In this document: piece after piece, positions 1 through 64,000 of the stretch | How positions within the stretch are numbered: the first letter of the stretch is position 1 | How the letters are laid out: the number at the start of each line of letters is the position of its first letter | Assembly (NCBI GenBank): GCA_963659495.1 | Contig: CAVKTH010000002.1 | Coordinates: 10,712 to 74,711 of the forward strand | Direction: 5' to 3' | DNA length: 64,000 bases | Source of the DNA: Bacteroidaceae bacterium | GTDB lineage: Bacteria; Pseudomonadota; Alphaproteobacteria; RF32; CAG-239 | The notes under the pieces: model-generated | What the model saw: only the letters and a program-made list of their open reading frames with translations | Databases searched by the model: none | Told to the model about the DNA's origin: nothing | Program-made: the position numbers and the translations under genes

Positions 1-498
1 GAATTTTCATCTCTGGGCTGTCCGCATTGCGCCGATTTTCATTTGGACGTTGTACCAAGATTAGAAAAAGAATATGTAGAAAAAGGCCTGCTGCGCATTG
101 TGTTTGTAAACTTTCCGCTGGATAAAAAATCTATGGAAGCAGCAATGCTGCTGCAATGCGCCTCAGCCGACAACTATCACGCTTTTTTAAGCCGTCTTTT
201 TGACAAGCAGAGATTTTGGTATTTAGCCAGCGACACCACCCAGCTGCACAGTTATGCGGCAGAATACGGAATCAGCTATGACGAGGCTGAAGCCTGCCTG
301 CATGACGACGCGATGGCGCAGACCATTATTTCGGACCGTCAGCAAGGGCTTAAACAGCTTGGCATGACCGGAACTCCAGCTTTGCTGTTCAGCGGACGCG
401 ACGGCAATGAAATTATTTATTCGGCCGCCAGCTTTGGTTCGGTAAAAGAATATTTAGACAGCCGCTATGCCAGAATGGGGATAAATCCACATCAATGA
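1..498 (+). CDS. DsbA-like thiol:disulfide oxidoreductase (thioredoxin fold), 5'-truncated by window edge
   Basis: Frame 1 is open from nt 1 and translates EFSSLGCPHCADFHL..., carrying a CPHC thioredoxin active-site motif. Overall similarity to DsbA-family proteins is recalled, not searched. Confidence 0.6.
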   Translation, partial: EFSSLGCPHCADFHLDVVPRLEKEYVEKGLLRIVFVNFPLDKKSMEAAMLLQCASADNYHAFLSRLFDKQRFWYLASDTTQLHSYAAEYGISYDEAEACLHDDAMAQTIISDRQQGLKQLGMTGTPALLFSGRDGNEIIYSAASFGSVKEYLDSRYARMGINPHQ

Positions 499-806
499 AA
501 AAAAACGCCGCCGACATAGAAGCAATGGATAAACGAATCCGCGAGCTGAAAGAACAGCAGCAGGCTAAAAAAGCTGAGCCGTCTTCTCCTTTGCGGAATT
601 CCATAGCCAATGCCTTTAGAATCGGCACGGAATTTATTGCCGCTGTATTGGCCGGAATCTGCATCGGATACACTTTAGATAAAATTTTCGGGACTAAAGT
701 CATTTTTCTGCTTGTATTTTCTTTATTTGGGTGTATGGCTGGTATGTTGAATGTTTATCGCTCGGCTCAAGAGATGGATAAAGATATTCAGAAGGGAAAA
801 GATTGA
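495..806 (+). CDS. AtpI/AtpZ-like small membrane protein of the F0 operon
   Basis: 103 aa with a charged N-terminus and two predicted TM helices. It sits immediately upstream of atpB with a 4-nt overlap, as in the alphaproteobacterial atpI-BEFF' operon. Confidence 0.5.
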   Translation: MKKNAADIEAMDKRIRELKEQQQAKKAEPSSPLRNSIANAFRIGTEFIAAVLAGICIGYTLDKIFGTKVIFLLVFSLFGCMAGMLNVYRSAQEMDKDIQKGKD

Positions 807-1531
807 TGTCAAGTCCGATTGAACAGTTTGAGATTAAAAAGATTATTCCGTTTGAAGTAAACGGAACCGATTTGTCATTTACAAATTCATCTCTGTGCAT
901 GATGATAACTATTGCCGTGATTATGCTCAGCATGACTTTCTGCCTGCGCAAAAGAAGCATTGTTCCGACAATGGCGCAGACTATACCGGAAGCAATTTAC
1001 GGCTTCATTCAGGGAATTATGGGCGAAACTCTGGGCAAAAACGGCGTGCGGTATTTTTCTTTTGTCTTTACGCTGTTTACATTTATAGCCGGAGGCAACA
1101 TTTTAGGACTTTTTCCTTACAGCTTTACATTTACCTCGCACATTGCTGCCGTGGGTGCGCTTTCAATGTTCTGCCTGTTAATAAACATTATTCTCGGTAT
1201 AAAAAGACGCGGCTTGGGCTATTTCCGCACATTTTTGCCGCAAGGCGTGCCGGTTTTGATGGCGCCGCTTATTGTGCCGATTGAAACCATTTCTCTCTTG
1301 TCAAAACCTTTCAGCCTGACTATCCGTCTGGCGGTGAATATGTCTGTAGGACACATCATTTTGAAAGTTTTGGGAGGATTTATAGTTACCATGCAGATTT
1401 TCGGCTTTATTCCGCTGATTGCAGACATGGGAATCATTATGTTTGAACTATTCGTAACGCTGCTGCAGGCTTATATTTACACAACGCTGAGCTGTGTATA
1501 TTTAAACATGGCAGTAAGCAGCGAACACTAA
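803..1531 (+). CDS. atpB: F0F1 ATP synthase subunit a
   Basis: 242 aa polytopic membrane protein with the conserved LTIRLAVNMSVGHIIL region (essential Arg) and C-terminal QAYIYTTLSCVYL. Confidence 0.9.
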   Translation: MMSSPIEQFEIKKIIPFEVNGTDLSFTNSSLCMMITIAVIMLSMTFCLRKRSIVPTMAQTIPEAIYGFIQGIMGETLGKNGVRYFSFVFTLFTFIAGGNILGLFPYSFTFTSHIAAVGALSMFCLLINIILGIKRRGLGYFRTFLPQGVPVLMAPLIVPIETISLLSKPFSLTIRLAVNMSVGHIILKVLGGFIVTMQIFGFIPLIADMGIIMFELFVTLLQAYIYTTLSCVYLNMAVSSEH

Positions 1532-1562
1532 ATTTTGTTGACTAAAAAGAAAGGAACTCAAA

Positions 1563-1799
1563 ATGGAAAACGAAATCTTACAAAACAAAACTTTGGCTTA
1601 TATCGGCGCCGGTATCTGCGCATTGGCTATGACTGTTGCTGCTTGGGGCTTAACCAAACTATGGGTAGCTTTAATTGAAACTGTCGGTCGCAATCCGCAG
1701 GTTAAAAAAGATGTTACCTTGTTCGGCTTTATCGGTATGGGTTCTATTGAAGCTATTGCTTTGTACATTCTGGTTATTGCCATCTTGATGATTATCTAA
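1563..1799 (+). CDS. atpE: F0F1 ATP synthase subunit c
   Basis: 78 aa hairpin protein. It has the GAGICALAM Gly-rich helix 1 and a conserved carboxylate in helix 2 (GSIEAIALYILVIAILMII). RBS GGAA is upstream. Confidence 0.9.
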   Translation: MENEILQNKTLAYIGAGICALAMTVAAWGLTKLWVALIETVGRNPQVKKDVTLFGFIGMGSIEAIALYILVIAILMII

Positions 1800-1833
1800 C
1801 AGACATACATTCCTTTTTTAGCGAGGGAACAAA

Positions 1834-2319
1834 ATGCCTCAATTAGACTTATCTACATTTGCCTCTCAGGCTTTTTGGATGGTTGTTTGCTTCAGCCTGC
1901 TCTGGATTTTGGTTTCGGTTTTTATCACTCCGAAAATTACCGATGTTTTAGAGCAGCGCAAGCGCAAAATAGATGACTATATCCGCAAAGCCGAAAAATT
2001 AAACCAGCAAGCTAAAACTTCGCTGGAAAAATATGAGCAGGCTTTAAATGAAGCAAAAATAAAAGCATCGGCCGATATTGCCGCTAATCAAAAAGAATCT
2101 GCAGCCTTTTTGGCAGCAGAAGAGAAAATGCTGAACGAACGCCTGAACAAACAAATTGCCGACAGCGAATTTAAATTGGCAACAGAGAAAAAAGAAACTC
2201 TGCAGCAAATTGAATCGCTTTCGCAAAATCTGGCGTTTGAAATTGTGCAGAAACTAGGTTTTACGCAAATCAGCAAAGAAGATATAGCAAATGCCGCTGC
2301 TCAAAAAGGAAATGACTAA
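1834..2319 (+). CDS. F0F1 ATP synthase subunit b' (or b; the two paralogues cannot be told apart from sequence)
   Basis: 161 aa with one N-terminal TM helix then a long charged coiled coil (EQRKRKIDDYIRKAEKLNQQAK...). Duplicated b subunits are typical of alphaproteobacteria. Confidence 0.75.
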   Translation: MPQLDLSTFASQAFWMVVCFSLLWILVSVFITPKITDVLEQRKRKIDDYIRKAEKLNQQAKTSLEKYEQALNEAKIKASADIAANQKESAAFLAAEEKMLNERLNKQIADSEFKLATEKKETLQQIESLSQNLAFEIVQKLGFTQISKEDIANAAAQKGND

Positions 2320-2975
2320 TGGCTGAAGAAATTACAGACAGCTCCTTAAATGATGCCGCGGCAGCAACCCTGCAGACCGGCAATGATTTAATAGATGCCA
2401 CGCAAAATGCTATTATAGATGCGGCAGAAAATGTATCTGAAGTATTTGATAAAGCAAATCCGGATATTGCACACCAGCTGACGGAAGTTCCGTTTTATGC
2501 TGATGTGGAATTTTGGGTCGGCATGGCTTTTATTTTATCAATCGTGGTGCTGGCCAAACCGGCTTACCGTTTTTTGAAAAGTGCTATGCGCGGCAAAATT
2601 GAGTCTGTAAAAAATCAAATTGCCGATGCGGAAAAGCTGCGCGATGATGCTCAAGAGCTTTTAGCTCAATATGAACGCAAATTCGCGGCAACCGAATCTG
2701 AAGTAGCAGAAATCTTGAAGCAAGCCGAAAAAAACATTGCTAATCAAAAGAAAAATGATTTAGCTCAGCTGAAAGAAAATACTGCGGTTAAAGAAAAAGA
2801 AATTAAACGCCGTATTTTAAGCTCTACCGAAAACGCCATGGCGGAAATAAATCAGTCTGTAGCCCGCTCTTCCGTGGAAGTTGCTAAAAAAGCCATTTTG
2901 GCTCATATCAGCAAAGCAAATAAAAGCGCGTTGATTGATGAGGCTATTGCCAGCTTGGATAAGTTTATTAAATAA
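2319..2975 (+). CDS. atpF: F0F1 ATP synthase subunit b, with an N-terminal extension
   Basis: 218 aa. A TM helix (GMAFILSIVVLA) is followed by a charged coiled coil (IADAEKLRDDAQELLAQYERK...). Its start overlaps the stop of the previous b-like gene. Confidence 0.75.
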   Translation: MAEEITDSSLNDAAAATLQTGNDLIDATQNAIIDAAENVSEVFDKANPDIAHQLTEVPFYADVEFWVGMAFILSIVVLAKPAYRFLKSAMRGKIESVKNQIADAEKLRDDAQELLAQYERKFAATESEVAEILKQAEKNIANQKKNDLAQLKENTAVKEKEIKRRILSSTENAMAEINQSVARSSVEVAKKAILAHISKANKSALIDEAIASLDKFIK

Positions 2976-3005
2976 GCTTCAAACATTTACAAATAATAAT
3001 CCTAA

Positions 3006-3045
3006 AAGTTACTGCGGTAATTTTTGGGATTTTTTTATTTTTCTT
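3006..3045 (+). terminator. Putative intrinsic terminator of the atp F0 operon
   Basis: Imperfect stem aagttac/gtaattt with loop tgcg, followed by ttgggattttttta. The stem is weak. Confidence 0.35.
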
Positions 3046-3096
3046 TACAACATAGTTATATATTGCTAAAATATCAGCGGATAGGCGATAGTCTGT

Positions 3097-3312
3097 CTAG
3101 GGCGTGAGAACCCTTTAATACAATTAGTCGTTATGCATAAACGACTTAAATTTTGTTATGCCGATTTCTGTTCGCTGGACGGATGTCGGCTGAATATGGC
3201 TATGAGCTGAATAAGCCGAGCCGTTCTAATTGTATTACGGTTTCTCAACATCCGCCCGCCATTTTGGTGGGTTTTGTTTTATGTGTAACAAAATTAAACG
3301 GAGTTTAGAAAT
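3097..3312 (+). ncRNA. Conserved structured 5' leader (candidate riboswitch or attenuator RNA) of pilin-like gene copy 1
   Basis: About 215 nt at roughly 80% identity to the region upstream of the second pilin-like gene (51176-51393, minus). The two copies preserve three hairpins through compensatory changes. One hairpin is agtcgtt-atgcata-aacgact (3126-3146) against agtcact-tgcata-agtgact. An intrinsic terminator (cccgcc...ggtggg + UUUUGUUUU, 3253-3280) lies 32 nt before the ATG. Confidence 0.6.
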
Positions 3313-4452
3313 ATGTATAATAATTTTGAAAATGTTAATGATAAATTTGCTGGCGGCACTAAGCCCACGTCTCTGGCACCAGTCATTCTAGGCTCTGTGC
3401 CTAGCATCTTGTGGAAACGAGTCTCTAACCTAGTTAATAAATTAACCTTATTATTAAATAAGTACTGGGATAGCATGCTTAGTGCTATTTGCAAGTTTTT
3501 TAAGTACCCCTCACCCGACGCCAAGACGTCACCCTCTCCCTCACGGGGCGAGGGTTATGGATTGCTTCGCAGCGCTCGCAATGACGCCGTAATTAATGGC
3601 GAGGGATTGCACCGCCCTTGGTGCCACAAGATACTAGGCACAGGGCCTAGTATGACTGGTGGCAGAGACGCTGGTTTTGTTAGATTGCTTCGTTGTTACA
3701 CTCCTCGCAATGACGCAAAAAGAACCAACATCGCATTTAAGGGTTTGGATGTCGTGCGTCAATACGCCGCACTTTTGGAGCGACGTGTACAACGAGGTAC
3801 ACGAGCGAGAAAAGCGCTAGTAGTGACCCGACAGGCAAACCCGCTAGGACGCAGTATGATAGAAATGCTCGGCGTTTTAGCGATTGTTGCCGTATTAACT
3901 ATTGCAGGTATTGCCTGTTATAGCAAAGCTATGACGATGTTTAAAATCAACAAATGGAAAGAAAATTTTACTATGATGATGACAAATCTTAGAGTCACAT
4001 ATTCTAACAGCCGCAGCTATAATACTGAGGCTCCGGGTAAAAACATGGTGAGTTTTTTCAAAGAAATAAATGTTATACCTGCTAATATGCTAGATGATGA
4101 AAATAAAGATTTATTCGGAAATATAGTCAGCATATATTCGCCGACATTTAGTCCGGAATGGAACCGGCTGACTATTCTGTTTTTTATGCCGCCGAATAAA
4201 GAATCTGTTGAAGTTTGCAAAGCTTTTTTCAGTCTCACTCCCGATTTTAGAAATATGTGGACGGTAAATCTCAATGATAATTTAAAAATCGGAGAATATC
4301 AACTATGCGGGTATGGCGTACCGGCTGAAATTGCTAAACAATGGAATTGTCAATATTATAGAGACGGCATTTTGCCGCAAATAGCTCAAAGCTGCGCTAT
4401 ATGTTCACAGTATTCCTGCGACCTAAAGCTTATAATAAGCAACAACAGCTAA
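3313..4452 (+). CDS. Prepilin-like protein (type IV pilin / pseudopilin N-terminal domain) with a long repeat-laden N-terminal extension; copy 1
   Basis: G-RSMIEMLGVLAIVAVLTIAGIA at codon 3847 matches the prepilin cleavage/methylation motif (Gly at -1, Glu at +5, hydrophobic helix). The C-terminal 200 aa are Cys-containing and variable. The MYNNFEN start is shared with paralogue copy 2. The 177-codon N-terminal extension (3313-3846) stays open despite being built from palindromic repeats. A true start near the TM segment cannot be excluded. Confidence 0.55.
   Translation: MYNNFENVNDKFAGGTKPTSLAPVILGSVPSILWKRVSNLVNKLTLLLNKYWDSMLSAICKFFKYPSPDAKTSPSPSRGEGYGLLRSARNDAVINGEGLHRPWCHKILGTGPSMTGGRDAGFVRLLRCYTPRNDAKRTNIAFKGLDVVRQYAALLERRVQRGTRARKALVVTRQANPLGRSMIEMLGVLAIVAVLTIAGIACYSKAMTMFKINKWKENFTMMMTNLRVTYSNSRSYNTEAPGKNMVSFFKEINVIPANMLDDENKDLFGNIVSIYSPTFSPEWNRLTILFFMPPNKESVEVCKAFFSLTPDFRNMWTVNLNDNLKIGEYQLCGYGVPAEIAKQWNCQYYRDGILPQIAQSCAICSQYSCDLKLIISNNS
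3371..3667 (+). repeat. MITE-like palindromic element inserted in-frame: 44-nt terminal inverted repeats (3371-3414 and 3624-3667), each with a ctagg-N7-cctag hairpin core
   Basis: The reverse complement of 3371-3414 matches 3624-3667 at 40/44. A shorter related element lies at the same relative position in copy 2 (51051-51112). The elements encode VILGSVPSIL and KILGTGPSMTGGRDA. Confidence 0.6.
3559..3717 (+). repeat. Two related attgc...gcaat hairpin repeats (3559-3588 and 3682-3717) inside the pilin-like 5' region
   Basis: ggattgcttcgcagcgctcgcaatgacgcc is paired with agattgcttcgttgttacactcctcgcaatgacgca. Both read in frame as LLRSARNDA and LLRCYTPRNDA. Confidence 0.5.
3739..3845 (+). repeat. 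105-bp palindromic repeat element (gggtttg...caaaccc), copy A, in-frame inside the pilin-like gene
   Basis: About 85% identical to 4508-4612. Its termini are inverted (gggtttg/caaaccc) and it has internal hairpins cgtc...gacg and gtgtac...gtacac. It encodes KGLDVVRQYAALLERRVQRGTRARKALVVTRQANPLG immediately before the prepilin Gly. Confidence 0.6.
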
Positions 4453-4461
4453 ACTAAAACC

Positions 4462-4503
4462 ATCCCGAAAACCGCAGCTGCAATCTTTGGGATGGTTTTG
4501 TTA
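4462..4503 (+). terminator. Intrinsic terminator after pilin-like gene copy 1
   Basis: A 9-bp stem aaccatccc/gggatggtt is followed by ttgtt. Confidence 0.5.
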
Positions 4504-4507
4504 ATAA

Positions 4508-4612
4508 CTCAAGGGTTTGGATGTTGTGTGTCAATACGCCGCACTTTTGGAACGTGGTGTACAAATAGTACATGAGTGAGAAAAGTGCAAGCAGAGACCT
4601 GACAGACAAGCC
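4508..4612 (+). repeat. 105-bp palindromic repeat element, copy B (intergenic, between the pilin-like gene and fba)
   Basis: Direct repeat of 3739-3845. This copy contains in-frame stops, so it is non-coding. Confidence 0.6.
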
Positions 4613-4621
4613 CTTATAAAA

Positions 4622-5671
4622 TTAGAGTTCGCCGGCAGCGTATCTTTGTGCCATATCCGACAATTTGATAGCTTTAATTTGGTCTGCATGTCCAGCAGCG
4701 CCAAAGGCAATATAACGAGCTTCGCAAACTTTCTGCATTTCTTCAATAGCAGGTTTCAAATATTTACGAGGGTCAAACTCTTTCGGATTTTCCATAAAGA
4801 AACGACGGATAGCGCCGGTAATTGCCATACGGGAATCGGTATCTACATTGACTTTGCGAACACCGGATTTAATACCGCGGACAATTTCTTCTACCGGAAC
4901 GCCGTAGGTCTGAGGAATAGCACCGCCGTAAGCATTGATTAAATCTTGCAATTCCTGCGGAACAGAAGAAGAACCATGCATTACCAAGTGAGTGTTAGGC
5001 AATTTAGCATGAATTTTTTCAATAACATCAATAGCCAAAATATCGCCGTCCGGTTTACGAGTGAATTTGTAAGCGCCGTGAGAGGTACCAACAGCCACAG
5101 CCAAAGCATCCAAATGTGTCAAAGCTACAAATTCAGCAGCTTCATCAGGATCGGTTACCAAGCGTTTTCTATCCAATTTACCCTCAGCGCCGTGACCGTC
5201 TTCTTTATCAGCCTTACCGGTTTCCAAAGAGCCGATAACGCCCAGCTCGCCCTCAACAGAAGCGCCGACAGCGTGAGCGCGGGCTACAACTTCTTGAGTT
5301 ACGCGAACGTTATATTCAAATGAAGCCGGGGTTTTGCCGTCTGCTTCCAAAGAGCCGTCCATCATTACAGAGCTGTAACCGTTTACGATAGCGGATTGGC
5401 AGATATTTACAGAAGCGCCGTGGTCTTGGTGCAAGCAAATCGGCAATTCCGGAAACATTTCAATACCGGCCATTACCATATGGCGAATCATTGGGTCGCC
5501 GGCAAATTTACGAGCGCCGGTAGAGGTTTGCAAAATAACCGGAGCGTTTACTTTTTTAGCAGCTTGCAATACAGCTAAAATTTGTTCCATATCGTTTACG
5601 TTGAAAGCCGGAACACCATAACCGTGTTCTGCCGCATGGTCAAGAATTTGACGCATAGATACTAAAGGCAT
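4622..5671 (-). CDS. fba: Class II fructose-bisphosphate aldolase
   Basis: 349 aa: MPLVSMRQILDHAAEHGYGVPAFNVNDMEQ..., with the CLHQDHG metal-binding region typical of class II FBA. Confidence 0.9.
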   Translation of the reverse strand: MPLVSMRQILDHAAEHGYGVPAFNVNDMEQILAVLQAAKKVNAPVILQTSTGARKFAGDPMIRHMVMAGIEMFPELPICLHQDHGASVNICQSAIVNGYSSVMMDGSLEADGKTPASFEYNVRVTQEVVARAHAVGASVEGELGVIGSLETGKADKEDGHGAEGKLDRKRLVTDPDEAAEFVALTHLDALAVAVGTSHGAYKFTRKPDGDILAIDVIEKIHAKLPNTHLVMHGSSSVPQELQDLINAYGGAIPQTYGVPVEEIVRGIKSGVRKVNVDTDSRMAITGAIRRFFMENPKEFDPRKYLKPAIEEMQKVCEARYIAFGAAGHADQIKAIKLSDMAQRYAAGEL

Positions 5672-5743
5672 TTTTTTCTCCTTAAAAAGTTAAGTTTTAT
5701 AACTGCCTAAAATATATGCAATTTCAATTTTTTTGCAAGCATT

Positions 5744-7492
5744 TTATTTTCTGTCTTGCTGTTCAAAATTCTGCAGGCAATAAAATCTATAATATGCGCC
5801 TTTATGCGCCAAAAGCTCGTCATGCGAACCTTGCTCCGCGATTTTACCCTTATCCATTACCACCAGCGAATCCATTTCTTTCAAAGTGGAAAGACGGTGG
5901 GCGATAGCGATAACCGTTTTGCCTTTCATCAATTTTTTGAGCGATTGCTGAATATAGTTTTCGCTTTGACTGTCCAGCGCCGAGGTTGCCTCGTCCAAAA
6001 TTAGAATCGGCGCATTTTTCAGAATAGCGCGGGCAATCGCAATACGCTGCCGCTCGCCTCCCGAAAGCAGTACGCCGCGTTCGCCGACTTTGCTGTCATA
6101 ACCCTCCGGCAGCTGTTTTATAAACTCATCGGCAAATGCTTGTTTGGCGGCGGCTTCCACTTCCGCATCGGTTGCATCCAAACGCCCATAGCGGATGTTT
6201 TCGCGAATCGTGCGGTTAAACAAGGTTGTATCTTGCGGAATCACGGCTATCTGCGCCCGCAGGCTCTCTTGGCGGACTTTGGCAATATCTTCGCCGCCGA
6301 CCGTAATTTTACCGCCGCAGACATCAAAATAGCGCACCAGCAATTTAATCAAAGTAGACTTGCCGCTGCCGGAATGCCCGACTAATCCGACTTTCTGCCC
6401 CGATTTTATCTTCAGCGAAAAATTGTTAAATAATTTTTCTTTCTGCGGATAGCAAAAGTCAATATTTGCAAAGCTGATAGAGCGATTGCGCATTTTGATA
6501 TTATGAGCGTCCGGCGAATCCTGCACCAAGCAAGGCTGAAAAATCAAATTAAGCCCGTCTTTAACCTGCCCGTAAGACTGGGAAAATTCACTTACGAAAA
6601 AGCCGATGTTTATAACATCAAACATTATGCCGTTCAGCAAAGAAGTCGCCATTACCACATCGGCAAAGCTGATTTTTTGCAAATACCAATAATAAAAAAC
6701 TGCTAAGCAAGAAGCCAGATAGGTCGCCGCAAAGCAAATTTTTCCCTCAAAATCAAACCAAGCGTCTTTGGTGCGTTCGGTTTGCTCGGCTTTTACGGCT
6801 GTTCTCAGCACATTATAAAAATGCTTTTTCTCATAAAAATAATTAGCAAAGCTTTTTACTAAATCAGAGTTTGTGACCGTATCAATAAAAACGCCGTCGG
6901 TTTCTGCCCCGAATCTGGCTCTTTTTTCGGAAAACGAGCCTATTCTTTTGCGAATATAAACCATAATCAGCAAATATATTATATTCAGCAAAAAGATGAT
7001 AAAACCCAGCTCACAATTAGCCGAGCAAATCAAAATCATCGTAATAATCAAGCCGCCTAAAGGACGGATAACCCCAAACACTATCTGCCCGTAGATTTCC
7101 TTAATGCCGGAGACAATGTTTTTAGTCTTGGAAGCAATCTTTCCCGCCATTTCTTCATTAAAAAAGCGGATTGAATGATGATGAACCTGCACAAAAATAT
7201 CTTTATACACCAAGCTGCAGAAATAAGGCATAAATTTTCCGGCCGTATAGCGCCAAACATAGGCGGCTGCAGAATCCAGAAGCAGCATAGCCGCCAGCAA
7301 GCCGATAAACAGCATAATCTGCGACAAAACAGCGCGGTCTTCGGTATATTTCGGCAAATAGCCTATAACCTGCGACATTGCGTAAATCTGTCCGCGTTCG
7401 GCAATGCAGCGGAAGATTAAAGCCGCAAGAATAACAGCTGCCATAAATTTTGTTTTGCGCAGATACCTTAGAATAAAAGCAAAAACGTTCAT
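5744..7492 (-). CDS. ABC transporter, fused permease/ATPase exporter (MsbA-like)
   Basis: 582 aa. The N-terminal half has six TM helices. The C-terminal half has Walker A GHSGSGKST, the ABC signature LSGGERQRIAIARAIL and Walker B ILILDEATSALD. Confidence 0.85.
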   Translation of the reverse strand: MNVFAFILRYLRKTKFMAAVILAALIFRCIAERGQIYAMSQVIGYLPKYTEDRAVLSQIMLFIGLLAAMLLLDSAAAYVWRYTAGKFMPYFCSLVYKDIFVQVHHHSIRFFNEEMAGKIASKTKNIVSGIKEIYGQIVFGVIRPLGGLIITMILICSANCELGFIIFLLNIIYLLIMVYIRKRIGSFSEKRARFGAETDGVFIDTVTNSDLVKSFANYFYEKKHFYNVLRTAVKAEQTERTKDAWFDFEGKICFAATYLASCLAVFYYWYLQKISFADVVMATSLLNGIMFDVINIGFFVSEFSQSYGQVKDGLNLIFQPCLVQDSPDAHNIKMRNRSISFANIDFCYPQKEKLFNNFSLKIKSGQKVGLVGHSGSGKSTLIKLLVRYFDVCGGKITVGGEDIAKVRQESLRAQIAVIPQDTTLFNRTIRENIRYGRLDATDAEVEAAAKQAFADEFIKQLPEGYDSKVGERGVLLSGGERQRIAIARAILKNAPILILDEATSALDSQSENYIQQSLKKLMKGKTVIAIAHRLSTLKEMDSLVVMDKGKIAEQGSHDELLAHKGAYYRFYCLQNFEQQDRK

Positions 7493-8442
7493 CCCGCCAG
7501 TTCCTTGCGGCGCTTTTTAAGCTTAGTAAGTTTTTCGCTGACATTACCGGTATCGCGTCCGGTTTTAGCCAAACGGTCGTACATACGGCTGATTTCTTTT
7601 TCCAGATATGCGGTTTCAATTTCCGTACGCAAAACCGTGCGTTCTTGATATGTGCCTGTAGTGTTGATTTTATGCATATTTTCAATGCAGTCTTCCACTT
7701 CCAGATTATAACTGAGTTTTTGTTTAATAAAATACGGCAGCTCATAAACCAGCTGACGCGCGTTGGCATAAGCCTCCTGCCCGTCCGCGCATTTTATATA
7801 GCGTTTTTTCAAAAGGCGGAAAGCAATTTCCAGCTCCTCATTATTATCCACCACAATAAACGGCACCGGATTGGCAAAACCCTCTTGGGCGATGTACTTT
7901 AAGAACTCCAGCAAGTGATGGAAAAAGCCGTTAATGTTATAAATAATAAACGGTTTCATCGGCAGCATTCCGTCCTGCATCGCCACGCAGTCATAAGCCA
8001 GTTCATCCAAAGTTCCGACGCCGCCCGGGGCGAATACCACAAAGTCGGATTCCAAAAGCTTTTGCTTGCGCTCTTCCAAGGTTTTGGCAACCACTATATC
8101 CATTTTGTTAATTAACTCATCGTCATTCGGATATAGGTCAAAATATTTTTTGGTAGTAATTCCTTGAATCGGCGAACCCTCAAGCTTGCATTGGCGCTTG
8201 TTCCAGCCGTCCAGCACGCCTTTGGCTACAGCTCCCATAATGCCGCTGTTAGACAAGCCGAAATCCAGCTTAAACTCCATTTTTACTATTTTCTTGCCCA
8301 GATTGTAAGCCTCTTGAGCATATGCCGTATCATTGCCGGAGCGCGAACCGCCGGCCACAAACACGCGGATGCCCTCTTCTTTATTGGCCTGCTTAAAGCT
8401 TTGAATTACTTTTTCTTCTACATCACATATCTGCTCTGCCAT
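7489..8442 (-). CDS. LOG-family (TIGR00730) protein with a C-terminal extension
   Basis: VFVAGGSRSGND...PGGVGTLDELAYD Rossmann-like motifs. At 317 aa it is about 120 aa longer than typical LOG proteins. Its stop overlaps the start of the ABC gene. Confidence 0.65.
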   Translation of the reverse strand: MAEQICDVEEKVIQSFKQANKEEGIRVFVAGGSRSGNDTAYAQEAYNLGKKIVKMEFKLDFGLSNSGIMGAVAKGVLDGWNKRQCKLEGSPIQGITTKKYFDLYPNDDELINKMDIVVAKTLEERKQKLLESDFVVFAPGGVGTLDELAYDCVAMQDGMLPMKPFIIYNINGFFHHLLEFLKYIAQEGFANPVPFIVVDNNEELEIAFRLLKKRYIKCADGQEAYANARQLVYELPYFIKQKLSYNLEVEDCIENMHKINTTGTYQERTVLRTEIETAYLEKEISRMYDRLAKTGRDTGNVSEKLTKLKKRRKELAG

Positions 8443-8445
8443 ATT

Positions 8446-9570
8446 TTACAGCTCCTCTATATCGCCTTTGGCCTGATTTGCATAAAATTCAGCCGCAAAT
8501 TCCTGAAGCGTATCGTTTTTAATGGCAGCGCGCAATCCCTGCATTAAACGTTCATAGTAGCGGATATTGTGCCATGTAAGCAGCATAATTCCCAAAACTT
8601 CATTGCATTTTTGCAAGTGATGAATATAAGCACGGCTGTAATGGCTGCAAAGCGGACAGTCGCAGCCCTCTTCCAGCGGACGCGGGTCTTCGCGGTGGCG
8701 GGCGTTGCGGATGTTTATCGGTCCGTATTTAGTAAAAGCCTGCGCCGTGCGTCCGGAACGCGTCGGCATAACGCAGTCAAACATATCTACGCCGCGCAGA
8801 ACCGCGCCGACAATATCGTCAGGACGTCCGACGCCCATTAAATAACGAGGTTTGTCTTCCGGCAGCATTCCCGGAGCATAGTCCAAAACCTCAAACATTT
8901 TTTCCTGCCCCTCGCCGATAGCCAAACCGCCGATAGCATAGCCGTCAAAACCAATCTCCCGCAAGGCTTTAGCCGACTCTTCACGCAAATCTTTATAAAC
9001 ATTGCCTTGCTGAATACCGAAAATTCCATAGCCCTCGCGGTCAATAAAAGCGGCTTTGCTGCGTTTTGCCCAGCGCATAGACATCCGCATAGACTTGGCG
9101 CAGGTTTCATAAGTTGACGGGTACGGCGTGCATTCGTCCAGACACATAGTAATATTTGAATCCAGCTTATGCTGAATGCTCATAGACTCTTCCGGACTTA
9201 AGAAGAACTTTTTACCGTCAACATGCGAGCGGAAAGTCACGCCCTCTTCCGTAAGCTTGCGCAAGCCGCTCAGGCTCATAACCTGAAAGCCGCCGGAATC
9301 CGTCAAAATAGGCTTATTCCAGTTCATAAACTTGTGCAGGCCGCCCATTTTTTCAACCAAGTCAGCACCGGGACGCAGCATTAAATGATAAGTATTGCCC
9401 AGCAAAATTTCCGCGCCGGTTGCCGCCACGCTTTCCGGCATCATAGCTTTAACCGTGCCGCAAGTTCCCACCGGCATAAACGCCGGAGTATTCACCACGC
9501 CGTGTTTGGTAATTAAGCGCCCTAAACGGCTTTTGCCGGATTTTTTATCAATTTCAAACTTCAGTCCCAT
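8446..9570 (-). CDS. tgt: Queuine tRNA-ribosyltransferase
   Basis: 374 aa: [15 protein letters not shown]...PVGT..., the LMGVGRPDD motif, and the zinc site [17 protein letters not shown]. Confidence 0.9.
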
Positions 9571-9581
9571 GTCATATCCTA

Positions 9582-10766
9582 TTATCTTACTTGTGAACGC
9601 GGAGGAACAGGATTGCCCATTCCTTTAACTATATTGCTTCTATTTACGTATCCGGCCTCGCCGTTGTCAATAATTATTTTGAACCATTGCTTATCCGGCG
9701 TATATCCGACTACACGGACAGTTTGTCCGGCAACTCCCTCTTTCAGCACATCATAGCGGCTGTCCGGACCGTAATAAATCTTGCCGGCGGCTTTCAGATG
9801 AAAGATATAGCGGTCATCGCCTTTATCGCCGTCTACTTTAATTATATGGCTTTCTATTTGGTCGTCTGCCACCCGCTCGCCGCCGAGAATCATCTCTTTA
9901 TAATAGCTGTCAGCCTTGTGCGGCAGGTTTATCATTCCGATTTTGCCCATGCAGAAAATCAGCAGAACCGCTGCCACCGCGGCAAAAAATACCGGCATAA
10001 GCAGCTGCCTTGTCCGCAATTCTGCCGCCGACCACTTGGGCAGCACCACCGACTTTTGCGGATGATAGTCCAAAATATCTATAAAAGTCTGCAATAATTC
10101 TTTTTCGCGGCTGTCAGTTTTTACCAACAGCATCGCCTGCTTGGCATATATCCAGGATAAATCCTTGCGTCCGCTGCTTTCATAAGCCACAGCGTTGTGT
10201 ATCAGCAATTTCAGATTATCTTCATCCGCCGCGGCCGCCGCCTGATAATTAAATTTAAGCGCTTTTATATTTTCAGCAAACGCCGCCGCTCCCCACCAGC
10301 CGCGCAGCCAATTTGCGACAGAGGTGGCAACCGCCATATCTTTAGCTTCTGAAAAATTGCAGATATCTTTAGTTTCTTTTTTCTGGAAACCCGTAAAAAA
10401 CGCCGTAATTCTGCGCTGTTTCAGCACCCGCAGCGCCGCGTCGTCCTGCCCCGCTTGATTTTTATACGGATTCAAAGAATCCATATCCGGAAAATCTTTA
10501 TCATTATATATGATTGAAAGCAGGTCATATTTCAGGCGGTTTTTCTGGTCTTTCAGCAGATTATAAGCCACAGAAATTTTTTGGAATATTTCTACGGCGT
10601 TCGGATTGTCATTATGGTCAGGGTGCCAATATTTAGCCCGGTCATAATACTGCTGCTTTATCAGCGAAAGCGGCGCATTAGGCGTGACTTCCAAAACTTT
10701 ATAATATCCTTTAGCATCAAAATTAGCGCTCATCGGCAGTCTCCTCAATCCACAGTTTTTTAGCAA
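9582..10766 (-). CDS. J-domain protein with a C-terminal SH3b-like domain and one TM helix
   Basis: [32 protein letters not shown] is a DnaJ J-domain carrying the HPD motif. A TM segment ([18 protein letters not shown]) is present. The C-terminus reads [19 protein letters not shown]. Confidence 0.65.
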
Positions 10767-11520
10767 TATTCATCACATCTTCCGCTGCTTCTGAATTTGG
10801 ATAGCGATTCAAAAGCAATACATGGTTGCGGATGGCGTCGCGCACGCGGGTATCGCGGCGGATAACCCCCAGCAGCCGCGGCGTTGACGACATATACTGC
10901 TCGCACCCGTGCCGCAAAGTATCATAGGTTCGTATACCCTCTTCGTATGAATTAGCATAGTTTATCACAATTTGCAAACTCTTATACGGAAAACGGCTGC
11001 CGTTGCGCTGCAAAAAATCATAAGTCGCAACCACATTGGCCGGCTCGTTAGTGCAGACCAAAATCAAATCCGCGGGCGGCAGCAGATTATGCAGAATTTT
11101 TTCGGAAGCCGGCAAATCTATTACGGCGTTATCATAATTCTGCGCCAGCAAAGCCAATTCCTCGCGCAAAATCTGCAGGCGCCCCAAAGGTATGCCCTCC
11201 AGCAAATCGCTGCCCATTAAGCCGCTGATAACATCAAACTTTTTCTTATTTACCGGCGAAACCGCCTGATTCAGCGTAAGTTTTCCGGATATTACCTGAT
11301 TCAGATAGCCACGGCAGTTGATATCCAGCTGAAAATCCGTATTCAAAAGCCCGCTGTTGGCGTCAAACAGCAGCACGCTTTTGTGCAGCAGGTTAAGCGC
11401 ATGCGCCAAGGTCACGGAAAGCCAGGTTTTTCCCATGCTGCCAAAGCCCGATGTAACCGCTGTTATTTTTGATTGCGGCGTTAAAAACAAATTTTTATTT
11501 GTGTTATCCTGATTTACCAT
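10723..11520 (-). CDS. ParA/MinD-superfamily ATPase-like protein with a deviant Walker A (SGFGSMGKT)
   Basis: The fold is ParA/MinD-like, but the P-loop SGFGSMGKT deviates from the canonical GKGGVGKT. The annotated start at 11577 gives a 44-nt overlap with the J-domain gene at its 3' end. The Met at 11520 is the more likely start. Confidence 0.45.
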   Translation of the reverse strand: MVNQDNTNKNLFLTPQSKITAVTSGFGSMGKTWLSVTLAHALNLLHKSVLLFDANSGLLNTDFQLDINCRGYLNQVISGKLTLNQAVSPVNKKKFDVISGLMGSDLLEGIPLGRLQILREELALLAQNYDNAVIDLPASEKILHNLLPPADLILVCTNEPANVVATYDFLQRNGSRFPYKSLQIVINYANSYEEGIRTYDTLRHGCEQYMSSTPRLLGVIRRDTRVRDAIRNHVLLLNRYPNSEAAEDVMNIAKKLWIEETADER

Positions 11521-11638
11521 CTTGTACTTTTCTTTTTTTGTTATTATGATAGTGACAAATTTATTGTTTTGTTGCAAACGATTAAAATCTTTTTAACACA
11601 ATTTATTTATATTTTGACTATATGGTTGGGAAATATAC

Positions 11639-12613
11639 ATGAAAAGATTTATAATTTATACTTTATTTTGCTGTCTGGCAGCCTTAAATCCGGCTTTGGC
11701 TCAGCATATGGTGCAGAAACAGGGCTATTTAACCGAAGATTTGTATTACACCGGATTGCCCGACTATCCGCCTTTTTCCCAATATCTTACTGAAAAACAA
11801 GGAATTTATTCTTTAGAGAGCGCGTTTTTAAAACCTATAAAAGACATTGCTCAGAAATATGATTTTAAAATAAAAGACGAAGCCATGGTAGAAAGAGCAA
11901 GCCTGCAGACGGTAATTTTAGACATCCGCAGCGGCAAATCTCAAATATTTATCGGCGCTTATTCCGACACCAAGCTGTTTACCGGCATACATCTGATTTA
12001 TCCGGCCTCGGTTTCTAACCCTATTCATGTAATTACTCTGCCCGACGATCAGGAAAAAATAAAATCATCCAAAGACTTAGCCGCCTTAAGAGGCGTTATC
12101 AGCAAAACCGAATATGTCAGCGATTTTGTTTTAAGAAAAATAAAACCGCTGAATCTGACTTTTGCGGAAACGCCTTATGAAGCCTATGAAAAGCTGTTTA
12201 CCGGCGAGGCCGACTATATTCTGGGCGGGCTTTATTATAACCGCATTATGGCGAGCCGCTACGGAATTGAACAATATTTAGCATATTCTAAAAAACCGTT
12301 GTTCAAAATTCCGGTTTTTGTTGCACTTTCCAAAGTTATGCCTAAATTATCGCTTTATGATAAAATATTTTCGCAAGAATTTAACAAGCCTGAGTTCGGC
12401 AATGCCGTAAAAAAAGAAATTTTACGCATGGTAGAAGATGAAATTGCCAAAAATCAGGGAATTGTTCCGCCGGCTTTTGCCAAACAAGCAGCGCCGCAGA
12501 CCGAAGAAACCGAATTGCCGGCTGCAGATGCTCCGGGAGAAAACTCAGGCGGGCGCGTGCTGGAACAAAAAGTTGAACAAAAGTCTTTTGATGAAGTGTT
12601 GGATGGAATTTAG
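11639..12613 (+). CDS. Periplasmic solute-binding-like protein with a signal peptide
   Basis: Signal peptide MKRFIIYTLFCCLAALNPALA. The overall architecture resembles type 3 substrate-binding proteins. The C-terminus is Pro/Ala/Glu-rich. Confidence 0.4.
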   Translation: MKRFIIYTLFCCLAALNPALAQHMVQKQGYLTEDLYYTGLPDYPPFSQYLTEKQGIYSLESAFLKPIKDIAQKYDFKIKDEAMVERASLQTVILDIRSGKSQIFIGAYSDTKLFTGIHLIYPASVSNPIHVITLPDDQEKIKSSKDLAALRGVISKTEYVSDFVLRKIKPLNLTFAETPYEAYEKLFTGEADYILGGLYYNRIMASRYGIEQYLAYSKKPLFKIPVFVALSKVMPKLSLYDKIFSQEFNKPEFGNAVKKEILRMVEDEIAKNQGIVPPAFAKQAAPQTEETELPAADAPGENSGGRVLEQKVEQKSFDEVLDGI

Positions 12614-12626
12614 GGAGGTTATATAA

Positions 12627-13292
12627 ATGGTTCTTTTAGTGCATAACAGCGTTTTGCCGCAATGCCGGAAAATCAGGATTCTGATGTCCGAAAAGAAAAT
12701 GCTGTTTGTTTTGAAAGAAGAAAATCCGTGGAAACTTTCTAAGGATATTATGAAAATAAATCCGGCGGGAGAGCTTCCGGTCTTTATTTATGACGGGAAT
12801 ATAATTTCCGGCAACTATGCCATTACCGAATTTTTGGAAGAAACCTACACCCAAAACCGTTTAATCAACGGCAACAACAAAGAGCGCGCCGAAGTCCGGC
12901 GTTTGGTAGACTGGTTTGACAATAAATTCAACCGCGAAGTTTATCAATATATTGCCGGCGAGAAAATCTATAAGCGCTTTGCCCTGCAGCAGCCGCCGGA
13001 ATCCCGCCGCATTAAAGCCGGTATCAACAACCTGCGCTTTCATCTGGAATATATTGACTGGATAACCGAAAGAAACAACTATCTTGCCGGAAATAACTTT
13101 TCGCTGGCAGATATCAGCGCGGCGGCTCAGCTCTCTATTATTGACTATTTGGGCGATGTGCCTTGGGAAGACTATAAAAATGCTAAGCTTTGGTATTCTA
13201 AAATCAAGTCGCGTCCAAGTTTCAAAGATATTTTAAACGACCGTTTTAAAGGTATTTATCCGGCAAAACATTATAATGATTTGGATTTTTAA
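12627..13292 (+). CDS. Glutathione S-transferase family protein
   Basis: N-terminal thioredoxin-like domain (LSKDIMKINPAGELPVFIYDGNIISGNYAITEFLEE) followed by a C-terminal helical domain. Confidence 0.55.
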   Translation: MVLLVHNSVLPQCRKIRILMSEKKMLFVLKEENPWKLSKDIMKINPAGELPVFIYDGNIISGNYAITEFLEETYTQNRLINGNNKERAEVRRLVDWFDNKFNREVYQYIAGEKIYKRFALQQPPESRRIKAGINNLRFHLEYIDWITERNNYLAGNNFSLADISAAAQLSIIDYLGDVPWEDYKNAKLWYSKIKSRPSFKDILNDRFKGIYPAKHYNDLDF

Positions 13293-13294
13293 CC

Positions 13295-13753
13295 ATGCGA
13301 TACTTACTGCTGATATCATTAGTTTTTTTGGCTTCCTGCTCTTCTTGGGGCGGAAAAGGGCAGATTATTTATCATTGGGAAAGAGAGCGCACCGGCGTGC
13401 AGAAATTTTCCCGCGACCACTCAGAATGCCTGAAACAAGCCGAACCATGGTACCATTGGCCGGATTTCAGCAGCTGGTTTTATTCGGAAGAATACCGCTA
13501 TAATATTGTGGTAGACTGGCATAAGTCAAAAGGCATCTGGGCTAGCTATGTGCCGTACCGCGGCGCTTCTCCGCTGCTGGTAAATTCCATCCGCGACTCA
13601 GCCGATTCCGATCCTAAGGAATATCGTCTGTGCATGGAAGCTAAAGGCTACTGGCACAGAAAATATGACATTCCGACTGTAACCAACGTATTTGTTTATA
13701 ACCCGCAAAAAGGCACGGATTACGTTCCGCTGGAAAGCGTCTACAGCAAATAA
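13295..13753 (+). CDS. Hypothetical lipoprotein
   Basis: Lipobox MRYLLLISLVFLASCSS. The mature protein is Trp/Tyr-rich. Confidence 0.4.
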   Translation: MRYLLLISLVFLASCSSWGGKGQIIYHWERERTGVQKFSRDHSECLKQAEPWYHWPDFSSWFYSEEYRYNIVVDWHKSKGIWASYVPYRGASPLLVNSIRDSADSDPKEYRLCMEAKGYWHRKYDIPTVTNVFVYNPQKGTDYVPLESVYSK

Positions 13754-15129
13754 CCGCCGCCGCTGGCTTTGTAATAAGCTATCAGATTTTGGAAAATTCC
13801 GGCTTTGCTGTCTAAGCTGCTGTTTTGGGCTTGCAGGCGGTTCTGCTCCATAGTCAAAAAATCCGAAAACTCTATAAGCCCGCTGCGGTATTTTTCGGAA
13901 GACGCCGCCACAACCTTGTTCATATTTGCCAAAGCGCGGTTTTGCAGCCGGTTTCTTTTTAATTCGTTCTGCACGTTTGCCATGGCGTTTTTCAATTCGC
14001 CGACAGCAGTTAAAACCGTTTTTTTATACACAGCAAAAGCTTCCTGCTTTTGGTATTTTTGCTTATTTAACTGATTTTGCAGGCGGTTCCAATCTAAAAG
14101 GGGCAGGCTCAGCAGAGGCTCATAGCTATAGCCTTGGCTTTGGGAATTAAACAAACTATTGCCGCCGCTGGCCGCATATCCCCATAAAGCCGAAATACTG
14201 ACATTGGGATATAAATCGGCTACCGCTGCGCCGACTAAAGCATTTTGCGCCGCCAAGTTCTGCTCGGCCGCCGCCACATCCGGACGCTGCCGGATTACCG
14301 AAGCCGGAAGATTATACATGGCTTTGATATTATATTGATAGGCATTGCTGAAAATCGGCGAACGCTTCTCGGCATCCAGCCTCAGCTGCGACGGCAAAAC
14401 GCCGGATAAAACGGCTAAAGCATTTTTATATTGCTCTACTTGGCTCTGCAGCTGCGGTATCTGCGTTTCGGTTGAATTAAGCAAATACTCCGCCTGATTA
14501 TAAGCGATATCGTCGGTTAAGCCGCTTTGATATTTAGATTTTACCACACCGAAAATATCTCGCTGCAGAGCTAAATTCTGTTTGGCGATACGCAGCTTTT
14601 CAACTGCTAATTTCAAATTAACATAGTCCGAAGCGATTTCTGCCGCCACCACATTTTTAACCTGATTTAAGCTATATTCTTCGGCTTTCAGCATTGCGGC
14701 TGCAGCTTCATCCTGACGGCGTCCCTTGCCCCAAATATCCAGCTCCCAAGAAGCGTCAAAACCGGCATTATAATAATGCGTATCGGCTGTCGGTCCGATG
14801 TTTTTGCTGTTTTTCTGATAGTTATAGCCGCCGCGGGCGTTTATCTGCGGCAAAAATCCGGCTTGGCTGATTTTCAGCTCCGCCCGAGCCTGACGCAGTC
14901 TGGCTATAGCCTGTTCAATATCCGTGCTGTTTTTAAGCCCTTGCTCAATCAGTATATTAAGCTGTTCATCCCCGAACAAGGCATACCAGCTTTTAGAGGG
15001 CTGAGTTCCGTTTTTCAGCGCCAGTTCCTGCTTTATAACCGAATCATTATAAAGTGCAGGACGGCTGAAATCTTCGCCAACCGTACAAGCGGCGGCGGTA
15101 AAGCTCAATAATACAGCTAACTTACGCAT
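13741..15129 (-). CDS. RND efflux outer-membrane channel, NodT/OprM family lipoprotein
   Basis: Lipobox [10 protein letters not shown] and TolC-like duplicated coiled-coil repeats. The Met (MRKLAVLL) at 15129 is the likely start; the longer annotated ORF would overlap acrB. Confidence 0.8.
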
Positions 15130-18100
15130 TTTCGGCCTCCTTTTTTTGAGATTGCGGAGCAAAATGTTCTTTAAGATGTTCAAAAAAGGCAAACAACGCC
15201 GGAATAAAGATGATACCGATTAAAGTCGCCGCAATCATCCCGTAAAATACCGATGAACCGATAGCTATCTGCGAGCTTGCTCCGGCGCCGGTTGCCACAA
15301 TCATCGGGAACACGCCCAAAATAAAAGTAAACGCCGTCATTAAAACCGCACGGTAACGCTCTTCGGCTCCGCGGCGCGCCGCCTCGGTAATCGGCAGCCC
15401 CTGTTCGCGGTACATTTTGGTAAATTCCACAATCAAAATAGCATTTTTAGCCGCCAAGCCTATCAGCATAATCAAGCCCAGCTGCGCATAAATACTCAGC
15501 GACTGCCCCATGACCCACAAACCGGCTAAGGCGCCTAAAATGGCAAATACCGTAGAGAATATCACCGCCAAAGCCAGCAGCCAGCTTTCGTACAGCGCCA
15601 CCAAAAATAAATAGCAAAACACAACGGCCAAGCTGATGAGGATTACCGCCAGACCGCGGGTTTCCACCTCTTGCAGGCTCAGCCCCGTCCACCAGATATC
15701 ATATTCTTTAGGCAGAACTTTTTCCAGCTGCTCCAGCTTGTCCAAAGCCGTGCCGCTGCTGATACTGTCTTTTGACATAGCTGTAACAGATGCCGATGTA
15801 TATTGATTAAAACGATAGATTATTTTCGGCGAAAGCTCGGTTTTGACATCGGCAAAGCTGTTTATGCGCACCAGCTGCCCTTCGTTGGAACGGACGTACA
15901 AATTGCCGATATCTTCCAAATTCCGGCGGTATTGATAATCGGCCTGCAAAATAACCTTGTTTACCTGCCCGCTTAAAGTGATATTGTTAATATAGCGCGA
16001 GCCTAAATTATTCTGCAAAGCGGCAAACAAAGACGATACCGGAATCTTATAATATTCCAATTTTTTGCGGTCTATATCCAGATAAATATGCGGAGTTTCG
16101 GCGGTAAAGGTGCTGAAAGCATAGTCAAAATAGCCGCTTTTATTGACTGACTGCAGATATTCTGCCAGCTGCGAATACAGCTGCTGCGGCGATGTATTGC
16201 CGTTCATAGTCACAAATTCCAGAGAAATACCGTTGCTCTGCCCTACCCCCGGAATGGCCGGCGGAGCAAAAAAGTTTATAACCGCCTGCTTGTTACCGGC
16301 AAACTGACGGCGCAAATCTTGGCTTATGGCTTCTATAGACAAGTTTTTAGCCTTGCGTTTATCCCAATTTTCCAAACCAATCACACCCAGCGCCACATTT
16401 TCGCCGCTGCCGCCCAGCATACTGTAACCGGCAACCGATATAAAATATTTAACGCCTTTAGTCTGCAGAATCTTATCATTCATCTCACTTAAAACTTTAT
16501 TGGTTTCATTTATGCTTGCCGTATCCGCCAGCTGGATATTGCCGAAAATAATACCTTGGTCTTCTTCCGGCAGAAACGAGGTCGGAGTATAGGCAAACCC
16601 AGCCGCTATCAGCGCTATTGTTCCCAGCATGCACAGCAGCATGGTTTTCAGATGTTCCGAAAAATAAACCACCGATTTCAGATAATAGGCCTTGCTTTTA
16701 TCCAGCACCTTATCAAACCAAGCAAAAAAGCCGTGCGGCTCGCTGTTTTCGTCTCCGCGCAGAAATATTGCGCACAAAGCCGGACTCAGCGTCAGAGCAT
16801 TAAGCGCCGAAAAAGCAACCGCCGTAGCAATGGTTACAGCAAACTGCTGATAAATTTTGCCGGTAATCCCGGCCATTAAGCCTACCGGAATAAAAATAGC
16901 CAGCAGCACAAACGTGGTCGCCACAATGGCGCTGCTAATCTGCCGCATAGCCGTCAGCGACGCGGTTTTGGAATCTTGCTTTTGGTTCAGCATCAAATAC
17001 TGCACCCGCTCCACTACAATAATGGCGTCATCCACCACCAGACCAATCGCCAAAATCATGGCAAACAGCGTCAGAATGTTTATATTAAATCCCAGCAGAT
17101 ACACAACTATAAACGTGGCAATCAGAGAAACCGGAATTGTAAACAGCGGTATCAGCGTGGTTTTAAGCTTTTGCAAAAAGATATACGTTACCAGCACCAC
17201 CAATAAAAAAGTAATCAGCAGCGTATCTATAATACTTTGAATAGAAGCACGCACATACTCTGTAGAATCATACGCAACCTGCAAATCCATATCCTGCGGC
17301 AGAACTTCCGACAAATCGGCAATTTTCCGGCGCAGGTTATCCATAATCTGCAAAGAGTTGGAATTCGGCAGCTGATTGATAGCCATAATCAGCGCCGGAG
17401 CGTTATTATAGCCGGATTTAATGTTATAAGTATCGGCGCCCAATTCTACTGAAGCCACATCTTTAAGATATATCTGCGCGCCGTCGGCGCCTGAGGCCAC
17501 CACAATATTTTCAAAATCGGCAACGCTGTTAAGCAGGCCTTTAGCCGTCAGCGACAGCACAATTTTATTGTCTTTAGCGCTCGGCGCCGCACCGATACTG
17601 CCGACCGAAGCCTGTATGTTTTGGCTTTTTACGGCGTTCATCACATCACTGCTGTTCAGCCCCAGCGCATTAAGCTTATCCGAATTAAGCCAAATTCTCA
17701 TACTGTACTGCGGTCCGAAAATCTGAACTTCGCCTACGCCTTTGACTCGGGCCAGCGCGTTTTTTATGTTGGTATAAGCATAGTTGCTCAAAAATAAATC
17801 ATCATAAGAATGGTTAGGCGAGCGCAGCACCAGCAAGGCCAAAATATTCGGGTTTTGGGTTTTAACGCTGACGCCGTACTGATTAACTTCGTCCGGCAGC
17901 TCCGACATTACCTGCTGCAGGCGGTTCTGCACTTTTACCTGCGCTATATCGGCATCGGTGCCGATGTCAAAAGTCACGGTCAGCTCATATGAGCCGTTAT
18001 CATCGGATGATGAGGACATATAAAGCATATTCTCTACGCCGTTAACCTCGTTTTCTATCGGCACGGCAACCGTATCGGCCAAAACCTGAGAACCGGCACC

Positions 18101-18253
18101 GGAATAGGTTGTGGACACCACAATCTGCGGCGGAGTAATTTCCGGATATTGCGCCACCGGCAGCACCGCCAGCGACAGCAGGCCAAGGATTATCAGCACA
18201 ATAGAAAGCACAATCGCAAAACGCGGACGGTTAATAAAAAAGGCCGAAAACAT
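15122..18253 (-). CDS. RND multidrug efflux transporter (AcrB/MexB family)
   Basis: 1043 aa with 12 TM helices and two large periplasmic loops, and the characteristic AcrB N-terminus [24 protein letters not shown]. Confidence 0.9.
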
Positions 18254-18256
18254 AGT

Positions 18257-19381
18257 TTATTCCTCCTTTTGCGGTTGATTTTGAATTTGTACTTTCTGTC
18301 CCAGCAGCTGCGGTTCAATATCCTGTGTTATCAGGCTTTCGCCGCCGCTGAAATCATTTTTCAAAATAAAGCTGCCGCCGTCTTCCGCCAGAATCTGCAC
18401 CGGCTTTAAGATAATTTCGCCGTCTTTTACCGCATATACAAAATTGCTGTTATTTTTCATCTGCACCAAGTTTTTAGCAACCGAAACCGCGTTTTTATAG
18501 GTATGCTCCAGCAAAACTTTTACATAGGCATTAGGAATCAGCATTTTATCCGGATTTTCAAATTCAGCATAAACCGCCAAGGTATTTGTGCTTTTTTCTA
18601 TGGCGTTCTCGGTATAAATCACTTTGCCGGCAAAAGGATATTTTTTGCCGTCTGAAAGTATCAGGCGCACTTTATCGGCAAATAAGTCATGATTTTGCAA
18701 AAATTCTTTATCCGTTACCGAAAAAATCACACGCGCCGGATTATATTGCACAATACGCACCAAACTGGGATTCATTGACGGAGTGACAAAATCTCCGATT
18801 GCAATATTGATATTGCCTAAAACTCCGTCAAACGGCGCTTTTACTAAAGTATAATTCAAATTGATACGGGCGGTTTCCAAGTTTGCGGCAGCTTGCTTAG
18901 CCGCGGCTTCAGCCGTCAGAACCGCGGTTTTAGCGTTGTCTAATTCAGTCTGCGACACCGCTCTGGCTCCGGCTTTCTGCAAGCGGCTGTATTGATTCTG
19001 CGCATTCTGCAAATCCGCCGCCGCAGACAGAACCGCCGCATAGGCCGAATGCACAGCCGCTTTATATTCTTCCTGCCGCAGTACAATCAGAACGTCGCCG
19101 CGCTTTACCTGCTGCCCGCTGTCGGCCGGAATATCGGCGACATAGCCGCTTAAATACGGCAAAATATTAACACTGCGGATAGCCGCAACCCTGCCGATAA
19201 AATTTTTTGCAATGCTGATATCTTCTGCTTTCGGCAATTCTGCCGCAACCGATATTGTTTTTTCGGCTGCTTCCGGCTTTACGGACTGCGGACGGCTGTA
19301 AATATAAAACAATATGCCGCCGCCCGCGATTATCAGCAATAAAATTATAATCAGCCAATTTTTGAAAGTATCTTTTTTCAT
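18257..19381 (-). CDS. RND efflux membrane-fusion protein (AcrA/MexA/HlyD family)
   Basis: Single N-terminal TM helix, alpha-hairpin coiled coil, and lipoyl/beta-barrel motifs. An AGGAGG RBS lies before the MKKDTFKNW start. Confidence 0.8.
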   Translation of the reverse strand: MKKDTFKNWLIIILLLIIAGGGILFYIYSRPQSVKPEAAEKTISVAAELPKAEDISIAKNFIGRVAAIRSVNILPYLSGYVADIPADSGQQVKRGDVLIVLRQEEYKAAVHSAYAAVLSAAADLQNAQNQYSRLQKAGARAVSQTELDNAKTAVLTAEAAAKQAAANLETARINLNYTLVKAPFDGVLGNINIAIGDFVTPSMNPSLVRIVQYNPARVIFSVTDKEFLQNHDLFADKVRLILSDGKKYPFAGKVIYTENAIEKSTNTLAVYAEFENPDKMLIPNAYVKVLLEHTYKNAVSVAKNLVQMKNNSNFVYAVKDGEIILKPVQILAEDGGSFILKNDFSGGESLITQDIEPQLLGQKVQIQNQPQKEE

Positions 19382-19453
19382 AGCCGCCAAACCTCCTGAA
19401 TATGATAAGCCTGACTTTAGATATGCTGAAAAAAGCACTTTTCAAGAGAACGG

Positions 19454-20338
19454 CTATTGCAAAACTTCTATAGCCTTAGATATTTTACGGATAGAGTTAA
19501 GCTCTATTTGGCGCACCCGTTCTTTAGAAATGTTATAGGCTTGGCTTAAATCCTCCAAAGTAATGGTTTCATCACTCATGCGGCGCTTAAATAAAATATC
19601 TTTTTCACGCGGGTTTAAAACCGTAATCGCCTGATTGAACAGCTTGCGGCGGTAATTCATGGTTTCTTTATAAGCATAGCGCTCTTCCTGATTGGGCTTG
19701 CCGTCCGAGATAAAATCCATCCATTCCGCCGTATGTTCCGAATCGCTGTCTATAGGCGAATTCAGCGAGCCGTCATGTGCTTTTAAGCGGGTGTTCATAT
19801 CGGTTACTTCCTGCACGCTGACATCCAAAGAACGGGCAATATCTTTCAGGACATCCGATGAAAGCTCGCGGTCATCCATTAAATTCAGGCTGTTTTTAAT
19901 TTTGCGCAGATTAAAAAATAACTTCTTTTGCGCCGCCGTGGTTCCAAGCTTTACCAACGACCACGAATTAAGAATATATTTCTGAACAGAGGCTTTTATC
20001 CACCACAGCGCATAAGTAGAAAATCTGAACCCTTTATCCGGCTCAAACTTATCTATGGCATATAATAAACCGATATTGCCCTCCGAAATCATCTCGCTGA
20101 CCGGCAGCCCGTAGCCTTTATAACGGGAAACCACCTTTACCACCAAGCGCAAATGCGATGTAATCAGCTGATAGGCCACATCCTTATTGCCGGTTTCTTT
20201 ATATTTTGTCGCCAGCGTATATTCTTCTTCCTGCGTCAAAATCGGATATTTTCGGATGTTTTGCAAATATCTGGCTAAGTTAATTTCCGGAGAAAAATCC
20301 ATTCCGGTAAGTGCTGTTAAATTTTCCATTGTCTTCAC
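19454..20338 (-). CDS. rpoH: RNA polymerase sigma-32 (heat-shock sigma factor)
   Basis: The sigma-70 family region 2 (ISEGNIGLLYAIDKFEP), the RpoH box and region 4 are present. Confidence 0.85.
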   Translation of the reverse strand: MKTMENLTALTGMDFSPEINLARYLQNIRKYPILTQEEEYTLATKYKETGNKDVAYQLITSHLRLVVKVVSRYKGYGLPVSEMISEGNIGLLYAIDKFEPDKGFRFSTYALWWIKASVQKYILNSWSLVKLGTTAAQKKLFFNLRKIKNSLNLMDDRELSSDVLKDIARSLDVSVQEVTDMNTRLKAHDGSLNSPIDSDSEHTAEWMDFISDGKPNQEERYAYKETMNYRRKLFNQAITVLNPREKDILFKRRMSDETITLEDLSQAYNISKERVRQIELNSIRKISKAIEVLQ

Positions 20339-20434
20339 TTCCCCTGTTAGTTGTTTAGAAGTATGATATAGATGAAAATTTTAACAAACAACCTATACTT
20401 TAGTTTTAATTTTTAGCTAAATATCAACTAAAGA

Positions 20435-21412
20435 TTAGCAGGCATCCGCTAACTTCTGCAGCAGTTCAGAGATATCTTCCGGCAGTTCTGAATCAAACTG
20501 CATAAACTTTTTTGTTGCCGGATGAACAAAGCCCAAACTCTTGGCGTGCAAGGCTTGGCGCGGAAAATCATTGACATAATTTTTGAGATTTTGAGGCAAA
20601 TTTACGGCAGTTTTACGGTTCTTGACATAGACCTTGTCGCCGACTAAAGCATTGCCTACACTTGTTAGGTGTACGCGAATCTGATGTGTGCGGCCTGTTT
20701 CCAGATTGCATTGCACTAAAGATGCCGCATTTTTAAATACTTGCAGAGTTTTATAGTGTGTAACCGCCGGTTTGCCTCCACTCGTTACTATCGCCATTTT
20801 TTTGCGGTCAGCCGGACTGCGCCCGATATTTCCCTCAATTCGTCCGTTCAGCGGATTCGGCACGCCGTAAACAACTGCTAAATAGGTGCGTTCAATAGAA
20901 TGTTCGGCAAATTGTTCACTCAAAAAGCGGTGGGCGCTGTCATTTTTTGCCACTACCAGCAGCCCGCTGGTTTCGCGGTCTATGCGATGCACAATCCCCG
21001 GACGTTTAACCCCGCCGATTCCCGACAGGCTGTCTTTGCAATGAAAAAGCAAAGCATTTACCAGCGTTCCATGTGAAACGCCCGCCGCCGGATGAACCGT
21101 CATCCCTGCCGGCTTGTTAACCACCAGCAAGTCTTTGTCTTCATAAACAATATCCAGCTGAATATCCTCGGCCGCAGGCTCGGCTTCCGCCGCCGGAGGC
21201 ACGCAGACCGTAAAGCAGTCTCCGGCCTTAATTTTGTATGAATTATCCGAAATAACAACCTCATCTGCCAAAACATTGCCCTCAGAAATCAATCTTTGAA
21301 TCTGCGAGCGGGAAAAATCCGGCAGATTCTGCGCCAAAAATTTATCCAAACGCTGTTTTTCATCGTTTTTAGTAACTTCCGGTGTAGAAAATATTGTGTC
21401 TTCGCTGTTCAT
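20435..21412 (-). CDS. rluD: RluA-family 23S rRNA pseudouridine synthase (RluD-like) with an S4 domain
   Basis: N-terminal S4 domain (RLDKFLAQNLPDFSRSQIQRLI) and catalytic HRIDRETSGLLVVAKN. Confidence 0.8.
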   Translation of the reverse strand: MNSEDTIFSTPEVTKNDEKQRLDKFLAQNLPDFSRSQIQRLISEGNVLADEVVISDNSYKIKAGDCFTVCVPPAAEAEPAAEDIQLDIVYEDKDLLVVNKPAGMTVHPAAGVSHGTLVNALLFHCKDSLSGIGGVKRPGIVHRIDRETSGLLVVAKNDSAHRFLSEQFAEHSIERTYLAVVYGVPNPLNGRIEGNIGRSPADRKKMAIVTSGGKPAVTHYKTLQVFKNAASLVQCNLETGRTHQIRVHLTSVGNALVGDKVYVKNRKTAVNLPQNLKNYVNDFPRQALHAKSLGFVHPATKKFMQFDSELPEDISELLQKLADAC

Positions 21413-21511
21413 TTTTAGCCTTTATTAAGTATCTTTATGTTATAATGTAGCTTAATGAGTCTTACTGTTAAATGCAAGTAAAGATTATGCAGATATTCAG
21501 GAGAAAAAAGT

Positions 21512-22510
21512 ATGTCTGATAGCAACGTTTTAGAAGATGATGATTTTGAAAAACTGTTAGACAGTTTTATTAACGACTCCATGAACGAAGTGGATAGCGA
21601 CACTCCGGCGGCAGAAAAAAGTAGCCCGCTGAAAAACAGCGAGCTTGCTCCAAGCAATGAAGAAGATGATGATGAAGATATAGAGCAGATTGACTATACA
21701 TCTGAACTCAGCCCTGAAGGACAAGCCGTTAATGAAACCATGTCGGATGAAGATTTGGATAAAATGCTGGTTTCTTCCCTGCAAGACGCCAAAGTTGAGG
21801 CACAGGAAACCCACGACCAGCCGATGCTGGGCAATGATGAATCGGAACTGGCTCAAGCCTTTTTGAACTTCTATAACTCCGTAAACAAGCTTTCTATGAC
21901 GCATTTGAACAAGCCTTATCAATGCTTGTTTGAAATTGACGACCTATATCCAAACTATAAACCGAGCATCGGCAAAATTCTGTCTGATGACGTGGTTGCC
22001 GGCTGGGTGCTTTTAACCAAAATGTTTCCGCAGGAAATCGGCAATTTTCCGCTTAACTCTTCAGATGAAGCCTTTTTGAACTTTGCCGAAAAGCTGACTG
22101 ACACCGATTTGCAGCTGGCCGTAATTTCTTATGTAGAAATTTTGATAGATATGGAGGGCTGCGAACTGACCTATCAGGCAAAATTCTTAAAATATCAGGA
22201 AAAGCAAATTAAACGCCTGATGTATGAAGAATATATGGAGCGTAAAGAAAGACAGCGTAAATTTACCGAAGCTTTAGCCGCCAAAAACTTTCCGGTAGAC
22301 GCCGACAAGCTTATCAGCAACTATTTCAGGGTTGCTCAAAAAGATGTTGACGGCGCATTTAAAGCTTTGACGACCAATCCGGCAATTTTTGCGCCGATTG
22401 ATTTCAGCAAAATCAAGCCGCGCTGGTTCGGGCTTTTAAAAGTTACGCCGAAAGACGGCATCCGCGTTAATTTGGAAATCGGTAACTTTTTGAAAAGACT
22501 CAAAGTTTAG
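21512..22510 (+). CDS. Hypothetical acidic protein; first gene of the T4CP-containing operon
   Basis: 332 aa. The N-terminal ~110 aa are Asp/Glu-rich and low-complexity (EEDDDEDIEQIDY), followed by a globular C-terminal domain. No recognised motif. Confidence 0.45.
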   Translation: MSDSNVLEDDDFEKLLDSFINDSMNEVDSDTPAAEKSSPLKNSELAPSNEEDDDEDIEQIDYTSELSPEGQAVNETMSDEDLDKMLVSSLQDAKVEAQETHDQPMLGNDESELAQAFLNFYNSVNKLSMTHLNKPYQCLFEIDDLYPNYKPSIGKILSDDVVAGWVLLTKMFPQEIGNFPLNSSDEAFLNFAEKLTDTDLQLAVISYVEILIDMEGCELTYQAKFLKYQEKQIKRLMYEEYMERKERQRKFTEALAAKNFPVDADKLISNYFRVAQKDVDGAFKALTTNPAIFAPIDFSKIKPRWFGLLKVTPKDGIRVNLEIGNFLKRLKV

Positions 22511-22521
22511 TTAAAAAATAA

Positions 22522-22550
22522 TAGACAAAAATCATTTTATATGGTATATT
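22522..22550 (+). promoter_or_regulatory. Sigma-70-like promoter TAGACA-N17-TATATT, upstream of 22583
   Basis: The -35 and -10 hexamers have 17-nt spacing. A GGAG RBS sits 8 nt before the ATG. Confidence 0.4.
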
Positions 22551-22582
22551 GGCATTAAAGATTAAAAAAAGGAGTATTACTC

Positions 22583-24595
22583 ATGGCAAAAGATGTTCAA
22601 GCGGCTAGAGCAGCAACAGAATTTATGAAAGCGATTGAAAATAAAGAGTCTGACGACAAACTAAAAGCTATTCTGGGAAAAAATCCCAAGCTTTTGGAAT
22701 CTAAAGAGTTTGCTAAAAGAGTTTTCCCTAAAGTCGGCGGCAAAAAGAACATGGGTCTGGTTAGATTGGACAAAATGGTTGAAACCGTTAAAAGAGTAAA
22801 AGGACTTGCCGACAACGGAGCAATTAAGCCGGAACAGCTCAGTTCCTTTTTAGAATTAAAACAGCCGATGACCGGCGAAACTTTTGCCACTTTTACGGCC
22901 AAGCAAGCCGTTGCCGCCTGCGACAAAGCCAATACCGAACGTCCGGAATTGCCGGAAGCTGACCGAAATGTCTTTAAGCAGCATCAAACAGCTTATACTG
23001 CTCAGCTGGAAGAATTAAAAACCTTGGGCGTATCTATGGAAGCCGACCGCGAGGGCTTGACGGTTGAAGAAATTTCCAAAGCCGGAAACATCAAAGATGA
23101 AGACGGCAACTCTCCGGCTATCAGCGGAAAACCGCTATTCAAAGCCCAAACTACTGAGAATCAGCAAAGCCAGACCGACCAAGCAGCGCTGCAGGTAAAT
23201 GTAGCAGCAAATGAAGAGGGGCTGGAAGTCGGCGGCGAAGAAAAAGAGGCCTTAAAAGTTAAAGTTGCTGAAAAACCGGTAAAAGTTAATGTTCAGCCTA
23301 AGAAAAAAGAAGAAGAGGAAGATATTAACGAAGCAACGGTTGAAGACGCTCCGGAAGACGATAAAAGCAAAAATAATTATCAGGGCGACAAAATCGGAGA
23401 ACGAGATATTATTGACTATATGTACAATGAATGGTTCTTGGCCGCGGCAAGCGCGGGACTTAACTATCTTGTAAGCAAAGCCTGCGACGGCGTGGACTAT
23501 TTGTGCGACAAAAGCGACCGCCGGATGAAAAAAGCCCAAAAAGAAAAAGAAGAAAAGAAACAGGAAAAAGTCAGCGACTTCAAAAAGAACGGCGAATACT
23601 TGCTGGGCGGTGCTGTTACCAGCCTGAAAGACGGCTATGCCGCCTCTAAAAACCAAAGATTTGCCATGTGGAAAGACATTAACGATAACCTAGGCAAAGA
23701 CCCGCAGACATGGACAGCTTTTGACCCTACCAAGCCGAAAGATAAAAAATTTATTGATATGGTAAATCAAGAATATAAACAAAATCCGCAGGCCTGCATG
23801 GATAAAGTCAAAACCACTATCAAAAATTATGACAAGACCGAAAAATTTGCCGCTACCGTTTACGGCTTAGGCGTTGAAATGGCTGCAGTTGAAATGGCTT
23901 ATGAGGGAATGGATAACGGCCGTTTAACCCGCGCTGCAAAGTTTAAATGGAATCTCGGCGATTTAACTGCGGCGGATATTGATAAAAAACTAAGCAAAAA
24001 AGCTACTGAAAAAGCTAAAGAAATCCAAGAAACCCTTGAAAACGCTAATTTAGCGATAGAGCTTAAATCGGCAAGAGAGGGGATTACCGATAAAGAAGCG
24101 ATTAAAGCCAAACAAGCAGAATTCACAGCAGCTTATTTAGGTAAATTGGCTCAGCAAACCATTGACTGCAAAACCAATCTGGCAAATGATTTGGAAAAAG
24201 GCAACTTTAACTATGCCCGCTACGGCAAAAATGACAAAATGCTGGACAGCGGCGTGTCTAATGAAACCATTAAGAGTTATAAAAACATGCAGAAATTATC
24301 AAATCTTGACAAGCTCGGCGATGCAATATTGGCCAAAACCCATAAGCAAATTGTTTCTTACGACCTGAAATCAGACGCTAAAGAACGTTTTTCGCCGTCG
24401 GCTCTGGACGGAATCAACAGCCAGTTCAGCCAGACCATGGCAAGCAACAAATACTCGCAGGAGCAAAACCAGTCCCGCAAAGAAAAATTGTCGCAATGGA
24501 AAGAAAAAGTTCTGAACAGCAACAAATTTGAAAAGGTTATGGATAACAGCAACCATGTGTTCAATCAAATTCTGGTTCAATCGCGGAGCCGCTAA
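22583..24595 (+). CDS. Hypothetical 670-aa Lys/Glu-rich protein
   Basis: Good RBS. No recognisable domain. Long predicted helical and charged segments. Confidence 0.5.
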   Translation: MAKDVQAARAATEFMKAIENKESDDKLKAILGKNPKLLESKEFAKRVFPKVGGKKNMGLVRLDKMVETVKRVKGLADNGAIKPEQLSSFLELKQPMTGETFATFTAKQAVAACDKANTERPELPEADRNVFKQHQTAYTAQLEELKTLGVSMEADREGLTVEEISKAGNIKDEDGNSPAISGKPLFKAQTTENQQSQTDQAALQVNVAANEEGLEVGGEEKEALKVKVAEKPVKVNVQPKKKEEEEDINEATVEDAPEDDKSKNNYQGDKIGERDIIDYMYNEWFLAAASAGLNYLVSKACDGVDYLCDKSDRRMKKAQKEKEEKKQEKVSDFKKNGEYLLGGAVTSLKDGYAASKNQRFAMWKDINDNLGKDPQTWTAFDPTKPKDKKFIDMVNQEYKQNPQACMDKVKTTIKNYDKTEKFAATVYGLGVEMAAVEMAYEGMDNGRLTRAAKFKWNLGDLTAADIDKKLSKKATEKAKEIQETLENANLAIELKSAREGITDKEAIKAKQAEFTAAYLGKLAQQTIDCKTNLANDLEKGNFNYARYGKNDKMLDSGVSNETIKSYKNMQKLSNLDKLGDAILAKTHKQIVSYDLKSDAKERFSPSALDGINSQFSQTMASNKYSQEQNQSRKEKLSQWKEKVLNSNKFEKVMDNSNHVFNQILVQSRSR

Positions 24596-24597
24596 AA

Positions 24598-25086
24598 ATG
24601 GTTAAAAAAAGTCTTCATTACCTTTGCGTGCTGATTGCCGGCGCTTTATGGAGCGCAGCTCTGCTGCTGCTGTATTGGCAGGTATTTTTGTTTTGCTATC
24701 AGATAAACATTCTTTCGCTGCACACCTATGCTTCTATCCGCAACTACTGGAATGACGGCGGCGTGCTGAAATCCGGCGATATCTTTATGCTTTTGGGCAT
24801 ATTCTCCTATCTGCCGATAGTTCTGCTGGGCTGGAGAGTGCTGGCAAAATACAAATACATGAATCTGATTATGAAACCGCTCAGCTGGTTTGCCAACCGC
24901 GGACTGGATAAATATAGCGGCGGAATGCCTGAAGTAAACATCAAAAACCTGAAAATTGAGGAGAAAAAGACCATAGAACAACTGGTGCAAGAACGTATTG
25001 AGCTGGAAAATAAAAAGAATCCGCAGGCTAATTCGGCCGAATTCCGTAAAGAAATTGTTGAAAAGATAGAAAATGAAATCAATTAA
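24598..25086 (+). CDS. Hypothetical membrane protein (two TM helices plus a charged coiled tail)
   Basis: Its N-terminal topology, including a Trp-rich GW motif, resembles the next ORF. Starts 3 nt after the preceding stop. Confidence 0.45.
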   Translation: MVKKSLHYLCVLIAGALWSAALLLLYWQVFLFCYQINILSLHTYASIRNYWNDGGVLKSGDIFMLLGIFSYLPIVLLGWRVLAKYKYMNLIMKPLSWFANRGLDKYSGGMPEVNIKNLKIEEKKTIEQLVQERIELENKKNPQANSAEFRKEIVEKIENEIN

Positions 25087-25140
25087 CACTCTCTTTATAA
25101 ATTTGTTTTATACTGACAAGAAAAAAATGGAGTAAGACGG

Positions 25141-26637
25141 GTGAAATCCTTAATTGTCTTTGCAAGAATACTTATCGTGGGGTGCCTATGGAGCATAGTC
25201 TTCATAGAGGGCATCCGCGTGATTATGCTCTGCAACTGGCATTTTGATATTTTTTGGCCCGACCATTGGCGCCAAGCTTACGCGCTTTGGAAAGCGGGCT
25301 GGGTTATCCGCGCGCCGAAAGAATGGGCTTTTGTGATTATTCTCGTAACCTTTTTCCCTATGCTTATTACCGGCTGGTGGACGCTGTGCATGGTGGCTTG
25401 GGAACGCATTATTTATGATATTATAACATCGCCGCTGGCTTTGTACCGCCGCCTGATTAAAACTCCGCTTAACGTTATGAAAACAAACAACAAATACGGC
25501 GTAGTAAAGAGAAAATCATATAAACAAATCAGACCGGCGGGAGTGGGCTTCAGAATGCCGATTTCCGATTATGCCGACAACAAATCGGCGGCTCCGGTAA
25601 CGGCAGGCGTCGGCGGCAGTGCGGTTTTGCCGTCTCAGGTACGGCCTACCGCGGCTCCGGCAGCTCCGGCTGCGGCTAAAACCGCTAAAAAAACTGATAT
25701 TCCGTCAGCTATAGACCATGCGCTGTTCAAATTTGACGATGACGACGATGATTTTGATTTAGACATAGATTCTTTTGAAAAAGCCGATATTCTAAAGAAA
25801 AAAGAACCGGCAAAAGCTAAAAAGCCGGTCTTTGATGACGAGGATGATGAAGAAGACAATATTCCGCCGCGTAAAAATAAGCGCGACACGGATAATAGCT
25901 CTAAGCGTGCGGCTAAAAAGCCGATTTTTGACGATGATGAAGATGAAGAGGACGAAGATTTCCAGCCGCGCAGCAACAATCGCCGCAATAAAAATGACCG
26001 CAGCAGCGATAACAGCGGCAAAGACCAGCGGCAGAAAAATAAACAAAACCGCGATGACTCCCGCGGCGACAAGCCAAACCGCAATAACAAGCAAAACAAC
26101 AGCGGCGCTGACGATGATTCCGGCGAAAACAGCACGCCGCGCAGTCCGGTTTATGACAGCCTGCAGCAAAAAGGCTATGATGTTATTGCCGGCGTAAATG
26201 TCAACAATACGCTTATAGACTTTGTCGGCGTTTCGGATACGGAAATCTGCCTGTGCTTGGTGGATAAAGAAAACGGCGACTGGCTGGCTGATGAAGAATT
26301 GTTTAACGGCGAAGAGCCGCTTTGGTTTTCTGAAAACAGCCACAGAATTTCACCGGTGCGCAAATTAGATGTTGCACGCAATATAATTCGTGATAAACTG
26401 GCGGAAGAAGATTTTGAACAAGAAATCAAATCGTATGTGGTTGTACAGATGGCTAACATCATCAACGCCGATGATATGTTTGAAATTTGGAACAAAATGG
26501 ATATTGAAGTAACCCGCATCAACCGCGGCGCGCCTAAAGAAATTCATTTGTTTTCTAAATCTCTGGATGATGCCGACGGACAAATTGACCGCAAAGAACT
26601 CAACCGCCTGCGCAAGATTTTAAAAAGTATTAAGTAG
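25141..26637 (+). CDS. Hypothetical membrane protein with a highly charged low-complexity linker
   Basis: N-terminal TM helices, then DDDDDDFDLD and KKPVFDDEDDEEDN / KKPIFDDDEDEEDED tandem repeats, then a globular C-terminal domain. Its position immediately upstream of the T4CP suggests a DotM/IcmP-like partner. Confidence 0.45.
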   Translation: MKSLIVFARILIVGCLWSIVFIEGIRVIMLCNWHFDIFWPDHWRQAYALWKAGWVIRAPKEWAFVIILVTFFPMLITGWWTLCMVAWERIIYDIITSPLALYRRLIKTPLNVMKTNNKYGVVKRKSYKQIRPAGVGFRMPISDYADNKSAAPVTAGVGGSAVLPSQVRPTAAPAAPAAAKTAKKTDIPSAIDHALFKFDDDDDDFDLDIDSFEKADILKKKEPAKAKKPVFDDEDDEEDNIPPRKNKRDTDNSSKRAAKKPIFDDDEDEEDEDFQPRSNNRRNKNDRSSDNSGKDQRQKNKQNRDDSRGDKPNRNNKQNNSGADDDSGENSTPRSPVYDSLQQKGYDVIAGVNVNNTLIDFVGVSDTEICLCLVDKENGDWLADEELFNGEEPLWFSENSHRISPVRKLDVARNIIRDKLAEEDFEQEIKSYVVVQMANIINADDMFEIWNKMDIEVTRINRGAPKEIHLFSKSLDDADGQIDRKELNRLRKILKSIK

Positions 26638-26645
26638 AGGATAAA

Positions 26646-28862
26646 ATGGCACTAAAAGAACGTGGAGAAGAATGGAAAGAATATGACAGCGCCGTCCGCT
26701 GGATGATGATTACTTTTCTTATTTGTCTGGGCTTAACGATTTTCCTCTTTATTTTTGCCCTGCCTTTGTCATATTTGGTCGGTCACGGCGTTTCTAAAGC
26801 CTCTTTTGAGATGATAAATAAGTTTTTGGCCACGATTGTAGACAATCCCGGACATTTATGGGCTATGTACCTGAAATGGTTTAAGCAGCTCATCCGCTAC
26901 AACGGCTCTTTTTCGCTCAGCTTATGGCTGCCGCTGCTGCCGTTTATCACTATTCCGGTGGGTTTGATTGTCGGTGCTTTGCTCAGTCCGTATAAATTCC
27001 AAGTCAACACCCAAGGTTCGGCGCGAATCGCCGAATTACGCGACATTAACAAGATGGCTTTGCTCGGATTTGACGGTTTCTGTCAGGTTGTGGGCAAATT
27101 CAAAGGTCGCTTTTTAATGCTGAAAGAAACCTTGGCCACCCTGTGCTGCGCTCCTCCGGGTACCGGTAAAACCGCCGGCGTGGTTATTCCGACAATTTTT
27201 AACTCGGCCAAGCTGAGCATTATTGTAAACGACCCGAAACCGGAGCTTTGCTATTCTACCAGCGGCGCCCGCGCCAAAGTAGGTCCGGTGTTTATCATCA
27301 ACTGGGGTGCCGAAGATAACCCGAGCGAGGGTATTTATTACCCAAGCTGGAATCCGCTGTCGCCGAACTCCATGCCGGAAGCCGGTCCGGACCGCGATAT
27401 GTATGTGGATTCTATGTGCAATATTTTGGTGGAAGACCCTAAGGGCGGCGCAGACCCGCACTGGGCTAACACCGGCCGTGCCGCACTAACCGGCTTTATT
27501 AACTTTGTGGCCTCTAAATGCGACCGCGCCCGCGCCAATGACTATTTTATCGGGCGTATTTATGAGGGCAAGCTGGACGCCAAAGATAAAGAGATTTTGG
27601 AGGGCTATTATATGGAGATGCGCGATCCGGCGGCTCCGCGCGCCATTCAAAACCTGAAAAACGGCACTTTAACTATGGAAAACTATCTGCCTATCGGTAC
27701 TTGGAACCTGCTGCCGTCGCGCTGGATGGGACGCGAAGCCTGCATTGCCATGATTATGGAATGGATTACCGAAGCGCAGATTAACGCCGCTCAAGAAATT
27801 CAGCGCCGTATGGACGAGGGCGATCAAATGGCGGCCATGGCCGACCCGACGCATGATATGCTGGAAGAAGCCGTGAAAGAAGCCCGCAACTTTGGTTATT
27901 CGCAGCGCTGTATCACAGAATTAAGCTCACTCAGCAGTATGCCGGATAAGGAGCGCGGCTCTGTGCTTTCTACCGCTTTTGCCGGTATCGGCTGCTTTAA
28001 GAACCAAGCCGTAAAAGCCCGCACCAGCTTTTCGGATATTCAGTTCCGCGACTTGCGCGGTATGAAAGATCCGGTTACCGGCGAATGGAAACCGATTTCG
28101 GTTTATTTGTCCGTAAACCAAGTAGATGCGCGCGCTTTGGGCGTTATCAGCAGTACGTTTATTGAGCTTATGTCGTCCTACCTGATTTCTAACCCGCCTA
28201 ACCACGTTAATAAAACCGACGGTAAAATGGGACCTTTCCCGACATTGTTCATTCTGGACGAGTTCCCGCAAATGCCGAAAATGAAAGCTATTATTGACGG
28301 TCCGGCCGTAGGCCGCGGTCAGAAAGTGTCATATTTGCTGATTGGACAAGACTTAGGACAAATCTCCGGCAAATATGGTAAAGATGACTTGGAAACGGTG
28401 ATCTCTACCACCGCCTGCAAGATTATTCTTTCACAAAACAACGAGGTTACAGCTCAGCGCTTTTCTAAGATGATCGGCAACAAGACCGTACAGGTTTCGT
28501 CATTCAGCCGAACAGAGGGCAGCTTGGGCAAGGACTTTAACCCGCTGGCTAAGAATGTTAACTATCAAATGCAGGGCGTGCCGGTTATCAGCGCTACTCA
28601 GCTGCTGAGCTTGCCGTTGCTGAAGCAAGTTATCTTGATGCAAAGTTACATTGACCGCCCGATTATGGCAGATTCGCCGCGTTATTATCTTGACCCGAAA
28701 ATGCGTAAGTTGGCTAAGCTTCCGCCTTGCCCGAATGTTCCGGATTGGATTGTGGCGCAGCGTGAAGACATCAACGACGACATGCTGGCTAAGCTCGGAA
28801 TTGAGTATAATCCTGACGAAGAAGATAATGACAGCTTTGAGGCGGATACACCGCAAGCATAA
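26646..28862 (+). CDS. Type IV secretion coupling protein (VirD4/TraG/DotL family)
   Basis: 738 aa with N-terminal TM helices, Walker A CCAPPGTGKTAGVVIPT and Walker B LFILDEFPQMPKM. The acidic C-terminal tail ends ...NPDEEDNDSFEADTPQA. Confidence 0.85.
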   Translation: MALKERGEEWKEYDSAVRWMMITFLICLGLTIFLFIFALPLSYLVGHGVSKASFEMINKFLATIVDNPGHLWAMYLKWFKQLIRYNGSFSLSLWLPLLPFITIPVGLIVGALLSPYKFQVNTQGSARIAELRDINKMALLGFDGFCQVVGKFKGRFLMLKETLATLCCAPPGTGKTAGVVIPTIFNSAKLSIIVNDPKPELCYSTSGARAKVGPVFIINWGAEDNPSEGIYYPSWNPLSPNSMPEAGPDRDMYVDSMCNILVEDPKGGADPHWANTGRAALTGFINFVASKCDRARANDYFIGRIYEGKLDAKDKEILEGYYMEMRDPAAPRAIQNLKNGTLTMENYLPIGTWNLLPSRWMGREACIAMIMEWITEAQINAAQEIQRRMDEGDQMAAMADPTHDMLEEAVKEARNFGYSQRCITELSSLSSMPDKERGSVLSTAFAGIGCFKNQAVKARTSFSDIQFRDLRGMKDPVTGEWKPISVYLSVNQVDARALGVISSTFIELMSSYLISNPPNHVNKTDGKMGPFPTLFILDEFPQMPKMKAIIDGPAVGRGQKVSYLLIGQDLGQISGKYGKDDLETVISTTACKIILSQNNEVTAQRFSKMIGNKTVQVSSFSRTEGSLGKDFNPLAKNVNYQMQGVPVISATQLLSLPLLKQVILMQSYIDRPIMADSPRYYLDPKMRKLAKLPPCPNVPDWIVAQREDINDDMLAKLGIEYNPDEEDNDSFEADTPQA

Positions 28863-28877
28863 GTTACTGATTTTGCA

Positions 28878-28912
28878 AACCGTCGTTTATCAGCGGCGGT
28901 TTTTACTTTTTT
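28878..28912 (+). terminator. Intrinsic terminator after the T4CP gene
   Basis: aaaccgtcgtttatcagcggcggttttt forms the stem accgtcg/cggcggt (one G·U wobble) followed by a T-run. Confidence 0.5.
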
Positions 28913-28918
28913 ATGTAT

Positions 28919-29041
28919 TTTGAAAAAAGAAATTGCCGATAAATTGAAAATTGCCGAGGGAACAGTTAAATCAAGACTGTTTAACGCACGCAAAATATTA
29001 GCTCAAAAATTAAGTTTTTTAAGGGAGAATAATCATGAATA
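28919..29041 (+). pseudogene. Remnant of an ECF sigma-factor gene (region 4 only)
   Basis: Translates LKKEIADKLKIAEGTVKSRLFNARKILAQKL, which matches the sigma-70 region 4.2 helix-turn-helix of RpoE-like ECF sigma factors. No regions 2 or 3 are present upstream; the T4CP terminator lies there instead. Confidence 0.45.
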
Positions 29042-29484
29042 AATTTTTATTAACCACCGCACTTTCAACAGTTATCGCCTTTTCGGCTTATTCCAACGCT
29101 TTTGCCGAAGCAGCGGCGAATCCGGCAGAACCGGCGCAGCAGGCAGAAAAAATGCCAAAACCGCATAAAGAAATGCGCAAACTTCCGAAACCGGAAAAAA
29201 TGGATAAATTTTTAGACTTGACCGACGAACAAAAAGCCAAAGAAATCCGCGAGCAAAGCCGCAAGGAAATTGAACCGCTGATGAATGAGATGAAAACCAT
29301 CCGCGAAAAAATGGATAAAATCCGCGAAGCCGACATGAAAAAGTTTGAAGCGATTTTGACGCCGGAGCAAAAAGCTAAATTGGAAGCCCGCAAGCAGCAT
29401 CATGAAAAAGAGTTTAAAGGCGGCAAAGACCGCAGATTCCCGCCGCGTGATTTCAAGGACTTTCCCAAACACGATAAAGACTAA
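29035..29484 (+). CDS. Spy/CpxP-family (LTXXQ motif) periplasmic protein
   Basis: Signal peptide MNKFLLTTALSTVIAFSAYSNAFA. Two LTXXQ motifs (LTDEQKAK, LTPEQKAK). The protein is helical and charged. Confidence 0.5.
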   Translation: MNKFLLTTALSTVIAFSAYSNAFAEAAANPAEPAQQAEKMPKPHKEMRKLPKPEKMDKFLDLTDEQKAKEIREQSRKEIEPLMNEMKTIREKMDKIREADMKKFEAILTPEQKAKLEARKQHHEKEFKGGKDRRFPPRDFKDFPKHDKD

Positions 29485-29490
29485 ATAAAC

Positions 29491-29526
29491 TTACCGCCGG
29501 ATTTTGATTTATCCGGCGGTTTTCTT
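29491..29526. terminator. Bidirectional intrinsic terminator
   Basis: Stem accgccgga / tccggcggt, with T/A runs on both sides. Confidence 0.5.
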
Positions 29527-29531
29527 TTCTC

Positions 29532-30470
29532 TTACTTTTTTTCCTTTTTATTTTTGCGGGATTTCGGCGATTTTGCTTTTTTAGCCGATTTTTTGACTCT
29601 GGAGCTATCGTTTCCGGCTGCCGGCATGACCGCATCATTTTTTTGCGAATCCATAGCTGTATTTTCATCTGACGGACTCGGATTTTCGGACTCCAAAATT
29701 TCGTGCATAGCCCTAAACAGCATCATGAAGACGGCAATATAGATCAAAGTAAGGCTGTTATAAATAAAGTCCGCTGCAAGCGAAGTTACAAAATTGAAGC
29801 TGCTCAGCATCAAAATTTTTAACAGCACATTGGCGTACAGCGACACAAAATTTATGATAACAAAAATTATTACATACGAAAAAATTATATGAATACTGCG
29901 GTCAGACGTTTTTTGCCATATCTGCTTAAACGGAGGAAATTCTCCGCCGGAAGCATAGCTGATTGCCGGAGAAAGACGCAAAAGAATAAACGGCACCCAG
30001 CAGCAAATAAACGCCATTACAAAATATATAAATTCAATCCGCCAATCCGGATTAGCTTTTTTGAGCATAATCGCAAAAACTGCCGCCACAGAACCCAGCA
30101 GCAAAAAGACAACACCCATTAAAAATCCGAGAATCTGCAAGCGGCGGCGGCTGAATAAAAATATATTTTTCGGCTTAAAATTCTGTCCGTTAAAAGCTGA
30201 ACCGTAAAAATCAATAAAAAACAAACAACAGAGCAGAAAAAACAAAAATTTATCGGCGGCAAACAAATACAGCGGAAAAGTACCTTTATCATTTTCCAAA
30301 TAGCACCACCAGCCGCCTTCGCGCCCCAGCTGGCAAGATGGCAGCAAGCCCATGGCCGCTGACAGAACCGTAAGCATTAAAGCATACCAACCTATGACTT
30401 TATAGTTTTCTGATATTTTTTTCAGCAAGCTTCCCGTATTCAGGATAATTTTTAGGAATGTCAGTTTCAT
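29532..30470 (-). CDS. Hypothetical polytopic membrane protein with a Lys-rich C-terminus
   Basis: 312 aa with multiple TM helices, ending KKSAKKAKSPKSRKNKKEKK. It is translationally coupled to the dnaE stop. Confidence 0.4.
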   Translation of the reverse strand: MKLTFLKIILNTGSLLKKISENYKVIGWYALMLTVLSAAMGLLPSCQLGREGGWWCYLENDKGTFPLYLFAADKFLFFLLCCLFFIDFYGSAFNGQNFKPKNIFLFSRRRLQILGFLMGVVFLLLGSVAAVFAIMLKKANPDWRIEFIYFVMAFICCWVPFILLRLSPAISYASGGEFPPFKQIWQKTSDRSIHIIFSYVIIFVIINFVSLYANVLLKILMLSSFNFVTSLAADFIYNSLTLIYIAVFMMLFRAMHEILESENPSPSDENTAMDSQKNDAVMPAAGNDSSRVKKSAKKAKSPKSRKNKKEKK

Positions 30471-30471
30471 T

Positions 30472-33400
30472 TTAGATTTCCTTTACTAAAGTAACTCCGG
30501 CAATCGCCCGTATGGAAGAAAGCAAATTTCCATCGGCCAAAGCATAGCCGTTTTTAAGTTCTATACGAATATCCCAGTCGTCGTTTTCCGGTTTAATATA
30601 AACTTTATTTGTGCCGTAGCGCTCGTGCGACAAAGCCTCGCGAATCGGGCGCACAGCTTCAACATTGTTCACAACAATAATCAAACCCTTTGAATTTTCA
30701 GTAATTTCTTCATCCAAGGTTTTAATAACATTAAACAGCATGCGCGGCGGCATATCGTCGGCCTGTTTTTCTATTTTTACTTTTGCATAAAGCGGCAAAC
30801 CGCTGTTTATAGCATGTTCAAATTTAGTTATTCCGTCCGAAAATAACAAGCCCTCGTAGGCCGATGTCGTATCTGAAAGCTTTACAAAAGCAAAAGGCTT
30901 GCCGCTCTTGCTGATTTTTCGCTGAAAACTCTGCAGGCAGCCGGCAAGGTTGGCGTAAATCGTATCGCCTGTCTTTATGCCTTTTACCGCATCGGCATAG
31001 GTAGTGACGCCCAAACGCTCCATGCTTTCTTTATAAACATCCAGCGGGTGCGCCGATAAATAAAATCCTATAGCTTCCGCCTCCAGCTGCAGGCGTTCCA
31101 AAGCCGGCCAATCCGGTTTATCCTGCAATTTTACTTTAGCGTTCAGTTCTTCGCTGCCAAACAAAGAAGTCTGGCTGCTGGTTTTAAGTTCGGCAGCCGC
31201 CGCCATATGGCGCATGATGTTTTCAATATTGGCAAAAAGCTTGCCGCGGTTCGTATCTAAACAATCAAACGCACCGGCTTTTATCAGCTGTTCCAGCTGC
31301 TTGCGGTTTATCTGCTTAACATCTACACGATGGATAAAATCTGATAAGTCTTTGAATTTTCCATTCTTCTCGCGTTCTTCAACAATGGCGTTCATATTGG
31401 CTTCGCCCACGCCTTTTAATCCGGCCAAAGCAAAGCGGATATTGTTTCCCTCCACCTTAAACAAAGCGTTAGACATATTGATATCCGGCGTTAAAACCTT
31501 GTAGCCCATTTTTTTGAACTCTTCGGTATAGAACAGCACTTTTTCGGTATTGGTAATATCAAAGTCCATAATGGCACACATAAATTCCACCGGATAGTGG
31601 GCTTTTAAATACGCTGTCTGGTAAGAAATCAGCGAATAAGCAGCCGCATGCGATTTGTTAAAACCATAGGAGGCAAACTTTTCCATTTGGTCAAAAATCG
31701 TCTTGGCAACTTCGCCGTCTATGCCTTTTTTGATGGCGCCGTCGGTAAACATCTGGCGCTGATGCGGAATTTCATCGCGCATTTTTTTACCCATAACCTT
31801 ACGCAATTTATCCGCGCCGCCCAGAGTATAGCCGCCCAAAACCTGAGCGATTTTCATCACTTGCTCTTGGTACACCATAATTCCGTAGGTTTCGCCCAAA
31901 ATCGGCTCCAAGTCCGGATGCAGATATTTAATCTCTTCGCGTCCGTGCTTGCGGTTGATATAAGTCGGAATATTATCCATCGGTCCCGGGCGGTAAAGAG
32001 AAATAACGGCGATTAAATCTTCAAAACGGTCGGGCTTGATTTGCTTCATCACATCGCGCATGCCTGAGGATTCAAATTGGAAAATAGCGCTGGTATTGCC
32101 CTCTTGCATAAGCTCATAGGTCGGCTTGTCATCCAGCGGAACCGCCGCCATATCCAGCTCTATGCCGTGGGTTTTCTTTACCCAGTCCACAGCGCGTTTA
32201 ATAACCGTCAGAGTCTTTAAGCCCAAAAAGTCAAACTTGATTAAGCCGGTTTCTTCCACAAACTTCATATCATATTGAGTTACCGGCATTTCAGCGCGCG
32301 GGTCCTTATAAAGCGGCACCAGCTGGTCAAGCGGTCTGTCGCCGATAACCACGCCGGCGGCGTGCATGCCGGAGTTGCGGTATAGCCCCTCAAGTTTCAT
32401 GGCTATATCAAACAGCTTGTTGATTTGCGGGTCTTTTACCCGCATTTCTTCAAGCTCCGGAACTTGGTCTAAAGCTTCCTGCAAAGTCGGGTTTTTACCG
32501 CCCTGCCCCGGCGGAATCATTTTGGAAATTCTATCCGCTTGGCTATACGGCATTTGCAGCACGCGCGCCACATCGCGAATCACGGCTTTTGACTGCAGTT
32601 TACCATAAGTAATAATCTGCGCCACATGGTCGTAGCCATATTTTTTCTGCACATATTCAATAGTTTTATGGCGGTTTTCCTGACACAAGTCCACGTCAAA
32701 ATCCGGCATGTTAACACGTTCCGGATTCAAAAATCTTTCAAACAGCAAATCTAAGCGAATCGGATCCAAGTCAGTAATTTTCAGCGCCCACGCCACAATG
32801 GAACCGGCACCGGAACCACGCCCCGGACCAATCGGCACGCCGTGGGTCTTAGACCAGCGGATGAAGTCCGACACGATAAGGAAATAGCCCGGAAAACCCA
32901 TTTTTTTGATAACGCTTAATTCATAATCTAAGCGCTCATAATAATGACGGTCTATTTCGGCGCGCTCTTCCGCACTCATTCCGTCATGATAAACTTGGAT
33001 TTTCATACGCTCGTTTAAGCCTTTGTAGGCTTCTTCGGTAATGAATTCATCCTGAGTTTTGCCCTCTGGGCAAATAAATATCGGCAGCAGAGGCTCCATT
33101 TTATAGGAAAGATAATTGCAGCGTTTGGCAATATTTACCGTATTTTCAACCGCTTCCGGTATATCTTTAAACAATTCCACCATTTCGGCTTCAGTCCGCC
33201 AATGGTTGCCCGGCAGATATTTGCGGCGGTTTTCGTTAGCCACATACTCTCCGGCGGCAATACAGCAAAGCGCGTCGTGTGCCTCATACATGCTTTCATC
33301 AAAAAAGAAAACATCGTTTGTCGCCACCAGTGGAATATTATGTTTATAGGCAAGCTCCAAGAATACCGGCTCGGTCTTCTTTTCTTCCTCATAGCCGACA

Positions 33401-33945
33401 CGGGAAATTTCCATATATAGCCTATCGCCGAAAATCTCTTTATATTCAAGCAGTTTTTTCTCGGCTTCATCCTTGCGATTTTGCAAAATCAACCGCCCGA
33501 TTGGCCCCTCATAGCCGCCGGTAAAGCAAATCAGTCCGTCGCTGAAGTCCCGCAGATTCTGCATAGTGAGCTGCGGCGTGTCGCTGTGTTCCATATTATC
33601 CAGATAATAGCGGCGGAACATTTTCATGATAGATTTATAGCCGGTTTCATCTTTTACCAGCAATATAATTCTATCCGGTGGCAGCTCCTTGCCTTTAGAG
33701 AGCGCCAAGTTTTCCGAATCCTCATTATGCACACAGAGTTCAGAGCCGAGAATCGGCTTAATTCCCTCATCTGAGGCATATTTTGAGAAGCATTTGCCGC
33801 CAAACAAATTGCCTCGGTCGGTAATAGCGCAGCAAGGAATCCCTAAATCATGCATTTTATGCACCAGCTTTGGCACCAGCATGGCGCCAAGCGACAATGA
33901 ATAGGCGGTATGAACGCGCAAATGTATAAATTTAGGGTCAGTCAT
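30472..33945 (-). CDS. dnaE: DNA polymerase III alpha subunit
   Basis: 1157 aa with the N-terminal PHP domain (HLRVHTAYSL), the polymerase core and an OB-fold. Confidence 0.95.
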   Translation of the reverse strand: MTDPKFIHLRVHTAYSLSLGAMLVPKLVHKMHDLGIPCCAITDRGNLFGGKCFSKYASDEGIKPILGSELCVHNEDSENLALSKGKELPPDRIILLVKDETGYKSIMKMFRRYYLDNMEHSDTPQLTMQNLRDFSDGLICFTGGYEGPIGRLILQNRKDEAEKKLLEYKEIFGDRLYMEISRVGYEEEKKTEPVFLELAYKHNIPLVATNDVFFFDESMYEAHDALCCIAAGEYVANENRRKYLPGNHWRTEAEMVELFKDIPEAVENTVNIAKRCNYLSYKMEPLLPIFICPEGKTQDEFITEEAYKGLNERMKIQVYHDGMSAEERAEIDRHYYERLDYELSVIKKMGFPGYFLIVSDFIRWSKTHGVPIGPGRGSGAGSIVAWALKITDLDPIRLDLLFERFLNPERVNMPDFDVDLCQENRHKTIEYVQKKYGYDHVAQIITYGKLQSKAVIRDVARVLQMPYSQADRISKMIPPGQGGKNPTLQEALDQVPELEEMRVKDPQINKLFDIAMKLEGLYRNSGMHAAGVVIGDRPLDQLVPLYKDPRAEMPVTQYDMKFVEETGLIKFDFLGLKTLTVIKRAVDWVKKTHGIELDMAAVPLDDKPTYELMQEGNTSAIFQFESSGMRDVMKQIKPDRFEDLIAVISLYRPGPMDNIPTYINRKHGREEIKYLHPDLEPILGETYGIMVYQEQVMKIAQVLGGYTLGGADKLRKVMGKKMRDEIPHQRQMFTDGAIKKGIDGEVAKTIFDQMEKFASYGFNKSHAAAYSLISYQTAYLKAHYPVEFMCAIMDFDITNTEKVLFYTEEFKKMGYKVLTPDINMSNALFKVEGNNIRFALAGLKGVGEANMNAIVEEREKNGKFKDLSDFIHRVDVKQINRKQLEQLIKAGAFDCLDTNRGKLFANIENIMRHMAAAAELKTSSQTSLFGSEELNAKVKLQDKPDWPALERLQLEAEAIGFYLSAHPLDVYKESMERLGVTTYADAVKGIKTGDTIYANLAGCLQSFQRKISKSGKPFAFVKLSDTTSAYEGLLFSDGITKFEHAINSGLPLYAKVKIEKQADDMPPRMLFNVIKTLDEEITENSKGLIIVVNNVEAVRPIREALSHERYGTNKVYIKPENDDWDIRIELKNGYALADGNLLSSIRAIAGVTLVKEI

Positions 33946-33988
33946 TCGGCAATAAAGGCGCCCGAAAAAGGCGCCCCTCGGTTATAAA

Positions 33989-34231
33989 TTATTTATCGGA
34001 ACTGGCTTTTTGATAGCAGCGGCAATGACAAATACCGTCGCGCTCAATATCGCTGCGGCAAAGTTCGGAAATGCAATATCTTTTTTCATTATTGCCGTCG
34101 CAAGGGCAGCGCTGCCACTCGCCGTCGCCGAACATCATATTTTTTGCCTTAGCGATTTTTTCAATATTCTGAGTCGGATAGTATCCGGCTTTTTTGCAGT
34201 TTTCTAACATTTTTTCTAAAATTGTAGCCAT
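33989..34231 (-). CDS. Small Cys-rich protein, ferredoxin-thioredoxin reductase catalytic-subunit-like (CPC...CxxxxC...CHC)
   Basis: 80 aa: WQRCPCDGNNEKRYCISELCRSDIERDGICHCRCY. The Cys spacing resembles the [4Fe-4S]/disulfide motifs of the ferredoxin-thioredoxin reductase catalytic subunit. Confidence 0.4.
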   Translation of the reverse strand: MATILEKMLENCKKAGYYPTQNIEKIAKAKNMMFGDGEWQRCPCDGNNEKRYCISELCRSDIERDGICHCRCYQKASSDK

Positions 34232-34243
34232 TTTAATTTTCTC

Positions 34244-35155
34244 CTATCTTTGTTCTAAAATATCTAAAAGCGAGCTTAATTCTGCCGGTGTGTTATAGTG
34301 CAATGTTATACTACCTTTACCTTTTTTTCCAGCATTTATTTTGACTTTTAGCTTTAATTTTTCTTCTAGGTCCGCCATGATTTTTTCTAAATCTCTGTCT
34401 ACAGGCTTAGGCTGTTTCGGCATAATATTTTTAACATTTATACCTTTGGCGCCGGCAGCCAAAGCTTCGGCTTCACGCACGCTCAAACCCTCTTTAACAA
34501 TTTTATCTGCAAGTTCAGAGGCATTTTCACAGCCAATTAAAGCGCGGGCATGTCCGGCGGTCAGCTTATTTTCTTTTACCAGCTGTTTAATTTCTTCCGA
34601 CAGACTCAGCAAACGCAAGGTGTTGGCAATATAGCTGCGGGACTTGCCGATAACTTTGCCGATAACTTCTTGAGTGTAGGCATATTCGTTCATCAGGCGG
34701 TTTAAGCCCTCGGCTTCTTCAATAGCCGACAGATTTTCACGCTGCAGATTTTCAATTAAAGCGATTTCCAGAGTTTCGCTGTCGTTTAAGTCTTTAACAA
34801 TTACCGGAACTTCATCCAAACCGGCAAGCTGAGCTGCGCGCCAGCGGCGCTCCCCGGCAATAATTTCATATTTATCGTTCTTTTTGCGCACCAAAAGCGG
34901 CTGCAGCACGCCTTTTTCTTTTATGGACTGAGCTAAAGACTCCAGAGCTTCACGGTCAAACTCCGTACGCGGCTGAAACGAGCAAGGAACAATATCCGAT
35001 ATTTTAACTTCATTTTTTTCAGTTTTAAATACAGCGTTCTCAACCAAACTACTGACATCTGCCGTTTCATCATCCAGATTCAGATTTATATCTTCATCGC
35101 CAAGCAGCGCTTCCAGACCGCGCCCCAAACCGAATTTTTTATTATTTGCGTTCAT
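34244..35155 (-). CDS. parB: Chromosome partitioning protein ParB
   Basis: ParB box (GERRWRAAQLAG) and HTH domain. Confidence 0.9.
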   Translation of the reverse strand: MNANNKKFGLGRGLEALLGDEDINLNLDDETADVSSLVENAVFKTEKNEVKISDIVPCSFQPRTEFDREALESLAQSIKEKGVLQPLLVRKKNDKYEIIAGERRWRAAQLAGLDEVPVIVKDLNDSETLEIALIENLQRENLSAIEEAEGLNRLMNEYAYTQEVIGKVIGKSRSYIANTLRLLSLSEEIKQLVKENKLTAGHARALIGCENASELADKIVKEGLSVREAEALAAGAKGINVKNIMPKQPKPVDRDLEKIMADLEEKLKLKVKINAGKKGKGSITLHYNTPAELSSLLDILEQR

Positions 35156-35923
35156 TTATAACTCCTTTTCTCTTTTCAAAACTTCTTTGGCCAACTGAAT
35201 ATAGGCCTGCGCTCCGGCGCTTTTAAAATCATAAATCAAAATCGGCTTGCCGTGCGACGGAGCCTCGGCAATGCGCACGCTGCGCGGAATAACCGTCCGA
35301 TAAACTTTGTCGCCGAAATATTTGCGTACATCAGCTTCAATCATCTGGCTGAGGTTATTTTGCCTGCTGTACATTGTGAGAATAATGCCCTGCAAAGTCA
35401 AAGCCGGATTAAAATTGCGTTTAATCGCGTTAATATTTTTCATTAAATCAGCCAAGCCCTCCAGAGCCAAAAACTCGCATTGCAGCGGCACCATAACCGA
35501 ATTGGAGCTAACCAGCGCGTTAATAGTGATTAAGTTTAAGGACGGCGGGCAGTCAATCAGCACATAATCATATACGGCTTCTAAGCTGCTTAAGGCTTTT
35601 TTCAGCACAAACTCGCGTTTTTCTACCTCCACAAGTTCAATTTCCGCCGCAGCCAAATCCGGCGATGACGGAATCATATCAAACCGTGGCAAATCCGTAT
35701 GCAAAACCGCTTCTTTAACATCGCACTTGCCGATTAAAACATCATATGAAGAATAGTTTTCTTTTTGCTTGGCGATTCCCATAGAGGTTGTAGCATTGCC
35801 CTGCGGGTCAAAGTCTATAACCAGCACGCGCCGGCCGATAGCTGACAAAGCCGTGGCAATATTGATTGTAGTGGTGGTTTTTCCGACTCCGCCTTTACGG
35901 TTTGCAACAGAAATTATTTTCAT
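35156..35923 (-). CDS. parA: Chromosome partitioning ATPase ParA
   Basis: Deviant Walker A KGGVGKTT. The Met at MKIISVANRKGG is the likely start. Confidence 0.9.
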   Translation of the reverse strand: MKIISVANRKGGVGKTTTTINIATALSAIGRRVLVIDFDPQGNATTSMGIAKQKENYSSYDVLIGKCDVKEAVLHTDLPRFDMIPSSPDLAAAEIELVEVEKREFVLKKALSSLEAVYDYVLIDCPPSLNLITINALVSSNSVMVPLQCEFLALEGLADLMKNINAIKRNFNPALTLQGIILTMYSRQNNLSQMIEADVRKYFGDKVYRTVIPRSVRIAEAPSHGKPILIYDFKSAGAQAYIQLAKEVLKREKEL

Positions 35924-36567
35924 TTTTTCTTTACCTCCGTCAAACAAAATACATAGCCCTCTTTGCCTTTTTCTACTTCAAACGGACGGGCGTAAAAATT
36001 TTCAAATATATCTACAGACATCTGCCAATTTTTTTCAGCTTCTTCCAATTCAGCGAATCCGGTATGACCTTTAGGCAAAACATATTCCGTATTTTTAGAA
36101 TACAGTCCGGCTGTACATTTCAGGATTTTATCAACCGAAGCCACAGCGCGGGCGGTTATATAATCTACATTTTTAAATACAACGTTTTCAGCACGATTAT
36201 TTATAACTTCAGTATTCTGCAAATTTAATCGTTTGCAGACATCTTTTAAATACAGCGTTTTTTTAGTTATACTTTCTATAAGCACAATTTTCAGAGCCGG
36301 AAATTTTTCTTGGCAGGCAATAGCCAACACGATTCCCGGAAAGCCGGAACCGCTTCCGATATCTACAAGCAATTTTGCGTCATCGCGGATATAATCTATC
36401 AGCTGCAAAGAATCCAGCAAATGACGCGTTTCCAGTTCTTTTTCGGCATTTTTACTGACTAAGTTAATTTTTTGATTCCACTCTAAAAGAATTTGCAAAA
36501 AATCTTTCATTTTTTGCAATGTTTCACGTGAAACACCATAACTCAAAACTTCTTCATCAAAATTCAT
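35920..36567 (-). CDS. rsmG: 16S rRNA m7G527 methyltransferase
   Basis: GidB fold with SAM-binding motif DIGSGSGFPGIVLAI. Confidence 0.85.
   Translation of the reverse strand: MNFDEEVLSYGVSRETLQKMKDFLQILLEWNQKINLVSKNAEKELETRHLLDSLQLIDYIRDDAKLLVDIGSGSGFPGIVLAIACQEKFPALKIVLIESITKKTLYLKDVCKRLNLQNTEVINNRAENVVFKNVDYITARAVASVDKILKCTAGLYSKNTEYVLPKGHTGFAELEEAEKNWQMSVDIFENFYARPFEVEKGKEGYVFCLTEVKKK
36520..36535. other. Perfect 16-bp palindrome TGTTTCACGTGAAACA, copy 1 (inside rsmG, encoding VSRET)
   Basis: Exact sequence and its own reverse complement. Identical copies occur at 37766-37781 (mnmG) and 40598-40613 (mnmE). Confidence 0.7.
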
Positions 36568-36632
36568 TTTTACCTCTGGTTATAAAGTATGCGCCATTTA
36601 AATTTTATGCAACAAAATATAATTGTTATTCA

Positions 36633-37472
36633 CTAAAACTTAATTCTCTGCTGAATATTATGCTTTGCCAAAGCAGCTTCAGCCAAATCAAATCTATCGC
36701 CAAGCTCTGCAGCCGCATGTGCGTCATCGCTGATTACAAACGGAATACTGCGCTTAGCCGCCTCTGTTAAAATCTCTTCACTCGGATAAAAATCGTTAAT
36801 TTTACGCAAGCCTTTGGTGCTGATTTCCATTCCCATATTCTGACATTGCAAAGTATCTAAAATTTTTAGTTTTTGCGGCATAAATTTTTCGGCAGAGCAT
36901 ATATCTCCTAAACGGCGCGCATAGTCTAAATGCGCTAAAAATTTAAATACACCGCTTTTCACAGCTTTTTCTATAGTTTCAAAGTGCCGCTGCAGCAATT
37001 CATTTTGCAAAGCCTCATCCTTAAAGAAAACCGGCATATCATATAAATCAATTAAAGATTCGCAATTTTCATCAAACAGCATGTGATTGCCGGTAATGAT
37101 ATAGTCATAATCAAGCTGCTTCAAAAAATCCTGCAGCTCGGCAAACCAACCGTTATATGTAAAGAAATCCACCTCAAAACCGACATATAATTTTAAGCCG
37201 CTTTGTGCAGAAACTTTACGGATATGTTCGCAATGCTTTTGAAAATCCGGTAAGATTTCTTTGAAATCTCTTTTAAATATATGGCTGTTGCCGCGCTGCT
37301 CCCAAAGCGGCCAAGATTTGCTTTGCCGTATATTTTTATGCACGCACAAATGGTCGCTTATACCCAGTTCACAAAAACCAAGTTTTTTAGCCTGCGCGAC
37401 CATTTCTTCAAGCGTATTATTTCCATCAGAAAAATTTGTGTGCGAATGATATGAAAAATTCTGAACTATCAT
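36633..37472 (-). CDS. PHP-domain metal-dependent phosphoesterase (HisJ-like histidinol-phosphatase family)
   Basis: The N-terminal YHSHTNFSDG...GISDH matches the PHP His motifs. Confidence 0.55.
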   Translation of the reverse strand: MIVQNFSYHSHTNFSDGNNTLEEMVAQAKKLGFCELGISDHLCVHKNIRQSKSWPLWEQRGNSHIFKRDFKEILPDFQKHCEHIRKVSAQSGLKLYVGFEVDFFTYNGWFAELQDFLKQLDYDYIITGNHMLFDENCESLIDLYDMPVFFKDEALQNELLQRHFETIEKAVKSGVFKFLAHLDYARRLGDICSAEKFMPQKLKILDTLQCQNMGMEISTKGLRKINDFYPSEEILTEAAKRSIPFVISDDAHAAAELGDRFDLAEAALAKHNIQQRIKF

Positions 37473-39355
37473 TTTTTAATATATCCCAAAATTGCCGTAA
37501 CCGCTGCCGGAGTAACGCCTTTTATGCGGGCAGCCTCGCCGATTGTTTTTGGTTTTACTGCCGTGAAGCGCTGAATCATTTCTGTAGATAGTCCGCCGAT
37601 TTTAGAATAATCTATATCGTCGCGGATTTGCAAATTTTCATCACGTTTAAATACAGCGATATCTTCATATTCACGCTTTAAATAACCGGCATATTTAGCG
37701 TCAATTTCAACTTGCTCATAAACAGAATTTTCTATATCCTGGCTTTCCGGGGCAATTTTGGAAATTGTTTCACGTGAAACATCTTGGTAGCCCAATAAAT
37801 CTTTTAAGGTCTTTTTACCATTATGTTTTACGGTTATACCTAATGCTTCTATTTCAGGATAAGAAACGATTTTGTTTAAGCAAAAGTCATCAAACTTTTT
37901 AATTTTTTCTTCTTTTGTTTTAAATACACTGTATCTATTTTCGGAAACACAGCCAATGTTATAGCCAAGCTCCGTCAAACGGGCATCAGCATTATCAGCA
38001 CGCAGTACCAAGCGATATTCTGAACGCGAAGTAAACATTCGGTATGGCTCGTCCACGCCTTTGGTAATTAAATCATCAACCATAACACCTATATAGCCTT
38101 GACTGCGGTCAATTTTAAACTCTTTGCCGCGGTTAAGTGCAAACAAAGCCGCATTTACGCCGGCCAGCAAGCCTTGCGCTGCCGCCTCTTCATAACCGGT
38201 AGTGCCGTTAATCTGTCCGGCTAAATACAATCCCTTAGACTTTTTAACTGCTAAGCAATGGTCAAGTTCCTGCGGATTTACAAAATCATATTCAATCGCA
38301 TACGCATAACGAAGAATCTCCACATTTTCCAAACCTTTCATGGTATGGATAAAGGCATCCTGCACGTCTGCCGGCAGCGAGGTAGAAATTCCGTTTGGAT
38401 AAACAACGTTTGTATCATATCCCTCCGGTTCCAAAAAAATCTGGTGCGAGGTTCGGTCGGCAAAGCGGACTAATTTATCTTCAATACTTGGACAATAACG
38501 CGGCCCCTTACCGGTAATCAACCCCGAAAATAAAGCGCACTTAGAAAAATTATCACGGATAATTTTATGCGTCGTTTCATTGGTGTATGTTACGCCGCAG
38601 TCAATCTGACGATTGTTAAGCGCCTTAGTTAAAAACGAAAACGGCACCGGATTTTTATCGCCGGATTGTTTTTCCAAAATACCCCAGTTAATCGTATCGC
38701 CGTTTAAACGGGACGGCGTACCGGTTTTCAAGCGCCCCAGCTGCAGACCTAAAGATTTTAAATACGGTGTTACACCCGTGCAAGAGATATCTCCGACACG
38801 CCCGCCGATAGAAGTCTGATGACCTGTAAACATCACGCCATTTAAAAATGTGCCGGTTGTCAAAACCACGGCTTTAGCAAAAATTTCCGTATCATCAGCA
38901 AGCTTTACACCGCAGACATTATTATCTTTTATCAGCAAACCCTCAACTGCCCCCTCTTTAATATCCAAATTCGGAGTTTCCTGCAGCGCCTGCAGCATAT
39001 ACTTTTTATAAAGCTCACGGTCTGCCTGCGCACGCGGTCCGCGTACAGCAGGTCCTTTAGATAAATTAAGCATTCTGAATTGAATACCAGCTTTATCTAT
39101 TACCCGCCCCATTAAACCGTCTAAAGCGTCTACTTCGCGCACTAAATGTCCCTTGCCCAATCCGCCGATAGCAGGATTACACGACATTTCGCCGATTGTA
39201 GAAATTTTATGGGTAACTAACAAAGTTTTGGCACCGGTACGAGCCGCAGCAGCGCAAGCCTCACATCCGGCATGACCGCCGCCGACAACAATCACATCAT
39301 ACATATTATTCATTTCTGCCTCTAAAATTTTTCTTACACTAAAGCACAAAACCAA
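37469..39355 (-). CDS. mnmG: tRNA uridine-5-carboxymethylaminomethyl synthesis enzyme MnmG (GidA)
   Basis: FAD-binding motif VIVVGGGHAGCEA and conserved C-terminal GVTPAAV. Confidence 0.95.
   Translation of the reverse strand: MVLCFSVRKILEAEMNNMYDVIVVGGGHAGCEACAAAARTGAKTLLVTHKISTIGEMSCNPAIGGLGKGHLVREVDALDGLMGRVIDKAGIQFRMLNLSKGPAVRGPRAQADRELYKKYMLQALQETPNLDIKEGAVEGLLIKDNNVCGVKLADDTEIFAKAVVLTTGTFLNGVMFTGHQTSIGGRVGDISCTGVTPYLKSLGLQLGRLKTGTPSRLNGDTINWGILEKQSGDKNPVPFSFLTKALNNRQIDCGVTYTNETTHKIIRDNFSKCALFSGLITGKGPRYCPSIEDKLVRFADRTSHQIFLEPEGYDTNVVYPNGISTSLPADVQDAFIHTMKGLENVEILRYAYAIEYDFVNPQELDHCLAVKKSKGLYLAGQINGTTGYEEAAAQGLLAGVNAALFALNRGKEFKIDRSQGYIGVMVDDLITKGVDEPYRMFTSRSEYRLVLRADNADARLTELGYNIGCVSENRYSVFKTKEEKIKKFDDFCLNKIVSYPEIEALGITVKHNGKKTLKDLLGYQDVSRETISKIAPESQDIENSVYEQVEIDAKYAGYLKREYEDIAVFKRDENLQIRDDIDYSKIGGLSTEMIQRFTAVKPKTIGEAARIKGVTPAAVTAILGYIKK
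37766..37781. other. Perfect 16-bp palindrome TGTTTCACGTGAAACA, copy 2 (inside mnmG, encoding VSRET)
   Basis: Exact match to the copies at 36520 and 40598. Confidence 0.7.
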
Positions 39356-39436
39356 AATAAATGCAAATTAAAATACGCTGCACCGATTTAAATACAGCGT
39401 ATTTTTTATCAGTAAAATTTAAATACAATGTTTTTA

Positions 39437-40789
39437 TTATTTACCGATACAAAAGCTGCTGAATATTTTATCCAAAATCTCATCAACTTCCACCTGACCG
39501 GTAATTTTTCCGATAGCCCGGCAAGCCAAACGAATATCCTCTGCCGACAACTCAATTTCTTTTTGCAGATTAAAACGGCTTAAATTTTCCAAGCATTCAG
39601 CCAGTGATTCTTTATAGCGCTGTCTGGTAATCAGCTGAGCCGAGCTTTTTTCATACATATTCTGAAATGTTTCATAAATTTTATCAGTAACAGCATTTAC
39701 ATTTTGATTTTCTTTGGCAGATATCAAAATACAGCCTTGCTCATGCAATTTTTCTTGCTGCCCAGCCGATAATTTATCCATTTTATTGGCCACTAAAGCA
39801 TAAGGAGCCGCAGCAGCTTTTATATATTCGTCAAAAATTTCCGGCGAATCTTTTTCAGCATCAAACATAAACAAGCAAAAATCAGCTTCCGCAATTTTAT
39901 CTTTTGCCAGCTTAATGCCGATTTGTTCAATTTCATCAGCAGATTCGCGCAGCCCGGCCGTATCGGTAAATATTACCGGAAAGCCTTTTAAATCTACATA
40001 AGCTTCAATCACATCGCGGGTTGTTCCGGCAATATCAGAAACAATCGCTACATTTCTTTTTACAACAGCATTTATTAAGCTGGATTTACCGGCGTTGGTG
40101 GGTCCGGCAATCACAACCTTAAAGCCGTCGCGCAGACGCTCTTCCACATTATTCTGCTGTAAATGATTTTTAATTTCTTCAGAAATTTTAAATACACCGT
40201 TTTCAATTTTCTGCACCGTATCCTGCGGAATATTCTCATCCGGAAAATCAATATAAGCTTCTATATAGGATAAAACATTAACCAAACGCGAGCGCCAGTC
40301 ATTATATAAATCAAACAAAGTTCCGCCCATTTGCTGCAAAGCGACTTTTTGCTGCAATGAGGTTTCAGCTTCAATCAAATCGGCTAAACCATCGGCTTCA
40401 GTCAAATCCATTTTGCCGTTATAAAATGAGCGGCGGGAAAATTCCCCAGGTTCGGCCAAACGAAAATCCGGCAGCAACGACAAGGCTTCTAAAAAGCTGC
40501 GGATAACGGCTTTTGAGCCATGGCAGTTTATCTCTACCGTATCTTCTCCCGTAAAAGAAGCCGGAGATTTAAAAGCCACCAGCAAAGAATTATCTAATGT
40601 TTCACGTGAAACAGGATTGTAAAATTTGGTTAAATACATTTTGCGGCTGACAATTTTTTCTTCATCTAAATCCGTCATTTGAGAAATTATCTCAAAAGCT
40701 TTGCTTCCGGAAATGCGGATTACCCCTACTCCGGATTTTCCAAACACCGTAGATAAAGCATAAATTGTTTTATTATCCATTTTTACCAT
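39437..40789 (-). CDS. mnmE: tRNA modification GTPase MnmE (TrmE)
   Basis: G-domain motifs GPTNAGKSSL, DTAG and NKMD, and the C-terminal CIGK. Confidence 0.9.
   Translation of the reverse strand: MVKMDNKTIYALSTVFGKSGVGVIRISGSKAFEIISQMTDLDEEKIVSRKMYLTKFYNPVSRETLDNSLLVAFKSPASFTGEDTVEINCHGSKAVIRSFLEALSLLPDFRLAEPGEFSRRSFYNGKMDLTEADGLADLIEAETSLQQKVALQQMGGTLFDLYNDWRSRLVNVLSYIEAYIDFPDENIPQDTVQKIENGVFKISEEIKNHLQQNNVEERLRDGFKVVIAGPTNAGKSSLINAVVKRNVAIVSDIAGTTRDVIEAYVDLKGFPVIFTDTAGLRESADEIEQIGIKLAKDKIAEADFCLFMFDAEKDSPEIFDEYIKAAAAPYALVANKMDKLSAGQQEKLHEQGCILISAKENQNVNAVTDKIYETFQNMYEKSSAQLITRQRYKESLAECLENLSRFNLQKEIELSAEDIRLACRAIGKITGQVEVDEILDKIFSSFCIGK
40598..40613. other. Perfect 16-bp palindrome TGTTTCACGTGAAACA, copy 3 (inside mnmE, encoding VSRET)
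   Basis: Exact match. The flank aaTGTTTCACGTGAAACA is shared with the rsmG copy. Confidence 0.7.
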
Positions 40790-40921
40790 TCCTTTTTCAT
40801 CATTAAAAATAAGGGCGATTTTTTGACCCTACAGCGCAGTTTTATATTTTTATGACTGATTTATCATTTTTTATAAATAACCAGCTTGTAAACTCATTTA
40901 CGGAAGACAAATTTTCAGCCG

Positions 40922-42859
40922 TTATCTGCCGCCGCGAGCCGCCAGCTGCCTCTGCAGCATTGGATTTTGCTGATTGCCCTGCTGAATAGCCTGCCGGCAT
41001 TTTTGCAAATCCGCTGCCGGAATATCCGGCAATTTCTGTAGCGCTGAAAAATCTTTAGGAACCGCCCCTTTCATCTGACGGTTATTATTAACACACGCAA
41101 CATACAATTTCAAGGCTTGTTCTTTAGTCAGCGTATCTTTAAAAATGACCGGCTTGTTTTTATTGCTCGGCTCCTGCAGCAATTTCACATACATATCATA
41201 TTCCGCGTCTTTAGCAACCTGAACTTTATCCTTTGCCGTATAGCGGATTTTATTTTGCTTTATGCTGAAAGCATACTCCTGCTCGGTATCGGCAATCTCT
41301 TTATAGCCGTCAAGCTTGCTCCAATATTTTTTAAGCTCTTTATTCCAAGAACACGGCTTTTGCGGCACCACATGAGGTTTCTGAGGATTGGCAGGCTGTT
41401 TTTCTGCTTCGGCCAATTCCGATATTTCCATGCCGTTAATATTGTTAATCAGCCGGTTTTTATGCAGATTGCCACGCATCAGCGCTTTAGCTTCATCCAC
41501 TAAATCCGGATTAACTAATCCACGGCTTCTGTCGCGGTTAAATTCAGCCAGACGGCGCGACAAATCATGCCGGCACGGCTCTATAATGTTACTGATATTC
41601 TCCGGCGTAAGCTCAACTTCCTGCGATTTATCAATTAACGGAGTCAAATTTTTTGCTTCATAAGCTCCGGTCTGCGGATTATAGAGCTGAAAGCGATACA
41701 GCAGCGAACGGCGCTTAAAAAATTCTGTCCGGTCAGTATCTTCGGCTGCACTTAAAGGCACAAGCTGGATTTCTAATTTCATATTCCGCAGAAACTGTTT
41801 TTTATCATAGCTGCGGCGATGATTTTTTGCAAATGACGCAAACGCCGAATCCAGCAAATTCTTAGGATTCTGCACATATTCAAAACGCTTGTTTTCCGGC
41901 ATATTACGCATTGCCAGCAAAAGCTGAGAAGATTCTCCGTCAAACATGCTGAAATCTTTAGGATTGCCTTTTTTCAAATAAGCGTTTGCCGCATTAAAAA
42001 CCTGTGACAAATAGGCGCTGCGTTCATCTTCTACCTGCAGGCGGTAATAATCCTCCACCGAAAGGCGTTTTGCGCCGTCCTTCAGACAATATCCGGTTTG
42101 CAGCACCGTATTTTTAACATGCGTCAGCTCATGCTTCAGCATTAAAAGCTGCTTTGCCACTTTAACCTGTTCATCCGAATAAATTTTATATAAGCTTTTT
42201 TCTTTTGCATCCGGAAAAATTTCATCAATCCGGCTATGCGGATTTATCTGCCTTGCATGCTCAGCGCGGGCAATCAGCTGCTTTAAAGTACTATAATCAC
42301 TCGGCGAAAACTTAAAATGATTGCGGACAAAGCTTACACGCTTCTCGCCGACATTAACAGAGGCGCGGCGCTGCTCAAAATCTTTAACCGCATATTCCTG
42401 CTTAACGCGGTCATAATATACATCATAAACATTATCCTGCGGCTCAATCTTATAGCCCAGATTTTTAATCAGCGGCGGAATCTCCGCATCGTCAATCCGG
42501 TTATCAAAGTGCAAGGTATTTGCGGCAGAAGCAATATGCGGCGGATAGTTATTTTCTTTCAGTCCGTTTTTATATCCTGCCGGATTTTTCATAAAATCAT
42601 AATGAGCTATCTCTTTGGCTAAAAACTCTGTATTTTTAGTATCTACAGCTTTTAAAATTTCTTTTTCCAAGGCTGAACCGCATTGCAAAGTAGCGGCAAA
42701 ATTATTATATTTATCAAAAAATTCTTTATAGGTAATCTGCTCGCAAAGCTGCTGATATTGCAGCATTTTTCTTTGCTTTTCCGCTTCATTGCCATAGTTC
42801 AGGGCAATGGCGACCACATGATTATCTGCTGTTGTCAGCAATAAAGTTTCTTTTGACAT
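40922..42859 (-). CDS. Hypothetical 645-aa protein with a single HExxH motif (KHELTHVKN)
   Basis: No recognisable family. The HELTH motif could mark a zinc metalloprotease-like core. Candidate secreted effector. Confidence 0.4.
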   Translation of the reverse strand: MSKETLLLTTADNHVVAIALNYGNEAEKQRKMLQYQQLCEQITYKEFFDKYNNFAATLQCGSALEKEILKAVDTKNTEFLAKEIAHYDFMKNPAGYKNGLKENNYPPHIASAANTLHFDNRIDDAEIPPLIKNLGYKIEPQDNVYDVYYDRVKQEYAVKDFEQRRASVNVGEKRVSFVRNHFKFSPSDYSTLKQLIARAEHARQINPHSRIDEIFPDAKEKSLYKIYSDEQVKVAKQLLMLKHELTHVKNTVLQTGYCLKDGAKRLSVEDYYRLQVEDERSAYLSQVFNAANAYLKKGNPKDFSMFDGESSQLLLAMRNMPENKRFEYVQNPKNLLDSAFASFAKNHRRSYDKKQFLRNMKLEIQLVPLSAAEDTDRTEFFKRRSLLYRFQLYNPQTGAYEAKNLTPLIDKSQEVELTPENISNIIEPCRHDLSRRLAEFNRDRSRGLVNPDLVDEAKALMRGNLHKNRLINNINGMEISELAEAEKQPANPQKPHVVPQKPCSWNKELKKYWSKLDGYKEIADTEQEYAFSIKQNKIRYTAKDKVQVAKDAEYDMYVKLLQEPSNKNKPVIFKDTLTKEQALKLYVACVNNNRQMKGAVPKDFSALQKLPDIPAADLQKCRQAIQQGNQQNPMLQRQLAARGGR

Positions 42860-42921
42860 AGCTTATCCTTAAAAAACATTTTTAATGACAATAGCATGAT
42901 TTTGACAAAAAATCAACAGAA

Positions 42922-43521
42922 TTAAGAACGTCCGTTTTCACGTCCGGATATAGAATTTTGCAAAGTCTGCTGATATTCCTGATAATGCGAATCCAGTTCA
43001 CGCCTAACATTACGCAGCAAAGAATCGTCTTTAGGAGCGCGGTCAATCGCCAGCAGCAGCGAATCCCCGCCCCGACCTTTCAGCACCGACATCATCATAT
43101 GACGCTCCGTATTATCAAGCACCATAAACAGATTTATAACCAGATTGTTCAGATAGGTATTGCCCTCCAAAGGCGGTCTGTCTCCGAATTTATCAGCCAG
43201 AAATGCCGCAAATTTTTGACGCAGAGCCTCTTCCTCGCGGCGCTTGCCCAGCTCTATCTCATTATGTTTAACTACAGCTTTTTGCCACATTTGAATGCGG
43301 TTATCCAGCGTCAAGCCCAATGACTTGTAAGATTCCATGCGCTGTTCCGGATTAAGACAGTCCTCACATTTCTGTGGAAGCTTGGAAACTTGCTGCAGCG
43401 CGCGCTTAAACAGTTCGCAAAAAGTGTTGTTTGCTTTCAAAAACGGACAATATTCCGGACATTTTTTATGAACTTCAGCTTCGGACATAATTTTCTCCTC
43501 AATGCTTACAGAGTAGCGCAA
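42922..43521 (-). CDS. Hypothetical protein with an N-terminal Cys cluster (CPEYCPF...C...CEDC)
   Basis: 199 aa of unknown function. The start may instead be the internal Met (MSEAEV). Confidence 0.35.
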   Translation of the reverse strand: MRYSVSIEEKIMSEAEVHKKCPEYCPFLKANNTFCELFKRALQQVSKLPQKCEDCLNPEQRMESYKSLGLTLDNRIQMWQKAVVKHNEIELGKRREEEALRQKFAAFLADKFGDRPPLEGNTYLNNLVINLFMVLDNTERHMMMSVLKGRGGDSLLLAIDRAPKDDSLLRNVRRELDSHYQEYQQTLQNSISGRENGRS

Positions 43522-43569
43522 AAATGCTTAAAATTCAATAAAGAAAAGCGCCGCAAGGGCGCTTTATTT

Positions 43570-45393
43570 TTATTCTACAGCTTCCGGTTTGGCGCGTTTG
43601 CGGGCAATCGGGTCTAATATACGCTTACGCAGGCGCAGAGACTTTGGAGTAACTTCCAAAAGCTCATCAGACTGAATATAAGCCAAAGCCTGCTCCAAGC
43701 TCAATTTACGCGGCGGAATAAGGTCAATAGCCTCATCTTTGCCGGCAGCACGGATATTGGTCAGCTGCTTAGACTTGGTCGGGTTTACTTCAATATCGTT
43801 ATATTTTGTATGTTCGCCGATAATCATGCCGACATAAACCGGACTGTTATGTTCCACAAACATCGGACCGCGGTCTTGCAGTTTCCACAAAGAATATGCA
43901 ATCGCCTGACCGTTTTCGCTGGAAATCATCACACCGTTGCGGCGGTCTTCAATCTCGCCTTTATACGGCTCAAAAGCATAGAAAATACGGTTCATAACGC
44001 CGGTTCCGCGGGTATCTGTCAAAAATTCGGAATGATAGCCGATTAAGCCGCGGGACGGAGCATGGAAAATCAAACGGACTTTGTTGCCGACCTGCGACGG
44101 AATCATTTCTACCAATTCAGCGCGGCGCTTGCTCAATTTTTCTACTACAGCACCGGAAAATTCTTCATCCACATCCACAACAACTTCTTCAACCGGCTCC
44201 AGAAGCTGACCGTTTTCATCACGCTTCATAATAACGCGCGGACGGGAAATAGAAAGCTCAAAGCCTTCGCGGCGCATAGTTTCAATCAAAACGCCGAGCT
44301 GCAGCTCGCCGCGTCCGGCTACTTCAAAGGTATCGGAATTATCGGTGCGGGAAATTTTCAAAGCGATATTGCCCTCAGCTTCTTTTTCCAAACGCGCCCA
44401 AATCACGCGGGATGTTACTTTGTCTCCCTCTTTGCCGGCCAGCGGAGAATCGTTTACCGAGAAAGTCATAGCCAATGTCGGAGGGTCAATCGGCTGAGCC
44501 TTAATAAAGTCTTTTACATCTACTTCCGGAGCGCAGATAGTATCAGCAACCGTGCCTTTAACAATACCTGCTACAGCCACAATATCGCCGGCATGAGCCG
44601 AATCCAAAGCTACACGCTCCAAACCTTTATAGGCCATGATTTTGGTAATTTTAGCGCGTTCTACTTCGCCGTGTTCGTTAATAACTTTTACAGCGTCATT
44701 CACTTTTACGCTGCCGCTCTGGATTTTACCGGTCAGAATACGGCCGACAAATTTATCAGATTCCAAAGTTGTAGCCAGCATTCTAAACGGTTTATCCGGT
44801 TCGCAGACCGGCTCGCTGACATAAGACAAAATGGTTTCAAACAGCGGAGTTAAATCCTTATGTTCATCCGCTAAATCGCGCACAGCCCAGCCGTTGCGTC
44901 CGGAAGCGTACAAAATTGGGAAGTCCAGCTGTTCGTCATTAGCATTCAGGCTGACGAACAAATCAAAGATTTCATTCAAAACTTCGTCCGGACGGGCATC
45001 AGGCTTGTCGGCTTTGTTAATAACCACAATCGGTTTTAAGCCGATTTTCAAAGCTTTGCCCAAAACAAACTTGGTTTGCGGCATCGGCCCCTCAGAGGCA
45101 TCTACCAGCAAAACAACACCGTCAACCATAGATAAAATACGCTCTACCTCGCCGCCGAAATCAGCGTGTCCCGGAGTATCAACAATGTTTATATGAGTGC
45201 CGTGCCAATCAACCGAAGTGCATTTAGAAAGAATGGTAATACCTCTTTCACGCTCCAAAGCGTTACTGTCCATAACGCAGTCGGCTACTTTTTGATTGTC
45301 GCGGAATGTACCGCTTTGGCGCAACAGCCCGTCCACCAAGGTGGTTTTACCATGGTCAACGTGGGCGATGATGGCAATGTTTCTCATACTCAT
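43570..45393 (-). CDS. typA: Translational GTPase TypA/BipA
   Basis: [22 protein letters not shown] and NKADK G-motifs, with an EF-G-like domain arrangement. Confidence 0.95.
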
Positions 45394-45524
45394 TATTAAA
45401 TTTTCCTTTTATAAAATCTCCACAAAAAAGCGGCGCGGAAAATACATCCCACGGGCTTAAAGTTGCCTAACAATAGCGCATTTTTTTTAAATTTCAAGAG
45501 TTTTTAGGCTTTATTTTTAAGTAT

Positions 45525-46892
45525 TTAACGATAAAACACCTGTTCAATGCTTCTGATATCCGCCGGAGAAACATAGACAATAAGCTTGTCTTGTTCTTTT
45601 AGCTGATACTCCTCCGGATTATAAATATATTCTTCGCCGCTGACAACCGCCAGAACAGCGCTGTTTTCAGGCAGTTTAAGCTCTTTAATCGTCTGACCGG
45701 CATTGCTGCTGTCTTCGCCCAAGCGGATTTCCCAGATTTCCCCCATTTCACGCCCCAAAGCATAGGCTTCATTTATGCGGGCGCGGCGCAAATACTGCAA
45801 AATACCGGAAACGGTAATAACCGAACGGTCTATAATCGTGTTATTGCGGATATTGGTTGCCAGCACATTATATTCACGCGAATTTATCAACGAAACGGCC
45901 TGAGTATCTTTATTTTTGGAAGCCAGCAAAGAAATCAGGAGGTTGTCTTTATCTTTTTCGGTAACTGCCACGCTGACATCCGCCGCCGCAAAACCGGCGT
46001 CTTCTAAAATGCGGTCGCTCATCATCTCTCCGGCAATAACCGACGCTTTATTTAATTTTTCGGCCAAGCGGTGCGCCTTTGCCGTATCACTCTCCACAAT
46101 GCTGCAGCTGATAATATTTTCATCATTTTCCAGCCGAGCCGCCAAATAATAAGAAATCGCATTCGCCCCGAAAATCACAGCTTTTTCATACGGATTATGG
46201 TCTACACCGAACAGCCGCATTACATCTATATTGCGTTCCGGCGGGCAGGCAATATAAATAATATCGTTGCGCTGCAGATAGATTTCTTCTTCATTGGCTA
46301 AAATACGGTGGTTTCCGCGCAGAATCATTACCACCGCCGCCGAAAGCTCCGCCAGCTTGCTGTTGATGTGGTTCAGCGAAAATTTCATAAACGGAATATC
46401 CGTATCTTTTTGGCGGAAGTTAAAAATATTTAGCTCGTCATTCAAAAACGGATAAACCGCCATGCTCCCCGGCAGTTTGAACAAACCCAGCAAAAAGCGG
46501 GCAATTTCAATATCCGGAGTAATAACTAAATCTACCGGCAGGCTTTTTTCATTATAAAGCTTATTCCAAAGCGGGTTCAAAAAATACTGCGAATCCACGC
46601 GGGCGATTTTCCGCGGCACACCGAACAAAGTATAAGCCACTTGGCAGGCTACCAGATTTACTTCGTCATTTTCGGTTACGGCAATCATCATATCGGCTTT
46701 TTTCATACCGACAGCTTCTTGAATATCCGGATTAGATATAGACCCTGTAACCGGTTGAATATCGTATTCTTTAGCAATTTCATCCAGCTTGGCGGCATCT
46801 TCATCCACTACCACAATGTCGTTGCTGCCCAAACTCAGATATCCGACTAAACTTTTACCGACGCTGGAAGCGCCGCCGATAACAATTTTCAT
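45525..46892 (-). CDS. trkA: Trk potassium uptake system NAD-binding subunit TrkA
   Basis: Two Rossmann folds (IVIGGASSVGKSL...; VIFGANAISYYLA) and two TrkA-C domains. Confidence 0.85.
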   Translation of the reverse strand: MKIVIGGASSVGKSLVGYLSLGSNDIVVVDEDAAKLDEIAKEYDIQPVTGSISNPDIQEAVGMKKADMMIAVTENDEVNLVACQVAYTLFGVPRKIARVDSQYFLNPLWNKLYNEKSLPVDLVITPDIEIARFLLGLFKLPGSMAVYPFLNDELNIFNFRQKDTDIPFMKFSLNHINSKLAELSAAVVMILRGNHRILANEEEIYLQRNDIIYIACPPERNIDVMRLFGVDHNPYEKAVIFGANAISYYLAARLENDENIISCSIVESDTAKAHRLAEKLNKASVIAGEMMSDRILEDAGFAAADVSVAVTEKDKDNLLISLLASKNKDTQAVSLINSREYNVLATNIRNNTIIDRSVITVSGILQYLRRARINEAYALGREMGEIWEIRLGEDSSNAGQTIKELKLPENSAVLAVVSGEEYIYNPEEYQLKEQDKLIVYVSPADIRSIEQVFYR

Positions 46893-47851
46893 TATTCCAA
46901 CCCCGCAAAATAATCATTTATAAGCTTTTCCGCTGCGTCAAAATCTGTAAGCTTTGTATATTGCTCGCGAAACTTTTTAGCCTCGTACAAACTGCGGACA
47001 TACCAGCCGACATGCTTGCGCGATACGGCTATTCCGGCTTTTTCGCCGTAATACTCCATAAGCAGATGCAAATGCTTCAGCAAAATTTCTTTAATTTGCC
47101 GAACTGCCGGCTCAGCCGGCAATGTTCCGTGCAGCAGATATTCATGAGTCTGATTTAAAAGCCACGGATTGCCCAGCACCGCGCGTCCAATCATCACTCC
47201 GTCTACGCCGCTTTCAGCTATTCGCTGCTTGGCTTTCTGCGGCGAATCTATATCGCCGTTGCCGATAACCGGTATTTTGACGCTTTCCTTTACAGCCTTA
47301 ATGATATTCCAATCAGCTTCTCCGCTATAGCCCTGCGCCCGCGTGCGCCCATGAACCGTGATATACGAAGCGCCGCTTTCCTCGCACATTTTAGCAAACG
47401 GCACCGCGTTTATATGCTCATTATCCCAGCCTTTGCGAAACTTTACGCTCACGCTGAGCGGCGTTGCTTTTACCACCGCTTCAATAATTTTGGCAGCACG
47501 CAGCATATCTTTCATCAGCGCCGAACCGGATTCATTATTGACAATTTTTTTAACCGGACAGCCCATGTTAATATCCAAAGAACGCGCACCCAAATCCGCT
47601 ACCAATTTTGCCGCTTCAGCAAATAAACCGGCGTCATTGCCCACAAGCTGCACCACCACCGGATAATTTTCGGGACACACATCGGCAATTTGCCAGCTTT
47701 TGGGATTCTTGCGCTGCAAAGCATTTATAGCCGCCATTTCCGCATACATATTGCCTTTGCCGCAAGCTGTTAAAATCTGCCGGAACGGCCTATCCGTAAC
47801 TCCGGCCATCGGTGCTAAAAAAACAGGGCTGTCAAATCCGCCAAAAGTCAT
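46892..47851 (-). CDS. dusB: tRNA dihydrouridine synthase
   Basis: FLAPMAGVTDRPFR motif, TIM barrel, and the DINMGCP active-site region. Confidence 0.85.
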   Translation of the reverse strand: MTFGGFDSPVFLAPMAGVTDRPFRQILTACGKGNMYAEMAAINALQRKNPKSWQIADVCPENYPVVVQLVGNDAGLFAEAAKLVADLGARSLDINMGCPVKKIVNNESGSALMKDMLRAAKIIEAVVKATPLSVSVKFRKGWDNEHINAVPFAKMCEESGASYITVHGRTRAQGYSGEADWNIIKAVKESVKIPVIGNGDIDSPQKAKQRIAESGVDGVMIGRAVLGNPWLLNQTHEYLLHGTLPAEPAVRQIKEILLKHLHLLMEYYGEKAGIAVSRKHVGWYVRSLYEAKKFREQYTKLTDFDAAEKLINDYFAGLE

Positions 47852-47854
47852 CTG

Positions 47855-49963
47855 CTAGTTGACCTTTCCTAAGGCACGGGATAAAATATAATAAACTTTA
47901 CCGATATCCGAACCGGAAATTAAAGCAAGCAATGTACTGGCGCGGTTATTGCTGCGGGCGGCTTCTATCAGACTGTTGAAATCATCCAGATATTTATCTA
48001 CAACCACGCGGAAATCCGGCTTTTTCTCATAGTCTTCACGCACGGCGACAACCTCTTTTTTAGTCATATTCTTTGAAAGGTAGCGCACAAAAACGCTATG
48101 GTCGCCCTCGTAATATTTTTTCCACAAAACTTCATCATCGCCGGTTTTGTTAAATATGCTGTTGATATCAATAGAAATTGTTTCCAGTTCACTTATGATA
48201 TCAGCAGAATTTTTCATAAACGAATCTATGCTGGCAACCTTAAATTTTTGATTAAACTCATCATATTGCTTTTGAGTTTTATCATAATTTTCGTTTAAAT
48301 CGTTCAGATGCTCGCCCATAACTTTGCTGAATGCCGACATTTTATTTTCATAAGCTGCTAAAGTTTTGCCCACGGTTCCGGCTGCGGCTGACATATCCTT
48401 ATTCAGCACGGCTATCTGCGAGCTAATCTGCTTCAGGCTGGCCAAAGACTTATTGACATACTCATCCTGCTCAATCAGCAAACCGGCATTTGTTTTGCTT
48501 TGGTTAGCAATGCTGTCGGCAGTTTCCGACAATTTGCCGATATTTCCGGAAACCAGACTGTTAACCTCGTTAAACTTATCTACCACGCCGCCGGCCTTGC
48601 TGCTGAAGTTATTGACGCTCGCCAGCAAACCGTCTTCCATTTCTTTCAGAGTTTGGGCTATAGAAGAAAATACTTTGCCCAATTCGCCGTTTTTATCCTG
48701 AGTATTTTTATAAAATTCCTGCAGGCGGGAAACCTCTTCGCCCAGATTTCCAACGGTTAAATGGATGTTGTTAACCATTCGGCTGCCCTCGGTTTCTAAA
48801 AGCTGGCGCTTATCAGAAATATCTGAGCCTAAACGCCCGAAAATCTCTTCAGTCTGCTGCGAAGCTTCTTTAATGCTCTTCATCTGCGCCTGAATATTCT
48901 GTTCCAAGGTGTTGGAGCGTTCAATCATGGCTTCTACTTCCAAACTGATAAGCTTGCCGTATTCGCCGAGTTTTTTATCCAAATAACCGGAATTTTTATC
49001 CAAAATCGCCGATTGCTGCTCAACTACGGTTTTCTGCTCGCTAATGCTGTTTTCTATATGCGAAATGCCCGAATCCAAGCGATGAAACAGCTCTTCGCAG
49101 TTTTCCGCCGTACGCAGAAAAGTTTTTTCCAGATTTTCGCCTTTTTCCGCCCAAGATTCAATAATCTTGCCAATCGCCAGCTGGCTGGATTCTGAATAAT
49201 TATTAAGCTGAGCCTGAGCTTTTTCTATGTTTTCATTATTTACGTTCACGACTTCCTTAATATTTTCCGCCGCGGTAACCATTTCATTTACCATCGGTTT
49301 CATAATTTGCGACAGCTGCTCGCTGTCCTCGCGAATCTGCATGGTGTTTACGCGGAAGTCAGCAGTTGTAGAAGCGGCTTTTTCGGCCACAAACGTAAAA
49401 TTTTCCACCAATTTTTTTATTTCTGAGTTTAATTCCTGCATAGTTTGAGAAGAGTAGGTGTCAAGCTCTCCGGCCAGCGATTTCATCTCGGCAATGCGGT
49501 CGCTTAAATCACGCTTAATCACATCGGCCTGAGCGCAGACATCGCGGGTTGTCTCTTTTAATTCGGAAACCTGAGCTTTTATGGCATCGGCAATCATTTT
49601 TGTTGCGGCGTTGCCGTTAGAATCCGGAAAAATTACCCGATTCAGCGAATCGCGCAGCATCTGCGTCTCATTACGGAAACTATTGCCGCGGTCAATATAA
49701 GCCATAACCACCCAAACAATCGCTAAAGGCAATGAAATTCCGGCAATAAACCCGCTGAATTCATTCGGCATCATAGAAAAAAGATTATCCCAGCCGAAAA
49801 ATTTGGTAATATATATAGCCACAATACCAAACCACATCACGCTAAAAACAATCATAAAACGATGCAAGCCGTTAGAAAACCAGCTTTCAGGCTGTTCCGG
49901 CAAATCAAAATTTTCAGTTTTATCCGATTTTTTTATTTTTTTTTCAGGATTTTTAGCGCTCAT
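47855..49963 (-). CDS. Hypothetical membrane-anchored long coiled-coil protein (TipN-like architecture)
   Basis: Two N-terminal TM helices followed by about 550 aa of heptad-rich coiled coil. No catalytic motif. Confidence 0.45.
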   Translation of the reverse strand: MSAKNPEKKIKKSDKTENFDLPEQPESWFSNGLHRFMIVFSVMWFGIVAIYITKFFGWDNLFSMMPNEFSGFIAGISLPLAIVWVVMAYIDRGNSFRNETQMLRDSLNRVIFPDSNGNAATKMIADAIKAQVSELKETTRDVCAQADVIKRDLSDRIAEMKSLAGELDTYSSQTMQELNSEIKKLVENFTFVAEKAASTTADFRVNTMQIREDSEQLSQIMKPMVNEMVTAAENIKEVVNVNNENIEKAQAQLNNYSESSQLAIGKIIESWAEKGENLEKTFLRTAENCEELFHRLDSGISHIENSISEQKTVVEQQSAILDKNSGYLDKKLGEYGKLISLEVEAMIERSNTLEQNIQAQMKSIKEASQQTEEIFGRLGSDISDKRQLLETEGSRMVNNIHLTVGNLGEEVSRLQEFYKNTQDKNGELGKVFSSIAQTLKEMEDGLLASVNNFSSKAGGVVDKFNEVNSLVSGNIGKLSETADSIANQSKTNAGLLIEQDEYVNKSLASLKQISSQIAVLNKDMSAAAGTVGKTLAAYENKMSAFSKVMGEHLNDLNENYDKTQKQYDEFNQKFKVASIDSFMKNSADIISELETISIDINSIFNKTGDDEVLWKKYYEGDHSVFVRYLSKNMTKKEVVAVREDYEKKPDFRVVVDKYLDDFNSLIEAARSNNRASTLLALISGSDIGKVYYILSRALGKVN

Positions 49964-50141
49964 TTTTTCCTCTAACTACTTATTTTTACAATAATCACAG
50001 CTTAATATAACAAGCAAATAGTAAAAATTTTGCATAAATTTTGCACTTTTATAAAAAAATACATTGATTTTTAAGATCATATCTGTATGTTGTTATATGA
50101 AATTTGTTGCTGATATTGTCGGTTAATGAATTTTTACCGTT

Positions 50142-50216
50142 GCCATTATAGCTCAGTGGTAGAGCACGTCATTGGTAATGACGGGGTCGCAAGTCCGATT
50201 CTTGCTAATGGCACCA
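50142..50216 (+). tRNA. tRNA-Thr (anticodon GGU)
   Basis: Cloverleaf folded by hand. Acceptor gccatta/taatggc, D-stem gctc/gagc, anticodon stem cgtca/tgacg with loop ttGGTaa, T-stem gcaag/cttgc, discriminator A, and encoded CCA. The T-loop reads tccgatt, giving an unusual C at position 55. Confidence 0.8.
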
Positions 50217-50225
50217 TTTCCTAAA

Positions 50226-50258
50226 ATCGCCTTTTTAGAGGCGATTTTTTTTGTTTTA
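50226..50258 (+). terminator. Intrinsic terminator after tRNA-Thr
   Basis: A 7-bp stem atcgcct / aggcgat is followed by T8. Confidence 0.6.
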
Positions 50259-50294
50259 ATTACGCAAGAAGAGGACTTGCAGAAGATTCCTTTC

Positions 50295-50388
50295 GTAAAC
50301 AAAAGTGTATAAAATTGCTTATTATTCCCAAAGAAAAGTGTATATTTTGCTTGTAAATTCGTAAGGAAAAGTGTTATTTGAAATCCTC
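50295..50388. repeat. Three tandem ~30-bp imperfect direct repeats (aaaagtgtataWWWtgcttRt)
   Basis: Units cgtaaacaaaagtgtataaaattgcttat, caaagaaaagtgtatattttgcttgt and cgtaaggaaaagtgttatttgaaatcc. They lie between the tRNA terminator and the 3' end of pilin-like copy 2. Confidence 0.45.
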
Positions 50389-50422
50389 TAAATCAATATA
50401 TTACTAATTCAGAAGCCATTTT

Positions 50423-51175
50423 TCAAAATGCTAAAATAAGTCCGCAGACTTTACCGGCTTCTTTTGTGCATGAATTGCAAGCGCTGTTGATTTCGCTTAA
50501 AGACAAATCTCTTATACATTTTGAATTTGCCGAACAATAAGCCTCGCCCCAATAATAATAGCTGCTGTCCGTTGTAAACCACGCTACATACAGCACAGAG
50601 GCTAAAGGCTGCACGATATCCGACATTATCCGCTTGCATAACTTTGGAGAAAAGGCGGTTGAGGCTGATTTATTATCAACAACCTGAAAACTGCCTAAAT
50701 ACATATCTATAATTACACGCTCTCCAGAAGAAAAAACACGAATATAATTGCCGTTTGGGTCATGAAAATCGGAGCTGCTGTCTCTTACCCAAGTTTTCGG
50801 CACTAAATTTGCCGCCTCCACAATATCTGTCAGCCCATACTGCGCACCAGCTGTCCCATTTTTTGAAACGTTTTTTAAATCTGTAAGATGTTCTAACAAT
50901 CCATAAATTAAATAGCTGTATTCGCTAACAGCTTTGATTAGTTTGAATTGTTCCATAGCCTTGGAATATCCGGCAATTCCGCCGACACTCAGCACACCGA
51001 TAATCGCCAGCACGCCGAGCATTTCTATCATTGACCGACCAAAGGAATTTGCGTCTCTGCCGCCAGTCATTCTAGGTCGTGACGCACAGTCTGTACCTAG
51101 GATCTTGTCGCCCAAGGGTGACGCGACAGCGCAGAGCGGCGGGTATTCTAAAGCATTTTCAAAATTTTTATACAT
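50423..51175 (-). CDS. Prepilin-like protein, copy 2 (paralogue of 3313-4452)
   Basis: The MYKNFEN start lies at the same offset from the conserved leader as in copy 1. It contains the repeat-derived KILGTDCASRPRMTGGRDA segment and the G-RSMIEMLGVLAIIGVLSVGGIAGYSKAM prepilin motif. The C-terminus is Cys-containing and variable. The six-frame ORF start at 51346 is rejected because that extension lies inside the conserved non-coding leader. Confidence 0.6.
   Translation of the reverse strand: MYKNFENALEYPPLCAVASPLGDKILGTDCASRPRMTGGRDANSFGRSMIEMLGVLAIIGVLSVGGIAGYSKAMEQFKLIKAVSEYSYLIYGLLEHLTDLKNVSKNGTAGAQYGLTDIVEAANLVPKTWVRDSSSDFHDPNGNYIRVFSSGERVIIDMYLGSFQVVDNKSASTAFSPKLCKRIMSDIVQPLASVLYVAWFTTDSSYYYWGEAYCSANSKCIRDLSLSEINSACNSCTKEAGKVCGLILAF
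51051..51112. repeat. Palindromic repeat element (ctagg...cctag) related to the terminal inverted repeats at 3371/3624, in-frame in pilin-like copy 2
   Basis: gcgtctctgccgccagtcattctagg-[21 nt]-cctaggatcttgtcgcc aligns to 3371-3414 with a longer loop. Confidence 0.55.
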
Positions 51176-51393
51176 ATTTCTAACTCCGTTTAATTTGTTA
51201 CATAAAACAAAACCCGCTGTAAATGCGGGCGGATGTTCAGAAACCGTAAATCGTAATCGTAAAACGGCTCGGCCTATTCGGCGTGTAGCCTTATTTAACC
51301 GACATCCGTCCAAAAACAGAAGTCGGCATAAACAGTTTAAAGTCACTTATGCAAGTGACTGATTACGATTAAAAGGGTTTCTGACGCCCTAGG
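51176..51393 (-). ncRNA. Conserved structured 5' leader (candidate riboswitch or attenuator RNA) of pilin-like gene copy 2
   Basis: Homologue of 3097-3312, with hairpin agtcact-tgcata-agtgact (51342-51361) and terminator cccgc-atttacag-gcggg + UUUUGUUUU (51205-51235). Confidence 0.6.
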
Positions 51394-51448
51394 CATATCT
51401 CTATACCTATAAATTTTATAGCTTATGCCAAAAGGAAAGTAAAGAACT

Positions 51449-53143
51449 TTATTCGGTCAAAAAATTGCCTCTGCTATTGCCTTGCGATAAATAAATTTTA
51501 CCGTCTAAATAAACTACAGACAATTCTTTTTCCCGAATATTAGGGGTTTGAGTATCTGAATGTTCTTTTTCATAGTTTTTCAAAAATTCTGCAAACTCCT
51601 CAACTTGTTCCGAGGTTAAGTTTTCATTTTTCGGCTCAGGAGATGTTCCATAAGGCACAGAACCGCGTAAATAATCATAGACATCATTGCCTTGCGAATC
51701 AGTCAATTTCAAATCGGCGCCATTTTCAACTAAATACTTAGCAATATCTAAATGACCTTCTTGCACCGCATACATCAAAGCTGTTCTTTCTCCATACTGT
51801 ATGCAAATATCATCATTGCAATAATAACCGTTGTCTTTATTGCCGGCATTAGTCTGAGCATCTATATCTGCACCGGCATCTAACAATATTTTTACGCTGT
51901 CTAAAAAGCCGTATTGAGCTGCATACATCAACGCGGTTTTGCCTATAGAATTTACAGCATTTACATCTGTATTTATTCCTTTACACTTATTTTCGGAACA
52001 CTCCTGTAGCAATAAAGCCAAAACATCAGGACGATGAATGCTTATCATTAAAATTTCATCGGCCTCAACCGGTATCTGCGGCTCTTTAAGAGTTTCTCCG
52101 CCCTGAATTTGCTTTACAATCAAATCTTTAATTTCATCTATCGGCGCACCAGAGAGAATTTTATAGCGCAGAGTGCTTTTATCTACCGGTTCTCCGCGGG
52201 TTGCCGGCGGCATCATTACTAAATGAGCATATTGCTCTGCCATTTTTTCCGAAACCTTAAACGTTTTAACATAATGCTGAGCCAGCTGCTTTACCGCTTC
52301 TTTAAAACCTATGCCGTAATTTAGAGTTTCCGTAACTTTTTTATAATTCGGATATGAGGCCATCGCCCATTCTTCCAGCGGCATAACTTTCAGATATTTT
52401 TCATTGCCTTTGATATTCCAATCCGGATTATAGCGGTAAATGTTATCATAGTATTTTTCCTTTGCCTGATAAACAAAACGGCTGGAGCCGCCACTCTCAA
52501 AATAAAAATTGCTATACAAGTTATAGTAAAATTTGTTTACTTCTTTAGGAAAATCATATTCTTCATATTGCGAACAGTTAGAAATATCTATTGCTTCAGC
52601 TCCGTGACCGCCGCCGGCATAATCCAAAACAGCCGTCATTTTAAGCTTTCGCGCTGTAGGGCAGGGAACAATAATCTGCCATGGCGTATAATTTATATAA
52701 TTACTTTCATTATCCCAAATATTAAAAAATTTAGAAAAATGCAAAGCCCCGATTTCTATCAAGCATTTTAACTGCTCGTAGCATTTCAGCGGATTTTCTC
52801 CCACTAATTCTAAATAGTCCTCTTGGTACATTCTATAAAAAGGCTCATTCGGCACAATTTTTTCGTATTGAGCAACCAATTTTTCATGCAATCTTTGGGC
52901 AATTTGCGAAAACTCTTTAGTCTTTATCTGTTGAGGATGATAGATACTCTGCAATATTAAATATTCAATCGCAGCGGAATCATTTGTATCAATCAATTTT
53001 TTGAGCTGTTTAATAGCTTGATTCGGATTATTTTTAATGGCCTCGGTTATCTTTTCGTATTCATTATAATCTTTATTTGTTTCTACAGCAAACGCTGAAA
53101 AACTAAATAAGCTCATTAACAGCAAAATTAAAAACTTTTTCAT
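51449..53143 (-). CDS. Secreted ankyrin-repeat protein
   Basis: Signal peptide MKKFLILLLMSLFSFSAFA. At least three C-terminal ankyrin repeats (GKTALMYAAQYGFLDSVKILLDAGADID...; ERTALMYAVQEGHLDIAKYLVENGADLK). Confidence 0.8.
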   Translation of the reverse strand: MKKFLILLLMSLFSFSAFAVETNKDYNEYEKITEAIKNNPNQAIKQLKKLIDTNDSAAIEYLILQSIYHPQQIKTKEFSQIAQRLHEKLVAQYEKIVPNEPFYRMYQEDYLELVGENPLKCYEQLKCLIEIGALHFSKFFNIWDNESNYINYTPWQIIVPCPTARKLKMTAVLDYAGGGHGAEAIDISNCSQYEEYDFPKEVNKFYYNLYSNFYFESGGSSRFVYQAKEKYYDNIYRYNPDWNIKGNEKYLKVMPLEEWAMASYPNYKKVTETLNYGIGFKEAVKQLAQHYVKTFKVSEKMAEQYAHLVMMPPATRGEPVDKSTLRYKILSGAPIDEIKDLIVKQIQGGETLKEPQIPVEADEILMISIHRPDVLALLLQECSENKCKGINTDVNAVNSIGKTALMYAAQYGFLDSVKILLDAGADIDAQTNAGNKDNGYYCNDDICIQYGERTALMYAVQEGHLDIAKYLVENGADLKLTDSQGNDVYDYLRGSVPYGTSPEPKNENLTSEQVEEFAEFLKNYEKEHSDTQTPNIREKELSVVYLDGKIYLSQGNSRGNFLTE

Positions 53144-54296
53144 TTTTACACCTAAATAACAGATTAACTTCTCTTATATTAACTAGAAAAAGTTAAAAAA
53201 TGCACAAAAAAACATAAATTGAACTTATTATTTTGTTTATGGCGGAATTATTGCAATATCATTAAAAAAGCGATAACCGCAGGGTTCAGTCAAGAACGCT
53301 GCGGTTATTTTTCGTTTATAAATTTAAAATTGTTAAAAACTTTGCTGATTAATTATGGGAGCCTAAGTCTCTGCGTCAGTTAATAAAATCCAGTAACCAG
53401 AAAGTAATCTGTATTGATTTTATTATAGTACAAGTATCAAAGCTCATGATCGTCATGTACTCATTCTGCATTGATATTCTTTGTAATTGTACAAGCTATC
53501 AAACTGTTCCTGACCGCTTTGCACATTCGTTTGCGCAGCATAAATCAAAATTAACTTTTTGAATTCTGCTCAAAATCCGGATTATTTAATGTAATTATAA
53601 GCTCTAAAGCGCATTATTACTAAATACTAATCAACGACCGGATTCGCATAACCGACAGACTTATCATCAGCAACGTCCCTCAACACATAGGCGCACGGAT
53701 AAGGTTCGTATTAGGACGGTTCAACATACCTAAAACTCTACCGAAACCAAAAGACTTCTTTACAATTCTCCTAGCTGAACTGTCTTTCATCTTCTGAGCT
53801 TCTACCTTATCAACAACTGTGTCACCTTTTGATTCTAATCCTTTTATTAAAAGGATTGCGAGAATCGCATAAAATAGAAATACCAAAAGATTAACTATAA
53901 TTATTGAATTTAACGCTAAAAGATATAATACCGGCTGCAGATATTGTCAATAAAAAAAATAACCGCAAAGTTCCCTAAAAAAGAACAATGCGGTTATAGT
54001 TTTGGCAAAGATTATTTCCAGAATAATCTCAAGTTGGCGAACGAATATGAGGGAGATTAATACTCTCTAAGTCATTAAAACTAACAGCGGCTCCCCTTAT
54101 TAAGCGGCTGAAAATTTCAATAACCCGATTACTTATATTCGTGGCAACTATAAACTTTTCAAAATAAATCAGGGACAAGCAAATTACTATAAGTCCGAGA
54201 ATAAATGTAAAAAATAGAATTATACCAGCCATAATTATTAAAATTTAGCCTTGTATAACACTCAGATTTGCCGTTGTCAAGCCTTTTTGTCAAAAT

Positions 54297-55103
54297 TTAT
54301 TTATCTGCGGAGCAGCAGTCTTCCACATCGCTGATATCGGCCATTGCGTTAAAATTTCGGATATATTCTTCTTTGGTTAAGCAATTTTCCTTAGCTTTTT
54401 TCTCGTCTTTATAAACTTCGCGCCAATCGGCTTCCGGCATATCCGACATTGTGTCTTTATTGCTTTCGGCCACATTTTTAGAAAAAACAACCATATATTC
54501 GGCGTATTCATCTGCCGTTACGCAGCCGTCTTTGTCTTTATCCATTTGAAAATAGTTTTCTTCGGCGATGCCCTGAGATATGCTGCCGATTATATTATCC
54601 GACATTTCTTCGGCTGATGTGTCTTGAAATTTTTCTAAGGCAGCTTTAGCCTTATCCATTTTTTCTTGGAAATCTTTCATTATTTCTTCGGGAGATTTAT
54701 TTGCCAGTTCCTGCGCCATTTTCTGCGCTTGTTCGGCACGCTCTTTGGCCTCATATTCGGTTTCTTTTTGCAAAACCTCAAAATATTCTTCTTTGCTGAG
54801 GCGGGAATCGCCGTTTCTATCGGCTTGCTTAAAATATTCCTGCATGCGGGATTTTTTAGCCGCTTTCTGCTCGTCGTTCAGATTAAAATCAATATCAATG
54901 CTTTTAAGCAAATAGCCGTATTCATTTTCAGAAATAAAACCGTCGCTGTTTACGTCATTAAGCTCAAAACCGCTGCTCAGCATACCTTGAATCTCCGGAT
55001 CCGACATTTTTTCCTGCACGGTTTTCTGCCAGTCAAAATCCTGCGTTTCCTCGGCTTGAGCTGAAAAAACAATCAAAAAGCTGAAAAGAACCAATTTATA
55101 CAT
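54297..55103 (-). CDS. Secreted EF-hand calcium-binding protein
   Basis: Signal peptide MYKLVLFSFLIVFSAQA. Three canonical EF-hand loops (DVNSDGFISENE, DRNGDSRLSKEE, DKDKDGCVTADE). Confidence 0.7.
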   Translation of the reverse strand: MYKLVLFSFLIVFSAQAEETQDFDWQKTVQEKMSDPEIQGMLSSGFELNDVNSDGFISENEYGYLLKSIDIDFNLNDEQKAAKKSRMQEYFKQADRNGDSRLSKEEYFEVLQKETEYEAKERAEQAQKMAQELANKSPEEIMKDFQEKMDKAKAALEKFQDTSAEEMSDNIIGSISQGIAEENYFQMDKDKDGCVTADEYAEYMVVFSKNVAESNKDTMSDMPEADWREVYKDEKKAKENCLTKEEYIRNFNAMADISDVEDCCSADK

Positions 55104-55272
55104 AATAAAATCTCCTAAAATTATTCGGCTTGTTTATAACATGGTTTCAGCATTTATACAACTAAAATTAAAAATTTCAAAAAATCAACAGGTTTTTGTT
55201 GACTTATTGACAAAAAACATATATAATCACGTTACATTTAAAATTATTTTGAACTCGTTAATTTTTATTTTT

Positions 55273-55683
55273 ATGAAGAATTTTTATTTTTTAATCGTGT
55301 TCATTTTGGGAGCTGTTTTTGGTATCGGCTGTGTAGTTTTGGTACAAAAATACATCCTGCAGAATGAAGCTGAGATGGTGGCTAAAGAAGTTGTTTTAAA
55401 AGAGCAGCCTCAAACCTCATCCGCAAATACCGTAAAAAGCATTCAGCTGGTTAAGGATGATGAAGTCAGCAAAACTCCGGTAATTGATAAACCGGATGAG
55501 CCGAAAAAAGAAGAAAAAGGACATACTTTTTTTGCTATGTTTGCATCGCTTACGGTTTTGTGCCTTATAATTGCGGTTGCCTACGGCGTTAATGCCAACC
55601 ATTCTGACCAAACGAAATTAGCGAGCATCTTTTTTGGGATTGCCGCGCTTGCTTGTGCAGTAGTAGCATTTTTCTGTTACTGA
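55273..55683 (+). CDS. Hypothetical membrane protein
   Basis: N-terminal TM helix MKNFYFLIVFILGAVFGIG and C-terminal TM helices, with an Lys/Glu/Pro-rich middle. A Met inside the longer six-frame ORF was taken as the start. Confidence 0.4.
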   Translation: MKNFYFLIVFILGAVFGIGCVVLVQKYILQNEAEMVAKEVVLKEQPQTSSANTVKSIQLVKDDEVSKTPVIDKPDEPKKEEKGHTFFAMFASLTVLCLIIAVAYGVNANHSDQTKLASIFFGIAALACAVVAFFCY

Positions 55684-55691
55684 CATAATAA

Positions 55692-55727
55692 AAAAGACCG
55701 GTTTTATAAAAATCGGTCTTTTTTATT
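55692..55727. terminator. Bidirectional intrinsic terminator between convergent genes
   Basis: Stem aagaccg / cggtctt, flanked by A-runs and T-runs. Confidence 0.5.
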
Positions 55728-55737
55728 ATTCAACTCA

Positions 55738-56139
55738 TTAAAACTTTTGCTTTATACCGCTGTAAATCATGCAGCCCAGCCCCAAAACCAGCACAAAAGC
55801 CAAAACCGCCAGCAAGAAATAAACCGAAACATATAAAATTCCGGCCGCTAGCAAAATTGAAAAAGCAAACAAGCCGGTTTCCTGCAGCCATTTAAGACAT
55901 GAATTTCTTTCCGGAAGCAAAGCAACCGCCTCATTATCGGCGTGTCCGTTTACTCCGTGTCCGCATTTCAGGCAATAAAACGAATCCACCGGAATATTAG
56001 CTCCGCACTTATCGCAAACCAAATACAAGCCCTCTCCGGTATCTTTGGTGCGGTGCAGGCAATGCGGGCAAAACTGCCATTTCCAAAACTTAAGCGGAGT
56101 TACATCTTTTTGGCAATTAAAGCAAAATACTTTTTTCAT
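55738..56139 (-). CDS. Double zinc-ribbon membrane protein
   Basis: Two CxxC...CxxC ribbons (CFNCQ...CPHC; CDKC...CLKC), then two C-terminal TM helices. Confidence 0.5.
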   Translation of the reverse strand: MKKVFCFNCQKDVTPLKFWKWQFCPHCLHRTKDTGEGLYLVCDKCGANIPVDSFYCLKCGHGVNGHADNEAVALLPERNSCLKWLQETGLFAFSILLAAGILYVSVYFLLAVLAFVLVLGLGCMIYSGIKQKF

Positions 56140-56286
56140 TTTATATCCTTGTTTATGGTTCGTCCTAATATTTTATTTAGTTTTTTTGCCGATAAAAGGC
56201 AAGAGATTTTATAAACAATTTAAATTATTAACGAATCTGTAAATTTTGGCAGGCTATACTGATGTATAAATATGAAAGGAGCCGCC

Positions 56287-57837
56287 ATGAAAAAAGTTGT
56301 AATAATAGGAGCCGGTCCTGCCGGTTTGACCGCCGGTTTTGAACTTTTGAAAAAATCTAAAGACTATCAGGTAACTATTTTAGAAGAAAGCGATGCTATA
56401 GGCGGAATTTCACGCACCGTCCGCTATAACGGCAACAGAATGGATATCGGCGGCCACAGATTTTTTTCTAAAGACCAAGAGGTTACCGACTGGTGGAACA
56501 ATCTTATGCCTTTGCAGGGCGCTCCCTCGCTGGACGACATTAAAACCGGACGTGTTTTTGAGCTGAATCCACAGGGACCGAATCCGGAAAAAGAAGATAT
56601 TGTGATGCTGAAACGGCGCCGCATCTCCCGCATTTATTACAAACGCAAATTTTTTGACTATCCGGTAAAGATGAACCTTAACACCATTTTTAATATGGGG
56701 CTGTTTACCACCGCGCAAGCCGGATTCAGCTATATATTCGCGATATTGCGCAAACTGCCGGAAACTTCATTGGAAAACTTTTATATCAACCGCTTCGGGC
56801 GCAAGCTGTATTCCATGTTTTTTGAGGGCTACACCGAAAAGCTTTGGGGGCGTCATCCCCGCGATATTTCTGCCGACTGGGGCGCACAGAGGGTCAAAGG
56901 GCTGTCAATCGTGGCAATTTTGAAAGATATTTTCAGCAAAATTCTGTTTATAAAGCCCAAACAGGTTGAAACTTCGCTGATAGAAGAGTTCAGCTATCCA
57001 AAATTTGGACCGGGGCAGCTTTGGGAAACTGCAGCCGCTAAAATTGAAGAGATGGGCGGCAAAATTATTAAAAATGCCAGAGTTGCAAAATTCAAAACCA
57101 AGAAAAACGAATTTAAAGAAGTTGTTTATATTAAAGACGGCAAAGAATACACCATGCCGGCGGATATTGTTGTTTCATCTATGCCGCTTAAAGACCTTGC
57201 CGCCGGAATAGACAGCATTCCCAGCAAAATAGAGCGCATAGCCGGCGGTCTGCCTTACCGCGATTTTGTGACGGTCGGCTTGCTTTTGAAAAAGCTTAAC
57301 CTAAAAAATCAAACCAAAGTCAAAACTCTTAACAATATTGTGCCGGACTGCTGGATTTATGTGCAGGATACCGGTGTAAAACTGGGGCGCATCCAGATAT
57401 TTAACAACTGGTCGCCGTATTTAGTGGCAAAACCGGAGGAAACGGTTTGGATTGGACTGGAATATTTTTGCCGCGAAAATGATGAATATTGGAACATGAG
57501 TCCGGCAGAATGGCGGGCTTTGGGCGTAAGCGAACTTTTGAAAATGGGGGTTATTTCAGATGAAAAAGACGTGATGGACTCTCATTTAGAGCGCGTTAAA
57601 AAGGCCTATCCGGCTTATTTTGACACCTATAAGGATATTGACAAGCTGACAGAATACCTGAATTCGTTTGAGAATCTTTACTGCGTGGGGCGCAACGGCC
57701 AGCACCGCTATAACAATATGGATCACTCTATGGCGACTTCTTTTGCGGCGGTACGGCATATTTTGGGCGAAATCAGCGATAAAAAGGCTATTTGGCAGGT
57801 CAATACCGAAAAAAGCTATCATGAAACAAAAAAATAA
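56287..57837 (+). CDS. FAD/NAD(P)-dependent oxidoreductase (amine oxidase / phytoene desaturase / protoporphyrinogen oxidase superfamily)
   Basis: N-terminal dinucleotide-binding motif [20 protein letters not shown]...LEESDAIGG, and GGHRFF. About 515 aa. Confidence 0.7.
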
Positions 57838-57940
57838 ACTAGCCTAACGGTTATCTTTGATTTGCCGAAATCAGTTTTATCTCTTTTGGCGTAACAGCGA
57901 AATGTTATGTTTTTTATAAACAAATTCAAAGGAGATTAAA

Positions 57941-58084
57941 ATGAAAAAAGAATCTAAATCTTATGACAGCAAAAAACCGTCTCAAAAAGCTCAGCCTACT
58001 GTTTCTAAAGGCGGCTGTGGCTGCGGCTGCAGCAATTCCGCTTCAGAAATGGAAGAAATTGATGAAATTTCAATTAGCAAATAG
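57941..58084 (+). CDS. 47-aa Lys-rich peptide with a GGCGCGCSNS core and acidic tail (candidate RiPP precursor or metal-binding peptide)
   Basis: Strong RBS: GGAG 7 nt before the ATG. Translates MKKESKSYDSKKPSQKAQPTVSKGGCGCGCSNSASEMEEIDEISISK. Followed by a hairpin plus T-run at 58143-58172. Too short to appear in the six-frame ORF track. Confidence 0.45.
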   Translation: MKKESKSYDSKKPSQKAQPTVSKGGCGCGCSNSASEMEEIDEISISK

Positions 58085-58257
58085 GTTGTTTATATGAAAA
58101 ATTTTAACGACTGAAAAAACTGATAACAACTAAAATACAAGACTTTGTTTCACATGAAACAGGGTCTTTTTTTATTTTATGCCGCCTTAAACTTAATCAA
58201 AATTTAAATTCTTTTATTTATGCTAAAGTCAGATTTTTATCTTTAATGAGGGTTGAC

Positions 58258-64000: not shown

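Follow-up and report, generated by a model that had tools for sequence, protein, structure and literature searches.

Why should two prepilin-like genes in one stretch of alphaproteobacterial DNA (64,000 nt, hereafter the window) be preceded by closely similar segments, and what might those segments do to the expression of the genes? A first-pass annotation had put the similarity at about 80% and had noted paralogous genes downstream of both segments. Indeed, the mean column identity between 3040-3330 (+) and 51450-51160 (-) is 84%, and the ORFs that follow begin MYNNFEN and MYKNFEN. We found that both window copies are members of an undescribed, strongly structured leader RNA family of about 200 nt, represented in about 12 MAG species of gut Alphaproteobacteria by no fewer than 89 distinct copies, many of them per genome. 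The window members span 3077-3281 (+; copy A) and 51203-51410 (-; copy B, whose extent also follows from its MFE fold), and a covariance-model search of the window with filters off returned these two matches only, at 204.7 and 161 bits, respectively.

Layout and distribution of the leader family

Each copy shows a common layout, in which a predicted promoter is followed by a 5'-terminal hairpin (P0), a four-way junction (a long P1, then P2, P3 and P4) and an intrinsic terminator. An RBS lies about 30 nt past the terminator, and in most copies the next ORF is prepilin-like. The predicted promoter of copy A (3044-3072, +) combines a -35 element, TTTACA (3044-3049), with a 17-nt spacer and a TG-extended -10 element, TAAAAT (3067-3072), and scored 10/12 in a consensus scan; transcription is predicted to start at ~3079. 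The putative promoter of copy B (51413-51443, -), recognized by alignment with that of copy A, has TTTACT at 51443-51438 and TATAAAAT as its -10 region (51420-51413); it was absent from the list returned by the simple consensus scan because the choice of hexamers is ambiguous. Across the family, the motif CTTTAC(A/T)-17-TAAAAT is found upstream of nearly all 89 members. The structured leader described by the first-pass annotation is thus borne out, but it starts earlier than had been proposed, at ~3079 and ~51409, with P0 directly after the promoter. The orientation of the leader relative to the downstream ORF is identical in every copy, and a second promoter would not fit between terminator and RBS.

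The family comprises two sequence types, of which type 1 includes both window copies. One contig, CAKQDU010000001.1, carries both L075 and L054, which are of types that differ in the sequences of P3 and P4. The cassettes seem mobile: at the same chromosomal locus, with flanks 94-95% identical (the window against L001/L002), both the variable helix of P1 and the downstream gene differ, and the variable helix of copy A was also found in another MAG (L075:5490-5695). Recombination may use the conserved leader as homology, on top of its role as RNA. We also noticed that false start codons have been called inside the leader (for example, the start of P0014 at L004:10001), because R2, a segment described below, resembles an RBS.

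The ORFs downstream of both window copies carry an N-terminal G|RSMIEMLGVLAIIGVLS motif that resembles a prepilin-type cleavage/methylation site and is invariant among homologues. The score against TIGR02532 was 12.1 bits, with a cutoff of 16.3, and a Pfam search with the downstream ORF gave no match. An AlphaFold2 model shows a long N-terminal helix plus a beta-sheet; Foldseek found no significant match in the PDB, the best relevant one being the T2SS pseudopilin 9a1f_R, with a probability of 0.41. One homologue is named 'GspH family protein' by NCBI. An exact-sequence look-up of the copy B protein returned no record. The pilin-like proteins form a very large family, with over 7,800 homologues returned by a protein search and many copies in each genome. 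A leader was found upstream of 84 of 109 sites with the prepilin motif, in fetched loci that had been chosen for carrying the RNA.

The first-pass annotation had been unable to assign the segments to a known riboswitch. In agreement, the sole match at gathering score when the window was scanned with Rfam 15 was a tRNA at 50142-50213; the families without such a match include TPP, SAM, cobalamin, glycine, c-di-GMP-I/II, ZTP, yybP, ydaO, purine, T-box and PyrR. Permissive scans (E <= 10) of copies A and B and of two further members, L007 and L004, gave nothing above ~31 bits. A confident Rfam match and substitutions that disrupt the stems had both been named beforehand as outcomes that would speak against a new structured leader; both were checked and neither occurred.

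The putative terminating fold and its covariation

In the MFE fold of copy A (+), P0 (3079-3098; GGAUAGGC-GAUA-GUCUGUCU) precedes the 5' strand of P1 (3100-3126), which consists of a base segment, X (GGGCGU), a covarying GAGAACC and the hypervariable AAUACAAUUA. This strand pairs with 3227-3253 (UAAUUGUAUU...GGUUUCUC-AAC-AUCC). P1 is the largest helix, and it had been overlooked in the first-pass annotation. Enclosed by it are P2 (3127-3145; GUCGUU-AUGCAUA-AACGAC), P3 (3155-3195) and P4 (3196-3224, with conserved GAAUAU and GAAUA elements). P3, the presumptive anti-antiterminator, contains two segments, R1 (AUUUCUGUUC, 3164-3173) and, in its 3' arm, R2 (GGACGGAUGU, 3177-3186). A third segment, R3 (ACAUCCGCCC, 3248-3257), was read directly from the sequence; its last 4 nt lie in the 5' arm of the terminator. 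A terminator scan placed the latter at 3254-3280, as GCCCGCCA-UUU-UGGUGGGU (3254-3272) followed by UUUUGUUUU. The RBS, ACGGAGUU, is at 3298-3305 and the start codon of the prepilin-like ORF (3313-4452) at 3313-3315. The helices of copy B (-), also taken from the MFE fold, are P0 (51409-51390), P1 (51389-51361 paired with 51258-51231), P2 (51360-51341), P3 (51334-51292, with R2 at 51311-51302) and P4 (51290-51266). R3 is at 51236-51227, the terminator hairpin at 51230-51212 with its U-tract at 51211-51204, and the RBS, CGGAG, at 51188-51184; the start codon (51175-51173) opens a prepilin-like ORF that extends from 51175 to 50423. The GC hairpin followed by UUUUGUUUU that had been reported at the end of both segments is therefore present, at 3254-3280 and 51230-51204; in copy A, 32 nt separate its end from the ATG.

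Folding of the two window copies was more stable than that of shuffled sequences (z = -5.4 and -6.7). To examine the conservation of the fold we used an alignment of 59 type 2 sequences (A2), an alignment of 23 type 1 sequences that includes both window copies (A3) and a model-fitted alignment of the family with 90 sequences (A5). In A2, 98.1% of the cells were paired, and 31 of the 57 pairs were compensatory, with 364 compensatory cells; on each of the five measures, none of 500 shuffles reached the observed value, a statistic that is inflated by kinship among the sequences, and slid controls were 35-46% paired. The corresponding values were 95.8% paired and 23/58 compensatory pairs in A3, and 95.9% and 46/58 in A5. 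Hence, the claim of a leader structured at the RNA level holds well beyond the two copies on which it was first based, with stems kept in 96-98% of the cells among 82 to 90 related sequences and with 23 to 46 compensatory pairs, values that none of 500 shuffles attained. Moreover, the sense strands of the window copies scored 161-205 bits with the covariance model, as against 11-17 bits for their reverse strands. We conclude that the leader is a real, strand-specific RNA structure.

The individual helices differ in how they vary. P0 covaries across the family (6 of 8 pairs compensatory, as in GAAAGCGC/GCGCUUUU and UAGGUAUA/UAUGCCUA). Its loop was considered as a conserved recognition site and rejected as such, as it varies in divergent copies (GAUA, AAUA, GAGA, UAAG); P0 therefore looks like a generic 5' hairpin. 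The middle ~10 bp of P1 are wholly different between copies A and B and still perfectly complementary (AAUACAAUUA/UAAUUGUAUU as against AAUCGUAAUC/GAUUACGAUU), and all four Watson-Crick pair types are seen at the variable positions. In an alignment-free test, cognate P1 strands paired with -11.1 kcal/mol and non-cognate strands with -5.7 kcal/mol. In P2, GU/AC in copy A is replaced by AC/GU in copy B, the compensatory change pointed out earlier (AGUCGUU/AACGACU to AGUCACU/AGUGACU); all five pairs are compensatory in the family, and P2 is missing altogether in one variant, L086. Two further changes recorded by the first-pass annotation, GCU-GAAUA-AGC to GCC-GAAUA-GGC in a small hairpin and GCCGAU/GUCGGC to GCCGAC/GUCGGU in a stem that alternates with wobble pairs, are also present. 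P3, in which R1 pairs with R2, is paired in 100% of the type 1 cells and in 99.8% of the type 2 cells. The sequence ggacggatg, previously taken for a loop, is in fact the arm that closes P3 on its 3' side, and it doubles as 5' strand in the alternative helix considered below. Of all parts of the model, the exact type 1 fold of P4 is the least secure; pair 137:148 is compensatory in A3, and 4 of the 6 outer pairs of the homologous P4 of type 2 are compensatory. A terminator hairpin followed by a U-tract is found in 89/89 copies, with 5 of its 7 stem pairs compensatory.

A competing antiterminator helix and a model for attenuation

R2 can also pair with R3. The R2:R3 helix (columns 104-112 with 188-196 of A2) is 94.7% paired, which none of 500 shuffles matched, and has three compensatory pairs (AU20/GC19/GU15, GC49/AU8 and UA52/CG6). 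The number of independent events behind this covariation is small, perhaps three or four, to which the differences between the types are added. R2:R3 overlaps the terminator at columns 193-196, that is, over 4 nt of its 5' arm, so that the two helices are mutually exclusive. Eight sequences have a G to A change at column 105 in R2, and all eight have matching C to U changes in both R1 (column 97) and R3 (column 195); a divergent copy (L038:4431-4606) repeats the three-way match with R1 CUUUCUGC, R2 GCGGGAAG and R3 CUUCCUGC. R2 and R3 are unrelated between the types yet equally complementary (GGACGGAUGU/ACAUCCGCCC in type 1, GCUGGAAG/CUUCCAGC in type 2). In copy A, 9 of the 10 base pairs can form. 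A hairpin specific to this alternative fold, P5 (columns 159-163 with 176-181), is 98.3% paired and has three compensatory pairs. A second helix, X:R1, was tried and rejected: it is 98% pairable with zero covariation, and slid controls reached 81-84%; its formation together with R2:R3 is kept as a possibility.

R3 is a hub, which in copy A can pair with X at the base of P1, with R2, or with the RBS. The copy A RBS is complementary to R3 (AAC:GUU plus UCCG:CGGA) and also resembles R2. In type 2, the exact complement of the R3 sequence AACUUCC, GGAAGUU, stands at the RBS in 42 of 66 copies, where 0.011 would be expected per 75 nt. In MFE folds of 86 full-length leaders, R3 was the partner of the SD sequence 49 times, and the variant L086:2063-2238 has changed on both sides (AGCUCC with GGAGCU). 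Complementarity between R3 and the SD is partly expected, because any partner of the SD-like R2 resembles an anti-SD. The layout is thus that of an anti-antiterminator, an antiterminator and a terminator, plus an anti-SD. Three points of this design are unusual, namely the several roles of R3, a P1 that is hypervariable yet perfectly paired, and the coexistence of sequence types.

The earlier proposal of an attenuator is supported by this anatomy: a terminator lies between the predicted promoter and the RBS, the antiterminator helix that excludes it is conserved and covaries, and P3 competes with that helix as an anti-antiterminator. Starting from what is established here, namely both folds and their covariation, the terminator, its position relative to the gene and the specificity for one strand, we propose that the leader is probably a cis-acting transcription attenuator of the pilin-like gene with a built-in translational lock. 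Transcription would begin at the conserved sigma-70-type promoter, and the nascent RNA would fold into P0 and then into the four-way junction of P1, P2, P3 and P4. In the OFF state, P3 would keep R2 on R1, and the base of P1 would keep the first part of R3; the rest of R3 would form the GC-rich terminator, and RNA polymerase would be expected to halt about 30 nt before the RBS. In transcripts that read through, R3 could also pair with the SD region. In the ON state, R2 would exchange R1 for R3, thereby taking 3-4 nt from the 5' arm of the terminator and occupying the anti-SD, so that transcription could proceed with the RBS exposed. When the ON fold was forced, the OFF fold proved the more stable of the two, on average by 18 kcal/mol in type 1 and by 7-12 kcal/mol in type 2. 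As the terminating fold is far more stable, an effector that releases R2 or stabilizes R2:R3 should be required for read-through. The putative effector is somewhat more likely to be a trans-acting protein or RNA than a small metabolite. Because of the stability of the OFF state, switching may also be rare, and the element might be mainly a constitutive damper or a source of sRNA. Two other mechanisms were rejected. A leader-peptide attenuator does not fit, as AUGs and reading frames are unconserved: an AUG in J2/3 of type 1 opens MPISVRWTDVG* in copy A and MPTSVFGRMSVK* in copy B, with a shifted frame and no SD before it, type 2 has no AUG in J2/3, and the AUG that follows its SD-like R2 at a distance of 9 nt is unconserved (ATG, GTG, AGG or AAG). 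CsrA-type binding to the GGA motifs of R2 was set aside, as these motifs would be base-paired in both folds.

A riboswitch in the strict sense, a binder of metabolites, is possible. In such a riboswitch the four-way junction, or a three-way fold closed by R2:R3, would bind a metabolite or second messenger such as a cyclic dinucleotide, and binding would decide between terminator and antiterminator across the pilin-like gene family as a whole. The large and complex fold, the conserved A-rich internal loops of P4 and the conserved UAAAU in J2/3 would suit this role. So would a switching logic that resembles that of the S-box, a four-way junction with an anti-antiterminator, an antiterminator and a terminator, and the presence of many copies per genome before genes for surface appendages, as with c-di-GMP riboswitches. 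Junction and internal-loop nucleotides are conserved within each type; few reach >=97% across the types outside the pairing hubs (the alignment between types being weakest in P3 and P4), and the unpaired ones that do are almost all in X, in R3 and in a few A residues. Types with different P3 and P4 on one contig, a variant that lacks P2, an ON-fold junction built of variable nucleotides, an OFF fold strongly favored already without ligand and the lack of a match to any Rfam riboswitch model also argue against ligand binding, which we regard as unlikely overall. Still less probable is that the element is primarily a stand-alone sRNA gene, whose terminated transcript acts in trans (Hfq-type or as a decoy), the pilin being made by leak-through. 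A near-consensus, strong predicted promoter and a strong terminator would be expected to yield an abundant ~200-nt RNA with a 3' U-tail, which P0 would stabilize, and trans-acting RNAs derived from attenuators have precedents in rnTrpL of Sinorhizobium and SreA of Listeria. This leaves unexplained, however, a conserved and covarying R2:R3 helix that destroys the terminator and the type-specific match of the RBS to R3; every element leads into a downstream ORF, with a single orientation throughout and without space for another promoter, and no exposed conserved seed is evident in the OFF fold. The roles of sRNA and attenuator are not mutually exclusive.

It seems very improbable that the leader is a relative of the C4 and sRNA-Xcc1 antisense RNAs, with a C4-like 3' half and a 5' half that serves as an a1b1-like cis partner, as in immI of phage P1. 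In that phage, C4 loops are complementary to a2/b2 sites at the RBS of the downstream gene, and a1 pairs with a'. Type 1 copies give sub-threshold matches in which R2:R3 is drawn as the outer stem (the sRNA-Xcc1 alignment of copy A has the identical helix), and the P5 loop is exactly complementary to an upstream segment of its own transcript, recalling the a1/a' pairing. However, the scores for sRNA-Xcc1 (RF02221) were 30.3 bits in copy A, 23.8 in copy B and 31.1 in L007, and that for C4 (RF01695, clan CL00128) was 23.2 bits in copy A. The respective gathering thresholds, 53 and 45 bits, are far higher, which largely refutes membership. The type 2 copy L004 had no sRNA-Xcc1 match at E <= 10, and the C4 model found none in copy B, L007 or L004. 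The variable words of P1 and P5 occur once per locus, in the element itself, and a second target, of the a2 type, was absent both near the RBS and from the 8-64 kb that surround each copy. A scan of IMG/VR viral contigs for one exact pattern of the 5' signature came up empty, and a phage origin was rejected. Finally, a repeat at the DNA level without RNA function, in which the stems would be palindromes by accident and the similarity would come from a duplicated promoter-proximal cassette or from a homology arm used in gene conversion among pilin paralogues, would agree with the apparent mobility of the cassettes and with the recurrence of the copy A variable helix in another MAG. It does not predict the degree of pairing and the compensatory pairs described above, nor G-U pairs on one strand and a gap of more than 140 bits between sense and antisense, nor covariation in two mutually exclusive folds. 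It is contradicted by the covariation and the strand asymmetry, and we consider it exceedingly improbable.

Beyond the attenuation of single genes, we entertain, as a speculative and rather unlikely extension, that the family coordinates or selects among the at least 15 paralogous pilin-like genes of uncultured Alphaproteobacteria from the human gut, as a new class of riboswitch for a signaling molecule or as a set of sequence-orthogonal attenuators. In the orthogonal version, the hypervariable P1 would be the 'address' of each locus, and each type would possess its own matched R1, R2, R3 and RBS, all to be read by dedicated trans-acting factors. Surface filaments could then be expressed differentially, or one to the exclusion of the others, which would make the family an RNA-based analogue of the phase-variable surface loci known from gut Bacteroides. 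In any case, the leaders make up a well-supported family of structured RNA that had not been catalogued, and they come with an explicit model of two states that mutations can test. The gut Alphaproteobacteria concerned form a clade represented by metagenomes alone, and insight into the switch would tell how the surface filaments of these uncultured commensals are regulated and, perhaps, varied.

Comparison with known regulatory RNAs

The leader represents a new family of cis-regulatory RNAs of a known general kind. With the S-box (SAM-I) it shares the four-way junction, an anti-antiterminator within the structured domain, an antiterminator that shares strands with it and a terminator just upstream of the RBS. 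It has no similarity to the S-box in sequence or model, however, and its anti-antiterminator is the internal P3 together with the base of P1, not P1 alone. Also unlike the S-box, its terminating fold is strongly favored without ligand, its P1 has a hypervariable segment of ~10 bp, and it occurs in dozens of copies ahead of mainly one gene family, the pilin-like genes. Attenuators of the PyrR and trp types have the same competing overlaps (1:2, 2:3 and 3:4), and here, too, an external factor is expected to decide between them; the leader differs in having no conserved leader peptide, in placing the switch inside a 170-nt four-way junction and in using R3 also as the anti-SD, and with the PyrR site it has no match that rises above noise (16 bits, where the gathering score is 54). 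As compared with sRNA-Xcc1 and C4, the read-through fold of type 1 likewise consists of an outer stem and two hairpins, and the motifs GCCGU...ACGGUUU..AAC..CCGCC are common to both, but the corresponding fold of the leader is one state of the proposed cis-acting switch. The c-di-GMP-I and -II riboswitches are, like the leader, cis-acting leaders with multiple copies per genome and associated with genes for surface appendages; the type IV pilus operon CD3513-03 of C. difficile, for example, is listed under c-di-GMP-II (PMC11477304). The leader has no match to either Rfam model at E <= 10, and its architecture is different.

The leader pair, its family and the terminating fold

The first-pass annotation had described two similar leader regions upstream of paralogous genes. 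The similarity extends over 3040-3330(+) and 51450-51160(-), with a mean column identity of 84%, and the ORFs directly 3' of the two leaders, copy A (3077-3281(+)) and copy B (51203-51410(-)), begin with MYNNFEN and MYKNFEN. The compensatory differences listed there are all found in the two copies, and a terminator scan located a GC hairpin followed by UUUUGUUUU at the 3' end of both regions. The boundaries proposed for the element were too narrow: a conserved promoter (TTTACA, 17 nt, TG-TAAAAT) at 3044-3072(+), upstream of copy A, puts the likely start near 3079, where a 5' hairpin (P0) has its base. Moreover, GGACGGAUG, taken for an invariant loop, is a helix strand, and the largest helix, P1 (3100-3126 with 3227-3253), had been overlooked. 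The central 10 bp or so of P1 are wholly different between the copies, yet perfectly complementary within each. The fold energies of the two regions are -75.5 and -80.8 kcal/mol (z = -5.4 and -6.7 against dinucleotide shuffles).

The same RNA was found 5' of homologous pilin-like genes in loci from related genomes (L007:8777-8975 and L011:9778-9975), and a second sequence type was seen at L004:9891-10081 and, in two copies, in L012. We searched 185,579 species genomes for a 5' signature, GGRTRRRYRATAGYYTRTCTRGGGYGT; it spans P0 and the first part of P1, and most of it falls outside the tested stems. The scan returned 82 stretches from about 12 MAG species, with human gut and deer rectum as sources, and many copies per genome (about 15 each in CAKQRZ and CAKQDU); the signature was absent from the viral contigs scanned. 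The 110 matches obtained with nhmmer correspond to 89 distinct full-length instances, 23 of type 1, to which both window copies belong, and 66 of type 2. A promoter motif is common to nearly all of these, and all have the terminator, with an RBS about 30 nt downstream and, in most, a prepilin-like ORF next. With filters off, a covariance model built from type 1 matched only copies A and B in the window (204.7 and 161 bits; 11-17 bits for their reverse strands); it also detected type 2 copies at full length, at 51-94 bits, as well as more divergent variants. Since divergent relatives exist (L038:4431-4606, L086:2063-2238, which lacks P2, L063:4468-4693(-) and L092:5135-5331), with a different P0 and different R1, R2 (the two arms of P3) and R3 segments, the true family is wider than the exact-pattern scan indicates. 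The window comes from a gut alphaproteobacterium that has not been cultured; the aldolase encoded in the window has exact copies on human-gut metagenome contigs, and homologues of the downstream protein are labelled no more precisely than as 'Alphaproteobacteria bacterium' MAG proteins.

RNAalifold, applied to a plain MAFFT alignment of 59 type 2 sequences (A2), recovered P0, a 21-pair P1, P2, P3, a nested P4 and the terminator. Pairing holds in 98.1% of the cells of A2, with compensatory changes at 31 of the 57 pairs (364 compensatory cells); no shuffle out of 500 reached any of five measures, and slid controls were 35-46% paired. The type 1 alignment, which contains copies A and B, is 95.8% paired, with 23/58 pairs compensatory. 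A model-fitted alignment of 90 sequences, which leans towards the model, gave 95.9% and 46/58, P4 being the weakest helix. Independently of any alignment, the mean pairing energy is -11.1 kcal/mol when the 5' and 3' segments of P1 are cognate and -5.7 kcal/mol when they are not. The unconstrained full-length MFE structure was the terminating fold in 89/89 copies. We are very confident that the leader is a real, strand-specific structured RNA.

An alternative fold and the predicted attenuation mechanism

R2, the 3' arm of P3, is complementary to R3, a segment that extends from AAC(A/U)UCC, in the 3' foot of P1, over the initial 3-4 nt of the 5' arm of the terminator. The window helix joins GGACGGAUGU (3177-3186) to ACAUCCGCCC (3248-3257) at 9/10 positions; its type 2 counterpart joins GCUGGAAG to CUUCCAGC, unrelated in sequence to the window helix but complementary in the same way. 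On A2, R2:R3 is 94.7% paired and three of its pairs show compensatory changes; neither the number of compensatory cells nor the covariation score was equalled in any of 500 shuffles. A G to A change in R2 (column 105) is matched, in the same eight sequences, by C to U changes in both R1 (column 97) and R3 (column 195), and another coordinated change of the three segments occurs in the divergent copy L038:4431-4606. P5, a hairpin whose formation requires an open P1, shows 98.3% pairing and compensatory changes at three pairs. Thus, a second fold, mutually exclusive with the terminating one, is also conserved.

We are fairly confident that the leader works by attenuation through this alternative fold. 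R1:R2 would act as the anti-antiterminator, R2:R3 as the antiterminator, and R3 with its downstream arm as the terminator. The mean energy penalty for imposing R2:R3 is 18 kcal/mol in type 1; for type 2 it is 12 kcal/mol with the full-length leader and 7 with transcripts that stop short of the 3' arm of the terminator. Because of these costs, and because the MFE structure is terminating everywhere, termination should be the default, and read-through should require a factor that releases R2 or strengthens the R2:R3 helix.

The RBS is a further complement of R3. Exact GGAAGUU occurs at the RBS in 42/66 type 2 copies, against 0.011 expected per 75 nt, and the type 1 RBS, ACGGAGUU, pairs with R3 as AAC:GUU plus UCCG:CGGA; in the L086:2063-2238 variant both the R3 and the RBS sides are altered. 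Of 86 full-length leaders, 49 have the SD paired with R3 in their MFE fold. A shared partner, R3, explains the type-specific likeness of the RBS to R2. We therefore infer a double lock: formation of R2:R3 would remove the terminator and also free the RBS.

Downstream genes and rearrangement of the loci

Both window ORFs carry a prepilin-like motif, G|RSMIEMLGVLAI, after their start, and this N-terminal motif is invariant in homologues. An AlphaFold2 model (pLDDT 74.7) has a long N-terminal helix and a beta-sheet, typical of pilins; profile matches of the downstream proteins were below cutoff, and Foldseek gave no significant match, the best relevant one being a T2SS pseudopilin (probability 0.41). 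Calling the products pilin-like is reasonable, not proven, from the motif and the model. A few leaders precede a gene for DUF1796, a putative papain-like peptidase, instead; a large P4 insertion accompanies this gene at L039:3336-3555, L044:3614-3815, L073:963-1185 and L074:6333-6552. Conversely, 25 of the 109 prepilin-motif sites in the fetched loci have no leader. Leaderless pilin-like genes adjoin leader-bearing ones at L007:9653-10001 and L012:9636-10001, and an ordinary-looking promoter is readable upstream of the former. Gene callers place some pilin ORF starts inside the leader RNA, as for protein P0014 (L004:10001), because an AUG in P4 stands 9 nt after the SD-like R2 (GGAAGG); translation at this locus probably begins instead at the MKQNQF... 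codon 3' of the terminator.

The copy A ORF has a long N-terminal extension between MYNNFEN and GRSMIEML. Within it, a 64-nt inverted repeat (3358-3421/3617-3680, 83% complementary) flanks 195 nt, the ORF being open throughout, and the copy B ORF has a third copy of the arm in the corresponding position (51051-51076). The 26-nt core of the arm did not recur in the window (≤3 mismatches) or, as an exact match, in the fetched loci. The repeat may mark a MITE-like element inserted in frame, or else a site of inversion. Between strains, 3313-4543 is rearranged relative to L001:4093-5830 and L002:4215-4874, with flanks 94-95% identical: the leader is followed by two pilin-like genes (206 and 253 aa) in L001 and L003 and by one (129 aa) in L002, and in the window the inserted element joins the leader and start codon to a homologue of the second L001 gene. 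At this same chromosomal locus the variable helix of P1 is AAUACAAUUA in the window (3117-3126/3227-3236) and the completely different UCUGUAAC in L001 and L002; a copy from a different MAG species (L075:5490-5695) has exactly the window version. These sequence comparisons suggest cassette exchange or gene conversion, with the conserved leader as homology.

The copy B pilin-like gene is followed, about 200 nt past its 3' end, by a tRNA-Thr(GGU) gene (50142-50216(+)), and at L007:8610-8685 a candidate tRNA gene, read from the sequence, and its terminator are found just 5' of the leader promoter. Genes near copy B code for an ankyrin-repeat protein (51449-53143(-)), an EF-hand protein (54297-55103(-)) and a 1677-aa autotransporter (58246-63279(+)), features of a host-associated lifestyle.

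Candidate effectors and relation to known RNAs

No conserved leader peptide was found in copies A and B or among the type 2 sequences, and no second target for the variable words of P1 and P5 was seen in the surrounding sequence. A small-metabolite riboswitch would fit the S-box-like architecture of the leader, and control of pilus genes by several copies is a typical trait of c-di-GMP riboswitches (PMC11477304). However, outside the pairing hubs few unpaired nucleotides are at least 97% conserved across both types, a single contig can hold types that differ in their R sequences, and P2 is missing from one variant, so that a single small-ligand pocket is less obvious than in classical riboswitches. 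We regard a metabolite as somewhat less likely than a trans-acting protein or RNA effector. The terminated RNA, of about 200 nt, could itself act in trans as well.

The first-pass annotation could match the leader to none of the riboswitch consensuses it considered, and we found it described neither in Rfam 15 nor by full-text literature search. In cmscan, the alternative fold of type 1 copies, in which R2:R3 closes two hairpins, gave sub-threshold matches to sRNA-Xcc1 and C4; since the type 2 copy tested matched neither, this is resemblance and not membership. The leader is a new RNA family of a known general kind, the terminator/antiterminator leader, unusual in its hub segment with up to four partners, its hypervariable yet perfectly paired P1, its coexisting sequence types and its dozens of copies before mainly one surface-protein family.

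Follow-up and report, generated by a model that had tools for sequence, protein, structure and literature searches.

Two open reading frames in the window (the whole 64-kb stretch of DNA analysed) raise the question of where a pilin-like protein begins. Both are present, one at 3313–4452 on the + strand (copy 1) and the other at 50423–51175 on the − strand (copy 2), and in each a conserved start is separated from a prepilin-type Gly by an open stretch of repeats. This stretch could be a long translated leader or, as a preliminary description of the locus had also considered, non-coding DNA upstream of a start codon next to the transmembrane (TM) segment. The two genes and their surroundings comprise the following features.

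3044–3072, + strand: promoter-like site, TTTACA-17-TAAAAT with TG, from a consensus scan only; its position fits the 5′ end of the RNA
3080–3282, + strand: type A structured leader RNA of copy 1, from covariation, with a terminator-like hairpin at 3254–3272 and then a T-run
3300–3315, + strand: Shine-Dalgarno GGAG (3300–3303) and canonical ATG (3313–3315) of copy 1, in a start pattern found in 33 family genes
3313–3849, + strand: leader-coding region of copy 1, 179 codons, the last being Gly(−1) at 3847–3849
3337–3502, 3503–3556 and 3557–3592, + strand: modules e1, e2 and e3 of copy 1
3593–3675, 3676–3718 and 3719–3849, + strand: modules e4, e5 and e6 of copy 1
3850–4452, + strand: mature pilin-like part of copy 1 (RSMIEMLGVLAIVAVL...), 200 aa, 7 Cys, stop codon included in the span
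4456–4499, + strand: 22-nt inverted repeat, a possible terminator, immediately 3′ of the copy 1 stop codon
4511–4617, + strand: decayed non-coding e6 copy downstream of copy 1, its equivalent frame broken by a stop and a frame shift
50423–51037, − strand: mature pilin-like part of copy 2, 204 aa, 6 Cys, stop codon included in the span
51038–51175, − strand: leader-coding region of copy 2, 46 codons, from ATG (51175–51173) to Gly(−1) (51040–51038)
51202–51409, − strand: structured leader RNA of type A belonging to copy 2; terminator-like hairpin, 51230–51212

Both genes belong to a large pilin-like family

The two proteins carry the invariant motif G↓RSMIEMLGVLAI (the arrow marks the predicted cleavage site), with Gly at −1 and Glu at +5, and a hydrophobic segment at the predicted site (Kyte-Doolittle 19-residue maxima of 2.2–2.4). 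Also common to both, as had been proposed, are the start MY[NK]NFEN and the stretch ...KILGT...MTGGRDA.... The view of a paralogous, variable, Cys-containing family with a prepilin-type N-terminus was borne out, as Gly−1, a basic residue at +1 and Ser+2 occur in every one of the 210 genes; positions −2 to −7 and all those upstream are hypervariable. Gly−1 was not in the search motif for the 210 genes; Glu+5 was, yet alignment A4 independently shows it to be invariant.

At least 5,500 clusters at 50% identity make up the family (5,533 representative clusters match its profile), more than 7,800 homologues were found for copy 2, and one MAG holds at least 50 paralogues, scattered among housekeeping genes. 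The window genes are members of this very large, uncharacterised pilin-like family of uncultured human-gut Alphaproteobacteria, on which a search of the literature found nothing. The parts beyond the TM segment had been described as Cys-rich and unrelated between the copies. Cys residues are indeed present (7 and 6), but the two parts are 28% identical with Cys, Pro and Gly positions kept, and both are colinear with the family profile over 118 columns (hhalign, E = 8e-4). On this sequence comparison, the C-terminal domains of the two copies are divergent homologues. In the AF2 models, copy 2 (mean pLDDT 87.6) is predicted to form a long N-terminal helix (16–49) and then a sheet, and copy 1 a helix (180–232) and then a β sheet.

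The expected prepilin domain did not reach threshold in the window proteins (N_methyl, 13.6 versus 21.2 bits; TIGR02532, 11.9–12.5 versus 16.3), and copy 1 gave no match at all to PF07963 or TIGR02532. Across the family, weak matches to N_methyl were obtained for 96 of 119 members and to TIGR02532 for 106 of 119, all below the curated cut-offs, and precomputed Bundlin or PilS_N matches exist in two members. The best PDB sequence match in a profile search was Geobacter PilA-N (E = 0.13), which is marginal and in register at Gly−1 and Glu5, while Foldseek against the PDB returned neither a pilin nor any other match with E < 0.2.

Pfam scans of ~40 window ORFs agree with the statement that the window lacks pilus genes. 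A motif search of 1.69 Mb of related loci, which are parts of genomes, found no A24 peptidase (GxGDxKL), no GspE/PilB/TadA Walker A and no His box, a negative that is weak because coverage of the genomes is partial and motifs only were used. The neighbourhood of one short-leader member (P0014) consists of housekeeping genes, with no pilus genes. We infer that the leader may be cleaved and that the proteins may reach the surface and form pili.

The long leaders are open, in frame and built from palindromic modules

Leaders in this family range from 6–8 residues up to 300 or more, the long ones starting at 46. The copy 1 leader, put at about 178 aa before, has 179 residues including the Gly, whereas that of copy 2 has 46 rather than the 47 first given. 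Classical leaders of 6–8 aa (MKQNQFG↓, MYKNFEKG↓) are present in ~60 of the 210 members, and each window gene has an orthologue of this kind. For copy 1, whose orthologues are P0308, P0310, L001 and L002, this is L002 (MYNNFEKG); for copy 2 it is L137, which has the same structured RNA but a 6-aa leader, MKNQSG.

The stretch from start to Gly is palindromic, as claimed, the RNA minimum free energy for 3334–3849 being −217.5 kcal/mol versus −154 ± 6 for shuffles (z = −10.3). Within copy 1, e4 is the core of e1, inverted, and the copy 2 leader holds one e4-type module, KILGTDCASRPRMTGGRDA, at ~51106–51050. The copy 1 modules were found again in 216 leader zones of other family genes; they occur in both orientations and are present or absent between orthologues. 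All 243 module DNA matches in ~1.7 Mb lie inside, or at most 1.5 kb from, a family gene, and the 64-kb window has no other module copies. At the protein level, a search of 5.8 billion proteins found the modules confined to this family, 95 of 101 newly found leader-matching proteins carrying GRSMIEMLG. Thus, the derivation of the leader from palindromic repeats stands, but the repeats are not general genomic palindromic elements, since the modules occur only with this family; we rejected genome-wide MITE/RPE-type elements on the same evidence, as all copies are in or beside family genes.

The impression that the open leader of copy 1 exceeds chance proved correct, with 0 stops in frame versus 10 and 21 in the other two frames. 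In copy 2 the distance from ATG to Gly is 135 nt, in frame and with 0 stops. The same holds family-wide: the 14 type A genes that carry an insert all keep the reading frame and have no stop across 1,119 codons, where the other frames contain 45 and 123, and all 29 genes with a type B start keep it too, with 1 stop in 1,502 codons (45–126 stops in other frames, types A and B together), although these counts come from paralogues, which are not independent samples, so that the in-frame statistics are overstated. For the type C start a consistent open frame was seen in 66 of 68 genes, across more than 45 different lengths. Leader lengths of orthologues differ by 3, 24, 132 and 204 nt, all multiples of three, and leader content varies among orthologues even where the mature parts share 93% identity or more. 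Module copies are open in 175 of 175 cases inside leaders, whereas 13 of 28 copies outside leaders contain stops, and mismatches among module copies are least frequent at the second codon position (6.5%, versus 10.8% and 12.1%). The long in-frame extension is therefore real and under selection, on the evidence of the open frames in type A, B and C genes and of the stops in module copies outside leaders, and it is almost certainly translated.

A structured RNA precedes both genes

Both window genes begin downstream of a covarying, terminator-ended 5′ RNA of ~200 nt. In the leader RNA alignment (A5; 38 copies), 20 of the 52 predicted pairs show compensatory changes and 96.3% of cells are paired, versus 35–43% in slid controls; the terminator was called by consensus scan. 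In copy 1 the promoter-like site falls between the atpF terminator, which it directly follows, and the leader RNA. After the RNA comes the pattern GGAG-N9-ATG TAT AA. AAT TT. GAA, common to 33 family genes, with the canonical ATG as the start codon.

At gathering thresholds, Rfam matched only tRNA-Thr, and the leader RNA had no match. Below threshold, the copy 1 RNA scored 30.3 bits with sRNA-Xcc1 (gathering 53) and 23.2 bits with C4 (gathering 45), and the copy 2 RNA scored 23.8 bits with sRNA-Xcc1 (gathering 53). Like C4 antisense RNA and sRNA-Xcc1 (RF01695, RF02221), the RNA has an outer stem around two hairpins and sits in the leader of a gene that it possibly controls, and both window copies align to the sRNA-Xcc1 model over its full length. 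It differs in that the scores are far under gathering, and in its length of ~200 nt, its extra helices and its own terminator. We regard the covarying 5′ RNA as a candidate new regulatory RNA family.

Relatives carry a (TC)n tract in the start module

In relatives of the window genes a third start type, type C, carries a (TC)n tract after codon 8 of an ATG start that is in frame when n is 6, 9 or 12 and out of frame otherwise. Seven units are found in 65 copies, eight in 20 and six in 5. The in-frame alleles give ORFs from the upstream ATG that are full-length at n = 6 and 12, and a 62-aa contig fragment at n = 9. Repeat number in these relatives, as distinct from the window genes, is polymorphic between strains, with on and off alleles both present: among the copy 1 orthologues, L001, L003 and L084 have (TC)7 and are off, and L141 has (TC)12 and is on; one repeat unit is the sole difference between L030 (n = 7) and L117 (n = 6); and L108 (n = 8) and L087 (n = 7) form a same-locus pair. 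These alleles suggest that the relatives switch on and off via (TC)n. A protein search for on-state alleles found 5 fragments only. Tracts of (TC)n or (GA)n with 5 or more units are absent from the window. A second phase-variable site was suspected in the T8 tract that precedes the type B start, but we rejected this, since the tract is T8 in all 29 copies.

Comparison with known systems

Type IV pilins and pseudopilins (PF07963, TIGR02532) share with this family Gly at −1, Glu at +5, a hydrophobic helix of ~20 residues that is predicted to continue into a long α1 and then a β sheet, a variable Cys-containing C-terminal domain, a mature length of ~200 aa and, in many members, short hydrophilic leaders. 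In size and in their disulfide-rich C-terminus, the proteins are nearest to type IVb pilins such as bundlin and PilS. By contrast, Arg at +1 is unusual for pilins, the HMM scores are below cut-off, solved pilins gave no Foldseek match, and at least 50 paralogues per genome lie among housekeeping genes, with neither peptidase nor assembly genes seen in the window or in the 1.69 Mb of partial loci. The leaders set the family further apart, since class III signal peptides of 6–26 aa have been described (PMC4471445), whereas the palindromic-module leaders here run from 46 to more than 300 aa, with 46 and 179 in the window genes.

Palindromic repeats within reading frames have a precedent in an alphaproteobacterial genus, Rickettsia, whose palindromic elements (RPEs) have in-frame insertion into ORFs as their hallmark and are scattered across intergenic DNA and many genes that are unrelated. 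The present modules, too, are palindromic repeats of an alphaproteobacterium, translated within ORFs without breaking the frame; unlike RPEs, they are restricted to the leaders of one family, and their protein part is probably discarded.

The (TC)n tract recalls other surface-protein genes. Neisseria opa genes carry CTCTT repeats. The Hop genes of Helicobacter pylori (oipA/hopH, hopZ, babA/B, sabA) have CT dinucleotide repeats in the 5′ coding region (PMC3960876) and resemble the present family as multigene surface proteins with a pyrimidine dinucleotide tract in the pre-sequence, a frame that is on or off and variation between strains at the same locus. Here, by contrast, the tract is part of a prepilin-type leader and is separated from the mature part downstream by hundreds of nucleotides, it belongs to only one of at least three start modules and is missing from the window genes, and it is known from between-strain alleles.

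Proposed mechanism and alternatives

Our best explanation, to which we give a probability of roughly 60%, is that the family encodes pilin-like proteins with translated, module-built leaders that are removed by a peptidase, and with interchangeable 5′ modules. Transcription would begin upstream of the ~200-nt structured RNA with its intrinsic terminator, and read-through would presumably be regulated, a role for the RNA that we infer. Translation would initiate at the Shine-Dalgarno-preceded ATG, and the ribosome would read through the palindromic modules (46 or 179 codons) to reach the invariant segment. The long, basic and largely disordered leader (in copy 1 its net charge is +18, it has no TM-like or hydrophobic segment, and pLDDT is <50 over most of it) would remain cytoplasmic as the hydrophobic helix enters the membrane. 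Prepilin peptidase would then cut after Gly−1 and the leader would be discarded; because of this proposed loss, the leader would be free to absorb or swap modules while its frame stays open. The same mature cassettes would be driven by interchangeable 5′ modules, namely the structured RNA, a second ATG module, or a promoter with (TC)n. The leader modules, with the conserved helix-coding segment, could supply in-frame homology for exchange of cassettes, and recombination may have produced the module mosaic. A broader version, which we put forward tentatively as possible, is a surface-variation system in which at least 50 pilin-like cassettes per genome have disposable leaders and the modules are in-frame recombination adaptors between expression modules (an RNA/terminator switch, a (TC)n frame switch and a third promoter module).

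If the leader were translated but not removed, these would be bitopic proteins of the inner membrane, in which one TM helix would join a variable N-terminal tail in the cytoplasm to a Cys-rich domain in the periplasm, and they would have no link to pili or to a peptidase. The absence of peptidase and pilus machinery from the window and the partial loci, the sub-threshold HMM scores and the lack of a structural match to pilins all suit such proteins, as do two helices of moderate confidence that AF2 places inside the copy 1 leader and the low variation at second codon positions, which hints at constraint on the peptide. Nevertheless, sequences change from hypervariable to invariant exactly at Gly−1, Glu+5 does not vary, and leader content differs between orthologues with nearly the same mature part. 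Moreover, many members and orthologues have only 6–8 residues before the Gly, and therefore a cytoplasmic domain cannot be required. We consider an uncleaved tail rather unlikely.

Translation from an internal GTG, ATG or TTG near the TM segment, with the upstream frame open by accident, draws on the in-frame GTG or ATG found 9–11 codons before Gly−1 in both window genes (GTG 3823, for example, would give MTRQANPLG↓), and on the fact that GC-richer palindromes carry fewer stops than the genome average. Stop counts in the type A and B leaders are nevertheless far below those of the other frames, all their insert lengths are multiples of three, and the same modules do have stops outside leaders. 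Different modules abut Gly−1 in different genes, and therefore no internal start is conserved. In addition, the frame switch by (TC)n far upstream would be without effect if translation began internally and makes sense only if the repeats are translated. The alternative start that had been raised for these genes is thus close to refuted, and we rejected a start codon beside the TM helix on the open-frame counts, the stops outside leaders and the variable modules at Gly−1. That the modules are selfish mobile palindromic elements, akin to Rickettsia RPEs or MITEs and surviving in a dispensable leader, would account for their palindromic form, their two orientations and their presence or absence between orthologues; yet their confinement to the neighbourhood of family genes in DNA and to this family in proteins, and the lack of other copies in the window, make this improbable, within-family recombination fitting the distribution better than transposition.

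Implications

If the leaders are translated and then cleaved, they would extend the range of class III signal peptides more than ten-fold, and would show that a discarded pre-sequence can be neutral space for the build-up and exchange of repeat modules. If the surface-variation reading is true, the family would have the longest known class III leaders (>300 aa) and an undescribed class of cis-regulatory RNA. Few gene families of these human-gut Alphaproteobacteria, which are abundant but uncultured, are as diversified as this one, and its on and off (TC)n alleles suggest that surface structures of a commensal are phase-variable, with a bearing on its relations with IgA, phages and the host.

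Two pilin-like genes with long leaders

Both open reading frames of the preliminary description were found at their coordinates, and the two products have in common the segment G|RSMIEMLGVLAI...YSKAM. We count the leader from the ATG through the Gly of this segment (Gly-1), with +1 as the first residue of the mature part.

3313–4452 (+), copy 1, open reading frame of 379 aa
3847–3849 (+), Gly codon of copy 1, leader of 179 aa
50423–51175 (−), copy 2, open reading frame of 250 aa counted from MYKNFEN
51040–51038 (−), Gly codon of copy 2, leader of 46 aa

The long leaders are thereby confirmed, while the Gly codons fix the lengths, first given as about 178 aa for copy 1 and 47 aa for copy 2. The stretch from ATG to Gly is strongly palindromic, as the RNA fold of 3334–3849 has an energy of −217.5 kcal/mol versus −154 ± 6 kcal/mol for shuffled sequences (z = −10.3), and the copy 1 leader has no in-frame stop versus 10 and 21 in the other two frames, in agreement with the earlier view of a repeat-derived leader that stays open. 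This leader carries a net charge of +18, is mostly predicted to be disordered and lacks a hydrophobic segment, properties that would fit a cytoplasmic pre-sequence. Among the six palindromic repeat modules that compose it (e1–e6), the core of e1 and e4 are inverted copies of each other (3375–3415 and 3622–3662). They would pair as a ~40 bp duplex, formed in the mRNA or as an inverted repeat in the DNA, around ~200 nt of leader-coding region. The sequences beyond the TM segment, previously called unrelated, are 28% identical, have Cys, Pro and Gly residues conserved at common positions, and both align to the family profile, indicating that the C-terminal domains are divergent homologues.

The predicted prepilin motif with Glu at +5 held across the family. 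All 210 non-identical members located in the retrieved DNA carry Gly-1, Arg/Lys/His at +1 and Ser+2, none of the three being part of the search motif; Glu+5 is also invariant and was part of that motif, and it is independently invariant in a separate alignment (A4). By contrast, positions −2 to −7 vary freely, and a processing site predicts just such a sharp boundary between variable and invariant residues as is seen at Gly-1. About 60 of the 210 members have classical leaders of 6–8 aa, such as MKQNQFG|, MKNQSG| and MYKNFEKG|. The HMM comparison proposed in the preliminary description gave weak matches family-wide (Pfam N_methyl in 96 of 119 members, TIGR02532 in 106 of 119), with the window proteins themselves remaining under the curated cut-offs (13.6 versus 21.2 bits and 11.9–12.5 versus 16.3 bits, respectively). 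Given the invariant Gly-1, +1, Ser+2 and Glu+5 residues, the short-leader members and the weak HMM matches, the N-terminal pilin signature is, at the level of sequence, present in the family. The top PDB sequence match is Geobacter PilA-N (E = 0.13), with Gly-1 and Glu5 in register, and two members have precomputed Bundlin or PilS_N matches. The AlphaFold model of copy 2 is confident (pLDDT 87.6) and combines a long N-terminal helix with a beta sheet; Foldseek returned no significant PDB structure match for it.

Start modules and probable translation of the leaders

Three kinds of 5′ start module, types A, B and C, were found ahead of family genes. Type A, used by both window genes, consists of a conserved RNA-like region of ~200 nt, GGAG and ATG TAT AA. 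AAT TT. GAA. Between its ATG and Gly-1, 14 genes hold inserts of 33–534 nt, all multiples of three; the 1,119 in-frame codons contain no stop, the other two frames 45 and 123. Type B (for example L012:9815–9950 and L004:9816–9950) comprises a hairpin GTGTAAAAA...TTTTTTTTACAC, a T8 run that is invariant in 29 copies, the strong SD GAGGAGG and ATG TTT AAG GG. ATA GAA TTT TT. Its start, MFKGIEFF..., is in frame in every one of the 29 genes, which have ten different lengths; the 1,502 in-frame codons contain one stop, the other two frames 105 and 126. All 175 module copies located within leaders are free of stops in their usual frame (5,511 codons), whereas 13 of the 28 control copies outside leaders contain stops (31 in 1,084 codons). 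The second codon position shows the fewest mismatches between module copies (6.5% versus 10.8% and 12.1%).

Type C has the layout TTGACT-17-TGTTATAGAAT, AGAGGAAAG, then ATG AAA AAT AAG C.. ..C AAA GG(TC)nT GCAAATCC, which places a (TC)n tract after codon 8. The tract is absent from the window; examples in related loci are as follows.

L001:5062–5108 (−), (TC)n tract
L141:1001–1050, (TC)n tract
L030:2738–2784, (TC)n tract
L117:2896–2940, (TC)n tract

In 66 of 68 genes, with more than 45 different lengths, a conserved open frame runs from the repeat end to Gly-1. Among 90 copies, n is 7 in 65, 8 in 20 and 6 in 5; of these values only n = 6 sets the ATG in frame, and the other 85 copies are out of frame. 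Complete open reading frames of 268–343 aa are found for four of the n = 6 copies, and the fifth lies at a contig end. The tract is likewise in frame at n = 12, which gives a complete 311-aa open reading frame (protein P0308), and at n = 9, whose sole example is a 62-aa fragment (P0363). The L030 (n = 7) and L117 (n = 6) orthologues, 93% identical, differ in length over ~330 nt by one TC unit alone, and the copy 1 orthologue at the same atpF–fba locus is off with (TC)7 in L001, L003 and L084 and on with (TC)12 in L141 (311 aa). Judged from such comparisons, (TC)n variation between orthologues is a signature of slipped-strand phase variation in these relatives.

The preliminary description had allowed that translation might instead begin beside the TM segment. 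The module abutting Gly-1 differs from gene to gene, leaving no conserved internal start, and a frame switch that lies hundreds of nucleotides upstream can have an effect only when translation continues across the modules; we therefore rejected an internal start. We put the probability that the long extension is translated at about 0.9.

Family-specific modules and possible leader exchange

In 1.7 Mb, the six copy 1 modules gave 243 matches, of which 216 are inside leader zones and 27 at most 1.5 kb away from a family gene. The leader peptide alone, searched against 5.8 billion proteins, matched 145; of 101 new proteins among them, 95 contain GRSMIEMLG and the remaining six are truncated fragments with family starts. 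Because DNA matches fall only in or near family genes and protein matches are only of family type, the repeats are family-specific leader modules, used in both orientations. Genome-wide mobile elements were rejected as their identity, all 243 matches being so placed. Rickettsia RPEs are in-frame palindromic repeats whose defining trait is dispersal; the leader modules recall them as in-frame palindromes, but lack this dispersal.

Among orthologues with ≥93% identity in the mature part, leader content differs. The copy 2 orthologue in L137 has the same 5′ RNA and the leader MKNQSG, versus 46 aa; other pairs differ by 3, 24, 132 and 204 nt. At this locus L137 also has other gene content between the EF-hand gene and a 702-aa gene, and the ankyrin gene is absent. 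The atpF–fba intergenic locus (window 2975–4622) is polymorphic among strains with identical aldolase:

Window, one family gene, 179-aa leader
L002, one family gene, leader MYNNFEKG, frameshifted, ATA replacing ATG
L001, L003 and L141, two tandem family genes (type C start in L001)

These differences would fit exchange among paralogues by recombination.

A structured RNA ahead of type A genes

In both window genes the ATG is directly preceded by a structured RNA of ~200 nt.

3044–3072 (+), promoter-like site ahead of the copy 1 RNA
3080–3282 (+), structured RNA ahead of copy 1
3254–3272 (+), terminator-like hairpin, followed by a T-run, at the end of the copy 1 RNA
51409–51202 (−), structured RNA ahead of copy 2
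51230–51212 (−), terminator-like hairpin, followed by a T-run, at the end of the copy 2 RNA

The ATG follows ~30 nt from the T-run end and ~40 nt from the hairpin. Related loci hold 36 further copies (for example L023:9633–9900 and L051:11311–11579), and RNAalifold on the alignment of all 38 (A5) predicted 52 pairs, with compensatory changes in 20. Three neighbouring long-range pairs stay intact throughout, each with two to four pair types, and one helix is hypervariable yet always complementary. For the named structure the fraction of paired cells is 96.3% versus 35–43% for slid partners, with covariation scores of 0.356 versus 0.04–0.07. No Rfam family matched at gathering thresholds; sub-threshold full-length alignments were to sRNA-Xcc1 for both copies and C4 for copy 1. 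We read the RNA as a possible cis-regulatory leader acting by termination or read-through, or alternatively as a small RNA that is co-transcribed; we consider it a candidate for a new cis-regulatory RNA.

Family size and genomic setting

Sequence search returned more than 7,800 relatives of copy 2. Their sources are human-gut metagenomes and MAGs with the label Alphaproteobacteria; most have neither a name nor a Pfam domain, and a few are annotated as "type II secretion system GspH family protein". Among 1.84 billion representatives, 5,533 clusters at 50% identity match the family profile (3,848 at E ≤ 1e-10), and a scan of GTDB species genomes gave more than 550 matching places within a handful of species. 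Further gene copies, for which a search had been suggested, are abundant, with at least 50 distinct members in one MAG and at least 31 in another. The genes sit singly or in tandem, scattered among housekeeping genes. Some family-carrying contigs are in bins labelled Eubacteriales, Bacteroidaceae or [Ruminococcus] gnavus (L008, L028, L031, L033, L038, L050, L053, L067, L068, L071, L076 and L078); these are probably mis-binned or mislabelled MAGs.

The window is chromosomal, with F0 ATP synthase genes, fba, acrAB-tolC-like genes, dnaE, parAB, gidAB and mnmE. It has no pilus genes, as had been noted, and neither A24 peptidase nor GspE-type ATPase motifs were seen in it or in 1.69 Mb of related loci. 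Five of its products are of kinds typical of host-interacting bacteria:

26646–28862 (+), VirD4/TraG-type coupling protein
51449–53143 (−), ankyrin-repeat protein, adjoining copy 2
54297–55103 (−), EF-hand protein
58246–63279 (+), 1,677-aa autotransporter, internal DNA repeats Gly/Ala-rich
63299–63907 (+), Fic protein

About 200 nt beyond the 3′ end of copy 2, the other strand encodes a tRNA:

50142–50216 (+), tRNA-Thr (GGT)

Relation to known systems

The sequence features of the genes suggest type IV pilin-like proteins with an expanded leader peptide, and the chance that the extension is a class III leader cleaved from a surface or pilus protein seems slightly better than even. Neisseria opa genes carry CTCTT repeats, which the (TC)n switch of the relatives resembles. 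An analogous switch is formed by the CT repeats that H. pylori hop genes carry in their 5′ coding region (PMC3960876). Described type IV pilin and class III leaders span 6–26 aa (PMC4471445), unlike those of the window genes. The literature search found no description of a modular translated leader or its associated RNA, which thus appear to be undescribed. The family would combine signal peptides of the pilin type with phase variation by simple repeats, the latter in relatives.

Follow-up and report, generated by a model that had tools for sequence, protein, structure and literature searches.

An in-frame mosaic of palindromic DNA modules in the 5' part of a type IVb-pilin-like gene from an uncultured gut alphaproteobacterium

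Organisation of the locus and its modules

We report that the ORF at 3313-4452 of the window (the whole 64-kb stretch of DNA that was analysed) is open throughout and carries in its 5' part a 513-bp block of REP-like palindromic DNA modules, i.e. P-units, a GC hairpin, two CGTC-tagged (b) hairpins and a 105-nt hairpin referred to as (c), upstream of the codons for a predicted type IVb-pilin-like protein. A mosaic of palindromic elements read in frame had been proposed for this region in an earlier note on the same DNA, and all of its elements were recovered where the note had placed them. One more such gene, paralogue 2, is present in the window, and the features of the two genes are as follows (a slash in a peptide marks the predicted cleavage site).

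3044..3072 (+): sigma-70-like promoter TTTACA-17-TAAAAT with extended TG, a consensus match only, preceding the conserved leader RNA
3085..3312 (+): conserved structured 5' leader RNA, common to the 'UTR-type' pilin paralogues
3313..3332 (+): native start and first 6-7 codons of the ancestral short leader (MYNNFE-; MYNNFEN), as in short-leader alleles
3333..3845 (+): in-frame mosaic of palindromic modules, 513 bp = 171 codons, missing from short-leader alleles
3358..3421 (+): P-unit, forward, reads LAPVILGSVPSILW; CGTC at 3368; the left 'TIR'
3422..3499 (+): AT-rich hairpin module (VSNLVNKLTLLLNKYW) and SMLSAICKFF segment, also in other paralogues
3500..3558 (+): GC-rich hairpin module (KYPSPDAKTSPSPSRGEG); CGTC at 3527 adjoins the stem ACCCTC...GAGGGT
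3559..3603 (-): module b1, CGTC-tagged hairpin CGTC-ATTGC..GCAAT-CCA
3604..3680 (-): P-unit, reverse, reads HRPWCHKILGTGPSMTGGRDAG; GACG at 3667; the right 'TIR'
3681..3738 (-): module b2, CGTC-ATTGC-N18-GCAAT-CTA, and linker
3739..3845 (+): module (c), 105-107-nt hairpin, reads KGLDVVRQYAALLERRVQRGTRARKALVVTRQANPL; always directly 5' of the Gly-1 codon
3847..4452 (+): Gly-1 codon (3847-3849), predicted mature type IVb-pilin-like protein (RSMIEMLGVLAI..., 200 aa) and stop
4456..4499 (+): hairpin with 22-nt arms directly past the stop, probable pilin-gene terminator
4508..4615 (+): c', a degenerate copy of (c) in the intergenic stretch that separates the pilin terminator from the convergent fba gene
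50423..51175 (-): paralogue 2, MYKNFEN followed by a 39-codon insert and G/RSMIEML; leader of 46 aa with one P-unit (51051-51112)
51176..51400 (-): second copy of the conserved structured 5' leader RNA

The leader RNA upstream of gene 1 ends with a terminator-like hairpin (3254-3272) and a T-run followed by the SD GGAG, and 8 of its 54 predicted pairs show compensatory change. An Rfam scan by E-value of 2980-4650 gave a weak, sub-threshold match to sRNA-Xcc1/C4 at 3171-3265 within this RNA and no match in the mosaic, and a scan of the window at the gathering threshold returned tRNA-Thr only. The SD and the ATG at 3313 are conserved, also in the short-leader alleles. The insert itself (3333-3845) comprises at least seven hairpin modules, several of them CGTC-tagged, and folds with z = -9.6; BLAST searches with it against plasmid and phage collections gave no match.

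The P-units form inverted arms, detected in a repeat search as 3358-3421 and 3617-3680 (64 nt, 83% complementary) and by BLAST as 3368-3414 versus 3670-3624 (47 nt, 91.5% identity, inverted), and the hairpin CTAGG-N7-CCTAG is present in both (the right P-unit folds with z = -3.4). In the earlier note the arms were the terminal inverted repeats of a discrete ~300-bp unit; the arms hold up and the unit does not, because strain L006 has the right arm without the left, paralogue 2 has one arm (the relative that the note had also seen there; BLAST match at 51052-51076), and in other paralogues the arm module is single and in either orientation. Judging from these copies, each arm is a separate copy of the same palindromic module.

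The (b) hairpins, CGTCATTGCGAG...GAAGCAAT, lie on the minus strand at 3561-3586 and 3684-3715, with none expected in shuffled sequence, which agrees with the two hairpins of the earlier note. The stem begins with ATTGC/GCAAT and has 5 perfect bp and an inner GC/GC pair (2 bp), with 12-18 nt between the halves; the tail is CCA in b1 and CTA in b2. These are the only two (b) copies in the 64-kb window and both are in the leader, b1 being a 45-nt (15-codon) presence/absence difference relative to L006. The tetranucleotide CGTC directly adjoins three stems, namely that of the GC hairpin (3527) and, on the minus strand, those of b1 (3586) and b2 (3715). The outer ends of the P-units carry CGTC or GACG, and the density of CGTC/GACG is 17.5 per kb in the insert versus 4.7 per kb elsewhere (3.7-fold enrichment). 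The suggestion that the elements might be a new family fails for (b), since its core is already very widespread: over 120 environmental contigs, with GC contents of 34-72%, match it. The core is abundant in other organisms, where 103 of 150 matches form an inverted dimer, and the flanks of the metagenome matches commonly read ...GCAATCCA. No Rfam match was obtained for the metagenome (b) arrays, a literature search by sequence string gave chance primer matches only, and the (b) sequence was not found in the supplements of the CGTC-REP paper (Di Nocera et al. 2013).

Module (c), a 107-nt unit at 3739-3845, folds at -47 kcal/mol (z = -5.6). Its intergenic recurrence, which the note had also described, was confirmed as c' (-40 kcal/mol, z = -5.2), which aligns with (c) in two blocks of 91% and 80% identity and is kept at the same site in other strains. 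All 24 full (c) copies, from at least five MAGs, have the same orientation and immediately precede the Gly-1 codon of a pilin paralogue. An attC/integron-cassette identity for (c) was ruled out by eye, given that its ends are inconsistent with RYYYAAC/GTTRRRY and that it is read in frame.

Downstream of the mosaic, the mature N-terminus G/RSMIEMLGVLAIVAVLTIAGIA has G-1, E+5 and a hydrophobic helix. The AlphaFold2 model of the mature domain (pLDDT 83.6) has a helix over residues 3-54, and its best PDB matches in Foldseek were CofA and TcpA with probability 1.00 and TM 0.54-0.63 (9iuf_A, 8uhf, 3s0t); on this model the mature domain is predicted to have the pilin fold. Of the two genes, the curated models of the prepilin N-terminus, PF07963 and TIGR02532, matched paralogue 2 only, below threshold (14 bits versus a cut-off of 21.2, and 12.1 versus 16.3). 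Prepilin peptidase or pilus-assembly genes were found neither in the window nor beside the paralogues examined. With the conserved ATG as the start, leaders of 179 aa (gene 1) and 46 aa (gene 2) are predicted, and those of other paralogues reach about 200 aa.

Short-leader alleles and the reading frame

At the same locus, between atpF and fba, strains L005 and L002 and gene 1 of L001 have ...TTTGAAAA joined straight to AGGxCG, which reads MYKNFEKG/RSMIEML; the AGG-CGx junction of these short-leader alleles encodes Gly-1 and Arg+1. With such alleles at the same locus in other strains, the block appears to be dispensable. The left insert junction, GAAAATG, is common to both paralogues of the window, which speaks for descent and against independent insertion.

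Upstream of the mature codon, 552 nt are open without an in-frame stop, versus 11 and 22 stops in the other frames. For 33 distinct long leaders (4018 codons) the open stretches span 60-202 codons and the other two frames have 255 and 304 stops, i.e. about one per 13-16 codons; the stretches were delimited by in-frame stops, so the lack of in-frame stops in the 33 leaders is true by definition and the evidence is the length of the stretches. Moreover, 579 of 605 HSPs between leaders (96%) are in the same frame. Gaps of 1-2 nt are frequent inside the BLAST alignments of leaders, and because of these the statement that all indels are multiples of three was dropped; the frame argument relies on net lengths and HSP frame agreement only. 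Gly-1 is invariant in 49 of 49 paralogues with all four Gly codons in use, Arg+1 is encoded by CGN and AGA, and Ser+2 by AGY and TCN. The codons by the cleavage site thus vary only synonymously, and translation must therefore start upstream of Gly-1. Gene callers often place the starts of these pilin genes within the mosaic.

In sister paralogues the start is of the type ATG-AAA-AAT-AAG...(TC)n and precedes the mature part by 220-580 nt. Between the (TC)n tract and the +1 codon, 22 of 22 paralogues have a distance divisible by three, with 14 different lengths; a tract of 15 or 17 nt is out of frame (OFF) and one of 13 or 25 nt in frame (ON). All 22 (TC)n paralogues of the genome assemblies are OFF, and at one locus seen in different samples L031/P0059 are ON and L001/L003 OFF. 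A frame switch this far upstream is workable only if the mosaic is translated, which provides a functional reason for keeping the frame. Neither gene of the window has a (TC)n tract. An internal AEFGIKNHTFGNN of the (TC)n-type leaders resembles the UTR-type start region TEFRNMYKNFENV and is possibly a fossil start, a suggestive likeness only. On the strength of the lengths and frames compared, we conclude that the reading frame of the mosaic is maintained.

The encoded peptide behaves differently from the mature protein. Codon positions 1, 2 and 3 of (c) are equally variable (entropy 0.17, 0.19 and 0.18), and its alternative codons are synonymous in 12 cases and non-synonymous in 26, whereas the next 30 codons, which belong to the mature protein, have entropies of 0.33, 0.29 and 1.24. 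In the fold of (c), 96% of the cells are paired (27 copies), four pairs show compensatory change and the loop is most variable. The mosaic peptide thus seems not to be under amino-acid selection, and the (c) hairpin is kept. The (c) copies are 88-99% identical (90-99% in 23 of 24) and the adjacent synonymous sites look saturated; this conservation, far above that of neighbouring synonymous sites, fits a nucleotide-level function and recent spread equally well.

Distribution of the modules and alternative readings

In related genomes the modules recur in multiple copies, in either orientation and in varying combinations, i.e. they have copies beyond the two loci of the window, and the mosaic is missing from some relatives (L005, L002 and L001 gene 1); both outcomes are in line with the mobile-element reading of the earlier note. 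Its expectation of copies dispersed over coding and intergenic DNA was not borne out: in a BLAST search of 367 kb (at least six partial genomes) with the leaders masked, no further module turned up, and every copy in this DNA lies in a pilin-like 5' region except one degenerate (c) copy 3' of the gene. In a search with the encoded peptide, 106 of the 120 protein matches listed (of 146) have the searched pilin N-terminus, another four have a variant (RSMVEML or RSMIEIL), and ten, mostly from short contigs, are without it; no unrelated protein family is present among the matches listed, and the identifiable ones are all pilin-like. Seen solely in pilin 5' regions (367 kb, 146 protein matches), the modules are therefore not a randomly dispersed RPE-like family. 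Of the likeness to RPEs, the part that stands concerns (b), with its CGTC head, AT stem and CCA tail, and the part that falls is insertion into assorted ORFs and intergenic sites.

These data bear on several readings of the locus. The mosaic might be an untranslated, structured 5' UTR with the start within or just past (c), e.g. at GTG 3823 giving MTRQANPLG/RSMIEML, in which case the hairpins would be regulatory or stabilising RNA elements and the long open frame a by-product of stop-free modules. This would agree with the high degree of structure of the insert (z = -9.6), with the lack of amino-acid-level selection on (c) and the conservation of its hairpin through compensatory changes, with the GTG present inside (c) in 23 of 24 copies and the canonical 9-aa leader (MTRQANPLG) that results, and with the starts that gene callers often set inside the mosaic. 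We nevertheless consider it unlikely, since 33 module combinations keep stretches of 60-202 codons open against 255 and 304 stops in the other frames, net lengths are always multiples of three with 96% of the HSPs in the same frame, the (TC)n frame switch is placed hundreds of nt upstream and its ON and OFF alleles both occur, the GTG is replaced by GAG in L030, and the SD and ATG 3313 are conserved and common to short-leader alleles. Still less probable is a mobile family of the RPE or MITE type, active and autonomous-like, that inserts widely, with the pilin leaders as the places where insertions survive. Both orientations, variable module combinations, modules in some strains and not others, the 3.7-fold enrichment of CGTC tags in the insert, the (b) core in more than 120 environmental contigs (34-72% GC) and (c) copies 88-99% identical beside saturated-looking synonymous sites, which would fit recent spread, are what such a family would leave; set against this are the confinement of the copies to pilin 5' regions across 367 kb of at least six genomes, only two (b) copies in the window, both in the leader, (c) always at exactly the same junction and orientation, and the shared left junction GAAAATG of the two window paralogues, which points to descent. 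Furthermore, no transposase is present among the window genes with a Pfam match (several long ORFs were matchless or outside the scan), and CGTC REPs have no known dedicated transposase.

It is very improbable that the 47-64-nt inverted repeats (3368-3414, 3624-3670) flip the ~300-bp segment between them as an invertible switch that toggles expression: the arms are inverted and 91.5% identical, and in-silico inversion adds exactly one stop (codon 57) with the frame restored downstream, which would make a clean OFF state, yet none of the loci or proteins carrying the segment has it in the opposite orientation, L006 is without the left arm, the same module is single in paralogue 2 and many other paralogues, and no recombinase is adjacent. 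Finally, we regard it as conceivable, if on the unlikely side, that (c) and the other palindromes serve a dispersed family of variable type IVb-pilin genes, ten or more in number, as a device for recombination and for switching expression. The conserved, structure-forming DNA beside every variable cassette would favour its exchange or its gene conversion, in a role analogous to that of the G4 element beside pilE in Neisseria, so that different promoter/start modules (riboswitch-like leader RNA, (TC)n start, MLKS-type start) could be reconnected with different mature pilins; the very long leaders would then be the price of housing the device in the only disposable part of the ORF. Hints in this direction are that the same mature pilin stands behind three 5' architectures at one locus (the window and L006, L001 gene 2, and L005), that (c) is found on both sides of the pilin cassette of the window, and that nucleotide identity falls sharply at the (c)/Gly-1 junction.

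Proposed reading and comparison with known systems

The reading that we favour, with moderate confidence, is that window positions 3313-4452 constitute a type IVb-pilin-like prepilin gene in which the class III signal peptide has been lengthened from ~8 to 179 residues by the palindromic block. The ribosome would start at the native ATG (3313) and read through the whole mosaic, the encoded basic peptide would be kept on the cytoplasmic side, and the prepilin peptidase would cut after Gly-1. As the leader peptide would be cut off there, the mature pilin would be unchanged, and the leader could consequently tolerate module DNA that is stop-free and of a length that is a multiple of three. Our data hence suggest that the cleavable leader of type IVb-pilin-like genes is tolerant of structured repeat DNA. 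The mosaic peptide would be a passenger, with constraint on the nucleic-acid hairpins and the reading frame and not on the amino acids. The modules would be a property of the 5' ends of one dispersed multigene family, with different combinations per paralogue, that pass from one paralogue to another through duplication, recombination or gene conversion and disappear through deletion; free transposition we think unlikely. The hairpins may have a role of their own, e.g. by affecting the stability or processing of the mRNA or by promoting recombination.

Should the long leaders prove to be translated and cleaved, class III signal peptides would span a size range several-fold larger than the one accepted so far, and the known cases of RPEs and intragenic REPs would be extended to a setting in which the host protein is left wholly unaltered. 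It would also follow that gene callers misplace the starts of most of these pilin genes. The analysis uncovers a large, variable and partly phase-variable predicted pilin family in an uncultured alphaproteobacterium of the human (Hadza) and pig gut, and such a family may have a bearing on host colonisation and immune evasion.

Class III leaders stay cytoplasmic and the prepilin peptidase cuts after the Gly (Berry & Pelicic 2015, PMC4471445); known pilin leader peptides are 6-26 aa, and ~30 aa in type IVb (PMC4471445). The proteins described here are like the type IVb pilins TcpA of V. cholerae and CofA of ETEC in G-1, E+5, the hydrophobic alpha-1N helix, a mature length of ~200 aa and the predicted fold, and differ from them in far longer leaders and in having Arg as the +1 residue. 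In contrast to known type IVb pilin genes, they are single or paired among housekeeping genes, away from an assembly operon. To our knowledge there is no precedent for cleavage of a prepilin leader of 46-200 aa.

RPEs are palindromic units of 45-150 bp that are read in frame, in either orientation, and add passenger peptide segments (PMC10969869). The modules resemble them (RPE-1 to RPE-10) in being palindromic, in frame, stop-free and present in both orientations; however, RPEs occur in dozens of unrelated genes and in intergenic DNA, whereas the modules are in the leader of one pilin-like family and are stacked as mosaics of up to ~200 codons (RPEs were compared by description and CGTC tag only). 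RPE-4, RPE-6 and Neisseria dRS3 belong to the CGTC-tagged REP superfamily, which is mainly alphaproteobacterial, has known intragenic copies, often N-terminal, and for which no dedicated transposase has been found; its published families have 8-9-bp stems and 4-5-nt loops and are scattered through a genome in tens to thousands of copies, most of which form dimers (Di Nocera et al. 2013). Module (b) is like them in its terminal CGTC, a stem starting with AT and the CCA tail, and departs from them in a shorter perfect stem (5 bp) and a longer spacing (12-18 nt); (c) and the P-units are longer and more complex than CGTC-REPs, and in this lineage the DNA examined gives no sign of genome-wide dispersal. 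Neisseria Correia elements and hairpin MITEs are comparable to (c), a near-perfect hairpin of ~105 nt, predicted to be co-transcribed with the gene, of similar size and stability, but in (c) neither a terminal inverted repeat nor the signature of a target-site duplication is recognisable, and (c) is at one fixed position in one gene family and is read in frame. Phase variation in the signal-peptide coding region is known for Neisseria opa, through (CTCTT)n, and for pilC, through poly-G. In the sister paralogues a simple-sequence repeat in the leader-coding region likewise sets the frame of a putative surface-structure gene; here, unlike in opa and pilC, the repeat is a dinucleotide and lies 220-580 nt upstream of the mature part, with the hairpin mosaic in between.

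The pilin-like host gene and its surroundings

The mosaic lies within a pilin-like ORF (gene 1) between atpF' and fba, and a paralogue further along the window has the same N-terminus.

Genes at the two pilin-like loci
2319-2975, atpF', upstream neighbour of the pilin ORF
3313-4452, gene 1, pilin-like ORF of 379 aa, contains the mosaic
4622-5671, fba, convergent neighbour of the pilin ORF
50423-51175, minus strand, pilin paralogue 2, same N-terminus as gene 1 after a 46-residue leader

From residue 180 gene 1 reads G followed by RSMIEMLGVLAIVAVLTIAGIA...; Gly at -1, Glu at +5 and a hydrophobic helix are the combination that characterizes a class III (prepilin) signal peptide. Pfam and NCBIfam gave only sub-threshold prepilin-motif matches for the pilin-like proteins. 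Modelled with AlphaFold2 (pLDDT 83.6), the mature part forms a helix at residues 3-54 and then a beta-sheet; among PDB structures it most resembles two type IVb pilins, CofA and TcpA (probability 1.00, TM 0.54-0.63). Neither the window nor the surroundings of the paralogues examined showed a prepilin peptidase or assembly gene. The paralogues are dispersed singly or in pairs among housekeeping genes.

The window belongs to a gut alphaproteobacterium that is uncultured. Contigs of human and pig gut metagenomes code for an FbaA protein identical to that of the window, and the repeat core of the 105-107-nt hairpin module, (c), matches Hadza-gut MAGs labelled 'uncultured Alphaproteobacteria'. Paralogue 2 is immediately flanked by an ankyrin-repeat protein gene, and a tRNA-Thr (GGT) gene (50142-50216) lies approximately 200 bp from its 3' end. 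The window also encodes a VirD4/TraG-type T4SS coupling protein (among the genes at 26646-28862, 51449-53143, 54297-55103 and 58246-63279), an EF-hand protein and a 1677-aa ORF, while the long ORFs at 21512-26637, 40922-42859 and 47855-49963 have no Pfam match. The coupling, ankyrin-repeat and EF-hand proteins and the long ORFs are compatible with a host-associated bacterium.

Composition of the mosaic and alleles with and without it

The repeat features described in the earlier note for the 5' coding region of gene 1 are all real and non-random. The inverted repeat spans 47 nt at 91.5% identity and extends to 64 nt at 83%, and on the minus strand both ATTGC...GCAAT hairpins fit CGTCATTGCGAG-N-GAAGCAAT, a pattern for which chance predicts no occurrence. 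Folding z-scores are -5.6 for (c) (107 nt), -5.2 for its copy at 4508-4615 and -9.6 for the complete insert. The 552-nt upstream open stretch has 0 in-frame stops vs 11 and 22 in the other frames. The insert was split into modules by comparison with other loci.

Modules of the insert
3358-3421, P-unit, forward
3422-3499, AT-rich hairpin segment
3500-3558, GC hairpin
3559-3603, b1, hairpin of type (b)
3604-3680, P-unit, reverse
3681-3738, b2, hairpin of type (b)
3739-3845, (c)

Because of this split, what had been taken for a 300-bp element bounded by terminal inverted repeats (TIR) resolves into two independent copies of the P-unit that face opposite ways and enclose other modules; the P-unit is present singly in paralogue 2 and many other paralogues. 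In silico, inversion of 3368-3670 between the P-units keeps the downstream frame and creates a single stop (codon 57); no inverted allele of this segment was seen.

Six further strains share the flanking genes. L005, L002 and the first gene of L001, L003 and L004 have the sequence ATG TAT AAx AAT TTT GAA AA joined straight to A GGx CGx, encoding MYKNFEKG followed by RSMIEML, i.e. an ordinary 8-residue leader. In the window 513 bp (3333-3845, 171 codons) separate these junction points; the mosaic has been inserted into a short leader. Strain L006 carries a related mosaic of ~450 bp lacking the left P-unit and both (b) modules; the loop of its right P-unit is longer by 12 nt, and the window and L006 versions are both open. 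The locus is also subject to rearrangement: one mature pilin is found behind three 5' architectures (window and L006; L001 gene 2; L005 and L002), which points to recombination between conserved segments of paralogues. The short-leader alleles appear decayed: L002 (11864-11900) has ATA for the start ATG, and the mature part stops after 131 aa in L002 and after 117 aa in L005 (11516-11893, minus) rather than 200.

Predicted translation of the leader, putative phase switching and constraint

Four lines of evidence argue that the mosaic is translated. Variation in codons -1, +1 and +2 is synonymous and extends to serine switching between AGY and TCN and arginine between CGN and AGA, and translation must therefore start upstream of Gly-1. 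The 33 distinct long leaders (4018 codons) have in-frame open stretches of 60-202 codons and 255 and 304 stops in the other frames, where the zero in-frame stops hold by definition as the stretches are delimited by stops. Leader-vs-leader HSPs are in the same frame in 96%. Behind each of the start types MYKNFE..., MLKSIEFLRGKSRG..., MRGNK... and MKNKLFKG-(TC)n come different in-frame combinations drawn from one set of modules. The (TC)n-type paralogues offer a reason for keeping the frame: a frame switch hundreds of nt upstream is of use only with ribosomes reading through the mosaic. On the other side, an internal GTG in (c) could serve as start and give a canonical 9-residue leader.

Paralogues of the (TC)n type
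L001:11890-12100, minus strand
L031:1001-1080
L032:338-400
19 further loci among L007-L030

In these genes a promoter (TTGACT-17-TATAGAAT) and SD precede ATG AAA AAT AAG CTA TTC AAA GG and the TC tract, after which a 222-579-nt open frame runs into the pilin. Tracts of 15 and 17 nt are out of frame (22/22 genome copies), and tracts of 13 and 25 nt, found in public assemblies (P0091/L032, P0059/L031), are in frame; the same locus in different samples is ON in L031 and OFF in L001/L003. The tract looks like a textbook slipped-strand phase switch placed in the coding sequence of the leader. Both window pilin genes are without it. In one lineage (proteins P0020, P0034) the 17-nt-tract frame is opened by a second ATG, upstream and in a different frame (MRKERWKISNQKVSLSLSANP...), so two of the three tract phases could be ON there.

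Across the 24 genic copies of (c) codon positions 1-3 vary equally (entropy 0.17, 0.19, 0.18), with 12 synonymous and 26 non-synonymous alternative codons, whereas the next 30 mature-protein codons show the classic third-position excess (0.33, 0.29, 1.24). The hairpin is preserved (96% of cells paired, four pairs with compensatory change, the loop most variable). Since (c) varies equally by codon position and keeps its hairpin, the encoded peptide looks like a passenger, what is kept being the nucleic-acid palindrome and the open frame. Conservation of (c) is much higher than that of neighbouring synonymous sites, a sign of recent spread, of gene conversion or of a function at the nucleotide level.

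Upstream of the 'UTR-type' paralogues lies a conserved 5' leader RNA of ~230 nt (3044-3312, plus; 51176-51400, minus) with a promoter-like site and a number of stems, in which some changes are compensatory; a terminator-like hairpin (3254-3272) and T-run come just before the SD. At 3171-3265 Rfam gives a match to sRNA-Xcc1/C4 antisense RNA that is weak and below threshold (30 bits vs a gathering score of 53). The RNA looks like an attenuator, a riboswitch-like element or an sRNA.

Distribution of the modules and comparison with known systems

A 22-mer from (c) searched against species-representative genomes gave 24 loci, nearly all in five Hadza MAGs with at most 11 copies per MAG. All full copies have the same orientation directly 5' of the pilin N-terminus, reading ...GLDVVRQYAALLERRVQRGTRARKALVVTRQANPLG followed by RSMIEML. 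The only exception in placement is the degenerate copy at 4508-4615, between the pilin terminator and fba, which other strains keep at the corresponding site and which has a 1-nt deletion seen in 0/24 genic copies; it may be what remains of a vanished downstream paralogue, or a recombination/terminator element on the 3' side. With all leaders masked, a search of the remaining 353 kb with 38 leader sequences found only shared promoter/UTR segments, the 4508-4615 remnant and a few segments beside other pilin-like genes. The 179-residue leader protein gave 146 matches (full-length matches 245-315 aa). Among the 120 listed, 106 have the pilin N-terminus as searched and four a variant; the remaining ten, mostly from short contigs, lack it, and none of the matches is to an unrelated protein family. 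The modules are, by all appearances, confined to one gene family. Of the earlier reading, the in-frame palindromic mosaic, its presence/absence among strains and the kinship of (b) with Rickettsia palindromic elements (RPEs) stand, while the freely mobile new family falls with the 300-bp element.

In b1, b2 and the GC hairpin the stem is directly adjoined by CGTC, which also lies at the outer end of each P-unit; counted together, CGTC and GACG are 3.7-fold enriched in the insert. CGTC-tagged REPs, defined by a CGTC head, an AT-starting stem and a CCA tail, occur mainly in Alphaproteobacteria, at times intragenically, and RPE-4, RPE-6 and Neisseria dRS3 are counted among them (Di Nocera et al. 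2013). In b1, CGTC-ATTGC...GCAAT-CCA, head and tail fit, but the stem/loop dimensions are not a strict fit. Scanning JGI metagenomes with 23 specified bases placed the (b) core, GATTGCTTCGCNNNGCTCGCAATGAC, in >120 environmental contigs of 34-72% GC among the matches listed (L034-L153), often as inverted dimers with the partner usually ~25 nt away and at times in tandem arrays with a period of ~121 nt (e.g. L068:3910-4903, L107:1897-2223, L081). Given this range of contigs, (b) is a local copy of a very widespread hairpin and not a new family. Stop-to-stop frames of the core yield the peptide strings DCFASLAMT, GLLRFARNDG, SLRAKRSNP and VIASEAKQS. Rfam has no model for any mosaic module and no family for the (b)-core contigs, and a literature search by sequence for the (b) core gave no match.

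Published prepilin leaders have 6-26 residues, ~15-30 for type IVb, and remain cytoplasmic, with cleavage after Gly (PMC4471445); the leaders predicted here, 46 to ~200 residues, are far outside the known range of 6-30. With RPEs and intragenic CGTC REPs the mosaic shares the in-frame tolerance of palindromic repeats. The dispersal by which those elements are recognized is not seen for the modules here which, unlike them, are stacked into long mosaics, sit only in the cleavable leader of a single multigene family and, in sister genes, are linked to a phase switch based on a dinucleotide.

Follow-up and report, generated by a model that had tools for sequence, protein, structure and literature searches.

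Two separate copies of a leader-borne hairpin element, rather than a cassette-swapping device, probably explain the direct repeats around a type IVb-pilin-like gene

Does a pair of ~104-bp direct repeats, one of them lying inside a type IVb-pilin-like gene and the other just beyond its terminator, serve to swap the variable part of that gene, or do the two repeats owe their positions to separate events? The question is raised by a 64-kb stretch of DNA (the window hereafter), the initial annotation of which had reported direct repeats of about 85% identity at 3739-3845 and 4508-4612, and had preferred a model in which recombination between the two excises or replaces the cassette they enclose, with two independent copies of a palindromic element being named as the alternative. 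The repeats themselves turned out to be real, with edges that had to be moved slightly (3739-3842 for copy A and 4511-4613 for copy B; Table 1): in a global alignment 87/105 columns match (83%), with a single 1-nt indel and in direct orientation, while the longest run identical in both copies is 22 nt, and this 22-mer is found at just these two sites in the 64-kb window (0 matches in 100 shuffles). Copy A is coding, as had been said, but it does not end exactly at the prepilin cleavage Gly: its 3' end, ...CAAACCC, is followed by G CTA GGA and stops one codon (Leu) short of the Gly codon 3847-3849, which stands directly before RSMIEMLGVLAIV. Between the terminator hairpin (4456-4499) and the start of copy B there are 11 nt, and between the end of copy B and the fba stop codon (4622) there are 8 nt. 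Given the positions, orientation and identity of A and B, the description of the helix and the variable domain as “flanked by direct repeats” is literally true. Both copies would fold into imperfect hairpins (z = -4.4 for A and -3.0 for B) and have terminal inverted repeats, GGGTTTG..CAAACCC in A and AAGGACTTG..CAAGTCCTT in B copies. The A/B mismatches are mostly C/T and G/A transitions without adenine bias; a TR/VR pair of a diversity-generating retroelement was considered and rejected, as the mismatches are not adenine-specific and no reverse transcriptase is present in the immediate neighbourhood (the neighbours being atpF' and fba).

Table 1. Coordinates of the features discussed, as positions in the window.
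Feature	Position	Strand	Remarks
Putative sigma-70-like promoter, TTTACA-17-TAAAAT with TG	3044..3072	+	consensus scan 10/12
“T1 head” structured RNA, ~200 nt	3080..3281	+	ends in intrinsic terminator 3254-3272 and a T-run
RBS GGAG (3300-3303) and native start ATG 3313, MYNNFEN	3300..3333	+	probable remnant of the ancestral short leader
Inflated leader-coding region, 178 codons	3313..3846	+	nested hairpin modules
Large palindromic module	3358..3680	+	arms 3358-3421 / 3617-3680, 83% complementary (inverted repeat I1)
Short hairpin module GATTGCTTCG..CTCGCAATGACG	3560..3586	+	read as LLRSARND; missing from the orthologous leader in L049
Second short hairpin module	3683..3716	+	LLRCYTPRND; directly 5' of ..KRTNIAF and copy A
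Copy A, ~104-bp hairpin element	3739..3842	+	in frame, codes for KGLDVVRQYAALLERRVQRGTRARKALVVTRQANP
Gly-1 codon (3847-3849) and mature type IVb-pilin-like protein	3847..4452	+	RSMIEMLGVLAIV.., Glu at +5; stop 4450-4452
Hairpin with T-runs on both strands	4456..4499	.	inverted repeat I2; likely bidirectional terminator of the pilin-like gene and fba
Copy B, orphan hairpin element	4511..4613	+	spacer between terminator and fba stop codon
Class II fructose-bisphosphate aldolase (fba), convergent neighbour	4622..5671	-	Pfam PF01116, E=1.6e-90
Second pilin-like paralog	50423..51175	-	own T1 RNA 51203-51402; start as in gene 1

The product of the repeat-bearing gene (gene 1 hereafter) has the motif of a class III signal peptide, i.e., a leader ending in Gly and, after it, a stretch of ~21 residues, hydrophobic for the most part, that has Glu at +5 (PMC4471445): the cleavage region reads ..NPLG|RSMIEMLGVLAIVAVLTIAGIA, and an alignment of 37 sequences shows no variation at the G, the E at +5 or the helix residues. 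An AlphaFold (AF2) model of the mature protein (pLDDT 86) suggests a pilin fold, in which a long N-terminal helix packs against a beta-sheet, and among PDB structures it comes closest to the type IVb pilins CofA, TcpA and PilS (probability ~1, TM 0.5-0.65). Because neither of the two pilin-like proteins of the window had a significant Pfam or NCBIfam match (PRK10506 appeared at E=0.028 only), the pilin call is based on the motif, the fold and the Pfam domains of homologues, some of which carry Bundlin/PilS_N. No machinery genes were seen among those window ORFs examined, the window having been annotated in part. Upstream of gene 1, its putative promoter follows just past the atpF' terminator (2998-3031), and the T1 head that comes next is 84% identical to the region 5' of the second paralog. 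In the RNAalifold consensus of T1 (10 sequences), compensatory changes are seen in 20 of the 68 pairs, and nhmmer found 20 T1 copies in the DNA examined, essentially all followed by a pilin-like gene; T1 is a candidate cis-regulatory leader of such genes. The sole Rfam match of T1, which came from a permissive scan, was a weak one to sRNA-Xcc1/C4 (sRNA-Xcc1, E=0.008, below threshold); a gathering-threshold scan of the window returned a tRNA alone. Known RNA families were also considered for the element itself and rejected, as the permissive scan of 3000-4700 gave no match there. Downstream of gene 1, the bidirectional-terminator role of the hairpin is one we infer, since a simple terminator scan did not call it, and the convergent fba gene served as the anchor for collecting the same locus in other assemblies, the identical protein being found on 22 contigs.

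The ORF of gene 1 starts at ATG 3313 and not near the element, and its RBS and MY[KN]NFE start are common to 9 loci, including the second paralog (51175, minus strand) and relatives whose leader has 8 residues. An uninserted relative reads ATG TAT AAA AAT TTT GAA AAA GGG CGT TCC ATG ATA GAA, which translates as MYKNFEKG|RSMIE, and the short leaders of relatives (MKNNQIG|RS, MNFNQSG|RS, MYKNFEKG|RS) have 7-9 residues. Judging by these sequences, the long leader is derived, its modules having presumably been inserted into an ancestral 8-residue MYKNFEKG|RS. Over the 534 nt of the leader the used frame has 0 stops, and the other two forward frames have 10 and 21; the leader has a GC of 0.48 and the body one of 0.37; in 20+ paralogs the frame is open throughout leaders of 85-200 codons, and the presence or absence of modules is polymorphic among close relatives. 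The modules are nested within one another, further ones sitting between the arms of the large palindrome, the right-arm type of which (..PRMTGGRDA) also closes the 44-residue leader of the second paralog, a leader that ends with a different module (..PRMTGGRDANSFG|RS) from that of gene 1; copies of the short hairpin module of the 3560..3586 type, 19/19 in the DNA examined, lie within pilin leaders. Known prepilin leaders have 6-30 aa, those of type IVb 15-30 aa (PMC4471445), and the two window leaders, with 178 and 44 residues, are not short hydrophilic leaders of 6-26 (to ~30) residues. If translated and cleaved, as we presume they are, prepilin leaders of 100-200 residues would be without precedent when compared with the known 6-30 aa (PMC4471445).

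Copies of the element were sought with an element-internal 20-mer in related gut alphaproteobacterial genomes and metagenomes, the related DNA examined amounting to ~390 kb in total and not to complete genomes. This yielded 35 real copies (24 from genome contigs and 11 from metagenome contigs), 33 of which belong to the 5', leader-coding part of different type IVb-pilin-like paralogs, in a single orientation and frame, and usually stop one codon ahead of the cleavage Gly, the remaining two being copy B and its ortholog. An element scattered over many unrelated sites, which the initial annotation had named as the observation that would speak against its model, is not what this distribution shows, and all leader module types were likewise seen in pilin leaders only across ~240 kb; many pilin-like paralogs lack the element. 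Among the paralogs of a single genome, identity over the element amounts to 95-99.5%, with third codon positions at 96-99%; the adjoining 12 nt past it are 67% identical, and the helix codons are 77% identical (~50% at third positions and 89% at the amino acid level), these adjacent codons being saturated at synonymous sites. Variants of the element that are specific to a genome are common to all copies in that genome, and in the consensus hairpin one pair shows GC/AU compensation and the loop is hypervariable. Such patterns point to the element being a sharp island of concerted evolution.

These data also bear on whether the element is an insertion at all. It might instead be the true initiation region, with AAGGG (3739-3743) as the RBS for GTG 3754, a basic 31-residue leader (MRQYAALLERRVQRGTRARKALVVTRQANPLG) and the upstream modules as a 5' UTR, in which case it would be conserved for its function and not because it is mobile. 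The length and basic character of that leader would fit type IVb pilins (15-30 aa; PMC4471445), a gene caller chose this start for P0001, and the 27 assembled T2 heads (T2 being another type of 5' head, seen in relatives) are all out of frame with their own ATG. In 20+ genes, however, the frame upstream stays open over 85-200 codons and reaches back precisely as far as the T1 ATG or the (TC)n tract; conservation at third positions equals that at first and second ones, the genome-specific shared variants argue for concerted evolution and not for plain purifying selection, many paralogs do without the element, the orphan copy lies outside any gene, and the GTG is lost in L024, all of which leaves this start a decidedly improbable one. 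Somewhat better placed, although still unlikely in our opinion, is a classical MITE, for which a transposase encoded elsewhere would target the Gly-1/helix codons and copy B would be an off-target insertion: the 104-bp element is a small, discrete unit without coding capacity, with terminal inverted repeats and sharp boundaries, a full-length copy sits in an intergenic spacer, and insertions are nested within the leader. Yet no consistent target-site duplication was found in the flanks of the 35 copies, neither a transposase nor a parent IS with matching ends was found in the ~390 kb of related DNA, the orientation is invariant, and in one genome the homogenised tract extends 12 nt beyond the element, which is conversion-like.

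Copy B seems to have had a history of its own. An ortholog of it, with the B-type substitutions kept, was found in 15 assemblies of the locus. It is orthologous in L023, L027-29, L045, L048 and L053, has an internal 37-nt deletion in L044, L046, L049, L051 and L052, and is missing from L006 and L050, while its terminal inverted repeat exists in three covarying versions. Comparison of these assemblies marks B as a solitary older copy that is inherited vertically and evolves apart from A, and, B being vertically inherited and independent of A, the bracket which the two form would be a coincidence of two separate copies. The compensatory changes at the ends of B could mean that it is no dead relic but has its own function, e.g., that of a hairpin in the 3' UTR of the fba transcript, and template-switch repair inside the palindrome would be an equal account of this covariation. 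That B is what is left of a pilin gene once present downstream and since deleted was weighed as well and is not favoured, as both its ends are exact and its termini paired; no pilin-like sequence was seen past B in the 15 assemblies with B.

How, then, does the preferred model of the initial annotation fare, in which A and B are functional flanks, and recombination between them, or with donors having such flanks, swaps the cassette as in pilE/pilS or vlsE? The geometry itself is real, and in two lineages different globular domains stand between A and B, body1 in the window and in L029, and body-Y, which is 46% identical, in L023. Five results nevertheless stand against it and make it barely credible. 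The B-diagnostic substitutions of the 15 assemblies have never been homogenised with A, the A-type and B-type sequences staying distinct in every assembly; neither deletion nor hybrid products of A x B occur among the 17 versions of the locus; the silent promoterless cassettes, for which a search had been suggested, are absent among the 33 leader copies, no other pilin-like gene is bracketed, and each element copy is preceded (where the contig reaches far enough) by a full head, RBS and start codon included; the breakpoints of the replacement fall within the ORF and not in A or B, those between L023 and L044 being placed after ~75 nt of mature coding sequence and in its final 15-35 nt; and the two copies are 83% identical with a longest shared run of 22 nt. 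Neither of the two hallmarks of pilE/pilS- or vlsE-type systems, silent donor cassettes and breakpoints in flanking repeats, is therefore seen here, and it was the alternative of the initial annotation, two independent copies of a palindromic element, that proved essentially right.

The locus is highly variable by recombination, at breakpoints other than A/B, as its comparison across 17 assemblies shows. The leader modules differ between the window, L049 and L029; L051 is a chimera with a crossover within the helix codons and is elsewhere 99% identical to L044; a deletion between tandem pilin genes has occurred via the conserved N-terminal helix codons; and L023 and L044 are 97-100% identical bar ~520 nt of globular domain at ~40%, this domain having been replaced between the helix codons and the C-terminal tail/terminator. 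The intuition that a variable pilin cassette is replaced through conserved flanks was, in other words, a sound one, and only the flanks are not A and B. No donor of body-Y was found among the 68 pilin bodies of the loci examined, the best match being 43%. Repeats can lead metagenome assemblers to wrong joins, but the main architectures were met again in independent samples. A further kind of variation is seen in the T2 heads of the relatives, which have a (TC)n tract just past the start codon in the leader-coding region: at one orthologous gene it measures 15 nt (L027, L044), 17 nt (L023, L028) or, in frame, 25 nt (L054), and the 27 distinct T2 heads, 18 with 15 nt and 9 with 17 nt, are all out of frame with their own ATG. 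These T2 heads have the properties of simple-sequence contingency loci (see PMC5354566), and the window's own two pilin-like genes have no (TC)n tract.

Could the element, along with the other leader modules that paralogs share, be an adaptive adaptor, i.e., a near-identical patch of ~100 bp kept at the leader/mature junction of every paralog, through which RecA exchange re-pairs T1 or (TC)n T2 heads with different bodies? The same body is found behind different heads/leaders in strains with ~99% identical flanks, one T2 head with the element precedes different bodies, and the very high, genome-specific identity of the element, its sharp edges and its invariant position would all be expected of such an adaptor. 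The crossovers that were mapped (L051; L023 vs L044), however, lie in the helix codons or deeper and not in the element, reciprocal exchange of dispersed copies would rearrange the chromosome, a fitness benefit is shown by nothing, and some of the head differences could be assembly artefacts; we hold this reading to be rather unlikely. A dedicated, leader-confined module system that provides ~20+ paralogs with a translated-then-cleaved homology adaptor for head/body re-pairing is, for its part, doubtful.

What we regard as probable, taking the explanation as a whole, is that A and B are two separate copies of an element otherwise residing almost only in the leaders of this pilin-like family, and not a swapping device. 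Starting from the observed distribution, identity patterns, open frames, architectures and breakpoints, the following course of events may be proposed: hairpin-forming, stop-free modules would have inflated the leader from 8 to 178 codons, copy A being the last module, and the ~104-bp module would be a discrete unit copied among the 5' ends of dozens of pilin-like paralogs, whether by gene conversion confined to the element, by targeted insertion or by both. The element may be tolerated because its in-frame translation product would be lost together with the leader upon cleavage by the prepilin peptidase after Gly-1. Expression may be affected as well. Gene conversion alone leaves the first arrival of the element at the same site in many paralogs without an account.

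If the leaders are indeed translated, the range of prepilin leader lengths would be extended from 6-30 to ~200 residues, which would challenge the limits of prepilin peptidase and SRP targeting. The genes concerned would constitute a highly variable surface-filament family in common, uncultured human and pig gut Alphaproteobacteria, and its phase variation by (TC)n, its exchange of heads and its replacement of domains might matter for interaction with host or phage. The conserved structured RNA before these genes is a candidate new cis-regulator, and the leader modules would explain the wildly differing N-termini that gene callers assign to pilin-like proteins. Should the adaptor system turn out to be true, it would be a previously undescribed organisation of antigenic/phase variation, in which riboswitch-like T1 or (TC)n heads are re-paired by way of leaders of 100-200 residues. 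Our search of the literature found nothing relevant on these bacteria or on repeat-laden prepilin leaders.

In the pilE/pilS system of Neisseria and the vlsE system of Borrelia, a variable surface domain is replaced by recombination via conserved flanks, and one such domain replacement is visible at this locus; here, however, complete genes with promoter, RBS and start are involved, no silent cassettes were seen, and it is the helix codons and the C-terminal tail that act as flanks rather than the 104-bp repeats. The Neisseria opa genes, with their CTCTT repeats, are a simple-sequence contingency locus, and the T2 (TC)n tract of the relatives, with 15/17/25 nt at one gene and only some of these in frame, resembles it, although the repeat is a dinucleotide and not a pentanucleotide, and the product is pilin-like and not an outer-membrane protein. 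TcpA, CofA and PilS share with gene 1 the predicted mature fold, Gly-1, Glu+5 and the hydrophobic helix, whereas the leader here has 178 residues vs 6-30 (PMC4471445), and dozens of paralogs are found among housekeeping genes. PARCELs are also palindromic coding repeats on membrane-targeted proteins that are shuffled within genomes (PMC2996958), but they consist of 25-residue domains in tandem, which the mature protein retains, whereas the modules here are heterogeneous and presumably cleaved off. The Neisseria Correia/NEMIS elements and other MITEs are similarly small, have terminal inverted repeats, can form hairpins in transcripts, lie near surface-protein genes and can nest (PMC10969869), while the present element, for which no target-site duplication or parent IS was seen, is not genome-wide and would be translated, not intergenic. 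The closest analogue would seem to be the in-frame Rickettsia palindromic element (RPE), here confined to the leader of one family: RPEs are palindromic, ~100-150 bp long, inserted in frame in coding genes, translated into additional peptide segments and tolerated wherever the protein can accommodate them (PMC10969869), and the element described here is likewise a palindromic, in-frame, stop-free repeat in ORFs. RPEs, however, occur in many unrelated genes as well as intergenically, whereas here such dispersal is not seen (33/35 copies are in leaders, and modules of any type were seen nowhere else in ~240 kb), there is one orientation and frame, and the copies are homogenised within a genome; where the Rickettsia elements are apparently random passengers of many genes, those in this family would be a private set kept in a single safe harbour.

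The initial annotation had placed two direct repeats around the C-terminal cassette of gene 1, the type IVb-pilin-like gene lying between atpF' and the convergent class II aldolase gene fba, and this pair was borne out: a hairpin element of about 104 bp is present as copy A within the leader-coding region and as copy B in the spacer, between a terminator hairpin and the fba stop codon at 4622. Their alignment needs a single 1-nt indel and pairs identical bases in 87 of its 105 columns (83%), the longest identical run being 22 nt (a 22-mer confined to these two sites in the window, shuffles giving 0 matches), and each copy is predicted to fold as an imperfect hairpin (z = -4.4 for A, -3.0 for B). 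Copy A ends one codon short of the Gly codon 3847-3849, after which come RSMIEMLGVLAIV and a Glu at +5.

Features of the gene 1 locus and of the second pilin-like locus in the window
Feature	Position	Strand	Remark
Promoter-like site before T1 head	3044-3072	+	
T1 head	3080-3281	+	upstream of gene 1
Intrinsic terminator of T1 head	3254-3272	+	about 30 nt before RBS
Gene 1 ORF	3313-4452	+	379 aa
Large palindrome of gene 1 leader (arms)	3358-3421 and 3617-3680	+	
Two short hairpin modules of gene 1 leader			GATTGCTTCG..CTCGCAATGACG
Copy A of hairpin element	3739-3842	+	coding, in leader
Terminator hairpin	4456-4499		
Copy B of hairpin element	4511-4613	+	spacer, 3' of gene 1
tRNA gene	50142-50213		just downstream of second paralog
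Second pilin-like paralog	50423-51175	-	same T1 RNA and start as gene 1
T1 head	51203-51402	-	upstream of second paralog

The atpF'-fba locus was gathered from 16 further assemblies (Fba identical to that of the window in 10 of them), 14 of which carry copy B at the same site, making 15 with the window; L006 and L050 are without it. Every carrier keeps the B-type substitutions, with no conversion to A-type, and one lineage (L044, L046, L049, L051, L052, and, judged by matching spacing, L047 and L054) has an internal 37-nt deletion. The termini of copy B come in three versions with mutually compensating changes (AAGGGTTTG..CAAGCCCTT, AAGGACTTG..CAAGTCCTT and AAGTGCTTG..CAAGCACTT), which could reflect selection on a hairpin, e.g., one in the 3' UTR of fba, or templated repair inside the palindrome. 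In L023, L027-L029 and L045 a 47-nt segment (..GAGACTTCTTCCCTTTTCCGGTATTTCTCCGGCAAGAGAAAAA..) containing a small CCGG hairpin follows the terminator and precedes copy B; it is absent from 4453-4621 of the window.

At least five architectures were seen among strains with ~99% identical flanks; metagenome assemblies may mis-join at repeats, and the main architectures were seen again in independent samples. These comprise a two-gene form (a T1 head, i.e., a structured leader RNA, with pilin X, then a T2 head, the second 5' type, with (TC)n, modules, element and body1, the globular-domain type of gene 1), a one-gene form in which modules and element follow the T1 head (the window, L049 and L029, each with its own module set), T1 fused directly to body1 (L051), disrupted forms (L045, L048, L053) and an unrelated pilin without copy B (L050). 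The L051 crossover falls within the N-terminal helix codons, the remainder being 99% identical to L044, and this form is a deletion between tandem pilin genes. L023 and L044 are 97-100% identical from pilin X through the T2 head and copy A to a point ~75 nt into the mature codons; identity then falls to ~40% over ~520 nt of globular domain and is back at 100% for the final 15-35 nt of the ORF and for the terminator. Replacement of the cassette, as initially proposed, is genuine here, albeit flanked by the helix codons and C-terminal tail inside the ORF and not by the two repeats; among the versions of this locus (the window and the 16 further assemblies) no A x B product turned up. That the common element acts as a recombination adaptor re-pairing heads with bodies is an unlikely reading. 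The pilin body of the window (3847-4449) is only ~84% identical to the alleles in L027-L029 and L044-L052, strains with an Fba protein 100% identical to that of the window and with alleles that, where compared, are 97-98% alike, so the window allele is distinct and the gene fast-evolving or recombining.

The search probe, a 20-mer lying in the 5' half of the element and itself uninformative about pilin adjacency, was run over metagenome contigs and a single genome for each species, with chance matches removed; the related sequence covered amounts to ~390 kb, in parts of genomes. All 35 copies retrieved lie in uncultured gut Alphaproteobacteria, a few in bins labelled otherwise, and 33 occupy the 5' ends of different pilin-like genes, in the part encoding the leader, with a single orientation and frame. 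Thirty of these stand flush against (L)G|RS, and the other three belong to one orthologous gene (L006, L034, L035) in which one more module follows; the two copies outside leaders are copy B of the window and its L023 ortholog. The element is tied almost without exception to pilin-like genes, and the scatter over many unrelated sites that would have refuted the initial proposal did not emerge: 33/35 copies sit in pilin leaders, and over ~240 kb the other leader modules and the (TC)n tract likewise occur only there. Contigs L007 and L050 (CAVGVF..., labelled uncultured Eubacteriales; Fba of L050 identical to that of the window) and L008 (CAVIDY..., labelled Bacteroidaceae) carry the alphaproteobacterial locus, and their labels are probably due to mis-binning or mislabelling in public records. 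On contig CAKQLF010000001.1, two copies in opposite orientation (L020, ~7720-8000; L006, 1-300) would, if the loci abut, apparently be spaced by ~300 nt and flanked by a pair of divergently oriented pilin-like genes with converging leader ORFs, an arrangement that might serve as an invertible head region or a shared one.

Within a genome, element identity across paralogs reaches 95-99.5% (third codon positions 96-99%); the 12 nt directly 3' are 67% identical, and the adjoining helix codons 77%, with third positions at only ~50% and the peptide 89% conserved. Plain descent together with the gene is excluded, and so is simple purifying selection, because element variants are genome-specific, common to all copies of a genome, and identity is higher within than between genomes. 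The element is a discrete unit recently copied, or homogenised, among paralogs; its mobilisation by a targeting transposase is an unlikely reading. In the consensus hairpin a single pair shows clear GC/AU compensation (23 vs 12 sequences), and an invariant stem of 7 bp carries a hypervariable loop.

Known prepilin leaders are 6-30 residues long, with Gly as the last residue, and their cleavage takes place at the cytoplasmic face (PMC4471445). The leader of gene 1, at 178 codons, is derived, since relatives have the uninserted MYKNFEKG|RSMIEML or other 7-9-residue leaders. It is built of nested hairpin modules (the large palindrome, two short hairpins and copy A), is higher in GC than the body, and has 0 stops in the used frame vs 10 and 21 in the two alternative forward ones; that the real start codon is instead held by the element (GTG 3754) is quite improbable. 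The second paralog shares with gene 1 ~215 nt of conserved upstream sequence, the RBS and the start MY[NK]NFEN, is only 36% identical outside the N-terminal helix, and has a 44-residue leader whose last module differs (..PRMTGGRDANSFG|RS). For the mature part, an AlphaFold model (pLDDT 86) finds its closest counterparts in the type IVb pilins CofA, TcpA and PilS; Pfam and NCBIfam gave no significant match for the pilin-like proteins of the window, and Pfam Bundlin/PilS_N is present in some homologues. Host-interaction-type genes near the second paralog (51449-53143, 54297-55103, 58246-63279, 63299-63907) encode an ankyrin-repeat protein, an EF-hand protein, a 1677-aa autotransporter (internal DNA repeats at 59817-62039) and a Fic-domain protein.

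Both pilin-like genes of the window have the T1 head, not T2. This ~200-nt multi-stem fold, for which 10 sequences show 20 compensatory pairs, was found in 20 copies, nearly all directly upstream of a pilin-like gene (besides the window, in L003, L018, L023, L024, L026-L029 and L043-L054). Rfam gave no family at threshold (a weak sRNA-Xcc1/C4 match only, E=0.008); the T1 head is a candidate new riboswitch or attenuator. T2 heads, found in relatives only (L001-L003, L005, L010, L012, L015-L019, L021-L028, L031, L032, L034-L036, L038, L044, L046, L054), run from a conserved promoter (TTGACTT-17-TATAGAAT) through the RBS and ATG AAA AAT AAG CTA TTC AAA GG to the (TC)n tract inside the leader-coding region. 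In the orthologous second gene of the atpF'-fba locus the tract measures 15, 17 or 25 nt, the 25-nt allele (L054) being the only one in frame, and all 27 distinct assembled T2 heads (18 with 15 nt, 9 with 17 nt) are out of frame, which suggests a contingency locus subject to slipped-strand phase variation and mostly OFF.

The best reading is that of a leader module resembling the Rickettsia palindromic element (RPE), which would have spread among paralogs within the disposable prepilin leader, with copy B as an unrelated orphan copy downstream of gene 1 and the bracket geometry incidental; the initially offered alternative of two independent palindromic-element copies survives in it, and the A/B bracket as a device does not. 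The likeness to RPE lies in the in-frame hairpin module, which here, however, is limited to the prepilin leader.
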